From Klebsormidium nitens (Eukaryota > Plantae > Klebsormidiophyceae): 64,000 nt of DNA. Position 1 is the first letter of the stretch; every line of letters begins with the position of its first letter. The notes beneath the pieces are model-generated. The model saw only the letters and a program-made list of their open reading frames with translations, ran no database searches and had not been told where the DNA came from. The stretch covers positions 54,133 through 118,132 of the forward strand of contig DF237098.1 of NCBI GenBank assembly GCA_000708835.1, in the 5' to 3' direction. Positions 1 through 64,000 of the stretch are shown here, piece after piece. The position numbers were made by a program, and so were the translations under genes.

Positions 1-2815
1 ATTCTCAACAAAAACCACACATGCCCGTTTTGAGCGGTAAGCTCAAGAAGAGTCGTCACCGCCATGTGACTGAAGGTGTTGAAGAAAGGATTTTAAGGAA
101 CGGAAAGTGGGTGGGTAAATGCCCATGGGTGCGAAGACACCTTACTGATGACGACCTACGAAACAGTTCATTCAGAAAGGTTGATGCGCAACTTGTGGCA
201 ACCGGCTCCAAACCACTGGTTGATGAATCAGAACTTTATAGGAATGAGCCCTTGCTCTCGAATAACCAGTCATAACCAGTTACTTATGCCCATGAAGGCG
301 AGGCGAAGATGGTAACTGTGAAGCTGCGCAAAGAGTGAAGAGAAACGAAGCGAAGCGGTTGGCACCAATGGCAAACCGGTGCTACTGACAAGGTCGCAAG
401 TTTGCCATGCCCAGTCTTCCTCCTAGGAACCCGCAAATGAACCAGTGCACAGCCAAAAAGGGCTTTCATGAACCATGTGTTGTTATCCAAGGGCCCGAGC
501 CCACAAGCAACAAGTGGCGCCGGACCAGGGCGTCGAGCGCCCGTAATTTCAGGAACGGCTGGACCTACCGAGAGTCATTGTTAGTGGGCTTCCGACCAAC
601 AACTTCGACAAATCCTTGGATATCCCCAATAGAAGGTCCAATCGTCCTTGCCAACGACCGCGTTTACACTTCAAAGGTGATCAAGATGAATATGCGTCCA
701 AACAATTTTTTTTGAACAGAACGGTAGCATGGACAACGGAGTAACCACGGGATAAACTAAGATACCAGTGTGGCGTCAGACAACCAATTTTCCCAACCAT
801 ATGGGTCTCGCCTCCCAGTTCGTTGTCACAGCCTCCTATTATTCTGGATGGGAAGTCGTAAAGGGCTGAGCGCGGCCATGTTGCAAAAGCCACGCCGAAT
901 ACAAAGGAACTATAAACCAGGGAATAACGGGCTCTTCAAATTCTTACAGCCAGACTCAGACAAGCACCTATGACTCCCCGCAATTGAGCGTCGTGGCTGG
1001 TATGCGTCGCATTGCCAGCCATAGACGTGTTGGATTTGTGAATGCACAGCATCGCTGACGTACCATTTAAATCCTGACGATTGGCGGTGCTGACTGTCAA
1101 CAAAAGATCAAACCTTATGATAGACGTTGATAGTGGTCAGCAGAAGTACTGCAACAATGGCCGGGGTTAGCTGGGGTATGGGTGAAGGTGCTGTCAGACG
1201 CGGCATCTGATGCTGTCACTTGCCAACCCAAGCTTTGGTCCGCAAACAATTTAGCACCACGTGAGCTTTCCTTTAGCGTAGGGTCGAAACATAACCAGAA
1301 ATACCTAAAAAGAATTCTTATGTTGAATCATGTAGATTGTAACATCCACACGAGCTCCGGGACGCGAAAGCACGGTGTTGAGACCAGTGTCCCGGACTGG
1401 TCGCCATAGCCGTTCATTGCTTCAAGTCGCAACCGCTTCGAAGCATCCGACTTCACGTGGCCCGCTGGGAAAGCTCAAAACGCTACTGGCAGGATTTGAT
1501 CGTCAGTAGAGCGGAGTAGTACGAGGCCTACGCTTTACTTCAAAACAATGGTTAGGCCCGCAAGACTTCACCGATCCAATCCGCCCAATCAAGAAAGAAA
1601 CGTTCCATATTGACCGTCCACCTATAAATCCGGGCAGTCTGCTCACTGAAGAGACAAGAGAACGCCTCGACTTTCAAACCGACATTCTTTGGGTGACACG
1701 GCACCGAAACCTCATATACTGTCGAGTACGCTGATGCAGACTGGCAAACCGCGATCGAGGGACGGCGATCAAGGTTGTTGAGGTGCTCTGAACTCGGGAA
1801 GTCAAATCAAGGCTTGCCGTTGCCTTTCCAAAATCGACATTTGGATAAAACAAGAAGTCCTCTGCTCCAAGCCGTAGATTGAAGTGCATCACGATCGATC
1901 TTGTCGTCATCAGCGTAATCACATCAAGCAGGCCAAAGGAGACGACAAACATCAACATCCACCTTCGCACCAGCATTTGAGGATCGGAACTCATTCCAAT
2001 GATCTTGGCACTGCGGAGGCGTCATCTTGGATGCTGTCTCAGGAAGGGAAGTTGAGAATCAGTGAATTACACTGGCGTCGGATGAGAGACACGCCATGGG
2101 TGATCGGCGCTCGTCAAAGCCAGACGAGAAAACAGGACCTTTCAAGAGCGGAAGTGCACCCCCTTCCGAAGCATCAAAGTCGTACGGCAGGCTCACTCAT
2201 CTGACCGAGATGGAATAAAGTGGCAAGTATAAAGGAAAAGGAACCGTCTGCACGGGATCAGGGCGGCAGCGGACAAAGCCACCACTTTTGACTGAATTGC
2301 TCTTTCAACAAAGATCAGAAGTAGAAGCAAGAGGATGCCACTGATGGAGGACGGAAGTGAACCGCCCAAAAATATGGACTCCGTGCAAAAGGTCGACGAG
2401 TGTTTCAATGATGGGTATTCAGGAAGAGGCGCCCGATGGACTCAAGCCAGCGAACACGCAAGCTGGTTTACGTGTTTCAAAGAGCGATACATCCATTCTC
2501 GGTGGTCCCACAAACTCAAAAGACCAGGTGCGTGTGCCGCACAAAGAAACTCCTTACTTGAGCGTTGTCCAAACATAGTCAACTCTGCTACTCTGCATCA
2601 GAAAGGTCCAATCCACTCTCAAAAACAACGCTGATCCTAAGAACCTAAAAATACGCCCGTCAACGACTATCAAAACTGACCGGAGCACTTATTTGCGAGC
2701 CCCCATCCTGCCATCTCAACTCAGCAGCTGTTCCCTCTGTGAACACCGCACAGTAAGCGGAACTCGGACGTTGCCCTTATTGCCGCTCCCGAATAGAGCT
2801 GGCATCTCTTCTCAC

Positions 2816-5800
2816 TCAATTGTCGCTCCCGAAATTAGCCGGCAGTTCTTCTGAGAAGTACGCCATAAGGCCGTTGTCCAGATGTAGGACGTTCTTGTAT
2901 CCGTCCACGACTAGGTAGTAGGCAGCAATCAGCGACCTGCACGTTAAGGGGCACTGATTTGGAACCGGGTTTCGAAGCCGCTGGAGACTTTGATAATAGA
3001 GCAAGGAACGCGTTACAGAACTAAGACTGTCCTTTTCGATCTGCGGATTTCGACATCCTAAAACGGAGACAAGACCGAAACCCAAGTTGCCACAATAACA
3101 ACGAAGCGCCACGCTCCTTTTGATCTGAGTCGGTCGCATGGCCTGATCTTGAAACGTCTTGATTCTTTACATCATCGGCGAGCACACAAAGATGTCGGCA
3201 TCAGTACGGAATGAGGGAAGTTATGGGAAAGGTGATCAAAGCCTGGAGGAATGTAAACGGAGAAGAGAGGAGGGCGAGGCAGATCACGAGCAACCGACCG
3301 GTCTCTGCATTACATGTTTGAACAGAAAAGAAGCGAAGCTCTGCCAAAGGAACCTTGTGAATCCACAGCCCGAAGCCCCCTCGCAACTTCTGGTGCGTAC
3401 TAGCGAAGCTACGAAGCATCTATTCTTGTGGAGCACCGTCGGTCGGTGCTTCCACTCGCTTCACTCAGGAATCGGACTCGAGGAAGCAAGGAGAAAACTG
3501 GGGGCACGAAAGGGGTCCATTGTGGAGATCAAAAGCTGCTCATCCGGATAAAGTTGCTTCACAAGCGGTTGGCGGCGGCGCCGAACTCCTGAAAATTTGA
3601 GCCCTTGCTGGTCATGCCCCTCAAGATCGTTTGAACTTTTGGAACCGGACGCGGACACCGGACACCGGACACCGGAATCGGAACCGGAACCGGAACCGGA
3701 ACAAGAACCGGAACCGGAAGGTTGACAGGTGAAAAACGGGTCGCGCTTTCAGGCTCGCTATCGGAGTTCGCGGCAGCAAGGAATCTCCTACCGGAACACT
3801 TGTCCACATAGAAAACATTATTCAATCCGGTCTACCAGAAACGGGCGGCAAAAGTGACTTTCCGCAGTACGAACGACCAGAAACGCAACGATGGAGAGCA
3901 ACACGGGAAAGCAGGACATTCCATGAGAAAAAAATATGCACACGCTAGAAGCGAGCCGTACCGTGATTGCTTTCCCTCTGGAAAGTTGGCTGAAGGCCGT
4001 GTGCTCCCCCCTGCCGTGCACGCCACAATGATCTTGGCGTCTTTCTCCGGGAAGGTCGCCCTCACATCTATAAGAGAAGCAGATCGTGCTGGTCAATCAG
4101 GGCATTGCAAATTTTGCAAAGACTTTGTAACCAAGCTTTTGGCGTCCTCAGATAATTGGGGTAGTTAAGGCTAACGCTTGAACTCGGAACAGACCGGACA
4201 GTCAGCTAATGATGATCAAAGAACAACAATGAAGCCGCACTCAGTAATCCCCTCCAGATGAGGTCTAAATCATTAATAAGCGCTGAGATGTGCATTTTAT
4301 GACAAATTGCTGGCACAAGCGCAGCTCGAGCAATCACCCTCCTTCGAGCCCCTTGATTAAGGTTGCCAACCTGAGACGAATGCACAACGGACCAGCTTCT
4401 TCAGCTAAGGTCAGAAGCCCACTCTTTCACTACGCCTGCTTGTTCCTAGGGCCCCAAGACAAGGCCATGCTAATTCCCAACAATAGACGGAAACTTTCTC
4501 CTCGAAGCACCCTCAAGAAGTTGGCTGTTGAAGTTCGCTTCCACCAAATCATTGATACGTTTCTACAAGCTGCATTATGTTTGGTTCACTGAACCACTTC
4601 TTCCGAAGAAGAAGGGTGTCGAGACTGCACAAATGCTGTCACCAAACTCTCATGTTTCAGCTCCCCAAACGTCATCAAAGCAAAAAGACGCATCCGTCTC
4701 CTGCTCACCTTCGATGAAGCTCGGGTTCTCCTCGGTCCCCTTGAAGATGCCAAAGAATGCAAAGCCCGCACGCCGGATGATCTTGTAGGGTGTCCAGTCT
4801 TGGATCGCTCGGTACAGCTGTACGTTGCTGGAGTCCTCAGGGTGGGCCTGGGATAAGGATACAGACCCTCAGACTTTTAAGCACAATCGAAATAAGTTGC
4901 ACAATTCGTGGCATGATGTCACAAAGCCTTCCTCAAGATGAAATCGATCAGCTGCATCCGGTAGCTTCCAGTCGGCTGTCTATGTACAGAGCTGCCTATT
5001 GTTGGACATGCGGAACGTGCGCGCGATCTCTCAGGTATCTTAAGAATCCCCAATCTATGTCATTGGAGGCAGAAATTGCGGTACCCGTCAGGCATCAAGC
5101 AAAGGGTATGCGCTTTCATTTTGGAAGTCACGCTCTACCGTCTCGAATGGCCGCCGCTTACGCCAACAGGGGTGGAAGCAATTGCACACCGACACCAGAG
5201 ATTCCCAGCGACTCCAGCCAGCAACCGCACTGGTTCAATGCTGGTTCACTGCCTTTCTAGAGCAGTCTCTCCAGGCATCACAACTGATACCAGACACAGC
5301 AAAGTAGGAACCCACCCAGCAACACATCGTCAATGAGTACCCTTTAGATTTGCTGCGGTTATGTAGCATCTGCTCATTCTCAACCTGAGAGTACTCAACA
5401 TCAGATACAAGCACGAGGAACAGTCGGTCCCAGAAGCTCACCTCTTTGTAATCATAGTCTGGTCGAACGTCCAGAAACCGGTAGCCCTCCTCGTTGACCA
5501 ACCGCCTTGCTTCTTTTGGGGCGACGGAGCGCACATTGGCATCGACGAGCACTTTTCTCTTGGCGTCCCACTTCACCTCCGCTGCAGAGACTACGAGGTA
5601 ACGTCACCACCAGGACGTCAACATCATTGCGTTCCCTTCCTCTTTTCTTTAACGACTTCTCCCCGTTTTTGGCGTCCAGTCATTCCCACATTTGCTGACC
5701 CTCCTGTGAACCTTGTTTGACAATAGGAAGGAAAGGGGTTGTTTCCTTTTTGCAGTTTTCCCTCTTCTTTGTGTTGGTGGCAGTTAAGGTGCTCACTTTC

Positions 5801-7528
5801 CAACAAAACTAGACCAAACTAGACCAAAGTTAAGGAACATGATTGCGAAACGGCAGTTAAGAATGAGAACCAGCTAAAATCTCTGAGAAGATCTAGACTG
5901 TGAAGTAGGGGCTGCAGATCTGCCATTACTTCTTGTGCAACTTTGAAGACTGATGTGGTTTCATATTGCTCGGATACCCAAAAAAATGGAATTATTAAGC
6001 CCTCGCAGCTCAGTGTGCCAGTCATCAAGCGCCGCCAGACTTTAAGAATAAAAGTGACCGGCTTTTTGGGGGGCCCTCAACCTTGCATTCAAACGTGCAA
6101 ACATTTGCAGCATGAGCGAGGGCGTGAAAGATGGTAGTCAAATTAGAATCACGAGTGCATGGGCAAGAAACCTGCGGAACAGGGCCAGAACAAGAAAGGC
6201 GGTCCATTGCAAGAACTTTCCTTCAAATAGGGTACTCTAATATCTCAACTTCTTAGGCGGGGATGACAATGCAATGCAAAGACTAGAAACTTTTCAACAA
6301 CTGGGAAACCCCAAGCCAACGGCCAACAAGGTCCTCGTCGTCAAAGTGATGGGGTGCTTAGATTGATGATTGAGCGGGTCGTAACACAACAACATCAAAA
6401 AGGGGTACGCACGACAAGCAATCTCTGGGGAATCACATGAGAGCCACAGATAATTGGTCTTCAGAACAGGAGGACTCCAAGACGCATCGGAAGGTGTATG
6501 GATTGAAATGCTCATGAAAATCCAGTATGGTGTCTGCTTCAAAGAGCCGCGACGAATCATGACGAAATCATTTGAGGAAGATTCTAAAAAGGAACTTGCC
6601 AAGTACCACCACCAGTGAATTGGAAAATGAAAAGTGAAGTACTGCAAAGTTGACAGGTCAGTGCATTTTGATTCTCAGAATTGCTGTCAATCAGCATTGC
6701 AAGCTAAATTCCGCGAGACATGTGTCAGCAAAATAAACAGCATGCAGAATGAGCTTCAAACTTGTTACACACACCGAAAATGTACCGCCAGCTCAATCCT
6801 AGCCAAACGTCCACCTTCACTTCCCTCACACACATTGCAAATTGGAATAACCTTAAAAAACCCTAACACAAAGCATCAGCATTATCTTCACTTGAAAAGC
6901 CAGAAAGCGGGTCATATCAGAAACTAACAACAGGATGTCCGGTTTACCTGATCTCAAAACAAACGTAAGGGAGACGGATTGAGTAATTGGTCACATTGGT
7001 GAAAGGAGATTCGTATTTTGAAGCATCTCATTTGCTGGACTAGCTGTGTTCGGACGCTGCTTTAGGTCAGCTGGATACAAACTATCTCAAGAGAGATGTC
7101 AGATCTTGTATTGACACCCATTGGGTGCATGGCTTAACCGCTACGGTCCTTAAAATACTGTATGTAGATGATAAATGAGCACTAAAAACTTAGAGTCAGC
7201 AGACGCTGCTTAAGAGCTGCTTGTGTCCAGCATTGTCCTTTCAGAAAACAAACCAAAAGCAAGACCAAGTAAAAACAAGCAGACGCTAAGACTCACCAGC
7301 CCTCTCTGGCACAATGGCTGCTCTTGCCGTCTGCTTTTGCCGTGGCAATTGGCGGCTACACTGCCTCCCTGCTGGTACTCTCCTTGCGCCTGCCAGAAAA
7401 TGTGATTCCCCTAAACTTGGCCAAGCGAGCGGGAGGCTCCCGTTGTGGTTGCTTTGCTGCCTAGGAGCGGTCTGCAAGGCGATGCTTCCAAACAAGGCGG
7501 CCCGAGTGGCGGCAATTGACGTCGCCAT
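2816..7528 (-). CDS. STR14: Plastid rhodanese-like protein (STR14-like), 5 exons: ~7528-7297, 5581-5442, 4847-4709, ~4067-3962, ~2937-2816
   Basis: Spliced reading: transit-peptide-like MATSIAATRAALFGSIALQ... / EVKWDAKRKVLVDANVRSVAPKEARRLVNEEGYRFLDVRPDYDYKE / AHPEDSSNVQLYRAIQDWTPYKIIRRAGFAFFGIFKGTEENPSFIE / VRATFPEKDAKIIVACTAGGSTRPSANFPEGKQSR / SLIAAYYLVVDGYKNVLHLDNGL. GT-AG junctions have compatible phases. The motifs LDVRP, RRxGFAFFGIF, GTEENP, KIIVAC, PEGxQSRSLIAAY match plant STR14 as I recall it. Confidence 0.9.
3640..3722. repeat. Hexamer microsatellite (GAACCG/ACACCG)n in an STR14 intron
   Basis: Directly visible: ggaaccggac...accggacaccggaatcggaaccggaaccggaaccggaacaagaaccggaaccggaa. 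Confidence 0.85.
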
Positions 7529-8575
7529 TTGGGCGGTCTTATTCGAAGGAGATCCTCCGCACAAACACTAATTTACAACCGACAAACAGAAAAGTTTTAC
7601 TAGACAAAAGTGAAGCACCCAGCTTGGCTTGCGCCTCTATCCTTCTGGAAGCTCTAGATTTGTGAGGAAGCAACTTGCAAGCTGCATCCTCTTTCACAGC
7701 TGTAGCTCTAGCTTCGTTAGTGAGAATCTTATATTGCATGGGGGGGTCTTTTTCAAGAACATTTACACCGTCGGATTACGATCCAGAGTTTATCTGACGT
7801 CTATCATCGAGCACACGAACCCCCCGCCTCGAGTGCGTGGAGGGAACAGATAATTACGGGTCTAGCTAAATCTTGTAGTTACTATAACCAGTTTGATTCC
7901 TGGTAAAGGCGTGCTTAACCGGGTTCAAATGATACTCAGATGACCTGCGCGCGCGGTCGCTGGATCCTTGGCGGTTGAGGGACCGTGTCCAACGAAAGGC
8001 ATCGATGTACCGGTAGACCTCCAGGCGTTTGCAAGTGCAAAGTGGCTGGTTAGCTCAGTCAGTGCAATATGTTGTCTTTTCAAAGGGTCTAAGCTCAGAA
8101 TTACAGTACCTAGTCTAGCCCTTCATGCACTGCAGTGGATCATCCGCTTTGATCCTTCGATTTTTGAGCATTTATGACATCATTTTTGATACCGCGTTGA
8201 TCAACACGATAAATGGAGGATGAATTCAAAGATTACATCATCGGCATTGTAGGCCAACGTTTTCTTCCAAGAGCGCTGAATAGCGAGTCGTCTCTCCTGG
8301 GATAGATTGCGCCAATGTCCCTGGCAGAGCCAAACACGGCCAGCTGCCGCATCTTCTCAGTGAGGGTCAATTTACACAGACCTCTTCCTCCAGGAAACAA
8401 AAGAAGAGTTTCCTACATTGCTTTCAGATTTTGAGGAGGATGAGGAGAAGGAACACGAAGATCTGAGGAGGGTGCACCTTGATACCCCAGCGAGATAACC
8501 AGTCAGCTTGTTTGGAAGGAGCGCTTTCTATCAATTCCCAATAAGCAGGCGGCATTGCTGCCGGACCCCTGCAAA

Positions 8576-11500
8576 ATGGGGCTAACCTCAGCGAGGCCCT
8601 CAGAAGGAGGGAGCGCGACACAATGGCTCTCTGCAGCCACCGTGACGATTATCCTTATGAACCTCACCGGGATGCTCCAGGCCATCAGCGATCAGCTGTT
8701 GCCCTCTGTGTTGCACGAGGTGGCCGAGAGCTTTGACGTCACGCCAACGGAGTTGGGGGGAGTGCAGGCTGTCCGTATATTTGTGTCGGTAAGGAGGGGT
8801 CTCCTGTGCAATTCTGCAAAGCTGAGATGCAGGGGCGTCACGAGTGCTTGAATCACCTCTTTCTTTGTTTGCACCGCCACTCTGGTTTTCTCAACCTTGT
8901 TTTCTTGCTCGACACATGCTTGCCACAGGATCAAAGGGAGTGACATTGGTTTTTCGTGACTGCTGGTAATTCGGTTTAGCGTTTGGCGAGTCTTTGATAC
9001 TATAGAAGCATGCCATGGGTGCAGCATGCAGTAGTTGGGAAATACTCTATAGCGACCAGCTTATAAGATTCTTTTGCCGCTTCAGCCTATCAGCATTGCT
9101 TGGATGCCACTGAATCAAGTTAAGTTCTCAAGCATACCTGCAGATACTACCTTCTGTTAAGAGGTTCTCTTTTCTCAGCAATGCCATCATGGCCAGGGCA
9201 GCAGCATCCGCATGCCACTTTTTAAACCTATCAGCTTGAAGGCCTTGGAAAAGAGCTTCAGCAGTCTGCACCAAACCATATTCTGTGCTCAGTTGCTCAA
9301 GTGCAAAGGCGCTGCAGGCAATCTGTCCCTGGTGATCACCATAACTGATTCAGCTTGAAGGTCTCAGAATACAATTCTCACAGCAGCCAATTGCGGATGA
9401 GGTAAGCATTAGCATCGTAGGCTGGGCCCTCAAATCATCGTTTTACCCACAGGCGTTTGCATCCCTGATCGCTGCATACCTGGTCAGCATGAAGGTCAAC
9501 CGCGCGCGCATTGTAGGAATGGGCACCTTGCTGTCTGGCATCACCGCGGCAGGGGTTGCGCTCTCCTTTCGCTACGGGTACATGATGGTCTGGAGAGCCA
9601 TTGATGGACTCGCCCCCGCACTGGTGGTGCCAGCAGTGCAGTCAATCATTGCAGGTGCGAGGCTTCAGCTCTTTCATCCAGACATATAAGGTCTTTAGGA
9701 AGCAGATCTGGCCATGTGTTAGATTCACAGATCTGTTGGCGAGCTAATGCTAGCATCAATCTACCCTATGTGGTGTGGCCAAAACAGTTCAAACCAGTTT
9801 AGGCAATTATTTTGAGCTTGAAAGCTGATGCTGTAGCAATTGGGTCCACCAGTAGGGTCTGTAGGGTAAGGTTAACAGAAACCTTCCAGCTGTGCTCTCT
9901 CTTCCGGGGATGCAGTCAGGCATTTCAGGTAAGAAGCTTCAGACGGCGTTCCTGTAGGAACTGGATTACTGGTGTGCGAACTTTGATGTGGAAAAAGTGG
10001 CTAGCAGATGCATGCAATGGTAAATAGGAATCTGGATGATATGAACCTGCCAACAGCATATGGCACCTGCACTAAGAAATCGGCCGACATTCACCTGAAG
10101 CAGCAACCTGCATAGGTCATACACTGCTTTTGAAAACAAGAGTATTACGTTCGAGGGCTGTGAGTAGTGGTAAAGATCAGCGCGTACCAAGCACTGTAAT
10201 CGAAAGCATGTTGGCAGCTCGGAGGTCCGAGCAGGCAATCTACTTTTCTAGCGTCTCAACCTAAGAGGCGGGATGGGTGATAAAAACTCTGAGGTGACTC
10301 CTAGGATAGCTCTAAGTAATTGACGTTCTCCTATTGTTTGCAGATTCCTACACTGAAACGGAGCGAGGCAAAGCGTTCGGATTGTTCTCCATCTGCTGGA
10401 GTCTGGGGAGGGTCGTCGGCAGTCTCTTTGGCACTATGATTGCCAGTGGCAAAGGTGAGAACCATTCTGTGTCGTCTAGTGACTTTGGAGGAAACTGACT
10501 CCTCTCACGATTAGACCAGAGCACTCAAATATTAGGTCCGCCTTGCAACACCTTTGTAGCAGCTCTCGACAGTACCACGGGCTCTCCAATTTAGATGGCC
10601 CCAAGGTCCGTGGAGAATTAGCCAAGTCCTAAAGTCCGTTTCAAATACCTTTTAAAATCATCACAACTTCGACGAAACACTGCTAACGCCCCAGAACATG
10701 TCCTGCGTTGAGCACGTTTAGGAACTCCCTTGCTAGAAGGACAGGTCCCTTTGGTTTTTGACCTCATCTTTGATCGGATTGTATAGCTCGAATTTTGCCT
10801 TGGTTCTACCTCTGCTCTGGAGAGCTTCGAGGGCGCTGCTCGCTTCTTTCAACCCTGCTTGCATTTCGGTGATCCAGACAGATTGACCGCTTGCGCTTTC
10901 ATTCAATCCCTAAGCCGACGTTATTGTTTACTTCGCAGTGGGAGGGTTCGAGGGCTGGCGTGCCGCGTTTTGCATCATGTCCTTCGGCGCGGTCTGCCTG
11001 GGCATGCTCGTCATCACGCTGGCGTCAGACCCGTCACAGCCGTCAGGCAAACGTCAGCAGCAAGAGTATGAGCGGCTGGCCAGCTCCAAGGGCAGCATCA
11101 GCCTCAATACGAAGCAGATTGAGGACACGAATGCAGGTAGGGAAAGACGTCGCTTTTGCATCCTGCGTATCAACGAAAGGTTCGCAAGCTACTTCTCAAA
11201 ACCAACCCCGTGCTGTTCTATCTCGACTCGACTGAAGCAGCTGAAAAGTAAGTTTGCCGCTCAATTCAAAGATCAGCGATAAGGCACCTGCCAGGCGGTC
11301 CGCTTATCTTCGCATTCTCAGCGGCTGTCGCCGACCTTTTGACACCAGCCTGCTTTGCATCTTCTTTGCAGACACGTCTGCGTGGGGTTGTGTCAAGAAG
11401 CTGGGCGGGGAGGTGCGCGACGTGTGGCACGTCAAGACTTTCCGCGCGATCGTCCTGCAGGGAGTCGTTGGGTCTTACCCCTGGCAGGTAAGACGGTTCG

Positions 11501-14500
11501 CGGATGTCTCTCTTCCGGCCAGCTGACTTCTTCTCGTAACTGATTAAACAATATAAGGTGTTTGCCTGCCTGCCTGCCTGCCTGCCTGCCTCAGAGTGTC
11601 GGTGATAGATTACGCATTGGGTGTCAAGGGTGTTGGGCCACTTTTTTGCCACGCGAGAACCAAATCCGGCCACATACATGGTCTGGTTGGCTCTTCTTCT
11701 ATAACGGGTTCCCTCACTTCTTAGAAGATGAGAAGTCTTGAAACCATCTCAAATCTTTTCCTTAGTCGGTAGCAAACGGAAACTTCTGAGGCGTCCGGTC
11801 ATAATACTATCATTGAAACCCGATCCTTCGGTATTGTATCCATTCTACCACATTGGAATTTGCTAAGTCCGAATTCGAGAGACAAACCCTTTCCTCACCA
11901 TGTTGCTTGATTTGGTCGGCTCCTCCGACAAGGAACCGGCGCTACTGGGACAACAAACTTATCAAAGGACTAACTTCTCCTTTTTCCTTATTCTCGATAT
12001 TTCTGACGAGGTAGAGTTTTTCCGTGGCAGGCAATGGCGTTCCTGACCATGTGGCTGGAACTGGTCGGCTTCTCCCACGAGCAATCCGCGCTTCTGATCG
12101 CCGCCTTCAGTCTGGGCAACAGTCTCGGCTCCTACATTGGGGGCTGCCTCGGAGACTTGGCCGCGCGCAAGCTGCCAAACACAGGGCGCATCATCTGCTC
12201 GCAAATCAGCACGGGCTGCGTCATCCCGACGTTTGCAATCATCCTTCATGGTCTTCCCAGGTCGGTATCGCTTCACTTGACCAAAGAGTCCGGACCTCTT
12301 GCTCCTAGCTGCTTGTTTTCCTTTTCTTAGGCTCTCCACTGTCTGTGTCCCTTTCACTGTCGTCTGTTTGAAGAATCGAAACCAAGGCCAGGTGGAATAC
12401 TATCAAACTTCCTAGCGCCCTTTGTTTCGGGTTCTCGCCAACGTTCACTTAAAGTGGTCTCGAGGCAACATCATGGAGACGTACAATTTGAACTATGCAA
12501 AAATGCCCGATGAACACATTTAAAAACCCCCGTAGGATTTGGGAAGATTCCTCGCTTGTTCCGGTCCATCTCTGTGCGTGCGTCCGTCTCGTTTCGTTTC
12601 GCGCGCGCAAAACGGCTGATCATAGACTCCAAAAGCTGGGGTCCGGGTTCACCAAGACACAAACTCCAAGATCCGTAATCGATGGGTTCTAATTAAGGTT
12701 ACCTATCCTCAGGTCCGTCTCGGCGTTCCCGTTTTACTGCGCGGCGTTCTTCATCGGCGGCGCGTGCATCACCTGGAACTCCGCAGCCACCAACAGCCCC
12801 ATCTTCTCCGAGATCGTGCCAGCACGGCTGCGTACTACAATTTACGCCACAGGTGAAAACCGTTTCCTTTCTTCCTTTTTTAACCTGCTTCTAACCTTTC
12901 GCAGCTGTACAATTAGGAGATTCTTGAGGGAGAAGTGTCCAAGGGATCTTGCTGACGAAGTTGTGCTCGCACGGCTACGGAAAAGCATACGTGCCACAGT
13001 GCTATGCAGATTCTTGAAGCTTTGGTTTTCTGGCAGAATGGAAGAAGTGCTTTCAAAACGTTCGTAAAGTTTGAGAGAATGGAGGATCAAAATGCTCGTT
13101 AAGAAGCCGCAAAAGTACCTTGACGTCCTTGCAGATACGTCCATCATTTTAGTCCTGTATCAGATACGAATGCGTTCTGCGCAGGATACCCTGATGACCG
13201 CGGTCCAGAATGCGTTCCCGCCTTTTGGATTCAACCGTGAACACCTTGAAGTTTCACAAGAAGGAAGCTGGCTGAAACTGATTTGTCTTTTTCTCCTGCA
13301 GACCGCATGCTGGAGACAATCCTGTCGTCGTTCGGACCGTACGGAGTGGGCCTGGTCGCCGAGCACGTGTACGGCTACGATCTGCACAGACAGGTGAGTG
13401 GCTTGTGCTTACGTCAGCGTTGTCATGCTTTCTACTAGGTCTGTCGCTGCTGCCACTCATAATCGCAGAAAAGCGAGCGCAGATCTCAACCGTCTCTGTG
13501 TGGACGGTATTCCCCACATCGACGATTTAGATCAGAAATCAGCCTATTCTTCCGCGCTTATTTCAAGGAGAATAATCGGAGGGTTCTCTCTCCCATTACT
13601 TCTGTCAGTCTGATTCTCTGTTTATCTTCGTCTCTTTTGCTCAAGGGCGCTGCTTGATGCCTCAGGCAATGGAACCGTTACGGTAACCCTGGATGAGCGC
13701 TGTCTTCGGAAATACGCCCTATCCCATTCTGGCAGATCGGGCGCACCAAACCTCTGAACAACCGCGCAGACAAACGGCGAGGACCTGGCGGGCGCGGCCG
13801 CGCTTGCGGTCAAATCCTTTTCACTTCGCTGAATATTTTCCTATGTCTGAATGACTAAACCCCTGACTGACTGCAAGCGCGCTCCTCGCGCAGACGAACG
13901 GAGCGGACCCGGCGGACGCGGCCGCGCTCGCGGACGCGCTTTTCATGAACATCGCTCTTCCCGCGGCCATGTCTGGGATCTTCTACACGTGGCTCTACTG
14001 GACCTACCCCAAGTGAGTGGCGACTCTCGGGCTTGAGTCCAATTAGACTTTACACGGCCTCAGTGTTCACATTGGGGCGGATACAAATCAACATCTAGCC
14101 GACGCTTGACTACCTTTATATCAAAATCCGGACCTACTTAAGCCTGACATCACTGAACTCCTTCAAGACGGTATCTACCAAAGTAGAAGAAGACGGAACC
14201 CTAGATCTACCCACATAACCGTCTACCTTCGAATAATCTGACGGATCGGTTGGTTTTTCCAAGCTGCATCGTAGCGATTCTCGGCTGGCCGCAAGGCTTA
14301 ATTAGGGTTCGGTAAAGGGTGCTTCTTCTGTGCTCAAATGAGCTGACAAACCAAACCTGGTCTGAGTGATGTGATCTGTCGCTTCTGTTGAATCACAGGA
14401 CAGGAGCAAACAACCTCCGGGAAGATATGCACCCAGCGAGTTTCAAAGTAACGAGTCTTGAGGAGCCGGCTTTTAACGTGCACGTGCACTTCCTTTGAGG

Positions 14501-14862
14501 TGGCTTTTGACGCGCGCACGTGCCCGTTGGATTGAAGCTGGGAACTAGTCAACTTCGATACAGAGTCACTCGGGCACTTCGTCACACGATCAATTGTTCA
14601 GCCCATTATCCGGACGTCGAATGTCTGCCTGACACACACGCTTCTTTCTTCTCGTAGGGACCGCGACGACGCGAAGGCGGCCGCACGCCTCGCGGCCGGC
14701 GAGGGCGCCCCCTCCACGGAGTTTGCGGAAAAGGCTTCGCTGCTCGCGCAAGACGAGGAGATGGCGCTCCTCGCGACTACGCCCAAGCTGGCCAGCGCGC
14801 AAGGGACGGTGCCCCGGTCACGGCGGCAATCGACTGTACAACCGCTCACAATACAGTCTTGA
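8576..14862 (+). CDS. Major facilitator superfamily transporter, plant UNE2/Spinster-like type, 10 exons
   Basis: Exons join in phase: MGLTSARPSEGG...ISDQLLPSVLHEVAESFDVTPTELGGVQ / AFASLIAAYLVSMKVNRARIVGMG...LAPALVVPAVQSIIA / DSYTETERGKAFGLF / GGFEGWRAAFCIM / KTFRAIVLQGVVGSYPWQ / AMAFLTMWLELVGFSHEQSA...GDLAARKLPNTGRIICSQIS / WNSAATNSPIFSEIVPARLRTTIYAT / DRMLETILSSFGPYGVGLVAEHVYGY / ALADALFMNIA...YTWLYWTYPK / DRDDAKAA... TGA at 14860-14862. Confidence 0.9.
11565..11591. repeat. (GCCT)n microsatellite in an MFS intron
   Basis: gcctgcctgcctgcctgcctgcctgcct visible directly. Confidence 0.85.
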
Positions 14863-17353
14863 TTCTTCGTTGAATTCGCAATGCTTCGAGGGTGATTGGA
14901 TCGGATAGCCAGTGTCGAAAAGCCTGCAAATATTGTGCGGAACCGTTGGGGAATCACGTCACGTTTTGGCCGATAAAGGAGAGCGACTGGTGGGTGAGAT
15001 CCTGGCAACAGATGATTGGTAGAAGCCGAGGGGAAATTGATACACCATTTTGAACCAGTTTGGGAACCGTGTAATCTAGAGCACATAAACTCTACGTCCG
15101 CGCGCACGCCAACTTGAGTAAATAGCCTCCGTTCTTGAGAACCTACTTGATTAGAAGGCTCGCCTTTGTCCACAGAAACCTCCACAAAACAGAATTGTGC
15201 ATAGATTGAGTAAGGACAGCCAGCAATTGTCCTACATCTTTGTTCGTTAGCCAGCTAGGGTCTTGCAATAAATTCTTGTCGATCTTGCGGGGCCGAGATC
15301 CGACACGCGTGAGCTGGAAGCAACATCGGCAGTGTCCTTCGTTCAATACATGTTTCTTGGAATCAAGCCTAGGGGGCCGCAACTTGTTCTTACAAGTTTC
15401 TAAAGAACGGAAATCTTGAACCAGCCAGAACGGCGATCGAGCTTATCTTGGTGTCTTACTAGGCCAACTGGCCCGGCCTGAAAACAAAAATACCGTCGTC
15501 ACAACAAGTTCGCCGAAGGGCATGACATCATGTAGGCAGTTATAAGTTCGCATTGGATGAGTGTCGGACAATTGAATTCCGTATATGGTATAAGCCTGCA
15601 CAGCTAGCCTAGTGAGAGCGTACGTTTCAAACTTGTACTGCCAGCATATATGCAGAACATGCCAGGTACTCATCATGTCATCTCGTGGTCGGCCTGGACA
15701 AGCAATTACATCAGCGAGCAGAATTAATCATTCGAAGCGGCTTGAGTTGCAGTGCTAGCTTTTGCATTCTGAAGTTCAATCATCCAGATCGACATTTGCC
15801 AGAAAGTTGCTCTTTGAGTCAGCTGAGCATGCTGATATTTAATTGGTAATCCAATGATTGAAATTCCTGGTAACATGAATTAGCATACGATCATTGCTGC
15901 GCCACCATCCCGAAATGCGACGATAGATTCATTAGTAAGACTGTTAACTATATACAAGACTGGAGTGCATAATGATATGTGCGGCCCATGTGTGTATATA
16001 AGAATTGAAAGCCATTGGAGGGCCACCGCTCATGCAATGGATCCACAACGCAACGTAGTGGCAACTTTGCACTGCGGCATCTTGCTTGCACACATGCATT
16101 CATGACTAAAGACGTCAAGCTGCTTCACGTTGGCATCACCGTTTAGCTTGAATGATAGTAAGATGGACTTAACCCAACCATGCAATGACAAGATTGCGAA
16201 CGCAGCCTACCAAGGCGGCCGCGCACCTCACTGACTGAGGCAGCCTATACTCGGCCGGCTCGTGATTGAACCAGGATTGTATATCTAAATGCTTGTGGAC
16301 CAATTGTGCTGTCAGACGCAGTACTTATCATGAAACCATGTTGTGCTAAAAAGAAAGATTCCACCAACGATGACACGAATTTCGCAACAGACTAACTTGA
16401 AAACGAATCTTGGGCATCCTTTATTTAGATGTAAGCGCTCGTTGCTCACAACTTGTGTACCAAAGCTTTCCTTGTTGCTTGAATCTGCAGAAATCGTGAT
16501 ATTGCCTAGAACCTCCAAAGACTCTATGCGTACGTTTGCCTTGACCTTGTCAGAAACCTAGACCTTGACCGAGAATAAATTAAGCTGTGCGCTTATAAGC
16601 AACGGATGCTGGTCCTTTTCAGCTTGTACGAAAACTGGATAGGGACACCGGCACACGATGAATGCGATTTGACTCCAAGCGGCTCTTGTAATCTATCTTT
16701 TATGCGTGAAATGCTTTGAAAATTGGAAAGGCAGTCACCTTCGCAGTCTCACAGCCTATTTCCCAAAGAATGGCTGACCATAACGGGACGCGTTCAAAAT
16801 CCCCTGATAATCAATCGGACCGGTTGTTGGCAGAGGTTCAAGTTGAATCGCGTGCCACACTTTTTCAGAACCTTGTTTGATAAGGCTCGCTGGAGCCTGC
16901 AGATTGGAAAAGCGGAGAAGTTCAGATTTTGAATGCGAAGTCCGCCAAGAACATTCGTTTTCGATTCAGCGGACTGAACGATGTCACCCTCGCAACTGTT
17001 GCAAACGAAATAAACGCTGTAAGGAGAGTCGAATCTGCTCCGTTCACCAGATATGGTCAGTGCCTACGAGGTCAATTCAGGGCTCGTTCAAAAGCGATAA
17101 TGAGGCGGCGATGTGACGTGGTTAGGAGGGTGCGAAAGGGATGTAATGGAATTGGCAGAATTGTGGGAAGCAGACGTATTATTATCTCGTCTTATTTTGT
17201 TTTTTCTTGAGTTCAATGAGTTGAATGCCTTCGCCAAATGATGTGATTGCGCAATCAAGTCGTACGGCACAGAATCGGTTGTAAGTCCCATATTGAACGA
17301 AATCACCTAGTACGAAAAGTTACTCGAAGGTCGCGACCTTTGGCTTGCTGACG

Positions 17354-20300
17354 TCAGCAGCCATCCACGTGAGACGCTGGGGCCGCGCCTACGAAGGCAG
17401 AAACGCTCGCGCCGGCGAAACCACCCGTCGAAAACGTCCCCCAACGAAAAAGGACAAAAAAAAGGAACGCCATGTTAGATAAACTTGTGCATTCTTGACA
17501 ATCTCCAACAAGCGGCTCGAGGCCGCCTGACAAAGGGATGGCAATAGGAGCGTTGCTGAGGTCAGCACTTACGGGGGATGCATGTGCCACTGTTGAAGAG
17601 GAAGCCGTTTGAGCAGATGCAAGTGTAGGAGTAGGATCCGGACGGGTTCGGCGTGCAGACGCCGCCTGCGCCGCAGGGGCTGGAAGCGCAGCCTGTGAGC
17701 AAGGGTCGGTTAGTCAATCTGTTAACCCGATTGCGACTTATTTTTGCATTTGGCGAATTTGAAGATCAGGGGTAGGCGTGCACATGCCGCCACACCGGCA
17801 CAGGGGCTGGAAGCGCAGCGCTCCTGTGGACGACGTTTGACTAGTTGGTTAGTTGTTGGGTTTATTTTTTTGCAAGCAGACCGGGTTACTACCTTGTTTT
17901 TTGCGCAAACCCAGGGTTCTGGGGCATCAGGGTCAAGCTAACGTGGCTAGACGTAGAGCTCGTGGACAGCAGAGCTGGTATGTGTTGATTCAGGTTCGTG
18001 CAGGGTTCTGATTCATATTAATTCGAGACGTGAGCAACTACTTTGCTTGCTCAGCAGCAAAGAGGCTGGAAGAGGCCTACAGAAAACAACCCGATTGTGA
18101 AAGTCTTGCCAGGGTTTTTGAAACTCGTCCCTCAACCCGGACAGAAGTAGTTGAAGAAGATTGGAAAAGTCCATTCCCGTTCTTTCGTTGGTGTTTCAGT
18201 AAACAGTATGCCTGAACGTGCCTGCACTGCCTTCTCCAATCACCATGTTCTCCAACTCGAAGAGAAGGTGGTACGAATGTGTTGGAAAGGAAGGAACATA
18301 TGAAGCAAAAGAGAGCTGGAAATGAAGAATACAGAAACTATGCTTAGGACTCGCTAAAAGCTGAAGAAATGATGACCAATTTCTCGTCTCAGTACTAAGC
18401 GGACATGCTATGCTTGCTTGCGTCAAGGCCGCAACAGTCCCTTGTCTTTTTCCTCCTTTGTTCTGTGGAGTAAAAGCAAATTCATTTGTGTCGCCACCAA
18501 GACGATGATGTCTCACCAGCGGAGGAGCAGTAAGCCTGGACCGCTGCGAGACCGCCCGGGGGGATCAACACTGAGCTGATTCCGTGGACCACGTAGGCCC
18601 CCGCCAGCTGAGCGGTGTCAGGATCAATGACAGGGACACCGTTCACTGCAGGCGGAAGCAAGGGGTCAGTCCGAAATTGACTCAGCCAGATCGGTGGTCG
18701 CTGACAGTGCAGACTACTTTTCTGGTTGCTGAAAGATGCAGCAAGACGTGCCCTGCTGAGCAATGCAACGGGCACTTTCACCAGCCAATGCAGATGGGGA
18801 AAGATAACCAATTGGAAGCAGTGAACCAAGACGGTCACCGTTGATCTCCAAGCAGATATTGGGAGTGGGTGTAACTCCAGCTTGGCTCAGCTTCCTTCTC
18901 GATCCCAAGATTGTTAAGCATCAAGTATGATGATATTGTGTCCAACCAATACAGTAACACAAATCCGAAAGTCTACTTGATCTGCACCCATCCACACCCT
19001 TAGGCCCCAGGCTAGCCCCAGCAGTCTAGGCGATATGCCCCTCAGATTTCCATTTTGATCCTTCCACTACAGGCTACAGGTTACAGAGCTGATCTGCCTA
19101 ATCATTGTTGCCCATCAAATTATATACAAGCACGTAAATCTGGGCGTGAGTCTATTTTGGGGAGTCTCCGTTGGTCAAGTGATCTGGCTTAGATGCTAAG
19201 GACAGATTTGTTGCAAAGGTCAAATACAAGTGGTATACGGTCACGACAGACCCGATCGACTGCAAAAGTACCATCAGACAGGATTCTGGTGAACCTGGTT
19301 ATCTCTATGGAACAAGTGGGGATTGCAGATTGTCAACTGACGGTGCATGCACGTTGGCCCTTAGCTTCAGGATCGAAGGCTTGAATACTTTGGCACTGGA
19401 ACAGTGGTGTCAATTGAAAGACTAACACTTATCAAGTGATTGATGCCATGAGTGTCAGGCTCTTACCAAACACTGAGGTTCCGGTCTTTGTGAGGTTGAG
19501 CAGGGCGCCGTTGACTGAGGGCACGCTCTGAGGAAAGACACAGAGATCTGTTAGGATGTACAATGCACTGACTGTAAGCAGATGGCGACACTGTTTTTAG
19601 GCTGGACAGATGAGATTCTCTCGAACCCTCTGAGTGTCAAGCATGCAGCAAAGCTTGTTTGAGACTGCCAGCTTTTTGTTGGCCGCGGGCTGAATTAAGT
19701 CACCCTTGAATGGAGTCACCCTTCTGAACTCAAATTTTGGTGCAGTCCCCCATGCAGTGGCTTATCCAGAGCAACAAGGAGTTGGAAATGGTCTGGAGAG
19801 ATGACTGGAGGTTCAGAAAACGTAAGAGGGCTACTCATCAAGCGCCAAACTACGCGCCTGCACTGGGCCATGAATGAGGGCCCAGCAACTAGGTTCCATG
19901 CCCTCTTTTGTTGCAAGATGTGTCCATTGGCTTGTACGAGAAGAGCCAGGTGCAAAACAGTCTTTGCATTCTTCCAGGGGCCAACGCCAGGGGCCAATTC
20001 TTGGTATCAAACAGCAACCGAGGGTGAAAGATGCACTTGGTGCAAGGTGGTGGATAGAGCCACTTAACTGCACCACCTAATGAGGAGGATACGCAATCAG
20101 AGTCTTGAGCTTTTGATCCATTCACAGGGGGACCCCCCTCGCTTCCCTCTGCCCCCACTTTACCCATCTACTTTCGCGCCCTGAGCTCCATAACCAAAGG
20201 TCGGTGGGCTGCTTAATCTTGCTCCACCTAACCCAAACATCAAACAGTGTGCATGTCAGAACACATTGATTTGAGACTCTAGTCAACATACCCAGCTCAT

Positions 20301-20707
20301 TCAACATGTGGCGTTCAGCAACTTACCACGGGGGCAGCTGCCAGGATGGTAGTGGCGTTGAACGCGCCCTGGATCACGTGGTAGCGCAGGACCGCGCTCA
20401 GGAGGGTTAACCCGGGCTGGTTAGCCAAGCAGTTAATGACGGCAGCTCCCAGGTTACCGAACGCCTCGTTCGTGGGCGCCAGGATCGTGACGCCGGTCGT
20501 GTTGGCCAGCATCGCGATGGGCATGGACAGGTTGGCAACGCCAATGGCAGTCGACACGGCGCCGTAGGTCTCGTCAGTCTCCAGGCTTGCTCGAAGAGCG
20601 AGGAGCGAGTTGTAGGCGTTGGTTCCCTGCCCTACGCAGGGCTGGGCGCTGAGGAGGGAGATGATGGCGAGGGCAAAGCCTAATGTGGTCATGCTGAGGC
20701 GCGCCAT
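17354..20707 (-). CDS. Secreted fasciclin (FAS1) domain protein with a C-terminal EGF-like module; exons ~20707-20327, ~19529-19466, ~18645-18515, 17692-17573, possible short last exon ending 17354
   Basis: Signal peptide MARLSMTTLGFALAIISLLSAQPCVG; FAS1 motifs TILAPTNEAF, VLRYHVIQG and YVVHGISSVLIP; next exon GCASSPCGAGGVCTPNPSGSYSYTCICSNGFLFNSGTCIP. The C-terminus is uncertain: read-through gives CIPRKC* (stop 17562), and splicing gives RAAPASHVDGC* (stop 17354). Confidence 0.85.
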
Positions 20708-23519
20708 TGCGTTGATTAGCGAAGTGCGTTGGGCATGTGTGATTAGCTGTTTTGAATATGATGCAGGGCGAGATCAGTCCGGAACTATTGATTCTCCTTG
20801 TTCAAAGTTTCCAGCTATGAGAGGTGTTGAGTTCCAGGTCAACAATGTATGGATGATGGAGGATGGTCTACATTTGATTCAGAAGACCAGTGTAATCGGG
20901 TTGCACAAGGTTGCTTTGATCTCAGCTCGCAGCTTATCCTGAGTCCTGACTACGTAGTTGAATGGCCCAGCATGGCACTACGCGTATACCTACGGTATAT
21001 ATGTTGCCATCACAATGGTAATGCGGGGTGCTGATCCCAACGGCTCGATGCCGCCATGGTCAATGCGGCACTGCACTAGGACTGGCCGTTCTGTGCAAGC
21101 CTGTAATTACCGGTAATAAGCTAGCAGCAGAAGTGGCAGAACTCAATACGAGCTGGTCCCTGCCACTGGCCAGGCTGGGGGACTCCTCAAGCCTCAACAA
21201 GCGCGGCGCTGCCGCAAGGGCGGCTGCCGCCAGAGTTTAGAGGGCCTGTATTTATTTGGTTTTATCATACGACTTAGAAAGCTTTAACCGAACAATCTGA
21301 ACCAATAGGTACTTTGCCCCGCAAATGCCTGCATGTGCCCATTGGCATCTTGAACCCCTTTCCTAACCCATGTACCGTGTTCCAAGGAATTAAATCACGC
21401 TATAGCAGCTACGTATTTAATACAGTATTTAGTACAGTATTACATCATGCGATGCATTCTGCACTTAATGCACTGTCAGGTTAGGGAGCTCCCCGAGACG
21501 TCCGATCACGTAAGGCTACTTTCATTGCCGTCGATACAGGATTCTGTAGATGCCAAGCGTCTGCGAGTGCAACGTGGCTATACAAAAAGCCAGGTATCGG
21601 GAGTCGGAGTTCGAACCGTTTGTTCCGTACGGAGATTCCAATTTCTAGTTGAACCTGGACGGACGGTCCGATGTCTTCTCCCTTATCCCGACGGTCAGGA
21701 TAAGCCGAGTTGCGTCATCGTACATGCAGCGTGGTTGGTCAGTTACAAACTTCTCTTATCACAGGTATCCTGTAGACGTGTACTTCTGAGGGTAAATTCA
21801 GGAAGGTGTCAAGTGGTTTAGACCTCTGCTTATGATACAAATCTTATATGCAGAGTGGCATGATTTCACGTTTAGAAGGTTGACCGATACCTTCGCTCTC
21901 TTAAACCTTACGTGCTGGAGGGCAACGCAAAAAGCCGCGCATTTGGCTAGGGACAAACAGAACAGTCTTGCTCCACCAGGTGCAGATATGAATCGCATGA
22001 CAGTGCGATCCAACTTTCAGAATGCAGCGGGTCAGAGGGCAACCCTTGCAGGAAACCTGCTACAACGATAACTGGATAACCCATACATAGCGCATGCTGG
22101 CCAATGTACTTGGTCTATGGAGACTGTGACTTCTCATTTTCCGCTGAACTTGTAGGACGTCTAAGGTTGAGACTTGCAAACTTACAGACTCTACTGAAGG
22201 TAAGCCATGGGTGTAACTCTGCGTCATAAAATTAATGCAGGTACATGTACGTCTAATCAATTCAAGACTCGAGTGAGTCTTAGTGGGAGCTTCACTCGAG
22301 CTCCACACACTTTCTTTTAGCTCTAGAAGCCAACAGTAGCTGGCCCCCTATTGCCAACAGCGTAGCCAGGGCCCGGAGCGAGGTGAAGCTGTGAATCAAT
22401 GCCAGCAGCTGGCTGCCAAACGAGTTGCTGAGGGTTTTACGGGGTGAGGTTTCTGTTCACACCCTTTGCGCCAGCCAGCGAGCTCCTGCTTCCTTTTCTG
22501 TCTCTTTGAGGTGCGACTCAGCTCTAACAGCGACCACAGTGGAAATCTGCATGAAGCGGCGCCTGGTCTGTGAAAGCTCTACTGAGCTCTGGCTCTTTTG
22601 AGCTCTGGCTCTGAGCTCATCCGAATGCTGGGCATCCCTTTTTCAAATTCAAAGTCCTACAGACATGGATGACGTTTGAATTGATGCAGAGGGCTGCCTT
22701 TGCTTTCTAGAGCTGGTATAGTATTTTCTTTGTCAAAGAAGTGGTCACCATGAACAAATAGCTGGGGAGATGAAATAATCGCCGGAGATCACAGCCAACG
22801 ATTTTCAAATTGCTCAGCTTTATGCATACACTGGCAATTCAAGACCAACCCTAGACACTGCAACTTTACAAGGAGCTCCAAAGCTCACTGCATAAGCTGC
22901 ACGACTGAATAGGTTGCCAGCAGTAACATGTGCCTAGGTTGCTTCTTTGTCCTGTGGCGAGACTTTGGCAGTGAGCAGGAAACTTGCATGCTACAGCTCA
23001 AAGATGGCTGACGGTGCCTAAACACTGGCAGGGTTCGGTGTGCAGAGCACAGACAATACGTAACTCAATGTTGTCACCACTCTTTTGCCTGTTGCGCTGT
23101 CTTTTGACAGGGCTTCAAGGCATCCCTTGTTCACCAGATTTCTTTCTACGCATTCAATCCAGTTCAGCTCTATCAATGTCAAAATGCTGGAAGCGGGATG
23201 CACACATAAAGTCCATTTGTATCGGCCACATAAGGCACAGCTGATTTGAGCTGCGAATATTGGGCCAGCCACTAAGTTCAAAGTTCACTCAACAGCCTTT
23301 TGCAAAGTTTGCAAGAAACCCTTGCCTTACACAGTGGCTTTGCAGAGCCACGTCCATGGAGCCATTCGAGCAGTCAAAAGCCACAAACCACAGTAGGTGA
23401 CCTGCAGTACCAATGATACAGCTCCCGTGCTTCAACAGTGACCAAAAAAACGCTTCTCAAACGAGAGAGTTTGCCTGTATTTACAGGTGCGATAAACTGT
23501 GACCACCCCGCCATCTTCA

Positions 23520-26500
23520 ATGGCAGCCTACCTGTTCGCTGCGTATCAGCGCAAGCGAGGCCCCACTCTCGTTCTCTGCTTCGCCCTAGTTTTCGTCTCG
23601 TTCTTGCTCCTCTACAACTCGCCAATCGCTCGCTTCTCTTCGGCAAAACCAGGCCCACGAAGCGTGCTCAGAAGCAGCATTCTGAGGTCTGCCTGGAAAC
23701 CAGCTTTGACTGAAAAGAGTGCAAACTCTCTGTGGGGGGGATGGAACGAGAAGAAACTAGAGAGGGAAGCCGTTCCCGAGAATGAGCAAGGGGATCCGCT
23801 AGAAGCACTTGTGGACGAAGATAGGGACGTGGAAGCGGGGCGGCAACTAGCATGGGGGAACGGCGAAAGTGATGGGTATGGGGCTAGGGCGGACAAGGAT
23901 GAGAGAGCATCGCAGCGCGGGTTTCAAGTGATATGGGGCCTTGGCAAGAGTCGGTTGGTAGCTACTGGAAAGAATGGGGAAGAAGGAGCACAATCTGGAG
24001 ACGAGGAGTCGGGGCAAGGCCAGGGGTTTTTGGAAGAACGAGAAGAGTCTGGAGATAACCCAGGGTTAGGGATGCGGGTTAACGAGCACAAAGACGAGTC
24101 TACAAAGAGATGGTCGCAAAGCTTGTCAGCTCAGGACATCGAAGGTAAAAGTGCTGAGGCAGTGAGAAGGGATAATGAGGAACTCGTTGACGCGGCTGGA
24201 GAACTAGAGCGGGGCGAAATTCAGGATGCGAGTACGATGAGGCCGACGTGGCAGGTAGACAGCGAAGACACGATAGATTTGGGACTTGGCATTGGGAAGG
24301 GGGAATCTGTGGACGGAAGCGGAGTTACGGTACTTCAGAAAGAAACGGAGGTTGAGGAGAACGAAAGTATCGAGGGAAGGACCAGAACCGAGGAAGAAGG
24401 AAAGGAGGGAAGCGGAACGAACGGAAAGGGAGAAGAGAAAAATGAGATGGAGGAAGCGAGTGAGGCGGATGGTGCAGATCCAGAAGCGAAGAAGGAAGAA
24501 AGCAATTCACAGCTGACGGAAGTAAAGGCTACCGAGGGCGAAAGCGAAGTAGTCAGCAGAGAGGGAAAAACAGAGGGTTTGGCAGCCGTATCTTTCCTAG
24601 CAGAAGAGAGTGACTCTGAGGCGACTGTGCGTAAGGAAGGCGAAGCAGAATCTGGTATGGAGGAAGTAAAAGGGGAAGAACGTGCGAACCCGGAGGAGGG
24701 GGCAACAGAATCCAAGTTGGAAAGCGGGGCAAAAACTGAAGGGGCTGTTTTATTGGAGACGGAAATTGAGGGCAGCGCAATTGAAGATGAAGCTTTGCAA
24801 CTAGGGGGTGCTTCCGAGTCAGCAGAAGAGGGGGGTCCAGAAACTGCAGAGGAGACGCAAACACCTTCGCCCCAGCAGATTGGTTTTCCACCTCTAGTTA
24901 CCGAGCCCCTCCCCAGATTTTTGCTGGTGCTTCCCTCGAAGCTGGACGAGTGTCACCGGGCAGTCATTACGCTGATCCTCCAGTCTACTTCTACGGACTC
25001 TGCGGCAGATGCCGGAAGCGGAAACGGAAACGGAAACCGGAACGGCGGCGCCGGAAGGGACCTGCAAACACCCCCGACAGTAACGCTGATCGGCGCCGAC
25101 CCCGACCAAAATCATTACGAAGTCTACCCGTTCAAAAAGTGGCACACTCTACTCTGTCCCATTATGAATTGGTCCGACTGCGGAAGCGAGACGGCGCCTC
25201 CCCCCCGAAAGTGGGAGCGCCAGCTGGGGGTCACTTTTCAGGGACAAAGCGACCCCCCCAGATGGGAGGCGGAGTTCTTTCCGGACGTGTCAGCGCTCTC
25301 GTACGAAATATCGGTCTCCGGCGTCGAAGTTGTTTCCGTTCGCTTAGATAACGGAACGGTGGCAACGGAAATGGGCCCGGAACACACTTCAAACGATGGG
25401 GCAAGTTTGACTGTAGCGGAAGAGCAGGGAGAGGCGGAAAGGGGAAAGGCTCTGCAAACCGATTCCGGTTCTGTTCAGAGGTTTCGGTTGCCTACGCCGT
25501 CCGTGCAGATCTGGGAGGCGGAAGGAACCTGCCGGCAGCCTTGGAACCGGTCGCGAACCGGTGAGAAATGAATCTCCTGGCAGAATCTCTTCTTGTTCTT
25601 GCCAAATTCTTTGCGCTATCTTCCTCTTTTGTACAACGTCTGCACCCGTGAAAGTTCTCGTAGCTACTCTTTTTGGCCCGAAACAAAGCCTTTGACAGCT
25701 TGACAAGTATAACTCCTTTTCGAATGATACATTATTGTGAGGACTTAAAAAGTAGTACTCTAAGCTGTCCTGGAAACTTCCCCAAATACAAATTGGACGA
25801 AGGAAAGTCAAGATCTGACTATCGCAGCGAAAGTCAAGAAAAGCCCTTTCTCCCAGAGCTCTTCTAACTTATGCTTGAACTGTAGACTTTCTCAACTAAA
25901 TCTACTGTCAGAAAACTAAAAAAAATCCTCGAACTCCTCTGCAGGTTGCCAGCCGCTGCTCAACAAAGTGGAGATCCCCCGGGCGCAGGACTTCAAGTTG
26001 ATCAGGTTAGACGGGGAGTCGGAGGTTCGTACCGGGGAAGACTGGAGCATCGGGGTAAGTCAAGCAGACCCTTCCGCCGGTGGAGTTTGCCGGTCAGAAT
26101 GAGGCCCTTCAAACGTCGTTTGATTCTTCAGAGATGGTTTTACAAACAGCAATTGATGGAAAGCTGGCAGGCTAGGTAATTGGGCTGTCAATACATTGCT
26201 TACATTTGGTCAACACTTTTTGGACGCAGACCTCTCACTGTTACTCTTCTTAGCGTCGGGATCAGCCGTATGGGCACTTATAGAACTCAAAGCTGGTCAG
26301 ATGTATAAACATCGTCGCAACATCCAAAAACACTTACGGCAAGAAGTCACCGATGGTTTGTCAGACTATTCTCCTGCTTCCGTTGCAGGCTGGTGACACG
26401 GTATCATTCCTCGTGCGCCCCATTCCAGACGTTGGAAGCATTCCGCTGCCGCGTATCAGGGACGGATTCCGATCCGCTTCCTTCAATGCAATTCTGGAGA

Positions 26501-29500
26501 GCGACAGAGTGATTCTGCACGCAAATATCTCGCAGGAGTGAGTAACAGATTTCTTCTTCCCTTTTTGTGGGTGGAACATTCAAATCCTCATCAGGGTGTA
26601 GATTATCAAGGTGTCAAGATTACCCCTGTGCAACTTGCTCTTTCCGGAATGATTCGCGACGTGATCTCATACTACGAAACTGGTGCGGCTTCGGGGTTAT
26701 ATCTGTAACGACGATCGGGGTCTTTCGTATGTGAAGGTCTTGCAATTTACATCTGCCTTCGGAGTGTCCAACAGTGCGTGCGCGCGGTTCGAGTACCTTC
26801 GTTTCTTTGTGCAGTTCTCCAGACTCTGCTTATCATCTGCGTCGGGTCTTGGCTTCATCTACAAGCTTTCTTCTTGCCCATTTTCAGGGCAGACTTTGAA
26901 TATTCGACGCAAAATACGGCGCGGTCACTGGCTCTTTTTGATGTTAACCGCGCCTTGAGATGAATCAGTCCTTCCGTTTCATGAGGGTTCTCGCATCAAA
27001 AATTTACCAACTACTGAAACCTCTGTTTGCGTTGAAAGGATGTCTAAGTGTCCTCTGTGATGTCCCAGGTTCGACGAAGGGCTGGGCGGCTACGTGGGAA
27101 CTCTGATCGTTCCTGACCCCGGAGACTATGTTCTAAAGGTCGCCCTGCACTGGGTCCATGGAACGGCGGACCTTTACCAGGTTAGAGAACTTATTTCTCA
27201 CTGGTTAAATTATATTTTTTGCTGGCAGAAGGCAAGAGATTCGACTTTTATGGAACTCACTGGGCCTTTCAATACGTGCACAGCGTTGTTGTGGCTCCGA
27301 CAAAGAAGCCTGTAAAGGCAAGACTCCCAATCGAAAACAGAATGTTTTGATATCATATCATTAGTGCTTCCTTCCAGTTGTAATTCTCCTAAGTGGAATA
27401 CTGTGCCTCGTAGACCTCATACGAATCAAATGTTCAAACTGCCGAGTCTTGTTTGCCTCTTGTCTTCGGAGAAAATACTGCTTTCCGTGGTACTTGTTCC
27501 GAGTCGAGATTGAAAGTTTCCGAAGACCTTTTCTCGCTTATAAGGAACGAGTGGAAGCTTTTGATTCCAGACATTTCAGGAGGAGCTCTTGAACATCTTT
27601 CTTAGTCAGATGGAAGAAAGGTGATTAGCTAGTACTTTCGTAGCCTTGCCGACTCGCGCTCGTAAGCGTCTCAAACGGACACGTTACGTGCAGAGATCAG
27701 AGCAAAAACGCAACGAGCGAGTTTTTTCAGAACTGATGGACAAACTCTTGGTTCGCAGGAGCCGTTTCCCGAGTCCGTTTCCAGCCACATGCAACACATG
27801 TACAGCCAGTGTGAAGACGCCCGCAGCCTGGTGCACGGGTCGCCAATGACCGTCCGATCTCGGTGTGAAAACCCCGAGACGACATCCTCATACGATGTGA
27901 CGTCATGCCAGCAGCTGGACCTGGCACTCTCCCCCAAGATCGCAACGGAAGCGACCTTGCAGGCCGGAACGGAACCGGCGGAAAGTTTGAGACAAGAACA
28001 ATCGGCGTCAGTTTGGCAGCCCCGGTGTGTTGAGGGCGACAAGCCAGGCCGTTGGCTAAATCTGCCAGTCGCCGAGAATTGCCGCCCGCCGTTCTGCTCG
28101 GGGAACCGCTCGGCTACGAACGTGGTTAAGGAGTGGAACGGGAATGACATACCCTGGGTTTACGCGCCGTTCGGGTGTCAGTACCACATGTTTTCGCTGG
28201 GGGATATAACCACCTGTGCTGGAGAAACGGGTAAGATTTGTAGCCTCCTTTCTGGCCAAGAGGTGTCAAGGGTTTGGTCCGACAAGCAAGCGGACGCACA
28301 GCGGAACGCACCGCGGAACAGGAACAGAGAAGCTTTGTAGAAGCGGCGGCCTCCGAGATTTGATGCATTGAGGCGGCTGGCTGTGAAAGGTTCTGATTGC
28401 CATAATGCTGCGCCCTTAGATTCCAATGATGACCAGAGCGTTTTAAACACCTTGTGAGACGGAGTCACGAGGCGTCGCTATGGAACCGTTCAATATCAGA
28501 GCTGTCGCAGAATCAAAACAGCCTCCTCTTCGCCGTTTCCAAGTAGCAAATGAATCTTTCTCTTTCATTTCGACAGAGACATCAGATGCTTCACAGATAG
28601 ATATGAAAACGAAATGGATGACCATCATCTTGCAGGAAAGATCTCGACTCGCCAAAGGCACAAAGAGAATCCAGTCTGAGTAACTCTCTGCCTTATAATA
28701 ACTCTGAAGGCGGTCCGGGAACACTCCTTGCAACTTCAATCTGTTTTGAGCATTCGAATATGAGCGAGGCCAACGAGTTTCATCCTCGTGGAAGACTAAC
28801 TGGTTCCTCGAACTCTAGCCTTCTTCAAATTTATACACTCCTTCCTTTCAGGCGTCAAATGGGTCCATGTAGTAGGCGACTCTACAGTGCGCGAAATCCC
28901 GTCGACGCTTTTCTCGATGGACCCCGAAATGGAGCCCATGCAAGGGCGGCGCTTCGAGTACGCTGACAAGCGCATCGGCGCGTCGCTCGTCGCGAACCAA
29001 AACCTCAAAACCCTGTCGCTTGTGCGGCGCCGCGGCCGCGCGCTGCTGGGGTCGCGCGACAAGCCGGCGCGCGCGTCCGAAGCGCGCGCGCTGGGTTATG
29101 AACGGTTAGCGAAAAGGGGAGCCCCCGATCAAAAGAACGCGTCCGCTCGAAAGAAGGCTCCGGAGACGGACGGAATGAGGCCGGAAAGGAACGGGAGCGG
29201 GCGGAACGAGGTGGGCGGAAGGCCAGGGACCGGCTCGGAGCCCCGAGGGCTTTCGCCTCTCCGGGTCACCTTCCAGTTCTTTGACCAGATGTACCCGATG
29301 GAGACCGGTGCGCACCGGGACTTTGAGGGTATGGACCGACCGCTGCTGGACCAGTTCAACGTCACGTGCCCCGCGGACGCGGCCGCGTGCCCTGACGTCA
29401 TCATCTTGAGCCCTGCGATGGCATACTCGTTGTGGAAGCAGAACGGGAGCGATTTTGAGGTGGGTTGACTATGTCTTCTAACAGTGTTTGGTCGTCCATA

Positions 29501-30530
29501 CTTTTCGGATCTTCGTCCGAGGGGAATACGTTTGTGTAGAAGAACGACAGTGACTCGACCACGCTTGCGCTCCATACGACGTTGCGAACATTGGTGTTCC
29601 CGGATACTTCGACACCGTGCTCGTTCTTCCCTTCAGAACGATGCATCGAAGCTCCTCACAGAGAGCAGAACAGCTGTCAAATCCTTCTGGCTATCATTTT
29701 ATGTAAGCCTTGTCGTTTGGTACATGATTCAGAGCGGCTTCGTTTTCTGTTCTCGTCAAGATGAAGGTCCGGAACTCTACCTCCTTGAAAATTCGATGCG
29801 ACTTGGCTTCATCAAGAAGTCGGCGATATGAAGAATGCATCTTAAACACTTGTATTCCGCGGGCAGAGTCTGACGTTGACTTTTGCGCGAGTCCAATCTG
29901 CTCCATGATCTCTAGAATGTGCGGAAGGCCGAGTGAAGTTCGACATTGAACCGCAGGCAAACACTTCTTGCGAAAAGAAGGAAAGCCTTGATGTCAACAC
30001 TTCTTTACTTCTTAGTTGTCGAGCTTTGCTTCTCCTTTTCTCTTTCTTACTTCTTCTCGCAAGATGCTTGATCTCAGCATAGGCTTCTGAAAAGCGTCCC
30101 AACCGCTGATAGCAAATTGACTCAACTCTGATGGCATTCTCCTTCCAATGAACAGACCTGGGTGACGGACTTTGCGGCGTACATCGCGGCCGCGCTCGCG
30201 GCCCCGCGCGGTTCGCGGCGCGCGCCCCTGCGCGCGATCTGGTACCGGTCGCCGTTCATGTTCTCCCAAGCCCACGAACGCAGCTCGCCTTATATAAGCC
30301 TCCCCCGGTTATTGCGCTTCGACGAGGCTGCCACGCGCGTGTTGAGGAAGATAGGCGTTGGGGTTTTCGATGCGATGACGCCGACCAGAACTAGACCGGG
30401 CACGTGCTACGACGGATTGCATTACCTTATGGCGACGGCTGATGGGCACATGGGCCATACGAGCAACATGCTTATGCAGATGCTGCTTAACACGATCTTC
30501 GACAAGTGCACGCAAGTAGACCCGGCGTAG
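23520..30530 (+). CDS. Type II membrane NXPE/PC-esterase-like (SGNH-type) protein, putative glycan O-acetyltransferase or esterase, 7 exons
   Basis: Short basic N-tail and TM helix (RKRGPTLVLCFALVFVSFLLLY), long acidic stem, Ig/filamin-like segment (GDTVSFLVRP...FDEGLGGYVGTLIVPDPGDYVLKVAL), Cys-rich pre-catalytic segment (PGRW...CRPPFC...WVYAPFGCQYHMF), GDS motif (WVHVVGDSTVRE, ~28875) and DxxH motif (CYDGLHY, ~30411). Junctions at ~25560/25945, 26053/26389, 26537/27069, 27180/27758, 28230/28851, 29459/30156 are in phase. Confidence 0.8.
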
Positions 30531-32202
30531 AGTCGTGACTTGGTATGAGAGGTCTGTAAAAAAGCGCGCACTCGAGAGTCGACCTGAGAACATGGATGAG
30601 TGATTGTGGGACCACAATCCCGAGTTGGACTACAAGCTAAAACCCCTCTGAGAATCAGCTTATAGCCGTTGATACCTATATGACAGCGCAGCACTAAAGA
30701 AGTTGCCGCATCATCGTCTTTGCAGTAGTCTTCCTGGAATTGCACTGCTTGATTGGTTGAAGCACGCCACGCAAGTTGGCGACTCTTGGCAATTGGGTCA
30801 TTATGACTTTCTTCGTGCCGTACGGTATTCCCAGCTGGGCCGCGCGGCCGCGCCGTCCCAAAGAACGGTTAGTCTTGGCTCGGGGCGCTGAGCGCGCCCT
30901 TTCAAAATCCATTACAGGTACATTCAGGCCGCCCTTAGCACTTCGAAGGCGTATGTACCAATTTCGGTCTGGGTTCCTCTGTTCCTGCATTAGAGCACGA
31001 GAGACGTGTAACATTTTTTCCGACAGGCCCGCACCGTCTCCATCTGCCATGGTCTGTCGGATGTCCGATTGTCAGCCTGGCGCAATGCCATGATCATATT
31101 AAGCAAGATCTGGCTAGAAGAGCCAGATGCATACCGTAATCATGTGCTAATCATGTGCTAACCGCACGCGGTGACCGTACGGCCACGATCATAGTGATTG
31201 CCGGGGTCGCTGTCTACACGCTGGCAAAGCACTCAATTAACAGACTTGTTTTATGTCATCAAATTTTCGGACGAACGTCGGACATGTATAGCTACTAAGC
31301 GCACATGCAACGGCACCATAGCATGTAATCAAAGTGGCGGATTTTAAGGCATGTCGCATACTGAGTGGGACCAATAAGAGATAACACAAATCTCAAACTT
31401 GAGTACGCGTCAGGCCCGGGGTGAACACAAATCGCGGTCACGTGTATCAGAACAAGGAGACTGCATATTGATCGCGCTAATTACAATTTTCACAAGCTCG
31501 CGACCACTGAGGTCGCGGCCGGAGTGACGGTCACTTTCAATGGGCCGCCCGCGGGCTTGCATGGCGTAAATCATGCAAGCGCTGGCCGCCATGCAATTGA
31601 TCGAGCAAGCGAAGCTGAATTTAATTAGCTAGATGTGAGTGTTCCTGAAGTACCAATGGATCGACGTTATCATAGTATGACTCTGCTGATACACGTACAG
31701 ATTTGACATATATCAGATTTGGATGCATGTAGCAATTACACTGACATTGCACTCGACGTACCGGCAACCGTTGAACGCTAGCTCAGGTTCAAAAGAATGC
31801 ATGCCAGCAAACGTTATAACGTACTGTGGCCGGTCTCGAGCTTAGCAACAAGCTGGCATACATCATGCACAGTGCAATGATGCCATGCCCGGGCCCGCGG
31901 AGCAAGGCTCAACAGAGCTGCTTAACGAGTCCCTTCAAACCTTTGAGCTAGTCTTTTCAGGCCACGGGTTTACAATGGTGTGCAAAGTGTCTAATAACGG
32001 CACTACCTGGTAGTGCCACTCAAACCGCATTCCACTGGAATGGCATAATGGGGGATGGAGCCTTATTTCAACTCGGATCAATGCCACAATGTAACCTCTT
32101 CCAGTCCCGCAATACTTGTTCTCTTAATCAATAATTGTCTCCTGAACTACCGTGCGAACGTACCAATTCAGTAGTGACCGCTGAAAGACTCAAAAGTTAT
32201 AG

Positions 32203-32325
32203 AAGAGCGGATGCGATGACGACGACCCTGGACCGTTTGTGGTACTATAAATACTAACTCGCAATATATAAGAGCGGATGCGACGACAACGACGCTGGAC
32301 CGTCTGTGGTTCTATAAATACTCGC
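32203..32325. repeat. Two degenerate tandem copies of a ~68-bp unit containing CTATAAATACT
   Basis: agagcggatgcga(t/c)gac..cgac.ctggaccgt.tgtggt.ctataaatact starts at ~32203 and again at ~32271. Confidence 0.75.
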
Positions 32326-32580
32326 AAGATGTTCATATGTCATATCTCTCGGCCGTTTCTAGGCCAATCGGGCACTCTCGATAGCAGCTACAACCAAAGT
32401 TTACCCCACGGAGGGCTTACGAAATAAGGAATGGTAGCGGGGTTCCAGTAACCCGGCAAACCTGACCGTAAAACATCTAGCGTTCTGGAGATTGCTACCA
32501 GCATTCAATGCCTCAAATCAAAGCTCAAGAACGAAACTCGCCGAAGCACTTGTTCTCTCTGCCCAGAGCCGGAAGCTAGG

Positions 32581-32677
32581 GAGAAGCTCAAACGAATCAC
32601 CTTCCAAAGATGATAACTGCCCAGAGCCGGATCGCTCGGGAGAAGCTCAAACGAATCACCTTCCAAAGATGATAACT
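32581..32677. repeat. Direct repeat GAAGCTCAAACGAATCACCTTCCAAAGATGATAACT, two copies 3' of the GH10 gene
   Basis: The same string is present at ~32583 and ~32642. Confidence 0.8.
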
Positions 32678-32734
32678 TATTCAAAGGAAACCTGTGCTGT
32701 AACGCTAGCTTGACTCGCCGCTGTTGCGTGTCCG

Positions 32735-35700
32735 TTACGCTCCCTGGTAACGCCCCGAGGCGCAGGTGGCGTGGCCGTTGTCAAACTGACCGCACCCCTG
32801 GCCGTCGCAGCAGATGAAGCCGGAACCATCCGGGCCGTAGCACTGCGGCGACAAAGAAAGCGGTTTAGTCACAGGCAGCGATCATGGAGTGATAGTCCGA
32901 ATGACTCGACCATGGAATAAGGCACCTATCTTAGACTCGCTCGGCCTTTCCCAGGCCCCGTATAAGTAGGCAGTGCGCCTGACACACAAGTTTCTTCACA
33001 GAGACGTAGGTAGTACGCTCTTAGTAGTGAGAAATTTCGTCAAGATCCGACGATCGAGGGAGGCAATGATAGGGAGGAGGACGCGTGGCATAAAAAATGG
33101 CCCAAAAGCCAGTAGACCGGAACGGAACAAAGAAACCTGAAGGAGCAGGGGCCGGAACGGCAAAGTTGAACGAGGAAAAACAGGTAGGAGGCGGTTCCCG
33201 TTGCACTAACCTGGTTGGGGAAGGGGCTCTGGAAGTCGCAGAGTCCGCCCGCTGCAAGGACGGAACGACCCAGCGGAATCAGTGTCAGTGTGTGGGCTCT
33301 TGAGCTTGAGCAGTCAAGATAGGTCACACAAAACAGTCCACCGACAGCCTAATCTGGTACGCCTTTCCTCTGTAGGCTGCCAAACCGATCCCGCAAACCC
33401 GTTTTCCATCTGAAGTGTTTATCGCTAGCAGCTCGAAGCTCCACTTTCATGTAGAAAGATATGTGCACTACCTGGACACAATTCCGGGAAAACGTCCGTT
33501 AACCATTCAAGGTTAGGCAAATATCCCAAATGCTAGAGCCACTGACCTGCGCTCGGGTTGGGAACGCCTCCTGGTGCCGGGGTCGGGTTAGCCGGGGCGG
33601 GTGTCGGGTTAACCGGTGCAGGAGTCGGGTTAACGGGTGCCGGGGTCGGGTTTGCGGTCGGGGAAGGGGTTACTGGGGTTGGGTTAGTGGGAGCCGGAGT
33701 GGGGTTAGAGACCGGGGAACCAGGGTACCGGTTGCTGGCACACGTGGCACTAGAGCCGGAGGCGCCGCCGCAGCCGCTAGTGTCACAGCAGACGAAGGAA
33801 TCACCGCCGGGGGAGTAGCACTGCAAAAAGTGGTTAACAAGGGTTAGCGACCCGGTCAAGGCGTGTACTGCGAAGAGGTTTCCTTGCATGCATATGCTGC
33901 GGAATCTTCTTCCGGAGCCCACGTATGGAAAGGGGCTTAGCACTGGCGAGCAGAAGAGGCTAGTTTTTACCGGTCAGATATTGAATTAGCATACAATTGT
34001 ATACGACACAGGCTGTCGTGACTTGGAACAAAACTGCATCTTGTAGAACGGGTCTGCAGCCTGCAATCTGGAAGCAGATAAACAGTCGTGCCGTTGTTTA
34101 ACCCAGGAACTCTAACCCACCTGGTTAGGGAAGCCCGGCACTCCGCCACAGGTGCCACCTGCACACACAACGTAGCAGGTTACGTCAGCTCCTCCAAGCA
34201 AGACAATCAATGGTGACGTCAGCTCTCGAAAGCAAGGGGATAATCACAGCTGTCAAGTAGACTTCAGTGCAGAGCTTCACAGCTGTGTTTTTATTGCCGC
34301 CTTACGAGTCCATAAGCACGGTTGGAACCGTAAGAACAGCAAATTCGGTTAGTCGGCCTCTTCGACCGAGGCGCTGCTTGCAAGATCAGGGGCTTAACGT
34401 CGAGCATGGCATTATAATCAAGAGCTAGTCCTTAACCTAGCTTCGGCTTTCCAATATCCATGAGTACGATGCGAATCGCAAACAAGACATTGCAGACGTG
34501 AGACTGAAAGGTTTTTTTTGCAGAAGCAAAACAGGTCCGCCTGCCGTCTTTGACCCTCAACAACTCACCCCTTCGGTACCGCTGAATAGACAGGGCAACT
34601 TTCGGATTGATTACGAGTACGTGACTATGTGCTGACGCCACACAGCTTGTGACTGTTGGGCGACTAACCCCCTACTAACCCCCGTTGAAATCGGGAAAAA
34701 CAGCAGGCGTCAAAGTATCCTTTTATAGCTCTCCGTTTGAACGGGAACTTCAGAGTTAACCCGAAATGAGTTGTGGGGTTAGCGAACATACCCGCTGGGG
34801 AAGGGGCAGGGACGCCGCCAGGTGGCGCGGATGCTGCATAAGGAAAAGACGTAACATCTTATTTCCAAAGATCATTCTCAATTGATATGCGCACAGGGAT
34901 TTGAAGCCCAGTATCTCTTTCGCCGCTCTCTGCATCAAGACCGGGTGTCAGCACGAGCCTGCCGCTGATCGTTTTGCTTCCTAGCTTCTGATGCGACGAA
35001 GTAATCTCGTAAAAAATGCACTGTACATCTAGACTGGAACGAAATAGTTGTGGCAAGGAAACGCGGAAGCGTGAAGCCAATGAAGGTGGCGCATTTGAGC
35101 TGTTAAAGTAGACTTACTGGGTGATGACGTGGCAGTCGGGGTAGTAGTCGGACCTGCTGTCGGGGCGGGCGTGGCAGAAGAGCCGGTGAGGCTCAGAACG
35201 ACGTTCCTTTGCACTGCAAAAAGCGGAGAGAAAACTCTCAGTCACTAAAACTGCATCTGAGACGCGTTTCTGGTGTGGGTGTCTGCGAACAACATCTAAG
35301 ACACGTTTTTGGTATGGCGTGCACGCAGAAACTCCTCAGCAATGAAGTCCATTCTGCGCTCAAGACCAAGTCAGTGGCAGTCTGCCATCCCTCTACTCCG
35401 GAGCTTTTGGTGGCGACCTTCTAGCCTTTGCCTTACCGCTAGAAGGTCGCCACCAAAAGCTCCCAAGTAAAGTGTTCCTGCTGTTGCGGGGCATAGGTCC
35501 GCCTCCAAGCGTAGAGCCGGCGACGAATTACCTTCCTCTGATAAGAGCTCTTCCGTGGCGAGCATTTTGTGGAACACAGCCAGACTATCGCCGCGATTTT
35601 GAAACGTCACCGCCGTACTCACAATGTAGAGCTACTACCCGTTAGATCTGACGGTCCACCTTTTAGTGGCGACCACTCAGCGCAGAACCAACCCCGGAAT

Positions 35701-38700
35701 GTCGCTGCAAAATATGCAAAACCGGCTTCGACTTACCTCCCGGGGTCTCTGGGACGGTGAACGTCTTGGTCGTTGTGACGCCGCCAACGGTGATCCTCGC
35801 TTCGAAGTTGCCAAAGAAGGCGTTGAAAGTGGGGAGCCGGCCGCTGCCGTCCGTCGTGCCGGTTCTGGGCGGCGTAGTGAACTCGTTCTTGAGAGCCTGC
35901 GCACACGAGATTTTCAGCCTTAACCAACTTTCAAAAGCCTGCATCATCAAGCCCATCTACCGCAGACTCCCACCTGTCGTAGCTCAAAGCCTTCGACTAA
36001 GACTCGAACATTCCTTTTTCGTTTCGAGTCACTCTCCAGAAACTTCGACTAACATTGATTGTCCGGCACTTGGTAAGAATCTGAGACGGCTTTCACTTGG
36101 TAAGGTCTGAGACGGCTTTGTGGATTTGTTTCTAAGAGCCTACAGGAACGTCTCCGAACAAAGAACGAAGGGCGAAGAACAGTCGCGCCCCATAGCAAAT
36201 ATAAGTACGACAAGCAAAGGGAGCCAAAACCAAATGGACGCGTGGCACTGACCCCGGTTGCGGTCGTACTCCAATTCTCAACTCGTAGTTGCGAGTATCC
36301 AAAAGAGAGACAGGACGACGGTCGCCAGTCCAAACCAAGCCGAATCAAGGAGATTTGCGAGAAGCTTACCTGCACTCTCTGACCGGCGGCATTCAGGGTA
36401 AAGTCCAGGTTGACCAGGCACGCGTTGCACTGGCCGCCGTTGCGGTCATACTCCGACTGCGGCTGGTAGTTGTACCAGAAGAGGAAACCCTTGACTGCGG
36501 GATGCGCGAAGCACTCGCGGAAGATGAACTCGAGATAGTCGGCGCGTTTGTTGACGTCCAGAATGTTGACGTTCACTTCGGACATCCAGATGGGGATGCC
36601 GGCGCTCGCGACCTTGTCGAGGCGCGCGCGCAGCTGGAGGGGCTCGACTCCCAGGAATTGGCCCTGCAATCAAGACTGTTTCCTTTCAAGATCTCAGACT
36701 TTCAAAAGAGGCAAGCAGTACTGATACCGGAGCTGGCAATTCTGTCGAGGCGCTGACGCGATTGGAGGGACTCCACTCCTAGAAAAGGCGTCTGCAAGTG
36801 CTTATGGGGGTATAAGGAGAAGTCGTTTGTATCTGCTTTAGACCCGTTTTTAGAAGCGCGTGCGCAGTAGGACGTTTCGACGTCAGAGGATGCGCGAGAC
36901 TCGCTGGGACTAACTCTTAGGCCTTGCCGCATCTATTGGGGTCATATCCTCCACCATCAAGTGTTTCGGTCATATCCTACACCAAGGACTCATTTCTTCT
37001 AGCAATTGATTTGATGTGCCTGTGAACCCTTTTAAGCCCGTACAAGCAGATCACGGGAAGGCCAGGACGTCAGTCAGCAGCCCACGTGACGTCAATGCGG
37101 CTCATTACTGTAGCGTTTATTCGATGGCGGATCTTTCTCCTAGCGTTTGTTTTATATTTCTGTGAGGCTTTTGAGCTCAAGCAAGGACGCACCTGGAACG
37201 CCAAGATGTCGATCGGGAGCCCACGTGACGTCAGCGCGTTCAGCTGGTTCAGGTAAAACTCGGGATAGGCAACGGGATCGGAGCACGTCTCCACGTAGTT
37301 GTAGTCTGCGAAGGAAAAGGAGAGTGGTTCTTCGAAAGCGACACCTGGATGATCGAGGTTCTCCCAGTTCTTCCGTGTGCTGCAAGAAGGACTCTAGCGA
37401 AGGCCACGAGTCATGGAACATGTCTCGAGGTAGTTATGCTCCACGGAACCAAAAGCAAAAAGAAAGTGAAGGGGGGCGACACGTGAATAGATAATCCTCG
37501 AGATCAAAACTTGGTGCAGGTGTTGACAGACCAATGGACGTTGACGGAGAAAGTTAAGAGCGGCAACAGTCAATCCGGTACATCTCGTTGCTCAACGCAT
37601 GCGTCCGGTCCCCTTCGATCAATTCAGAATTGGAGTCAACAAGCAAGAGTAGATTCCACAGTAAGGACAAGGGCAAAATTCTCCTCAGCTTTTGACCTAC
37701 CGTTGAGGGCATTCTTCACGTTGGGGTCGATCGCCTTCACGGCGGGATACATCCAGTCATCGATCGCGTTTCCAAGCTTGTTCTCGTAGTAACTGCACAC
37801 GGAGGAGGACGGATCGATGAAAATTGGGGATATCCAGGTCTTGAGATTCTGAATGTAAGGTCAGCTTCCTCTCGAAAACAATCTTCCTAATCAGAATCAT
37901 AGATGTAGATTTGGCAGTCTCTCCCCAAACAATCTTCCTACTCAGACAGAGTCGTGTCTCAGGTTCTTCTGAAAGGGCCGTCGATTGAGCCCACTTTGTT
38001 ATGGAAAAGCCTAGCCAGATTAGCTCCTTAATAGGATGATTACCAGCGTCCACCTCAGTACTGTGCCTGTATCGCGGAACGCAACAAGCACATCCTTCTA
38101 TGGAGTAACAGCCGAGTAACAGCCAACTGTCGTGTCAAATTGGTTGTGTCGGGTTCGTTGTTCCTGAGAAAGACTCACCCGCCCTTGAACTGCTCGTTGT
38201 TGACGTCCCAGTGAATGACCTGCAACCAACATAAACTCAGGTTGTAAGCTTTCAGAACTATGGATTTTTATTGCTATTCCAAGATTCGCTGGGGAGTACA
38301 AGTATGCAATTAACCAGAGAAGCGACCTTTCCAAAGCACAGGTTCGGGTCTGGCAACTGTCAAGAGCATGCGACTCAAGCAAGGGAGGATTTTGACTACA
38401 ACCTTTAATGTCTCTGCTCAATCTCGTTTTGCGCCTCCACAGATCTCTAGAGGCAATTCCGTAATCAGTGCAAACGACAAGGCGCTTGAAACGGAAAGAT
38501 GCATTGCCAAAGCTACTATGGATCGGACCAGCCCTCCTATCAACTAAAAAGGTTGCTTGATGTATTTTAGGCCCACTCTTTCTTGGGGACGACTGACCCG
38601 CAGCTAGCGCCCCCTTTGTTTCCGTGATTACGTGCCTCAGTCGAAATTCGACATTGATCCAACCTTCGCCGTTCCCTGGTTTGGCCCCCTCTTACCAAGA

Positions 38701-41700
38701 ACCAAGTTTCCGACTTTGTTTGATGCCCATTGAACTAACATGGTTAAGGGCGAAATGTTGCTGTGACTATCGTTAGAACTTACCCGTCCCTTGTAGTGCG
38801 ACACGATACTTTGGAGCCGCGCCACCATCGCCTTGTAGAGGTCGCTGTTGGGAATGCCTCCAGCGGTGCTTAGAGCGGCGACCCAAGGCTGCGCAAGGAA
38901 CGCACTTTTTTGAGGAGAAGGCCTGGCGTCCTTACTTACTTCACGGATCTTTTCTTTGTGTTTATGAACTCTCAGATTAACAGTCTGTTCCGGGGGTTTG
39001 CCCCCGGCGGCGCTCAGGGCGGCCACCCAAGGCTGTAAAAAGCGCGCAAATGCTCAGGTTAGGAATTTCCTCTTTTGTATGTTGCAGATTCTTGGAAGCC
39101 GTAGGGTTTCTGAGTACGAGAAAGCCCCCGGCAGTGATCAGAGGGACAACCGAGAGCTGCACACATCGCGCAAAATTGTAGCCGTTCATGGTTTTTAGAA
39201 GGATTGGGCTTTCGGGGTTTGAGAATAGTTTAGGGCTGTAGCAATACAGGTCGCTCAGGGATCTGCCAAAAGCTGGTCCCAGATTGACAGTCAGAGGGTG
39301 CCAAGTGCACGCGGATTCACACGTTTACTATTTGAGGTGGCAGCTGATCCTCCTATGCGTCTCGCTTCCAGAAGCTAAGAAATCCTGCAACGGGCTTGCA
39401 GGAATTTCAGCTGTTGCTAGCCAAACGTAGACTGCTCTGGCTTGTGAAGACCGCCGAGCAAACCACTCGGAAACCCTAAACGCACCAAACTAGAGCGGTG
39501 AGCCCACCGAAAATACGTTCGGGACGTCTCAGAAGACTATGTGCAAGGGCAAGCTTGTTTGCCAAGCGTTGCTTAACTATTTTTGCTGAGCGTTGCTCAA
39601 CTATCTCTTCACCAATGTTGTTGCACAACATCCTTTGGGACATCCCGAGCGTAATCCAGGTGGGCTCCCAGCTCTAGTTTCAAGGCGTCAAGAATCAATC
39701 GTTGAGCGCTTCTTGAACTTTCTAGACCGATTCTAATCAGCAATTGGACGTCTTGAGAGCACGAACTAGAGCGGGGAGCCCACCTGGATAAGGCTCGGGA
39801 TGTCCCAGAAGATGTTGCGCAACAAAATTGGTGTAGACATAGTTAAGCAACGCTTAGCAATCAACTTAAAAGTCCTGAAAGCACCAACTAGAGCGGGGCA
39901 TTTCACCTGGATCACGCTCGGGATGTCCCAGAAGATGTTGTGGCCACGCACGGGAATTCCGTTCTGGTCGCAAAACTCGAGCATCGCGTCGGGAACGCTG
40001 TAGTCGAACGTGGGGCCGTTGGGGTCCGTGAAGTACCACTTCATCTCGTTCTCAAACACTGCAAGCCGAAAACGACGGGTTTAGAGACGGGAATGGACAT
40101 AGAAGCAGAAATGATTGACCGGAAAGGAGAGTCGGTGATGAAGCAAACCGTGTAAACAACACTTGGTCTCATTTGCGAAGACTACAGGCCAGAGTGCCCG
40201 TTTGAGAACATCAATGGCAAAAGGAATGGAGTTTAAGAACCGGACAAAGCACCAACAAAGCAATCTGTGTCCCTGTCGAAGGCTTCAGGATAAAGCCAAC
40301 TGGATATTTTGACGGTCTGACAACCAGTTCCGCTTGGAAAAGTGGAAGGATGGAGAGCAGAATACGAAAAAAAAATCTAGACAAGCTGCGGAGTTTCTGA
40401 GACGGCCACATTGACTACACTCTCGTAACAGCAGTTACAAAGAGATCTGTTTTTCGCTGCAAAGGAGCAAAACTCCCTTTACGTACTCACCAGCTGTGTT
40501 GAAGAGTGACTTGAAGTAGTTCGCATAAGCCGGGGACGTCAGAACGAGTTGCTGAAGCGATCCTCCGAACGGGAAGGACGTCCGGGTCTGAGTGAGTTGG
40601 ACGGTGGCGCCGGACACGGGGTTGTTGCTGGCGTCAACGACCTGGACGCTGACGTCAGTCTTCCGGATCTGCAAAAGGAAGGGACGTCGAGTCGTAATCG
40701 ACGAGCAAGGGGTGTGGGGCGAGTAGTAATCTGCATCGGGCGGGGGCAACTAGGGGTGTCGGATGCTCACTTTGGTCTGTTTGGATGCAACAGAAAGAAG
40801 AGAAGTTTGAGTCGTAGGGAAAGTGGAGCAGAACCCAACGATTCTGGGCGTCAGCAAGATGTAAGCAGATTGATTGAATCACGGGTTTGGTTAACGACAT
40901 TCACCGCAACAGTGCGAACAGCCAGATTGATTTCAAATCCTCTGGCACCTAGATGATGGACACAGGATGCAAGCAATCTTGCTAGCACTGAGTGACTGAG
41001 GTCTGTTAACCAGGATGGTTAGCAATCCTGGGTAACCACTTGACGCGGCAGTCCAGGCAACCAGATCGTTGAAATACTGGTTCTTGGGCACCGAGGAAAT
41101 GGACACGGCGTGTACCCAGGCGCGAGTATCGAAGAATGGGTTACATTCTTGGTTAGCTACTCACCGCAGCAGTGCGGGCAGCCAAATCGTTGAGGTACAG
41201 GTTCTTGGGCACGGAAATGATGGAGACGGCTTACACCCGTAACGAAGGTTCGTTGACCGATATCCGGGCTATCTTGACCAGTTCGGTCAGCAACTTAACG
41301 CAGCAGTGCGGGCTGCTAAATCGTTAAGGTACAGGTTCTTGGGCACCGAGATAATGGAGACGGCGTGCAGCCCAAGCTTTACACCCGTAACAAAGGTTCG
41401 TTAACCAATACCCGGGCTATGTTAACCAGTCGATTAGCAACTTACCGCAGCAGTGCGGGCAGCCAAATCGTTGAGGTACAGGTTCTTGGGCACGGAAATG
41501 ATGGAGACGGCGTGCAGCCAAAGGTCCTGGTTGGTGATGCCTTGCAGGCGGACGTCGACTCTGTTGGGAACCGCTTGGATCTGGTAACCGGCGGAGAGAA
41601 GGGACCAGCATCCGACCTTGGCAACCAGAACCGCACCTGTGAAATGATACTTTCTCTTGTCAGATTCTAGATTATGGAGGTTCTGAAGTTTTGGGCTCAA

Positions 41701-44700
41701 AAGTGGACGTCGACTTTGTTGAGCACGGCTTGAACGTGATGAACCGGCGGAAAGAACCAACCTAGCAACTACGCTTCGTAGCTAGGACGGCACCTGCAAG
41801 CAAGAAGTTCGATGTTCTAAAGTTGAGGATGTGAATCGGAGAGTATCAGGTTCAAGACTGACGCCGACTCTCTAGAAACCGGCTTAGACTTCGCAACCAA
41901 GGGAGTGCAGGGGTCGGCAGCCGACCTTGTCGACTAGAACGGCACCTGTTGCAACCAGAATGGCACGTGCAAGGAACACGTTCTTGAGATGAAGATTTTC
42001 AATTTGAGAGCTTTGAAATTGCAGGACTGCATTGCTGTTGCAAAGTAATTGGAGCGCAAGCACCACCAACGGCAGAAGGAACAGTCACCGAGCAGGAATC
42101 AAGTGGGTCTTACCTGCACACACGTAGTCGCCGTTGATCACGAAGTTGAGGTCCATCTTGAACTCGGAGTTGGCGCCGGGGCCTAGTCGCACCCAGAACA
42201 GCACCTGCTGCTGCGAACCGACGGGGACGGAACTGCCCGGGAGTGTGAACGAGAAGGCCTTGAAATTGGCGTTGATGTTCGTCAGGCGCACGTACGGAGT
42301 GCCATCGCTGCAAAAAACAAGGCCCAAAACTTTCAACTGGAGAAACATACAAACGAGAAGAGAAGTGAAGTAGTTGGAAGTCTATCGCAATGCGAAGCGC
42401 CCGGCAGAGTGCAAAAAAAGAAGGCCTTGAAGTTGGCGTTGATGTTCGTCAGGCGCACGTACGGAGGGCCGTCGCTGCACAAAACAAGGCCCGAAAGTTT
42501 GGGGATATTCCATGATTCTGTTCCTGCACGCGACCTTCCTGGGTGGACTGCTTGATTGCCCGGGAGGGTGAGTGAGGAGGCCTTGTCGTTATGTTTGATG
42601 TTCGTCGGGCGGACATACGGAGGGCCGTCGCTGCAAGAAACAAGGCCCCCCCAAAAAAGGCCGTCCCCCGGAATTGGATTCCAACGACGGACCGGATAAG
42701 TGCCCAGGAGAATGAATGATATTGGATGACAAGGTCTCGAAGTTGGCTTTCGTGTTTGTGCTTAAGGCTAATGAACGGAGTACCGTCGCTGCAGAACACA
42801 AAATCCCAAATAAAGTTCTGCGGTGTTCGTTCGGAGATCAGTGTTTACGACGGGCAACAGCAAAGTGGCCACGAAAGAATGAAAGGTGTCCGACCTTTTA
42901 AGGGAGCCGCACACCTCGGTGAAGAACGTTTGGTCGGAGTCAAATCTCTGTCAACTCCCATATAAGCAAAGACGGAAAAGACGTGCCGACGACCGGGGAT
43001 GATACCCGCCCACCTCGTCCACTGTTTTTGTCGATTGACACATTTATGCGGATACTAAACGAGCACCGGGACGTCCCAACGACCGGGGGGGTCATCCGCC
43101 CACCTCATCTGCTGCTACACTTACCGGCTGTAAATTCTTAACCATTCGACTTCGCACTTCTGCGGTTACCCGAAAAAAACGTTTCGACGACCAGAAGGGA
43201 ATCGCCCACCTCGTCTCCTTATGAAACGACAGCTTTGGTATTCTGCTGATACCACAACAGCGACGAAAAAAGGAAATCGGGCGACTGCCCACCTCGTCTG
43301 TTGGAATGACAGGTCGCCATCGCAGTCGGGGAAGCAGTGCCAGTCGCCCGGAACCCCGCCGTTGGGAACGCCGGTAACTAGGTTGTTGTAGCCTGGGAGG
43401 GGGCCGGAGTTCACCAGGTTCGAGCACCACTGTCAAAGCAGAAGCGGAACGTGTGAGCTCGAAGTTTCGGGTTCCAAACCTGACACATATTCGTAATTCA
43501 GCGAGTAACTGGCGGAAGGGAAGAGGTCAGAAAACTGCGGTCGATTGATTGGTAGGGGGACAATTACAGAGGCTAAGGAGGAAGGTAATAGCAGGGGGTC
43601 CCGAATGTTAAGTTTGGAGGCAGCGGAAAGTCTTCTGCACTCGCAGTTTACTGCAGTTTCCAACTAAAAGAAAGACGCAGGAATTATCCTGGGGTAGAGA
43701 CACACGCTCGTCCGATGCGTCGTAACGGCGATCGAAGCGGTTGAACATTTGGTCAAGTAGTCAGAGCTGCCCACGGCTGACGGAATCAAACGGATCGGTA
43801 CGAAGACGGCTGGAGGACGGCTGATTTGAGTTTCTCCGTACTTCTAGCACCCAGCGACCTTGCCGTTTGATTGTTTGCGCATCCCAATTAGACGTTCAAG
43901 GACTCTGTTCTCTGGCCTGATCTTTGCTGGTTACATGCCTCCACTTCATTCAAACAGTGCTACTAATGGTTTCAGTAACCCTGAGACTGCTCCGCTCAGA
44001 CGACTGAAGGCGAGAGGGCTTCGAATGGCCCAAAAAAGCTGGGGGCTGTTCTCACCGAGCTCTGGACGGGGTCGAAGTTGGGGTTGAATGCAGCTGCAAG
44101 GGCGAACACGAGAGATGTGAATAAACGCGAGCATGTGCAATCAATGAGCATGTTTCCAGAGAGTCTCGAGTCGGACGTTAGGCACTCACCCGAGTTGATG
44201 GAAACCTTAAGAGGATCACTTGAAGCCCTCACGCTTTGGGTCCCAATATTTCGCCATTGCGGAGGCAGTGTAATCGGGGGCTAGAAAGCAAGCGCGGGTG
44301 TCCCACTTTTCCGTTTCAGATGCACACGTGGCGGCTCCTAAGATCTTGATTTTCCTTTCACAAACGTGGACTGGGATACGACACCTCAAGTCACGCGGAA
44401 TAACCACTGGAGTCCGAAACGGACAGCGTGAAATGCCGGGTGCTTGGATGTGTCCAGACCAAACACGTGGAGATGAATTTCTCAACTGCCAGCTTTGCAA
44501 TCCTTGAAAGTTTTCAGAAGCTTAGATTTGCCGAAGCCTCCTTTGCCGTAACTAGGTTCACGTGATAGTGCATAAACAAAGGGAAGCAGCCAGCAATTGC
44601 AACCACGTCAACGAAGCCTTGAAGATACACGTGTCCAGAACCGAGCACTTACCAAGCGGCTGCTGGTGTAAGACCGGGTCGGCTTAGCTAAAGCCTTAGA

Positions 44701-46192
44701 ACCCTAAACCCTAAAATCCTAAAAACCTAATGTCAAAGGGGTTTTGCCAAGTCACTTTCAGAGGCCAACGTGAGGTTGAAGGAGTGCCAGTGTACGACAC
44801 AATGGAACCGAACGATATAGCTCTCCTTGAAATGTTTATACTGAAGTAAGTAGGAAGAACAAGCGTTTGCAGAAATCCAAGCACTTAGAGATACTTCGAT
44901 TTCATGACGTACGGGTAAGCGCCATGAAGGGTAACATCAATACTTCACCAAAAACCTAAACATGCTCCGCACTCGTACCCTAACCCCCTAAGCAACCCGT
45001 CACTGTTAACCTTCAAGGCTCTTAACCTTCATAAATGCCACCAGGATTACTTACGGGGTGTCGCCGGAGTAGCCGGTGGCGGGTTAGACGTTCCAGGGGA
45101 CCCGCTAGGGTACCTCCCGGAGGCACACGTGGCAGCAGCGCCGTTGGACAGCCCGCACGACTGGGTGTCGCAGCACACGAACGTGGTGCCCGCATCTCCG
45201 AAGCACTGAAGAAAAGGGGCGAAAAAGGTGTTGGCCGTGCCAAAATCTGAAATTTCCAGGTCACGAATGTCAATGAGTGAGCCTTACGTTTGTGTGAAGA
45301 GGGAAGGGGTTAAATGCAGAGGAGAGGGGAGCATGACACCCGATTCGTTAAATGGGCTGAAGTTGAGACACATCACGAGTCAGATTGATAAAAGCACGGG
45401 ATCATCTGAGACGGGTCCGTATGCCCACACAACGGCACCAAAGGAGGTGTTGTTTACGACAAACCTGATTGGGGAATTCGGGGTTGGCAGAGCAGTCACC
45501 CTGGGCATCTGCAAGCAAGAAATGAAACGAACAGGCTTAGTGTATAGAGCGGTTGCTCAATTGTCGGAACCGTGTGCGCCTGAACAAAGATAACCCTCTT
45601 TGTGCGGTTGAGGAACGCAGTATCCGAACCATGTGCGCCTGAACAAAGACAACCCTCTTTGTGCGGTCAAGGACCGCAGCATTTCCTACTCTGACACAGA
45701 GGTCCACATACGATGCAGATTTCTTGTGGACTTCTAAAGCCAATATAAGGTACGAAACTAATTTATCCCCTGCGTCCCAGCTCAGAAAGTGTGGGGACCG
45801 AGAATTGTTCGGCAAGAAAGCTCGAGTTGGGTGGTTCCACCCACCAAAAGTAACCCGTTCATATGATTGCCTTTAGGACTGAGGGGCTCCCTTTGTCAAA
45901 CAGTCCAAGTCTGTGATCATCGTCGGACCTTGTAGTTTGAACCGCGGTCGGAGACCTTACAGAAACTTACCCTCCTTGCTAACGCGCAGATGCTTAAAGC
46001 CCCTCACGAAACATACAGCCAAACTTTTGCAAGCGGATCTCACTCATAAAAGTAATCTTCCACGATCAATCTGTAAAACTGGGGTTCAGCACCCAAGACA
46101 GAAAGCGGAGTCTGGGCGATAAATCGGTCTGACTTACAGGCAAAGCTCGTACTCAGTACCAGTGCAACGAGGGCAAATGCGGAAGCCTTCAT
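32735..46192 (-). CDS. Secreted GH10 endo-1,4-beta-xylanase: signal peptide, Cys module, CBM22/CBM4_9-like region, GH10 domain, two further Cys modules with P/T linkers; about 18 exons
   Basis: Signal MKASAFALVALVLSTSFA. Plant GH10-like motifs: AVLVAKVGCWSLLSAG; IRKTDVSVQVVDASNNPVSGATVQLTQTRTSFPFG; VFENEMKWY; PVRGHNIFWD; IVSHYKGR; HWDVNNE (acid/base Glu, ~38193); GIPIWMSEV (nucleophile Glu, ~36580); RECFAHPAVKGFLFW. Stop TAA at 32737-32735 after CASGRYQGA. Confidence 0.92.
35400..35463. repeat. Perfect 26-bp inverted repeat with a 12-nt loop in a GH10 intron
   Basis: ggagcttttggtggcgaccttctagc (35400-35425) and gctagaaggtcgccaccaaaagctcc (35438-35463) are exact reverse complements. Confidence 0.95.
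45567..45685. repeat. Two ~60-bp tandem copies in GH10 intron 1
   Basis: gaacc(g/a)tgtgcgcctgaacaaaga(t/c)aaccctctttgtgcggt..agga.cgcag occurs twice in tandem. Confidence 0.85.
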
Positions 46193-46814
46193 GTTGACGC
46201 AGGTCGAGGTTGTGCCAGCTGCCTTCTTACCACCTGCACAATTGAGACTACCTGTCAATAATAGTGAATGCCAACCAGTCTGACCATACTAGGACCAAGA
46301 AGCAAATTGGAATGCAGATCGTGGGGCCCGATCCTATTATAAGATTAGCACAGCAAATTAAGGTGAGGGAGTCAAGCAAAACCACCATTTTAAATTTCTT
46401 TAGGGGCGCCTAGCCTAGGTGCTTGCAAATCATGGTCTTTGAAAAGCATGAGACAAAAAGGCGGTGAGCACAGTGAGCAACTCTCAATCACGCGCAGGAC
46501 AACCAGACATTGTGAAAGGAACTTGAATGCCTGGGGAGTACATCGAGGCACAGTGGAAAACCCAACCTCCAAGACTGACGTTAGCCTCTGGTATGAATAG
46601 AATGCAGAGAGACGCCAAGCACGGCATGGCGGTCTTGCACTCGAAGAAGCATAGGAGACGTCTCAATGCTTTCACAAAAGTGCGCACTTGCTTCATTTGA
46701 TTGTTTGTGAGGGGAGCTGGAACCATTTTTGATTTAGATTCCTTCAAAACTTGTGGGTTCTGAACTGTAGGCCACGCGTGGAGTCCAATCACATTGACCC
46801 ACCAGGAAATCCTG

Positions 46815-47100
46815 AAGTTGAGGGATCCCTCAGGTTGAGAATGTGCATTTCTAACCCTGCTCCACAAAGCTGAGCACAGCACTCTACTGTCCTCTTTTCT
46901 TCATTGAGGATCCCTCAAGTTAAGATTGTGAACGTCCAAACCCACCTTCCCAAATCTAGCCTAGGAACTGATATTCCAGCAAGTGACCTCAGGTTAAGGG
47001 TCTAAGTCTGGAACCTCATCGCCAAAGCTGAACACATGAGGAGTGCCATAACAATGAGGAATGCCTCAGGTTAAGAACGTGAGTTTCAAGCCCTGCTTGG
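46815..47100. repeat. Four degenerate ~80-bp repeats with core CCTCA(G/A)GTT(A/G)AG upstream of GH10
   Basis: Cores at ~46826, ~46913, ~46987 and ~47064 are roughly evenly spaced. Confidence 0.6.
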
Positions 47101-47271
47101 CTTGCCAGAGGCTCAGCATCGCCCTAACCTCTCAAACTGAACCTCTTCTTCAGCGGACCCTTTGATAGCGAACCCAAGATAAGCAATGCCATGGACGACG
47201 CAGACCATAGAGAAAGGGGCGTAAGCTGACCAAAGCCCAGCCTATCCTCTCTTTCCTGGTTTTGAAAGTTT

Positions 47272-47465
47272 CGGCATCGGGTGAGAGATAAAGAGTGTGT
47301 GTGATTGGCTGATGAGTGGCAGGTGTTTTGTGGGATGTCCGTTAAAACCGACTAGATTGAAGGCATGACGGCATCGGGTGAGAGATAAAGGGTGTGTGTG
47401 ATTGGCTGATGAGTGGCAGGTGTTTTGTGGGATGTCCGTTAAAACCGACTAGATTGAAGGCATGA
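47272..47465. repeat. Near-perfect 97-bp tandem duplication, each copy with a CCAAT box (AGCCAATCA on the - strand)
   Basis: 47272-47368 and 47369-47465 differ by one visible substitution (aaagagtg vs aaagggtg); tgattggct occurs in both. Confidence 0.9.
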
Positions 47466-50400
47466 GTGCAAGGGAGCACATTCAAAAGGTTACACCTTGT
47501 AGAGCGAAGATCGGAGAGCAAACAATCTTGTTGAAGACCAATGGAGAGACAGGGTTATGGTGACAGAGCACCGAAGTAGCTTCTCCTTCTTGCAGCGCGT
47601 GCCAGTGCTTGGTTCCTCTATCCGTTTGCAGGCAAAGGAAATGACATCTTTATCAGTGCTACCGTCTGCATTTCTGATACTTTCAGTTGAAGCTCGATGA
47701 GCCGCCACCACACAGTTGCCTCAATCCATCATTGGTTGTGACAAAAGCACGTTCTAGAATGTGGGGAAGGCTTGAAGTAAAGCTCGCACCTTTTCCACAC
47801 TTCATGGCAGATTCAGAGATTGCAGGCAGCATCTGTCTGGAAAAAAAATCAGTACTCGATTGCATTACAGGAATGAACCACATTGGAAAAGCGCAAGAGC
47901 AAAAATTGTTCTAGATGATTGGAGATACTTGCTAAGGTCAATGCTCTGCACAGATGCTTTGGTCGCAAGAATGCAAAATCTGAAGAGCAATGCTGATGTC
48001 CCTATTGAACTGTTGATAGTGGCGCCAGTATGGCGACATCAGAAGAAGCTTCAGATATTGAGGATTGACAATCATTCCAAGAAAACGTTTCCACCGCCGA
48101 TTCCAAGGACAGGCCGTCAATTACGAGGACATGTGTCTGGCTGCCATCTCAATCAGCTTGTTACATTTGTCTGCCTTCTGACTTTGCCACCTTTTGCTAC
48201 TGTGTAATGGAAGAACTGCTTGGTTTGAACACTCATTGAAAGACAGCTCAGAAACGAGGCTCGGGGCAGAGGGTTTTCTGAGCACCACTCTTCTCAAAAG
48301 TGCTTTGGCATCAACCTTTTCCGAAAGCTCTCACACAGCAATCTCCTTGGTGGTTGAACCATGAGCGTCTATGGCGCCACTCTGAAGACGAGAACTGTTG
48401 TTGGGAAATCAATGACCCTTCAATCAACCATCATCAAGAGATGCAAGAGGACACCCAAAAATGGACCCACATGGGTTTGGTTTACAATGCAATGCAATGC
48501 TGTCAGAATGCGCGGCGTTTGCAATATTGGATGCCAAATTGGATCTAAGATCACAAAGCACAAGCCCTTGCGGTGGCAATGCAAGCCTGGTCATTGACAA
48601 AAGACTAGCCCGCTTCATCTCTTGAAGTAGAAAGGAGTTACGCCTTGCAGCATCTTGTCATCCAAATGAGTTCTTGACACAGAACCATGGAAGAGGGCAC
48701 AGGGAGAGCACAGGGAGATGACATAGTCCCATTATATCTCGAAAAAGGAGCTCACATTCACTTGCACTCCCTATATTTGTCTGCCCTTTCGGTGTCCTTG
48801 TGGGCAAGAAAGATCTGGGCTCCGCAAGTGGCAGTTCGACCCAAATGCGCCCCAGAAAGGAAGACAGCCTTTCTTCAAATGAAACTTTTCAAGCAGCTCA
48901 TGATATGCCCTATGCAATGTCCTTCTTTTAAAAAATCGGGCGTCCTCATTTGAGATCTGGCAGTCAACTTCAGACCACAAGCAGCAATCATACAATCCAA
49001 ATGCTGCTTCTACATTCTGAACCCCCGACAGTCGCCAATAACAGAGCGTGAGACACACATCCGCCACACGTAGCTGCCACCAAAATGCTGATGTCATTCA
49101 CCAGCATTTCGCAGGCGCCTCCCAGCACACCGCTTGAAGGGGCCTGCCACCTTTCCCAGAAAACATAATGCTGATGTTACATGATCCACAGCAAGCCCTC
49201 ACCTCAAGGGAGGAGCGCCCGCTAGTGCTGCCACCTGTTCCCCTCACTTGCGCAGGGTATGCGCTTCCGCGTAGTTTGCTTGGCGCATCAGCGAGAACAG
49301 CGCCCTCTTCTTCTTTTGGGAATGACTAGGGAATGAGACTACCGGTCGTGGACCTCAGCGCTGACCTGCTGAGTCCTGACCTGCTTGTACACGCCGGTTG
49401 CTGCCCTTCACTTCCCCTCAAAACAACGTGCAGGGAAAAGCCTGTCACAACTTGAAGGGCGGCTTGCGAAGGGGCTGATGATTGGTGCACGTCGCACGAT
49501 ATGCCGATTGGGTTCCAACGCTACATGCCAAATGGTACCGGGAACGTGTTTCTCGGACCAGTAAGCTTCACACAGTTGATTCTGACGCGATATGTATCAG
49601 ATGTAAGCGTTTTAACAGTGTCAAGGTGAGTGGAAATTCAGTTCGTGTGCACGTGTACACAACTGCTGGGTACATCACGACATATACATGATGTACCTCA
49701 GTGCACAGCGCAGTGTGCACTGTGCCGACTCCAGAGCGAATCTCTCAGTCAAACACTATTCGACAACCAAGAAGCCGCCACGTGTACCGTCGATATCGCT
49801 TTTCAGATTCCGGGAAACGAACATTCAACGTACTCAACAGTCAACTGGATTGAGGATGACGTCCTTCCGTACAACCATGTACGATGCAACACTTGCAGAC
49901 TGCAGTGTGCAGCGTGCACAATGCAACAGTGCAACAGTGCAACTTGCAAGTCGACTGTCGGACTCAGTTGCCAGTGGCCACCGTCTCTTGGCGCGGCCGT
50001 ACTTGGCGACTGTGCGACAACGTGCGAAAACCTCTTGTTTTCCCTTTCCGGGCGGTCCGAGGATGCCGACCCCCGAGTGCCATTGCGCCTTCCCATCTGT
50101 CCTTCCGCGCACCATTCAGCCGGCCTGCATGGATCTAAAACTGGTGACCCGTGGCCGTGGGTCCGTAAAGCGGATACAGCGGATCGCCAGTTTCTACCGG
50201 TAAGCATTTTTTGCGTCGCCAAGAATGTGGCACAGTGCCATGCTTTGCGAATCTTTGACGTGAACGAGACAGTTAGCGGTACCTACCTACATCATCAAGT
50301 GTTTTGCAACTGGTACCTACATGCATTAAATGGTCTCCAACCGGCGAACCTCCCAACATCGGTGACCCCCCCACCCCGTCGATAAATCTTGTCCAAAAGG

Positions 50401-50562
50401 TCCGTCAATGGAGATTGGTACTGAATCGACGGCGCGCAATTTCGAAACGACCGGTACCGCTTCCCGGGGGTAAAGGTCGGCCACCCCCCACAGACCGGTG
50501 CGTACCGCGCTGGTGATGAAGGAAGATTCCGCGTACATAGGTGGTAGTACAGGTGCACGGTA

Positions 50563-50836
50563 CAACGTGATGATTCCGAATAATTAAATAATTATCTGCA
50601 TTTGGAAAGTCAGAAATTCGGATTTCCCTTTCGGAAAGTGATAATTCGGAAAGGTAAAATAACTTTGAAATGGTCCTCAGAAGCCGTAAAACTGCCGAAA
50701 ACAGCCAAAAACTCCCCTTTTGAGTGAGACCATAGGGCATTCGGATTTTGGTCGGAATCAGCATAAATAATTCCACTTTCCTGGTCGGATTGTTGGAAAA
50801 TAATTCGAAATAAAATCGTTCGGAATCATCACGTTG
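50563..50836. mobile_element. MITE-like non-autonomous element, 274 bp, with 18-bp perfect terminal inverted repeats
   Basis: caacgtgatgattccgaa (50563-50580) and ttcggaatcatcacgttg (50819-50836) are exact reverse complements. The interior is AT-rich, non-coding and has repeated TTCGGA/GTCGGA motifs. No target-site duplication was identified. Confidence 0.7.
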
Positions 50837-52271
50837 AGCTACGGTAGTAGGCCGCTGTATGTACGACAATTGGCGGGCACATAGATTTCGATCTCTGACA
50901 GGTTTATAAGCTCTACGAAGACAGAGGTCAAGCCCGGAGAACGGGTGGGGTTGAGACGGTGGTTAACAGGGCCTGTTTGGCTGTGATGCCTGAGAAAGTT
51001 AAGGTCAATTGTTTGGGTTTGTCGTGCCCGGTATAATGACCACACCAGATTTGGAGCTTATACTACCTGATCAGAATTCGAGACTCGTCAGGAAAGGCTG
51101 CGTGTAGCCGGCGGAGATCGAGAAAGCGGCTTTTTCTCCCTGCATTTTTTTTAGCCGACCAAGAGACAGCTTCTACTTCAAGTTTGTGTGTTCCATGAAA
51201 GAACCTTCGCACCTGTATCGCGTGCAGGCGGCTGCATTGCTGCACACTCTGCGCGCACTGCGTGGACATGCGAGCTCTGAACAGCTAGCTTCCCAATGGA
51301 ATGGACAATGCTTGGATATGTTCGCAGCCAATGCAACTAGGTACCAGCAGCTAGACAAGCCTTTTCTCCTGCCAATCTTAGCAGCCAGACCTTCTTAGCT
51401 TCCTCCTAGCTTGCAGTTGGCATTCAGAGTTTGCAAGCGCCTGCGATAAACTCTCAAGACCAGCTGCAGCTGCCAGCAGCTGCAAAGCAAGCACACAAGT
51501 GCTCCATCTCACTTCGAACTCCGTGTGCAGCTGCCTTCCTTTGAAGGGGAGAACTACGGAGGTGCAACGGACCGTGAATTGATACAGGACTTGTGGGCTC
51601 AATGGTGGCAGCTATGCTGACAGTCTTCATTGGCGGCATTGCACAGACAAAGCAGATGGTTGGGAGCTGCCTCTGCTAACACAAACAGCATTCTAGCGAG
51701 CAAACTCGATCCTGTCGCGTACAGCCAGAACAAGCAATTGCACCGTTCCGCATGTCAAGGCTCAGAGTCACGATTTGCCTGCCAGAAGAACGAATCTGCC
51801 GTGTAACATTTTCAAGCTGTCGCAGAGGTAGTGCCCGGGTCCAAGGAAGATGCTACACTTGAGCTGAACACCAGATCCTCTTTCAGCGGTTGCAGCACGG
51901 CCCTTCGCATCTGTTGGTGTCCGGCGGTCAGTAGCTGAGCTCAAGTTTACCAATCAATTGAGTGGCCCCTTGTCCTCAGCGTCACGTTTGGAGCCCTCTT
52001 GAGCTCTGAATAATCAACATTGCATTTGAGCAGGAAATCGATCTATCTTACTCATCACCTCCCCAATGAGAGCTAGTCTGCGAGTTCCAGCTGATGAGCC
52101 GCACGTGCAAGACGGTATTTTCCACAAAAAAAAAAAAAAACCTCCCCAATGAGAGGAGGAGAATCAAAGAGAGCCCAAACACCTCACACCATGTCCGCCA
52201 TTGATTACTCTTGAAGCTCTCTAAACCCCTGCTAAACCTTGTCAAAACCAAGTCTCCCCATCCCCCCAAAA

Positions 52272-55200
52272 ATGGCCGCCCTCCGTCCTGATGGCACAAT
52301 GGCCCCCGCACAGGGTCGCAAACCACTCGTCCCAATCACCGAAACCCCTTCCCAGGGGGGTCCCGCAAACCTCGCAGCAGAAACCCCCTCCGCTAGCGAC
52401 GTCCAAGACCACTTCTCTCAAGAGATGCCAGATCGTCTGAGCAAGTACTATGAGCGGTCGCCAAGCCTGGCGCCGTCTTACTTCAAGAGGGGGGGAGTTC
52501 AAACGGGTTTGGGGGAGGTTAACGGTGGAGTTAGCGGAGATCCTGAGTACTATAGGAGCCTGGGCAAGGCGGCGCAAGCGGCGTTGATCCACCTGATCAT
52601 GAAGTATCATGAGGTGAGGTGCGGCTGCTGAACAGGGTTAAGAAGCTGGTTAAGGATGGAATGGAATTGTGAGTCTGGGAGTGCACTTGATGTGCCTGGT
52701 TGGCGTTTGGATCGACATGATCGATGGTTGTTCCAGGACCGACGCTCAAAATGTTGCTCAGACGACAGCTTCGATGCTAGAAACTATGACTTGGGTTGCT
52801 TACAGAAAGCCTGAGCGGCAAGATTGCTTACAGAAAGCCTGAGCGGCAACATGCGCCACAAAACCAACATTCAAACAAAGGGGCACAAGCCATGCAGGAG
52901 AGTGCACTTACAATAACCATGCATGCTTTACAGGAAACTTCTCGACTGCGCTCGCTGTTGAGAAACCCACCACAAGACCCTTTCACTCCTTTGATCAGCA
53001 AGCTGAAGGGAGGCTTCAACAGGTTTCACAATTGCCGGTGGTGTTCTCGGATGGGTCAGATCAAATTTTGTTTAGTTAGTAAGCGGCCAACGTCCAGCAC
53101 AGTCAATTTTGGCGAGAAGTTTGCGGGCCATCAAGTTTGGGAATGCATGCAGCGGTTCTAACCCCAAACCTAACCCCTTTTGCAGACCCTCCTTCAAAAA
53201 GGGCTGACGGCCGAGGCTGAGAAAATTTCGAGCTCTTTGAAGGCTCTGAGAGATGACCCTATCGGCGACGCAAATAAGGAACTTACGGGGATGGATCTCT
53301 TGATGAAGGACGGTCTTCTGCAATACATGCTCAAGATCGGACCCTTGTTGCCGACACTCCCCGCTCAGGTCCGTTCTCCTGCTTCTTGCCAAGCAGGCCC
53401 TTACTGCTCTTGGCGTCGCATTTGTCAACCCACTTTTCAGCTTTATGATGCGGTCCGCTATAACGATCTACCGAACGCCTTTGTATTCTCAATCAGAGGG
53501 CTCAATTTTAGGAACCAAGCTCCACCTATCGTACCATCAGAAGATCCACCCCCCGACTAAATGGCGCCAACAAGCCGCCGTTCAGGCCCGTGCCAAAAAG
53601 TTACGTTGAGATGCCTACAGCCGGTGACATGTTGTCAACAGTAAAGCTCCATTTCGTACCTAAGACATAAATGACGCCTAAAGGTCCTGTGTCAAATCGG
53701 CGTCTTTCAGTCGCTCACGACATAAATGGTGCTGTTTTGATGCCAAACAAGTGCGTCAATCGGCATCCATCTGGTGGGCACCTTTCTGGCCCATCAAGAG
53801 TACAAATCTTTCGGGGGGGTGAATTTCTGATGACCAGATCGCAAGTTTCATACATGAGGTTCTCTCTTGGCAACTGGGATTTGTGTGCATCAGTATTGAG
53901 ATGAGGGGAAGGAGACAAAAACGACGGATAATTGAGTACTTGTGTTTGGTGACATCAGGTTTTTTGGTTCTATGTCCTGGCAACCGTGGATATTCCCCCC
54001 ATCAATGGGACATGAGATTGGACGGTTATGCTGTAAAAAGACGAGTATGCTGAAAGCCGAGAAAATGAGGAGACTCTCGCAACACGCGCTCCGTGGCCGA
54101 CCCTTCTCTCTCTGTTTCTGTCCTTAAACTTATTATATTCGTTGTGAAGCTCCATTGCGTTTACCAGATAGAGGTGAGGAGCGAGTAAACAGAGGTGTGT
54201 CGGGCCCTTGAGACTGGCAAATGAAAAAGAATCTTTCTTCGTCACGGATCATATCCTTCAGCTGTTCAACGATAGGGACAAGTGAGAGCGGGTGATTAAG
54301 TTATGAGGAACTCCGCTCCACTGCTGCAACTCCGTTGGCCTTCTTCCCAAAACAGCAGATTATGTGATCTATCCAGTACAGTAGTCTCGATTTCATCTTG
54401 AGTGACGGTTATGTTTATTGTGGTCACGCCCCTGGGACGGGTCGAGCCCATAGTACGGTGGTTTGGATGAGTACTGGTGCGGAGCATGTTGACCTTGGGT
54501 TTAGGGTTGTCGTTTGCACTTCAATCGAGTCCGGGGAATTGATTCAACTAGCTCCACGTAGGCCTAACTCAACGTTCAAGACATACACTCATCAAACTTT
54601 CTCCCGCTAACCAGGTGGTCACCTTCAAGAACCTGAGCTACTCATCCAAGGTGACGTTCACAAAGGGGACGTACGAAACTGTCGGCACTCAGGTGGGCAG
54701 TAATTTCGACTCTGGCTACTTCTCCCCACTCGGTATGCGACTCGAAACCGTTTCCAACTATCAAGATGAGGTCTGAGCCGTCAAAGCGCAGCGCAGCCCT
54801 TTACTAGTCTTGTATCGACCTCTGGCGAGATGAATACTCCTTGGTTTCATTTTGGGCCCGGCCCATCTCCTAGTCTGTTTTGCAGTTCCATAGGTGTTCC
54901 AAAGGTGGCAATATGCAAAGTATTTCGCTCGACGAGCCCGGTTATGGGATTTCGATGATGTCAGCTAATGCTTCCGTATCAAAAACTGGCTTTCTCCGCC
55001 CATCCGTTATTCGTCTTTCATTGAAACCCTGAAACTGAGGTGATCAGATCGGCATCGTCGATAACGCTGATAGTTCATCCTACGTCTCCCCATGTCCCCA
55101 GGTAATTGGTCTCGGGACCCAGTTCGTCACGAAGAAGACCACAGGTGACGTGGACATCCTCAAAAACGTCACGGGCTACGTCATGCCCGGGACGATGACC

Positions 55201-58200
55201 CTCGTTCTGGGCGGGCCTGGCTCCGGCAAGTCGACTCTGCAAAGTCTGCTATCGGGGATGCCCCACAAGGACAAAACAACGACGATCAAGGGCGAGGTAC
55301 GCGGCTTCTCGGAAACTTTATTTTTGAGGATCTTGTTGAGGGCTTTTAGAGTCTATGTTTGCAGGTTCTAACATCATGACTTAGCGAATCCCGCTCTATG
55401 CACACACTGCTTGCGGGGATGCCACACAAAGATAAGGCGACCACGATAAAGGGCAAGGTAGGCAAAGGGAACTTCGGGAATTTGTTTGTGTTTTCGCTCC
55501 ACTTTTGCTTATCGGACCTCAAAAGTCCACATTTGCAGACCCTATGCTTAGGGCTTGAAAAAGAAGAAAGCACATCGCTGACAGCGCCGTATTCAACAGC
55601 CTTTCTGAATTCGCAATCCCGGGGACGCAAGCGGACTTCCGCTCTGTCTGCTTCACGAACATCTCATTCCCTTTAAGAACTAGAGCGATGTCATTCTGGC
55701 CCGCAGGCCCTGTCCCCTCCAAGCAAATCATCGGCGGCCCGTCTGAGAGCGGCGACTTCGCTAACCGGAAGCTCGCCGCTGCCCTGCTTCACTTGAGGAC
55801 GTCCTTTCTAGAAAGTGTATGGACACAAGAAAACAAGTAGTCGGAGGTTTGATTCTTGCAGGGTCCCTTGATGCGGAAGCACGTCGGTGGGGGTCCGTTC
55901 CAAGGTGCCAACTTCGACGTCCGAAAAGTCCCCCCTCTAGTGGAAAAGCAGGCCGTTCTATGAGCTTTTTGCAAGAACAGTTTGCAACTAAGAATGAAGC
56001 GGAGACTTTTTTTGCAGGTTTCTTACAACGGTAAGCATGTCACCAATCGCCCATCTTTAAGCTCTGACATTCCAATTCAGATTCCGTCGCTTATCCAATA
56101 GCCCGATCGGTTCACTCGTTTTCTTTACAAACTAGAGCGACGTCTTTTCTTCGCAGGTTCGGTACAACGGCAAGCACGTCATCGGCGGCCCGTCTGAGAG
56201 CGCCGGCTTCGCCGTCAGGAAACTCGCCGCGCTAGTTAAACAATCGGACGTCCATTTCGCGGCCTTGAGCGTGCGCGAGACGCTCGAGTTTGCGCGCAGT
56301 TGCACGCAAGTCTGGACCTTTGAGGAGATGTTCCGGCGCAGCCCCGAATTGCGGGAGGTTTTTGGCGCGGTCCTCGCGCAGGGGAAGGATCCGAAGCTGG
56401 AGAACGTGATCAACATTCTGGGTCTCAGGTAGGAAATCCAGCTTCCTTTTCTTTCGTGATCCTCTCCAAAATGTTTGTAGTCGGATATTTCAGGTTCCAG
56501 TTTTGCGTAGGGTTGGGGTCAAATGATCGACATTCTGGCCTCAGGTAGGGTCGCTGACTGTCTCTCCCTTTTTCCTTCTTTTCTGAGAAGTGTTTGAACA
56601 CTATGCATGTGTCTGGTTGTACTCCGCACAAATATGGGGTGCGAAGTGATCAGAATTCTGGGTCTCAGGTAGGAAAGACAGCTGTCTTTGTAATCTTCAG
56701 TTTTTCGTTGATTCTTAGTAAGACTGCGGAGTTGGAATAGCATCCGCCAAAATGTCATGCGCCCTGCGCCCGTACCCCTACTAACCACCAACTTAATCCC
56801 GTCCAGTCCCGTCCCGTCCCCCTGGTGCTCATCTCTATATACACATCATGCAGTGTAGACTTGCAGGCGGACCGAACAACTGTGAAACCATCGAGAATAG
56901 CAGCCCCAATCAAATGCTCTTCCTGAAACGGGAACTTTCTGGATGTCGCATGTGTGGTGAGTGTGTTGCCCTTTGTTGGAAACTAGGCAGCAGACCCCGT
57001 CCTGCAAAGACGTACAAATCACAAGCTAAGGCTTGCAGACTGTCCTTACCTTCAGAAATTTCTGCGTCGCCCTTTTCGCAAACTTCTGTTGACGTTTTCT
57101 ATTCAACTTTCAGGCGCGTTCTGAACATGCCGGTGGGCGGTCCAATGACTCCCCCCACGCTCACCGAAGACGAGCGGCGCCGCGTTTCCGCCGCGGAAAT
57201 GGTCGCCGGAACGTACGTCCTCCTCTTCCTAGACGCCTTTGCCACAGGGGTCGACGCGGCGACCGCATATGACATCGCGAGCGGGCTACGGGTTCTGGCC
57301 CGGGTTAGGCAGCTGGGAATCGTGGCGAACATCGTTAATCCGCCCCCGGAGGTTTTCGGGTTGTTTGATCGGGTTATACTGCTGGACCGGGGGAGGGTGG
57401 TTTACCAAGGGCCGAGGGCGGATGCGGTTCCTCACTTCGAGTCGCTCGGGTGAGGATTGTGCGTCTCTACTCCAAGTCTTTACATATCTCGGCATTTCAG
57501 CTTGGATACTTTGCACGTCAGGGGAGTAAATTCTTCTGCAAATGTTTACGAGTCACCATTTTCCGGTGATTTGAGACTTTGTTGTCCACGTATCTAGCGC
57601 GAATGGATCATGCAGGCGTCAGAAAAGCGTTGTTTAAGACCTCCTTGGCATGCTCAGGGTCCTGGACAGCGTCCCTGCTCGTCCTCGTTGCCCTTCTGAA
57701 CCGTCCCGGAAACCCCTTTTCATGTAATTAAACCCGATCTCTCAGATGATCAGTTTCCAGGGCGCTCAGCTAGTACTCTAGTACCGCTGACCTAAGCAAG
57801 GGCAACCATGTTCTCGACCTTGACCCAATCCTCAAATTGATCGAAGTTACTTCCTTCGGGCGGCTGTTTGGCCCCAGTGCTGACTCCAGACTAAACCCCT
57901 CCTGCAGGTACATCAAACCCGACTTCCTGGACATAACCGAGTTTCTCCAGGAGGTAACTTCCCCTGACGGTGCCCAGTGGTTGTCCCCCGGACACTCCCC
58001 TCTCGACCTCGGGGGGTTCGTTTCCGCCTATGAAGCTACCCCCCACTACGCCGACATTTTGCGGGTGGTTAACTCCGCCGATCCCCCTCACGTTCTCTCC
58101 GTCAAGGCCCCCAAACCGCTTGGGTTAAATCTCCTGGCTCGAAACGGCGTACCAGCAATCGCGCGGATCGAAGCGAGTAGTTCGCTGACGTCAGCGGAGC

Positions 58201-61200
58201 AGACGGTCCACTTCACCGGGGCCGTGAAGGAGGGTGACGTCATCACGGCGGTGTCTGCTCCCGAGGGGGGGCTGGTTTACCTGGCGGGGAAGGGGGGGGA
58301 AGCGAGCGTGGAGGAGCTCGAGGCGCGGCTTCACGAGGCGGCGGATCCAGTCCGGTTGCAACTAGAGCGGGCGACCCCAGAGGTGCGATTTGCTCATTCG
58401 CCTCGTTCCGGAGTTTCAAAAACAGAGGTCCCGGAGTCTGAGAGCGAAGACGTGGCGAGCTTGACATGATCTTGTTCACTTCTTCCGTCTTCGACGTGTG
58501 ACACTTTCACTTCCCACTATTTGTAGAGCAACGTCTCCTGATTTTGAGTGGCGTCATCGTTTCTTGCTTCAGTTGCGGTCAAGTGTAAGTAACTTCAGCT
58601 GACGTCACAGGTACTGCAAGATCATCGCAACATTTTGTGCGTGTCCGCAGGGAACTAGTTGCTTTCGGGTCTCTTACGTCACAGGAAGCGACGTGGGTCA
58701 ATCCAGACCCCACTTTGAAACCGATATTCTTTCTTTTGGTAGCGCTTTTTTTCTTCCCGTTCGCTTCCCTTCCGCTTGTTGCAGTTTCGGGCCCCCTCCA
58801 GATGTCGTAGCGCCTCCTCCCAGATGCATTTCTTAGTTGCCATTCTTCCAGTCTGACGTTTCCCGGATTGGTTCCTTCGCTTCTTCCTCTACCTCCGCCT
58901 TCTGTGCATTTAAAGGCAGCTCCAGTTCCGTTCCGACAGCGGCAGAGTGCGATTTCGTCAAGCGGAATTGGTTCTGCATAGATTCTTGCGTCTGTGTTGG
59001 TAGCGGCAAAGTCCGGTCCCTTCGGCGAGTTTCGTTTCGAACTTTCTTCGCGATTCTGGTTCCACTCCGGCAACGGCAAAGTCCGCTTTCGTTTTGCGGG
59101 GTTGGATTTTCTGCGCAGTTCCGGTTCCATCCTGGCAGCGGCAGATACCGTTTTCGTCCGGCGTCGTTCGTTTTACGCAAGTAATGACACTCAGATAAGC
59201 ATAATCTTGCCCTGAACCGACTTTTATCAAAGCCCTGATTCCCTTCATCCTTAAAAAGCCTTATACACCCTTAAAAGCCTTATACACCCTTAAAAGCCTT
59301 ATACACCCTTAAAAAGCCTTATGCATAACACCCAAAACCCAAAAAGTTGTTTCCTCTTCGTCGCAGCCTGACGACAAGGACATCATCAATGAGCAGTTCA
59401 CGCAGGAATATTCGCTGCCCTTTTGGGCGGAGTACCGTTTCCTGTTCGACCGGGCCTGGAAGGCGCAACTGCGCGGGAAGCTCCTGCTCTATTTCCGAGC
59501 GTTCCAGGTAGCACCCCACTTCTAGTAGTTCCTTCTTTGGTATGCCATCTATCTGATGGACCCCTCTGGAAGCTTTACACTTCTCGACAAGGTGGCCCTT
59601 TTCACTATCTTTCTGCGCATGCGCACAGTGCCAGAGTCCCTCTTCCGGGAGATAGTGTTCATCGACTCTAATAAATTATCCTTTCATACAAAGATCGGGA
59701 CGGTGGATCATTCCCTCCCGCTTTGGCTGCAATGCTCGTTGCAGGGTTGCAGCTTTCCTTACGGCGATGTTATTATAGAAGGTAATTCTTATGGATGTTA
59801 ACCAAAGTAGAAGTTTGTGTTCCTTTGGATCACACTCATTTGGCTTTGACTAGGGAGCTCTCTTCATCAGATTGGAAACAGTTTTCGTAGAAAACTGTTC
59901 AACCTGTTGCTCTTTACCTTGACGTCCTTCAGTATGGTATCTGCCTGACGCTTCCAAGAGCATATCTTCCGAAGTTTCAGGTTACCTTCATGTCCCATCC
60001 CGATACTCAACGCAACAAACCCTTTGCAATCGAACCGTCTCCTTACACCTTTCAAATTACGTTCATCTCCCTTCAAGTTTTTGCTGGAACCATATTCTGT
60101 CTACGGATCCGCCTTCACTTACATAACATTTTTCTGGGATTTGGTCACCTCTAACTACGTATCAACGGCTTTTCCCCAGGAATGATCCCAGCCCCTCTTT
60201 CAAAAGATTCGTTCTTATCGCTTTGCAGTTGAGCTTCATTTCCCTTCTGGTATCTCGACGGCTCCGGCGCTTCGCTTCAGTGAACCTCCTCGCTTCTTTT
60301 TTGATCAGATTCAGAGTAGAACTCATCTTCTGTTCAATGGTTTCTCTTACGTTTTAGATCACTTCTCTCTCTCTATTCAGATCACGTTCATCTCCCCTTT
60401 GTGGGGACCATCTTCTGGCAACTACGATTGCGCCGACTTCTCTCGCGAAAGAACCTCCTCGCTTCTATTTCCCACAGCTTCATTAGACATATCGAGTTCT
60501 GATCAAAGTCTTCTCTCACGAATCATTTTATTTCCTTCTCTTGTTTCAGAGCACGTTCCTCTCCCTTTTCGTGGGGACCATCTTCTGGCAACTCGACGAC
60601 TCCGCCGACTTCTCTCGCGATTGAACCTCCTCGCTTCTTTCTCCCACAGCTTCATTGAAAAAGTCAAGGTTCTGATCAAAGTCTTCTCTCTCGAATCATT
60701 TCATTTCCTTTTCTCGTTTCAGATCACGTTCATCTCCCTTTTCGTGGGGACCATCTTCTGGCAACTGAACGAGTCCGCCGACTTTGCCCATATGAACACG
60801 CGCCGCGGAGTCGGTTTCCTCTCCCTCATGTCAACTTTCCTGTGCAACGCCATCCAACTTCCCGGTCAACTGGCAGACCGGGCGGTTTTCTACAAGCAAC
60901 AGGGCGCCCGGTTCTACCGGCCCGGTTCGTACCTGCTCGCGAGCGTTGCGGCCAACTTCCCCTTCTCGTGCCTGGAGGTGCGGCCGGACATCCTTGGATC
61001 TTGGCTTTGGGGTTTTGTTAGCCTCTGAGGGTTTTCCAAATTCTTTATCTTGACGAAATATCAAAAGTGGATTCCTCGGAGGTACGGTGTGATTCCTAAA
61101 GCTGTAGCGTTGTGGACAACTCCCCCTTCTCGAGCTTCGAGGTATATCTCTTTGAATTGAGCGCAGCATGCGTTAGAAACAGAAACCTTCACCACAGAAA

Positions 61201-64000
61201 ACTCTACTGATGTTGGGTTAACCAAAGAAAACTCAGCCACAGAACGCTCCACCACAGAAAACTCCATCAGTGTTGGGTTTACCACAGAAAGCTCAACCGC
61301 AGAAAGCTCCACAACCGAGAGGTCCACCAGTGTTGGGTTAACCACAGAAAGCTCCCAACCCAACACTTGAGAGACTATTCTCAAAGCCACCTGCTTTGCA
61401 CCCGTATCCGCCATAGACCTCCACACTAACCTCACCTGTCCGAAGGTGGAGAGCTTACTTTTCCCTAACGCTTACACTCCATGAAATCGATCTATGTCTA
61501 TGTAAAGCGGTGTTCAACTTTGTCCACTTCTGTTCCGCCACAAAAGCGTTTACGGGAGAAGGTGACGTGCGCTTGTACCTTTGCCCCGATATGAGTGAGA
61601 TACGCGAGCCCCTAGTTCCAATTCATCTAGCTTGTGAAGGACTCAAATCAGTCGCTGAAAGTTGGATGGAGCAGACAAGTCACCAATATCGTCTCTCACC
61701 CGTAGCTTTCCCTGGTCCGCCATAAAGCGGTTTTGTGATTGAGAATCGGAGCTCTCTGCCAGCGTTCATTAGAAAAGTTTCATTCTTGGAGTCACAAACA
61801 CCGACAAATGTCTCAGAGAATCCGATCCGGAAACATCATAGCCTTTTCGCGCAGAAACATCATAGCCTTTTCGCGCAGGCTCTCACGTATGGCGTGATCG
61901 TCTACTTCATGACGGGCTTGTCTCTGCACGAGGGCAGCGGTCACTTTTGGCTGTTCCTGCTAGTCATCTTCCTTAACGTGCAACAAGGGGCGCTCCTCGT
62001 CCGCTGGCTCAGTTCGTTCGCACCTGCAATGGAAACGGCCGCAGCCTTGCAAGGTGAAGCTTGAGAAATGGGTTTGGGTCCAGGTTTGGCTTTAAGTTTT
62101 GGCTAATCATGCTGGTCAGTCTCCCAAACGTCCAACAAGGAACGCTTCTTGTCCGCTGGCTCAGTTCTTTCGCACCGGCCTTGGAAACGGCGGCAGCCTT
62201 GCAAGGTAAAGTCTAGTTAGAAAACACAAGACCTGGGTTTGAAACCAGGTTTAGTTTTGAAGATTTGGCTGTTTCTATTGGTCAATTTTCTGAAACCCCG
62301 ACAGGGGGGGCTTCTGGCTCTCCGCTGGCTCATTCCTTTGCACCGGCCATAGAAACAGCGGCAGCCTTGCAAGGTGACATTGATCTGATGTGGGCTTTGC
62401 TAATGTTGACACATTGGGGCCTCTCGAATATTCAGACTGTGACTTTCGCCGCTTTGATAATAAAAGTGCTTGATCCGGTAAGGGAAGTATCTTGACACTG
62501 CCAAGCACTCCGTTTTCTCACACCGTTAATCTCCCACTTGGCAGTGCCTCCAATCCATTCGAAGGACGCGCCCTGGGATATGGACTGATTTTCCGACTGT
62601 GCAGGAATCTTCATCGTGATTTTTGTGGCGTTTGCTGGCTTCCTCGTGCCTCGCAACAAGATACCCGACTGGTGGTGAGTATTTATGAAGTCGCTTTTCT
62701 GCTACTCTCTGGCCTATGTTTCCGGGATCTGCACGAGAAGCACTTTGGGAAGAAACCGGTAATCAGTGTCTTAGAACTAGTGACTGCGTTATCTGCTCAA
62801 GGAAGTTTTCTTTTCGCTTGGAAAATCCTCCTCGTAAGTCCCAAACGCTTCGGTCGCTTTCCAAGGCTGGTCGCTTCGGACCAAATAAGCCGATCAAGAG
62901 TGTCGATTAGCTTCCATTAGCGCACTTCAGTAAGCAGAGCCTCTCACTTCAAAATGTGAACGATGGAGTCCCGAACTTGCGTTGGGCTTGACACCATAAC
63001 CACTCCCCGCTTATTGCGCAGGATCTGGGCGTATTGGATGGACCCGCTCCAGTGGGGCATCTCGATCATCATGATAAACGAGATGCGCTCAGCGACGTAT
63101 AAGCAGCCGTGCGCCAGCTTTACGCCCCAGTACTTATTGGCCCATACGCTGACGGGGCCCTGCCGCCAGGCCCCAGACCGCGAACTGGGCTTCGCTTATC
63201 TCGTCCAGTGGCAACTGAAAACAAGCTGGTAAGACGTTTTTTTCTCTTGTTTGGCCCCATTTTGCATTCACCAGCCAACAGGTAGTAGTAAGACTGAGAT
63301 TGTGGGATATCACGGTCGTAAAATGTGACTAATTGTGCTTCTTGTTTTCTGCTGAGGCGAACCTCAGAAATTGGCTCTCTTAGCTCCCGTCTAGAAGGCA
63401 ACGTAGACTAGTGTACCGCGACTGGGAATCAGTCAATCCGTCAAGCTCGGACACGACGACGTTGTGCTTCTCAGTTCCGCTTTCGGGAAGCCGAAAAGCG
63501 ACTTCCTTGATTGGCTCATTTGCAAATTCAATACAGCTCTTAGATTGAGATTGAGCGGGACATCTCAGGCAGGCGGTCATTGAGCTCAGCAGAAATGATT
63601 TCTGTTTTGTCAATTATTTTACGGAATGTGTATGTCCTCCTAGGTACTGGGTCCCTATCGGCGTCGTCGTATACCTGACATGGTGCGCCCTATGGCTCGG
63701 CCTGTCCTACGTGGCACTCTCCGAGATCCGCCACGTGGTGGTCCCCAAAGTCCGCCCTTTGGCGGCCCGTAAGGGCTCCGCAGCGCCTGAGGTTAAGGCG
63801 GGAAACCCGGAGAAAGAGACCGCGACAACGCACGATGCTGAGAAGGGCGCCAATATCAAGGTAACCGACCTTCCTTCCTTTTCAATTTTCAAAGACTCTT
63901 TTGCTCAAATTTCCTGGCCAGGTACTTCTTATGAAGCTTTGATTTATATGGATCTGGGGAAAAGGCAGGAAATCCGGATGAAGAGACCGGAGCAACGCAC
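52272..64000 (+). CDS. PDR-type ABCG transporter, N-terminal part only (NBD1, PDZ-like insert, TMD1, start of linker); continues beyond the window
   Basis: Exons include [46 protein letters not shown] (Walker A); VRYNGK...KQSDVHFAALSVRETLEFARSC; GPRADAVPHFESLG / YIKPDFLDITEFLQEVTS; ITFISLFVGTIFWQ...RAVFYKQQGARFYRPGSY; YGVIVYFMTGL; FAGFLVPRNKIPDWW / IWAYWMDPLQWGISIIMINEM. This is the NBD-then-TMD order of ABCG/PDR. The start ATG and the full-length status are inferred. Confidence 0.88.
58840..59150. repeat. Degenerate intronic repeats built on CGGCA(A/G)CGGCA(A/G)A / GGTTCC motifs
   Basis: ccagttccgttccgacagcggcagag, gtagcggcaaagtccg, ggttccactccggcaacggcaaagtccg and ggttccatcctggcagcggcaga recur. 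The apparent ORFs here are repeat translations. Confidence 0.55.
59252..59322. repeat. 19-bp tandem repeat AAAAGCCTTATACACCCTT, about 3.5 copies, in an ABCG intron
   Basis: Directly visible tandem copies. Confidence 0.9.
61185..61358. repeat. Intronic minisatellite of ACCACAGAAA(A/G)CTC-type monomers with a recurring GTTGGGTT(A/T)ACC higher-order unit
   Basis: Repeated accacagaaaactc, accacagaaagctc and gtgttgggttaaccac strings. Confidence 0.85.

Follow-up and report, generated by a model that had tools for sequence, protein, structure and literature searches.

Introduction

Small Cys-rich modules carried on Pro/Thr-rich (P/T) linkers are a standard means by which wall-degrading enzymes are targeted in fungi and bacteria, and placement at either end of the protein, P/T linkers and a copy number of one to five together make up the classic arrangement of carbohydrate-binding modules (CBMs). 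Among these, CBM1 is characterized by four Cys, the absence of a CC pair, a QCGG start and three coplanar aromatic residues. In plant GH10 enzymes, a CBM22 lies N-terminal to the catalytic domain, and small Cys-rich modules and long P/T linkers are, to our knowledge, absent from the GH10 enzymes of land plants. The Cys order C-C-CC-C-C is that of knottins and hevein-like peptides, with hevein and the 6C-hevein-like peptides showing the spacing C-x4,5-CC-x5-C-x6-C and a Ser after the CC pair (PMC5374622). The chitin site of hevein is defined by an invariant Tyr in loop 4 and, in loop 3, by a Ser together with aromatic residues (PMC5374622).

Here, we analyze a 64 kb stretch of DNA from Klebsormidium nitens (the window), in which a predicted GH10 xylanase carries three copies of a six-Cys module. 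Klebsormidium is a land-dwelling green alga of the streptophytes. The cell wall of K. flaccidum contains substituted β-1,4-xylan (PMC5902652).

Results and Discussion

Three Six-Cys Modules in One 21-Exon Gene

When the six frames of the 64 kb window were searched with the regular expression C-x6-12-CC-x3-6-C-x6-12-C, exactly three matches were obtained, at 45125–45205, 33740–33820 and 32762–32842, all on the minus strand and all inside the xylanase gene. Each of the three exons with this Cys pattern is directly preceded by an AG acceptor in phase 0, and one intron upstream of each lies a short exon that holds the first Cys and ends in FPNQ, followed by gt. Once these pieces are joined, each of the three copies shows the spacing C-x9-C-x9-CC-x4-C-x9-C without deviation, with the six Cys in the order C-C-CC-C-C of the knottin framework. 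The downstream pieces (exon b) of the three copies are 55–58% identical to one another, with 15 of 33 columns invariant, and in this gene the module forms a phase 1-1 symmetric cassette. The net charge of the module is not cationic, and no dibasic or other processing sites were found in the flanks of the modules.

Splice sites, reading frame and RNA define a single gene of 21 exons on the minus strand, running from an ATG at 46192 to a stop codon at 32735, with GT..AG at every intron. Joining the 21 exons computationally, by which the reading frame and length were checked, gives a predicted product of ~847 aa, in the order signal peptide, six-Cys module, P/T linker, a region of ~185 aa, GH10 domain, P/T linker, module, P/T linker and module. 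All features given below lie on this strand. Exon 1 (46138–46192) holds the start codon, encodes a hydrophobic signal peptide of 18 aa, judged by eye, and ends in phase 1 at the donor gtaagt. Exon 2 (45465–45508, phase 1 in and phase 0 out) encodes part a of module 1, from the first Cys to FPNQ, and its Cys, PNQ and donor are retained at 10012–10041 of a paralogous locus, L001. Part b, from Cys 2 to Cys 6 and the end at CASGRYP, is encoded together with a short P/T linker by exon 3 (45055–45205, phase 0 in and phase 1 out). The region between module 1 and GH10 begins with exon 3b (44056–44093), a 38-nt exon that ends in NPNFDPVQSS, has canonical ag and gt sites and keeps the frame open; this exon and its splice sites are conserved at ~11283–11322 of L001. 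Three further exons (43429–43293, 42307–42114 and 41636–41446), placed by splice sites and frame, add ~170 aa to this region.

The GH10 domain itself spans eight exons (40668–40491, 40058–39907, 38888–38784, 38219–38179, 37792–37701, 37305–37193, 36663–36370 and 35896–35737), placed by PDB matches and, from 38179 downwards, by RNA junctions, with the upper three (40668–40491, 40058–39907 and 38888–38784) resting on splice sites and frame. It is followed by two linker exons rich in Pro, Thr, Ser and Ala, at 35213–35118 and 34833–34792, both phase 1-1, which are supported by the RNA junctions 35213/35737, 34833/35118 and 34156/34790 (boundaries refined afterwards). Module 2 consists of part a (GTCGGVPGFPNQ; 34121–34158, phase 1 in and phase 0 out) and of an exon at 33547–33820 (phase 0 in and phase 1 out) that encodes part b and a 58-aa linker of the NPTPAP type; both exons are supported by RNA. 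A tandem 21/42-nt repeat lies within the latter exon, at 33573–33652. Module 3 likewise consists of part a (GGLCDFQSPFPNQ; 33211–33251, phase 1 in and phase 0 out) and of part b with the stop codon TAA at 32737–32735 (32735–32842), again with RNA support, and a 3′ UTR extends over 32648–32734, with the transcript contigs of all four runs stopping at 32648.

The gene is expressed. Transcript contigs of 2.4–2.9 kb with 99–100% identity to the gene were obtained from four runs in four studies, and in all four runs the junctions of modules 2 and 3 fall at 32842/33211, 33251/33547, 33820/34121 and 34156/34790, each of them CT..AC, that is, GT..AG on the minus strand. These junctions match the prediction, which confirms the predicted splicing of modules 2 and 3 and their presence in the mRNA. 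The splicing of module 1 rests on canonical splice sites, on a frame that is open from the exon with the signal peptide and on conservation in the paralogue. The preliminary description of this DNA, which had placed three modules of this spacing on one spliced xylanase gene, with a phase 0 intron after PNQ and a phase 1 intron upstream, is thus borne out in the number of copies, in the spacing and, by our frame check, in the intron phases; its splicing is established by transcripts for modules 2 and 3 and indicated by splice signals and the paralogue for module 1. Two points need correction: the gene does not start at 45511, since the start codon lies at 46192, and two exons had been missed, namely the paralogue-supported exon at 44093–44056 and the RNA-supported exon at 34833–34792.

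A comparison between the window and L001 further shows that 25 of 33 codons of part b of module 1 are identical, with six synonymous changes and two conservative replacements, whereas the intron within module 1, beside this conserved exon, aligns at only 57%. We read these non-Cys positions of the module as being under strong purifying selection between the paralogues.

The Host Enzyme

Two exons of the catalytic region, searched separately against the PDB, matched the β-xylanase 7d88/7d89 at E 1e-13 and 7e-12, along with more than 40 further GH10 chains. The Glu of IWMSEVN aligns with that of IWVTEYD in 7d88 and is thus assigned as the nucleophile, and the motif WDVNNE, which we take to be that of the GH10 acid/base Glu, sits in exon 38219–38179. 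Judged by these matches and by both catalytic Glu motifs, the host enzyme is a GH10 xylanase, as had been proposed at the outset. Two exons of the region between module 1 and GH10, searched singly against the PDB, gave nothing significant; by its position, this region may be CBM22-like.

Distribution and Conservation of the Module

A 33-aa profile built from the three exon-b pieces was searched against 1.84 billion representative proteins, and only three true matches were found (P0001–P0003), all of them from Klebsormidium nitens. A further match (P0004, E 4e-4), to a repeat protein from bacteria, has no single matching stretch and was discarded as chance similarity summed over repeats. In a search with exon b of module 2 (region 1–40), confined to proteins of 50–159 aa, no homologous candidates were obtained.

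The proteins that carry the module differ widely. P0003 has a signal peptide and two module copies, followed by a GDSL esterase domain (PF00657), while P0006 combines a NAGPA domain (PF09992) with two copies, and P0007 has two copies beside a domain without assignment; searches with the partner domains of P0007 and P0002 gave no assignment. P0005 consists of five tandem copies with short linkers between them and nothing else. A related-locus search with an alignment of the short subtype (see below) found one metagenome contig, and module copies are seen on two metagenome contigs overall: P0008 and P0009 come from a JGI metagenome contig, where they adjoin a VWA region, and in a metagenome ORF a single copy accompanies a signal peptide and an unrelated domain. 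A dirigent-like ORF is also among the carriers. The short PNQ exon has led to errors at the module in the public gene models of at least two carriers, namely KFL_006070010 and, in its first module, KFL_002660170, and knowledge of the module is thus of help in annotation.

In an alignment of 20 copies, each of the six Cys and one Gly is present in every row that covers its column, the Phe that follows Cys 2 is almost always retained, and PNQCF is conserved in every subtype and context. The module is 37–45 aa long and follows the signature C-D-P-x-S-x2-P-N-Q-C-F-x3-G-x4-C-C-x3,4-C-x8-11-C, with family-wide conservation limited to the Cys, one Gly, the PNQ motif and one Phe. In the long subtype, which is the one found on GH10 enzymes, and only there, the F of FPNQ, an F/Y before the CC pair and a Y after Cys 6 are conserved as well; of the aromatic residues, the short subtype, which occurs for instance on KFL_001660180, retains only the Phe after Cys 2, and a flat aromatic binding face is therefore not a family-wide feature. 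The conserved Phe and Tyr residues reported earlier thus hold for the long GH10 subtype, but not for the family as a whole.

The phase 0 intron after PNQ is common to many paralogous copies, and the module is bounded by linkers and introns. In its exon structure and its range of partners, it behaves as a mobile cassette that has been joined to unrelated secreted proteins, in line with the exon shuffling suggested in the preliminary description, which the phase 1-1 symmetry, the unrelated carriers and the shared phase 0 intron all support. Given that the module is real in the gene, occurs on unrelated proteins and finds its matches in K. nitens, we conclude that it is a real, mobile and lineage-restricted accessory module.

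Searches against Known Families and Folds

In the searches against known families, complete modules of database paralogues stood in for the joined protein of this gene. The PDB includes entries for hevein, WGA, CBM1 and tachycitin. Three module profiles (A1, A2 and A3), run with hmmsearch against all PDB chain sequences, gave either no match or chance matches only, with E >0.6 (elastase, ICAM-3 and IgM). The precomputed Pfam annotation is empty for P0001, P0002, P0005, P0007, P0008 and P0009, and lists only the catalytic domains for P0003 and P0006 (PF00657 and PF09992), such that no Pfam match falls on the module in these proteins. An ESM Atlas feature search with exon b of module 3 and with the complete module of P0002 gave no usable match, and no account of a module of this kind turned up in the literature on Klebsormidium when this was searched for CBM, cysteine, knottin or hevein.

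AlphaFold models of the module reached mean pLDDT values of 78 and 73, with short β strands and moderate confidence, and a second run with a deeper alignment of 20 rows did not improve this. Searching with the module fold gave a best E of 3.6 with Foldseek on the PDB, no Z ≥2 in a wide VIA-align search, and TM <0.45 in the Atlas structure search. For a 47-aa model of moderate confidence, such a null result is uninformative, and should not be taken as evidence of a new fold; with moderate models and no structural neighbor, the fold gives no hint of function.

In the PDB, the module is thus without a detectable known relative, whether by sequence profile or by fold. This agrees with the preliminary description, in which no named family had been recognized and both the hevein chitin-binding motif and a fit to CBM1 had been found wanting, as residue comparison and the PDB profiles now also indicate. 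Of the analyses proposed there, the profile search with the three copies recovered K. nitens proteins as its only true matches, and structure prediction yielded models, but no structural neighbor.

Proposed Role and Alternatives

Taken as a whole, we read the locus as encoding a secreted GH10 xylanase with mobile, CBM-like modules that would hold it on the wall, and consider this reading slightly better than evenly supported. The GH10 endo-β-1,4-xylanase would be secreted and would probably remodel the alga's own xylan-containing wall. The six Cys of each module presumably form three disulfides, and the P/T linkers are probably O-glycosylated. Through binding to a wall polymer, the modules would most likely keep the protein to which they are joined on the cell wall, and the presence of three copies would provide avidity. 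A wall-targeting role, probably through carbohydrate binding, is the best reading for the module. It is contiguous, predicted to fold independently and non-catalytic, and is found on GH10 (in the window and in L001) and next to GDSL and NAGPA domains, all of which suits a CBM in the CAZy sense, a term that also calls for demonstrated carbohydrate binding. A broader proposal, which we hold tentatively and at somewhat below even confidence, is that the PNQCF six-Cys module founds a new CBM family, with a fold of its own or a very divergent knottin-like one, and that it arose and spread by exon shuffling in the Klebsormidium lineage as an all-purpose means of attaching secreted enzymes (xylanase, esterase, glycosidase-like and others) to the wall, the aromatic-rich long GH10 subtype being specialized for xylan or cellulose.

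Some carriers are not obvious carbohydrate enzymes, including the VWA neighbor, the dirigent-like ORF and the domains without assignment, and such carriers fit a general wall or protein anchor as well as they fit a substrate-specific CBM. The module could accordingly be a general extracellular tag that anchors via a non-carbohydrate partner, by binding a wall glycoprotein or through Tyr cross-links or disulfide exchange. Carriers of very different activities, some of them lacking an evident sugar substrate, and the narrow family-wide conservation speak for this, but no such partner is known, a number of the carriers (GH10, GDSL and NAGPA) are wall enzymes that cleave sugars or esters, and the long GH10 subtype has extra conserved aromatics of the kind seen in sugar-binding modules; we regard this alternative as unlikely, though the strongest of those considered here. 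The modules might also have no specific ligand at all, serving as disulfide-rich spacers or as stabilizing or solubilizing units spread by exon duplication. Their very small size, variable copy number and, in the short subtype, few conserved surface residues would suit such a function. It is nevertheless hard to reconcile with the strong purifying selection seen, between paralogues, at non-Cys positions and with the retention of PNQCF across all subtypes and contexts, and since the P/T linkers already act as spacers, we give it little credence.

A comparably small probability attaches to the modules being knottin- or hevein-like bioactive peptides, antimicrobial or enzyme-inhibiting, that are released by proteolysis from carriers that are in part precursors. 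The Cys order is that of such peptides (PMC5374622), and P0005, with its five modules and short linkers, resembles a polyprotein precursor. Processing sites and a cationic charge are lacking, however, the linkers are P/T-rich like those of CBMs, attachment at both ends of large enzymes is atypical of peptide precursors, and none of the solved knottins and heveins resembles the module in sequence. Finally, it is very improbable that the module is a highly divergent member of a known small Cys-rich family (CBM18/hevein, CBM1 or CBM14) that sequence methods have missed. Its Cys order equals that of the first six Cys of hevein, and its CC-x4-CG stretch resembles the CC-x5-CG of hevein, but the PDB profile searches gave no matches or only chance matches at E up to 10, there is no Pfam match on record, and both the loop lengths and the residues of hevein loops 3 and 4 (PMC5374622) set the module apart.

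If the wall-holding reading is correct, the module would be an unrelated, lineage-restricted counterpart, in a streptophyte alga near the origin of land plants, of the targeting modules of fungi and bacteria, and the same principle would have been invented there independently. The CBMs would also gain a candidate new family, and the module could find use in probing wall polymers of algae or plants, or as a fusion tag of compact size.

Comparison with Known Systems

With hevein/CBM18 (Chitin_bind_1) and the 6C-hevein-like peptides, the module has in common that it is small (30–45 aa) and presumably secreted and disulfide-rich, that its Cys follow the order C-C-CC-C-C, the CC pair being followed closely by a CG, and that it can be appended to enzymes or arranged in tandem arrays. 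Its loops are longer, however (x9, x9, x4 and x9 in the window; C-x9-CC-x3,4-C-x8-11-C family-wide), and it has neither the Ser after the CC pair, nor the aromatic pair in loop 3, nor the conserved Tyr in loop 4. Loop 3 instead reads DTQS, DTSG or DGQG, or PGQ in the short type, and PNQCF belongs to the module family and is not a feature of hevein. Membership in hevein/CBM18 was rejected on spacing, on chitin-binding residues and on PDB profile similarity. The likeness to knottins and inhibitor cystine knots lies in the six-Cys framework, the adjacent CC pair and the predicted short β strands, but the module is used as a repeat on large enzymes and not as a free peptide, and searches of the PDB and the ESM Atlas gave no match to its fold.

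The Klebsormidium xylanase resembles plant GH10 enzymes with an N-terminal CBM22 in its plant-like catalytic domain, with its best PDB match to 7d88/7d89 and both Glu motifs, and in having a non-catalytic region N-terminal to GH10; it differs from the land-plant enzymes known to us in its small Cys-rich modules and long P/T linkers. Membership in CBM1 was likewise rejected, as the module shows none of the CBM1 traits outlined in the Introduction and no PDB profile match. By comparison of architectures, fungal-type CBM1 is nonetheless the closest analogue of the module in arrangement and presumed role, as both are units of ~36–45 aa that are joined through P/T/S-rich linkers to glycoside hydrolases, including GH10, at either terminus; CBM1 is stabilized by Cys and its linkers are O-glycosylated, as the module and its linkers probably are.

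Module Copies and the Host Xylanase

A six-frame pattern search of the whole 64 kb window for the core C-x9-CC-x4-C-x9-C gave three matches only, all on the minus strand (45125–45205, 33740–33820, and 32762–32842), each immediately preceded by an AG acceptor and lying one intron downstream of a 38–44 nt exon (exon a) encoding the first Cys and terminating in FPNQ/gt. This confirms the six-Cys module, repeated three times on one gene, of the preliminary description, the claimed Cys spacing of which matches the sequence exactly; the intron phases (0 after PNQ and 1 upstream) and the Pro/Thr linkers between modules were also found as described. The translations of the exons encoding Cys 2–6 (exon b) are 55–58% identical among the three copies, with 15 of 33 columns invariant.

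The module-bearing region is part of a single intron-rich gene on the minus strand, in which exon 1 (46192–46138), which supplies the ATG and a putative hydrophobic signal peptide of 18 residues, is spliced straight to module 1 in phase 1. When joined locally, its 21 exons, all GT..AG, give an open frame of 2544 nt (847 codons) with a sole stop at 32735, placing modules 1, 2, and 3 at residues 24–60, 698–734, and 803–839, and the GH10 domain at residues ~271 to 648. The joined sequence served as a check of the frame, and the homology and fold searches were run with single exons, module profiles, and complete modules of paralogous proteins. Two exons, searched individually, match GH10 xylanase structures (best matches 7d88/7d89, E 1e-13 and 7e-12, with the nucleophile Glu aligned), and the GH10 acid/base motif, WDVNNE, is present in the gene. 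The ~185 residues between module 1 and the GH10 domain, a position occupied by CBM22 in plant xylanases, gave no significant match in single-exon searches. Klebsormidium walls contain substituted β-1,4-xylan (PMC5902652), and thus an endogenous wall-remodeling role for this xylanase is plausible.

The introns of the gene (36700–42800, minus) also hold decayed partial copies of adjacent exon ends with their splice sites, at ~42800–42400, 41950–41890, 41375–41045 (with a TRF array of period 147 at 41231–41523), 39815–39785, 39040–38990, and 36800–36705 (minus). Upstream of exon 42307 lie three repeats of its 5′ end, and downstream of exon 41446 three repeats of its 3′ end together with the gtaagt donor; exons 40058–39907, 38888–38784, and 36663–36370 are each flanked by single extra partial copies. 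The copies may represent pseudo-exons or offer alternative splice sites; in the RNA contigs over 36700–36800, the local copy is not used.

Expression and Splicing

About one-third of the sampled words of 32600–42599 were found in public runs, which is the share expected of exons. Contigs from four runs (four studies, two organism labels), aligned to 32600–38599, include spliced ones of 2.4–2.9 kb without mismatches, and show 10 junctions, each GT..AG on the minus strand (32842/33211, 33251/33547, 33820/34121, 34156/34790, 34833/35118, 35213/35737, 35895/36369, 36662/37192, 37305/37701, and 37792/38179). The runs are catalogued only as probable RNA, and genomic DNA of the locus cannot yield spliced contigs. 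As the contigs carry their junctions, modules 2 and 3 are both in the mRNA and spliced as had been predicted; the contigs newly reveal, in addition, a linker exon of 42 nt (34833–34792). The splicing of module 1, which lies outside the RNA-aligned 32600–38599, is predicted from canonical sites, an open frame, and a conserved paralogue. The transcripts from all four runs share a 3′ end at 32648, where the contigs stop within a 59-nt tandem duplication (32559–32677) spanning the end of the 3′ UTR. A second, unrelated 59-nt tandem duplication lies in intron 1 (45567–45679); between them, the two range over 1.9–2 copies and 90–95% identity.

Module Family and Its Carriers

Among 1.84 billion representative proteins, a 33-position exon-b profile had four matches at E 1e-3 or better, of which the three true ones are all from Klebsormidium nitens; P0004, a bacterial repeat protein, was rejected as chance, no single stretch of it matching. 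The K. nitens carriers are P0001 (KFL_006070010), the misannotated N-terminus of a paralogue whose gene lies at the end of a contig; P0002, with a Cys-rich N-terminal domain, a PT linker, and three modules; P0003, with a signal peptide, two modules, and a GDSL esterase; P0005, which is nothing but five tandem modules; P0006, an NAGPA-type domain with two modules; and P0007, a different domain with two modules. From metagenomes come P0008 and P0009, with two modules apiece upstream of a VWA-coding region on a JGI contig, and a 1.3 kb contig (L006) with a single ORF comprising a signal peptide, an unrelated domain, and one module. There are two subtypes, a long one, which combines CC-x4-C with a tail (...CASG[RK]Y) rich in aromatic residues and is carried by the GH10 genes, P0002 module 1, and P0003 module 2, and a short one (CC-x3-C). 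The first profile misses the short type, such that this census is a lower bound and the distribution as found, Klebsormidium and a few environmental contigs, is not a proven limit. In an alignment of 20 copies, no row that spans the position departs from the six Cys or from one Gly; the Phe following Cys 2 is almost invariant, with PNQ close behind.

Several of these loci depart from their public models. For the GH10 paralogue KFL_006070010 (L001:10001–11405, K. nitens DF237556.1), a gene that is cut off by the contig end, the public model begins at a wrong-frame ATG within exon a and continues past two donor sites; the intact module comprises the true exon a (DAADCSAYPDYPNQ, then gt; 10012–10041) and exon b (from 10296). 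In module 1 of the GDSL esterase KFL_002660170 (L003:4834–5068), an upstream acceptor was chosen, giving 10 surplus residues, and a cag acceptor just before the Cys codon would restore PNQ/C; GC replaces CC, leaving five Cys, and this is possibly a degenerate module. Same-strand neighbors on K. nitens DF237115.1 (L004:1–3903 and 4001–8214) both carry short-type modules. They encode P0006, with its NAGPA-like domain, and P0005, which consists of modules throughout and whose public model lacks additional module-like exons at 5066–5104, 6323–6409, 7144–7167, and 7298–7336. On the 40 kb JGI metagenome contig (3300060284, GC 50%; L005:8001–9320), which looks eukaryotic, an intron-less two-module segment is tandemly duplicated; it lies ~0.5 kb upstream of the sequence coding for the VWA domain, in the same orientation. 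The intron-less 213-aa ORF of contig Ga0315919_1012034 (L006:480–1121) has a signal peptide, a C-terminal short-type module, and a ~150 aa domain with a GGTGAYTGATG motif that we take to recall dirigent proteins.

Mobility and Selection

Every module cassette of the window gene (exon a, exon b, and linker) is flanked by phase-1 introns, and can therefore be inserted or duplicated with the frame intact. The phase-0 intron after PNQ is common to the three window copies, the L001 paralogue, module 1 of both P0002 and P0003, and all the copies of P0005 and P0006; it is missing from modules 2 and 3 of P0002, the second module of P0003, and the copies found in metagenomes. Its presence in many copies and absence from some points to an old intron, with the module spreading through exon duplication or shuffling and the intron being lost later. 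Over the 33 codons of the module, the window gene and its L001 paralogue differ by six synonymous changes and two conservative replacements, and the intron that separates the module exons aligns at just 57%; together, these values indicate purifying selection on the module.

Identity and Putative Function of the Module

HMM profiles of 3, 11, and 20 copies, searched against all PDB chain sequences (E to 10), returned chance rows only; ESM Atlas feature searches were empty, and Pfam records over the module region of seven carrier proteins gave no match. When a whole long-type module (P0002:231–277) was modeled with AlphaFold, mean pLDDT reached 78 and 73, and the models show between two and four short strands. 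Fold searches (Foldseek on PDB, VIA-align on 48,161 chains, and an Atlas structure search) found no match, which at this domain size carries little weight. Literature searches found no description of such a module in Klebsormidium. The proposal that the module is undescribed and exon-shuffled, on a xylanase, is supported.

The module is a domain of small size and disulfide type, conserved among its copies and attached through flexible P/T linkers to either end of unrelated secreted proteins. A carrier has one to five of them, and several carriers cleave sugars or esters of the wall. Carbohydrate-binding modules are likewise small domains on flexible linkers at either protein end, and, because of this likeness, we lean toward a wall-targeting, probably carbohydrate-binding, module, three of which would give the xylanase trivalent attachment to the wall. 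Counted against carbohydrate binding are the aromatic residues, which are not conserved across the whole family, and those carriers that are not obvious carbohydrate enzymes. A wall anchor acting via a non-carbohydrate partner appears unlikely.

We consider it less probable still that the modules are released as knottin-like peptides, and equally so that they are stabilizing units without a ligand. In hevein, the chitin-binding signature consists of a Ser with aromatic residues in loop 3, plus a loop 4 Tyr that does not vary (PMC5374622); the module has neither this signature nor the same loop lengths, as the preliminary description had noted of motif and spacing, and a very divergent relative of hevein or CBM1 is highly improbable. 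The CBM label is plausible, and the module represents a new family within a familiar kind of accessory module.

Follow-up and report, generated by a model that had tools for sequence, protein, structure and literature searches.

The locus considered here raises the question of whether an ABC transporter can carry a PDZ domain inside its own chain, and of what such a domain would do in a pump. ABC transporters are normally held via their tails by external PDZ scaffolds. The whole stretch of DNA analysed (64,000 nucleotides from Klebsormidium nitens, called the window below) contains a transporter gene for which a preliminary description, made from the letters alone, had proposed an extra PDZ-like segment between the first nucleotide-binding domain (NBD1) and the first transmembrane domain (TMD1). 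We examined the gene and its transcripts, the predicted fold of the segment, its relatives and their rate of change, and the roles that it could play.

The host gene and the exon that carries the insert

Pfam places an ABC_tran stretch (55039-55296; score 27.2 bits, cut-off 25) N-terminal to ABC2_membrane stretches (60723-60977, with score 45.8 bits and cut-off 26.9, and 61879-62055), in this order on the forward strand (Table 1). This arrangement, in which the NBD precedes a membrane domain of ABC-2 type and the first ATP site is degenerate, is that of the full-size ABCG/PDR transporters (yeast Pdr5 and the plant ABCG29-43 type), and weak PDR_assoc matches appear in relatives of the gene. The degeneracy of NBD1, already recognized in the preliminary description, is real: in the translation Walker B is followed by D-A rather than D-E, and the canonical signature motif is absent. 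The gene extends beyond the window end at 64000. Its transcripts form contigs of about 4.4 kb, and in each of three relatives (P0005, P0007 and P0008) Pfam finds two ABC_tran and two ABC2_membrane stretches; these observations suggest that the window gene itself has two NBD-TMD halves and that the host is a full-size ABCG/PDR-like transporter.

The 475-nt exon at 57908-58382 encodes the end of NBD1 and then, in frame, about 100 extra residues. We define the insert as the translation of 58080-58382 (101 amino acids); it lies where it had first been described, in the linker from NBD1 to TMD1, and the translation agrees. It had also been said to share its exon with transporter sequence, which holds for the NBD1 tail upstream but not for the pre-TMD1 helix, encoded by the next exon past a 984-nt intron. 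The preceding exon, with the C-terminal half of NBD1, is 44-49% identical to its counterparts in P0004, P0005 and P0007.

Table 1. Features of the transporter gene in the window, with the elements of the insert (b, strand; a, helix; residues numbered in the translation of 58080-58382)
Feature	Position	Strand	Remarks
Open frame with Walker A (G-P-G-S-G-K-S-T) of NBD1	55039..55296	+	Pfam ABC_tran; 3' edge set by a splice joint; start given is that of the open frame
Preceding exon	57114..57449	+	C-terminal half of NBD1; joints from spliced contigs and translation
PDZ exon	57908..58382	+	475 nt; NBD1 tail and whole PDZ insert; GT..AG joints in 4 runs
Reading phase of PDZ exon	57908	+	Base 57908 completes a Gly codon; codons from 57909
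PDZ-fold domain	58089..58370	+	Residues 4-97
PDZ elements			bA 4-10, bB 16-21, bC 24-30, bD 54-59, bE 65-67, aB 77-86, bF 91-97
P-L-G-L	58116..58127	+	X-hydrophobic-G-hydrophobic loop opening bB; counterpart of the 'GLGF' loop that binds carboxylate
T-G-x-V-x-x-G-D-V-I-x-A-V-S	58215..58256	+	Last part of the aA region, then strand bD
G-D	58233-58238	+	
R-L-Q-L-E-R	58353..58370	+	Strand bF; most conserved stretch of the insert
Intron	58383..59366	+	GT..AG, 984 nt; separates the PDZ exon from the elbow-helix exon
Exon of the pre-TMD1 (elbow) helix	59367..59507	+	Follows the insert; joints in spliced contigs, translation
First TMD1 exon found by Pfam	60723..60977	+	Pfam ABC2_membrane; spliced joint
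Next TMD1 exon	61879..62055	+	Pfam ABC2_membrane, 29.3 bits; 3' edge approximate

The transcripts settle whether the insert reaches the mRNA, a check for which cDNA had been proposed. The whole PDZ exon is present in spliced transcript contigs from four runs belonging to four studies, the contigs that hold it in full and with no extra letters including two of 4435 and 4448 nt as well as split ones, and the intron downstream is skipped in contigs from all four runs; farther on, contigs pass from 60978 into letters found at 61880. The PDZ segment is constitutively spliced into the mRNA. Because the exon is 475 nt long, skipping it would shift the frame. A search for an intronic echo of the PDZ exon found none.

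Sequence signal and predicted fold of the insert

The sequence signal for a PDZ domain, as judged from profile searches, is weak. Our searches used single exons of the window gene or its relatives from databases. Pfam reports no family at E <= 10 for the window's exon, its insert or its NBD1 exon, and no PDZ match for P0005-P0008; the copy in one Mesotaenium gene, P0004, matches PDZ_6 with E = 0.0034 (17.5 bits, against a cut-off of 27), so that neither it nor the window insert reaches the curated threshold (PF00595 / PF17820). With Pfam blank for the window copy and four relatives, annotation pipelines probably miss the domain. A phmmer search of PDB sequences gave a single match, TfuB1 (E = 0.21), which we judged to be due to chance. 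Comparison with hidden Markov models, proposed beforehand as a check, came out in two ways: it is blank in Pfam for the window copy, but a profile of the family, compared with PDB sequences, reaches the PDZ domain of PDLIM2 at E = 0.0011. The neighbours of the insert in a protein language model are PDZ clusters.

AlphaFold2 with a four-sequence alignment gave a best model with pLDDT 78.5 and pTM 0.72 and four weaker ones (pLDDT 60-67); with eight sequences the best model rose to 81.1, four of the five being at or above 78, and both runs gave the same secondary structure, b-b-b-(a)-b-b-a-b. In a Foldseek comparison with the PDB the best 50 matches were all PDZ domains. The alignments are sequential over residues 1-101, indicating that the topology is not permuted, and the predicted fold lies within 2 A rmsd of peptide-binding PDZ domains (rmsd < 2 A), with the six-stranded sandwich and two helices in the order bA-bB-bC-aA-bD-bE-aB-bF. 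The preliminary identification as PDZ is thus borne out at the level of predicted structure, and we regard the segment, as modelled, as a genuine PDZ domain of canonical topology, set in the cytosolic linker that joins NBD1 to the pre-TMD1 helix.

The short motifs first noticed in the letters (K-x-x-x-P-L-G-L, G-D and the terminal R-L-Q-L-E-R) are all present. In the family profile alignment PLGL pairs residue by residue with the GLGI loop of MPDZ PDZ3, and the stretch at 58215-58256 aligns with the same motif in the PDZ domains of GRIP, MPDZ and PDLIM2; T46, G52 and D53 within it are invariant across the family, as are R92, L93, Q94 and R97 in bF, and the PDLIM2 domain ends in the same RLQLER string. 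The X-hydrophobic-G-hydrophobic loop before bB, found in the window gene as PLGL, is kept in six of the eight family members; its glycine is replaced by R in L001 (the window gene's closest relative) and by S in L002 (a paralogue). The K of K-x-x-x-PLGL is confined to the window gene, L001 and P0004; P0005-P0008 have Q or E there. The positions of aB expected to line the groove are likewise variable within the family.

Relatives, selection and readings of the conservation pattern

An insert at the same site occurs in P0004, P0005, P0006, P0007, P0008, L001 and L002. The carriers are full-size ABCGs of Mesotaenium (two genes), the liverwort Calypogeia, the grass Aristida and a JGI environmental set, together with two further loci in a related alga (L001 and L002); the window insert aligns with these homologous inserts at identities down to 27-36%, and on the L001 contig the similarity ends at the edges of the PDZ exon. 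Three chlorophyte full-size ABCG homologues (P0009-P0011) are without the insert, which is thus a true insertion relative to chlorophyte full-size ABCGs. The architecture is old, being shared within one clade of ABCGs by streptophyte algae and land plants.

HMMER with the insert against 1.84 billion representatives found three true relatives and P0002, a 1376-residue repeat protein with ten weak stretches, for which Pfam hints only at sub-threshold cadherin-like domains and which we took as spurious. Because this search overlooked P0005-P0008, absence elsewhere is weak evidence. A word search with the exon, its candidates limited by length, found a related fragment (P0001) alone, and one with the P0004 insert found P0004 itself and nothing else.

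In the comparison with the L001 contig, dN/dS is 0.285 for the insert, against 0.014 for the adjacent NBD1 tail, and the non-synonymous rate is about 20 times higher in the insert; it is under purifying selection, relaxed relative to NBD1. We consider it very improbable that the feature is unreal (intron retention, an error in the gene model or a PDZ-like pattern that arose by chance): such a reading would account for the blank Pfam result at E <= 10 and for the four low-scoring models of the first AlphaFold2 run, but not for an exon spliced into transcripts in four studies, an insert kept at one site across distant plants, purifying selection, or agreement among four of the five models of the second run.

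The distribution of change over the domain bears on what it does. Conservation is strongest on strand bF, with its RLQLER string, which faces away from the canonical groove; this pattern suits docking on the pump better than ligand binding. The PDZ fold might then be a structural or allosteric module with no outside ligand, its bF/bA face packing on NBD1 or the linker, a reading that we hold to be rather unlikely; equally doubtful is its corollary, a module that makes the coupling of the degenerate ATP site to TMD1 stiffer or adjusts it. In its favour are the four invariant bF residues outside the groove, the substituted loop glycine in two of the eight members, variation at the upstream basic position and among the aB residues on the side of the groove, and selection relaxed relative to NBD1; yet the other six members, from algae to a grass, retain the X-hydrophobic-G-hydrophobic loop, and the predicted geometry is fully that of peptide-binding PDZ domains, which a mere spacer would not need.

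Where a groove is kept, its ligand could lie in the transporter. Judged from sequence, the transporter's own C-terminal tail is an unlikely ligand: in full-length relatives the chain stops a few residues past the last membrane helix, with K or H as the final residue, which is not a canonical PDZ ligand, and we rejected self-tail binding on these C-termini. PDZ domains can also bind internal hairpins, and the groove could instead hold a segment of its own chain (the N-terminal extension or a linker) that is freed on a signal, giving an auto-inhibited or auto-activated pump. The conserved N-terminal extension of 150-400 residues common to the family and its long linkers could reach the domain, and a Par-6/Pals1 entry (1x8s) is among the structural matches; we nevertheless hold the switch to be distinctly improbable: short tails ending in K or H speak against the C-terminus as a canonical ligand, and a candidate internal motif was not identified. 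Lipid binding was set aside, acidic residues outnumbering basic ones in the window insert in a count by eye.

A proposed docking module in the linker, and known systems

We prefer to read the insert as a docking module built into the pump. In a PDZ domain the first and last strands adjoin, so that the domain would fit in a loop without disturbing the pump; its place would be on the cytosolic side, close to the membrane and beside the degenerate NBD1. Its groove between bB (which PLGL opens) and aB would take a short peptide of another protein by strand addition, whether this is the partner's C-terminal tail or a hairpin within its chain, and the partner so recruited would place, stabilise or regulate the transporter. 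Taken as a whole, a PDZ domain in the ABCG linker with docking of a partner peptide is the best explanation that we have, and we give it an even chance; the mechanism on its own we put slightly below that. Against it stand the blank Pfam result for PDZ in the window insert and P0005-P0008, the replaced loop glycine in L001 and L002, the variable groove-side positions and upstream basic residue, the fast evolution of the insert and the fact that bF is its most conserved part.

More speculatively, these streptophyte pumps may have their own PDZ receptor, with a partner's tail or hairpin switching or positioning the pump, an extension that we hold only tentatively; with similar reserve, the receptor may have persisted from charophytes through bryophytes to some grasses, and most flowering plants may have lost it. 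If partner binding is true, it would point to a partner and to the placement or regulation of these pumps in algae and bryophytes, and the result would be a ligand-addressed ABC transporter. To our knowledge, ligand-addressed control is not known in any ABC family.

The preliminary description knew of no PDR with an internal PDZ domain, and in the literature that we searched we likewise found no description of a plant ABCG with one. In described PDRs the linker at about this position is plain and contains no folded PDZ domain. Cho et al. 2020 (PMC8359288) describe a 'V1-Type' of full-size ABCG that diverged early, in a paper that does not mention PDZ. The insert-bearing ABCGs, which occur in charophytes and bryophytes and are rare in angiosperms, resemble the V1-Type in reported taxon range, the one feature compared.

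Among plant-lineage PDZ proteins, chain D of 8j5d (the BAM1-LSF1-MDH complex), which we take to be LSF1, ranked second in the Foldseek comparison with the PDB, and streptophyte PDZ clusters match the predicted structure at TM 0.70-0.74. LSF1, PDZ-rubredoxin and other streptophyte PDZ proteins have a similar fold but differ in their partners and in being soluble or located in plastids, and the HMMER search of 1.84 billion representatives found no sequence-level link between plant-lineage PDZ proteins and the ABCG insert.

As an extra cytosolic or periplasmic module that would regulate a membrane machine or select its substrate, the insert resembles the R domain of CFTR, another ABC protein, and the PDZ domains built into RseP and HtrA/DegP. 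Phosphorylation controls the R domain, which is disordered, and the PDZ domains of RseP (a site-2 protease) and HtrA/DegP belong to proteases and are of the circularly permuted bacterial type; the ABCG host sets the window PDZ apart from all of these, none of which is in an ABCG. The canonical scaffold PDZ domains (Scribble PDZ1, PSD-95/Dlg, MPDZ, NHERF1 PDZ1 and PDLIM2) are free-standing in soluble scaffolds and bind the tails of membrane proteins in trans, as external scaffolds do in NHERF1-CFTR and PDZK1-transporter pairs, whereas the insert sits inside the transporter chain, has a longer bC-bD region, falls below Pfam thresholds and has a ligand-binding role that is putative. A PDZ domain inside the pump reverses the usual arrangement of scaffold and transporter, and offers a handle on an early-diverging clade of plant ABCGs.

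Predicted fold of the insert

The preliminary description had read a segment between NBD1 and the pre-TMD1 helix of an ABCG transporter as a PDZ-like domain, and structure prediction settles the PDZ fold of this insert. AF2 models reached a pLDDT of 78.5 (pTM 0.72) from a 4-sequence alignment and 81.1 from an 8-sequence alignment (78 or higher in four of the five models), both runs placing a helix at residues 77-86 and strands at 4-10, 16-21, 24-30, 54-59, 65-67 and 91-97. The best 50 Foldseek matches in the PDB were PDZ entries without exception, and an exhaustive comparison with 48,161 representative structures, independent of Foldseek, had PDZ domains only among its best 50, so that AF2 and both comparisons support the proposed identity at the level of the fold. 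The topology is canonical rather than permuted, because the structure alignments are sequential over residues 1-101. An Atlas shape search returned eukaryotic PDZ clusters, several of them streptophyte, and no ABC cluster. Model confidence is lowest (pLDDT about 65) in the long bC-bD connection (residues 31-53), in the place where canonical PDZ domains have helix aA.

Sequence methods alone are weak for PDZ identity: phmmer found no useful match in the PDB for the window copy, and Pfam found no PDZ domain in P0005-P0008 (four database homologues with the insert). The profile check of the PDZ proposal was divided, in that Pfam gave no family for the window insert even at E <= 10, but a profile of the insert family matched the PDLIM2 PDZ domain (E = 0.011 with four sequences, 0.0011 with eight), followed by PDZ domains of MPDZ, GRIP and Scribble. 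The hints that appear all agree on PDZ. The protein-language-model neighbours of the insert are PDZ clusters; a Mesotaenium copy matches Pfam PDZ_6 at E = 0.0034; and the PLGL, T-G-x-V-x-x-G-D and RLQLER motifs align with the GLGI loop of MPDZ PDZ3, the corresponding GRIP motif and the last strand of PDLIM2 PDZ (RLQLDR), respectively.

Gene structure, transcripts and host transporter

The insert lies in a multi-exon gene of which the window holds the 5' half. Exon edges near the insert were read off the sequence first and then confirmed by the GT..AG joints of spliced contigs from four public runs (four studies, two organism labels); two contigs, of 4435 and 4448 nt, span all of the exons listed with such joints, with no differing letters.

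Features of the insert-bearing gene (window positions)
Feature	Position	Strand	Evidence or remark
Whole gene	~52485 to beyond 64000	+	tblastn with relatives
Walker A exon	to 55296 (start not determined)	+	GT..AG joint; ABC_tran, 27.2 bits
Open frame with intact Walker A	55039-55296	+	translation
NBD1 exon	56157-56428	+	GT..AG joints
NBD1 C-terminal half, exon	57114-57449	+	GT..AG joints
NBD1 tail plus insert, exon	57908-58382	+	GT..AG joints; 475 nt
G-rich coding stretch	58284-58300	+	G-K-G-G-E loop between bE and aB
Low-depth contig	58731-58978		249 nt, run X1
Tandem repeat	59240-59330		CCTTAAAAGCCTTATACAC-like unit of ~20 nt, about four copies
Pre-TMD1 helix exon	59367-59507	+	GT..AG joints
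TMD1 exon	60723-60977	+	GT..AG joints; ABC2_membrane, 45.8 bits
TMD1 exon	from 61879	+	GT..AG joint; ABC2_membrane, 29.3 bits (61879-62055)
Intronic ORF	55398-55676		start near-copies Walker A exon end
Exon echoes	55720-55779, 60381-60439, 60552-60611, 62097-62207, 62318-62377		84-93% identity to neighbouring exons

The RNA label of the runs is a guess, but about 35-40% of the sampled words occur in them, equal to the exon share, and their contigs skip every intron; the runs are therefore transcripts. Splicing out of the insert, raised in the preliminary description as an objection, is ruled out: spliced contigs of the four runs and studies retain the exon with the NBD1 tail and insert, no contig skips it, and its length is such that skipping would shift the frame.

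Contigs of two runs break around the G-rich stretch in this exon, which includes a run of eight G, one of them with a loose poly-C end, and short-read assemblies are therefore fragile there. The low-depth contig in the intron 3' of the PDZ exon differs at two letters; its candidate origins are unspliced precursor, a repeat copy, or a transcript that is antisense or unrelated. The tandem repeat is intronic and lies just upstream of the pre-TMD1 helix exon. Several introns hold partial, diverged copies ("echoes") of exons 56157-56428, 60723-60977 and 61879-62055, none included in the transcript contigs; an echo of the PDZ exon was looked for and not found. L001, a locus of a related alga with the same insert, matches at the echo positions too, and the intronic ORF (..GMPHKDK.TTIKG..; translations compared only) looks like another echo.

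A Pfam scan of single exons gave the above-threshold matches in the table, and in each of the full-length relatives P0005, P0007 and P0008 (1534-1656 aa) ABC_tran and ABC2_membrane match in two stretches apiece; P0005 and P0007 also show weak PDR_assoc matches. Together these exon matches and the two-half layout suggest a PDR-type full-size ABCG, the second half being read from relatives, as the gene passes the window end. The degeneracy claimed for NBD1 is borne out, with A in place of the catalytic E after Walker B and no signature motif in the translation of its C-terminal half; such an asymmetric, degenerate first ATP site is typical of PDRs. NBD1 of P0004, one of two Mesotaenium homologues, is likewise divergent.

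Distribution and conservation of the insert

In the full-size ABCGs of Micractinium, Edaphochlamys and Pleodorina (P0009-P0011), the NBD1 tail runs straight into the pre-TMD1 helix (alignment A2), and relative to these chlorophyte proteins the insert is a true insertion. The insert occupies this site in eight sequences: the window gene; L001 (genomic contig, exon pattern as in the window gene, 87% amino-acid identity); L002, a more distant second locus in the sample that gave L001; P0004 and P0005 (two genes of Mesotaenium endlicherianum); P0006, a JGI environmental sequence (cluster of 95 members) with an uninterrupted 958-codon ORF on two ~7-kb contigs; P0007 from the liverwort Calypogeia fissa; and P0008 from the grass Aristida adscensionis (5.5-Mb contig). 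Exons, transcripts and same-site homologues thus confirm the extra in-frame segment. Identity to the window insert falls to 27-36% in distant members, T46, G52, D53, R92, L93, Q94 and R97 being invariant. Between the window gene and L001, DNA similarity stops at exon edges, and the insert is under purifying selection, looser than that on the NBD1 tail of the same exon (dN/dS 0.285 versus 0.014). The NBD1-TMD1 linker carries an expressed, conserved PDZ fold, and an artefact is highly improbable. Absence from other lineages is a weak statement, because some known members of the family escaped the HMMER search with a single sequence.

In the paralogous locus L002 of the related alga, the NBD1 tail and PDZ lie on separate exons (627-854 and 1162-1533), rather than on the common exon of the window gene. 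The P0004 gene model repeats the PDZ and pre-TMD1 segment word for word (residues ~405-530 and the following repeat) and is truncated at the NBD2 end; the doubling probably reflects either an artefact of annotation or a tandem duplicate in the assembly. It lifts the PDZ_6 score from 17.5 bits for a single copy to 25 for the whole protein, a possible reason that P0004 alone carries a precomputed PDZ family.

Putative peptide groove and relation to known transporters

In a PDZ fold the first strand lies next to the last, so the domain can loop out of the linker. It would then sit close to the membrane on the cytosolic side of NBD1, where a partner's peptide would dock in trans into its groove; to this putative docking we give close to an even chance, and the domain could, as a hypothesis already advanced in the preliminary description, gate or localise the transporter. 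A working groove is favoured by the X-hydrophobic-G-hydrophobic loop, retained through a very long time in six of eight members, and by the hydrophobic bB and aB positions kept across the family. Against it, L001 has R and L002 has S in place of the loop glycine, P0005-P0008 have Q or E instead of the basic residue four positions before it, the aB surface is variable, and the best conserved surface is bF, away from the groove. That the domain binds no ligand and serves as a structural or allosteric module, packing on the pump by this bF face, is a possible reading, if a somewhat unlikely one. An intramolecular switch seems improbable to us. Full-length relatives end in K or H a few residues beyond the last membrane helix, and the transporter's own tail was therefore rejected as a canonical PDZ ligand.

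The literature searched, mostly outside subscription journals, contained no PDZ domain in a plant ABCG (only animal PDZK1-ABCG2 work) and no described family of ABCGs with an internal PDZ, as the preliminary description had expected; PDZ-in-ABCG is a new domain architecture made from two known parts. Cho et al. 2020 (PMC8359288) describe early-diverged full-size "V1-Type" ABCGs, with no mention of PDZ, from Chara, Klebsormidium, Physcomitrella, Sphagnum, Selaginella and, alone among angiosperms, Amborella. The grass protein P0008, a full-size ABCG that carries this insert too, either belongs to a different clade or indicates that the V1-Type clade survives in some monocots. Compared by taxon range alone, and with this grass member excepted, the insert-bearing ABCGs fit the V1-Type.
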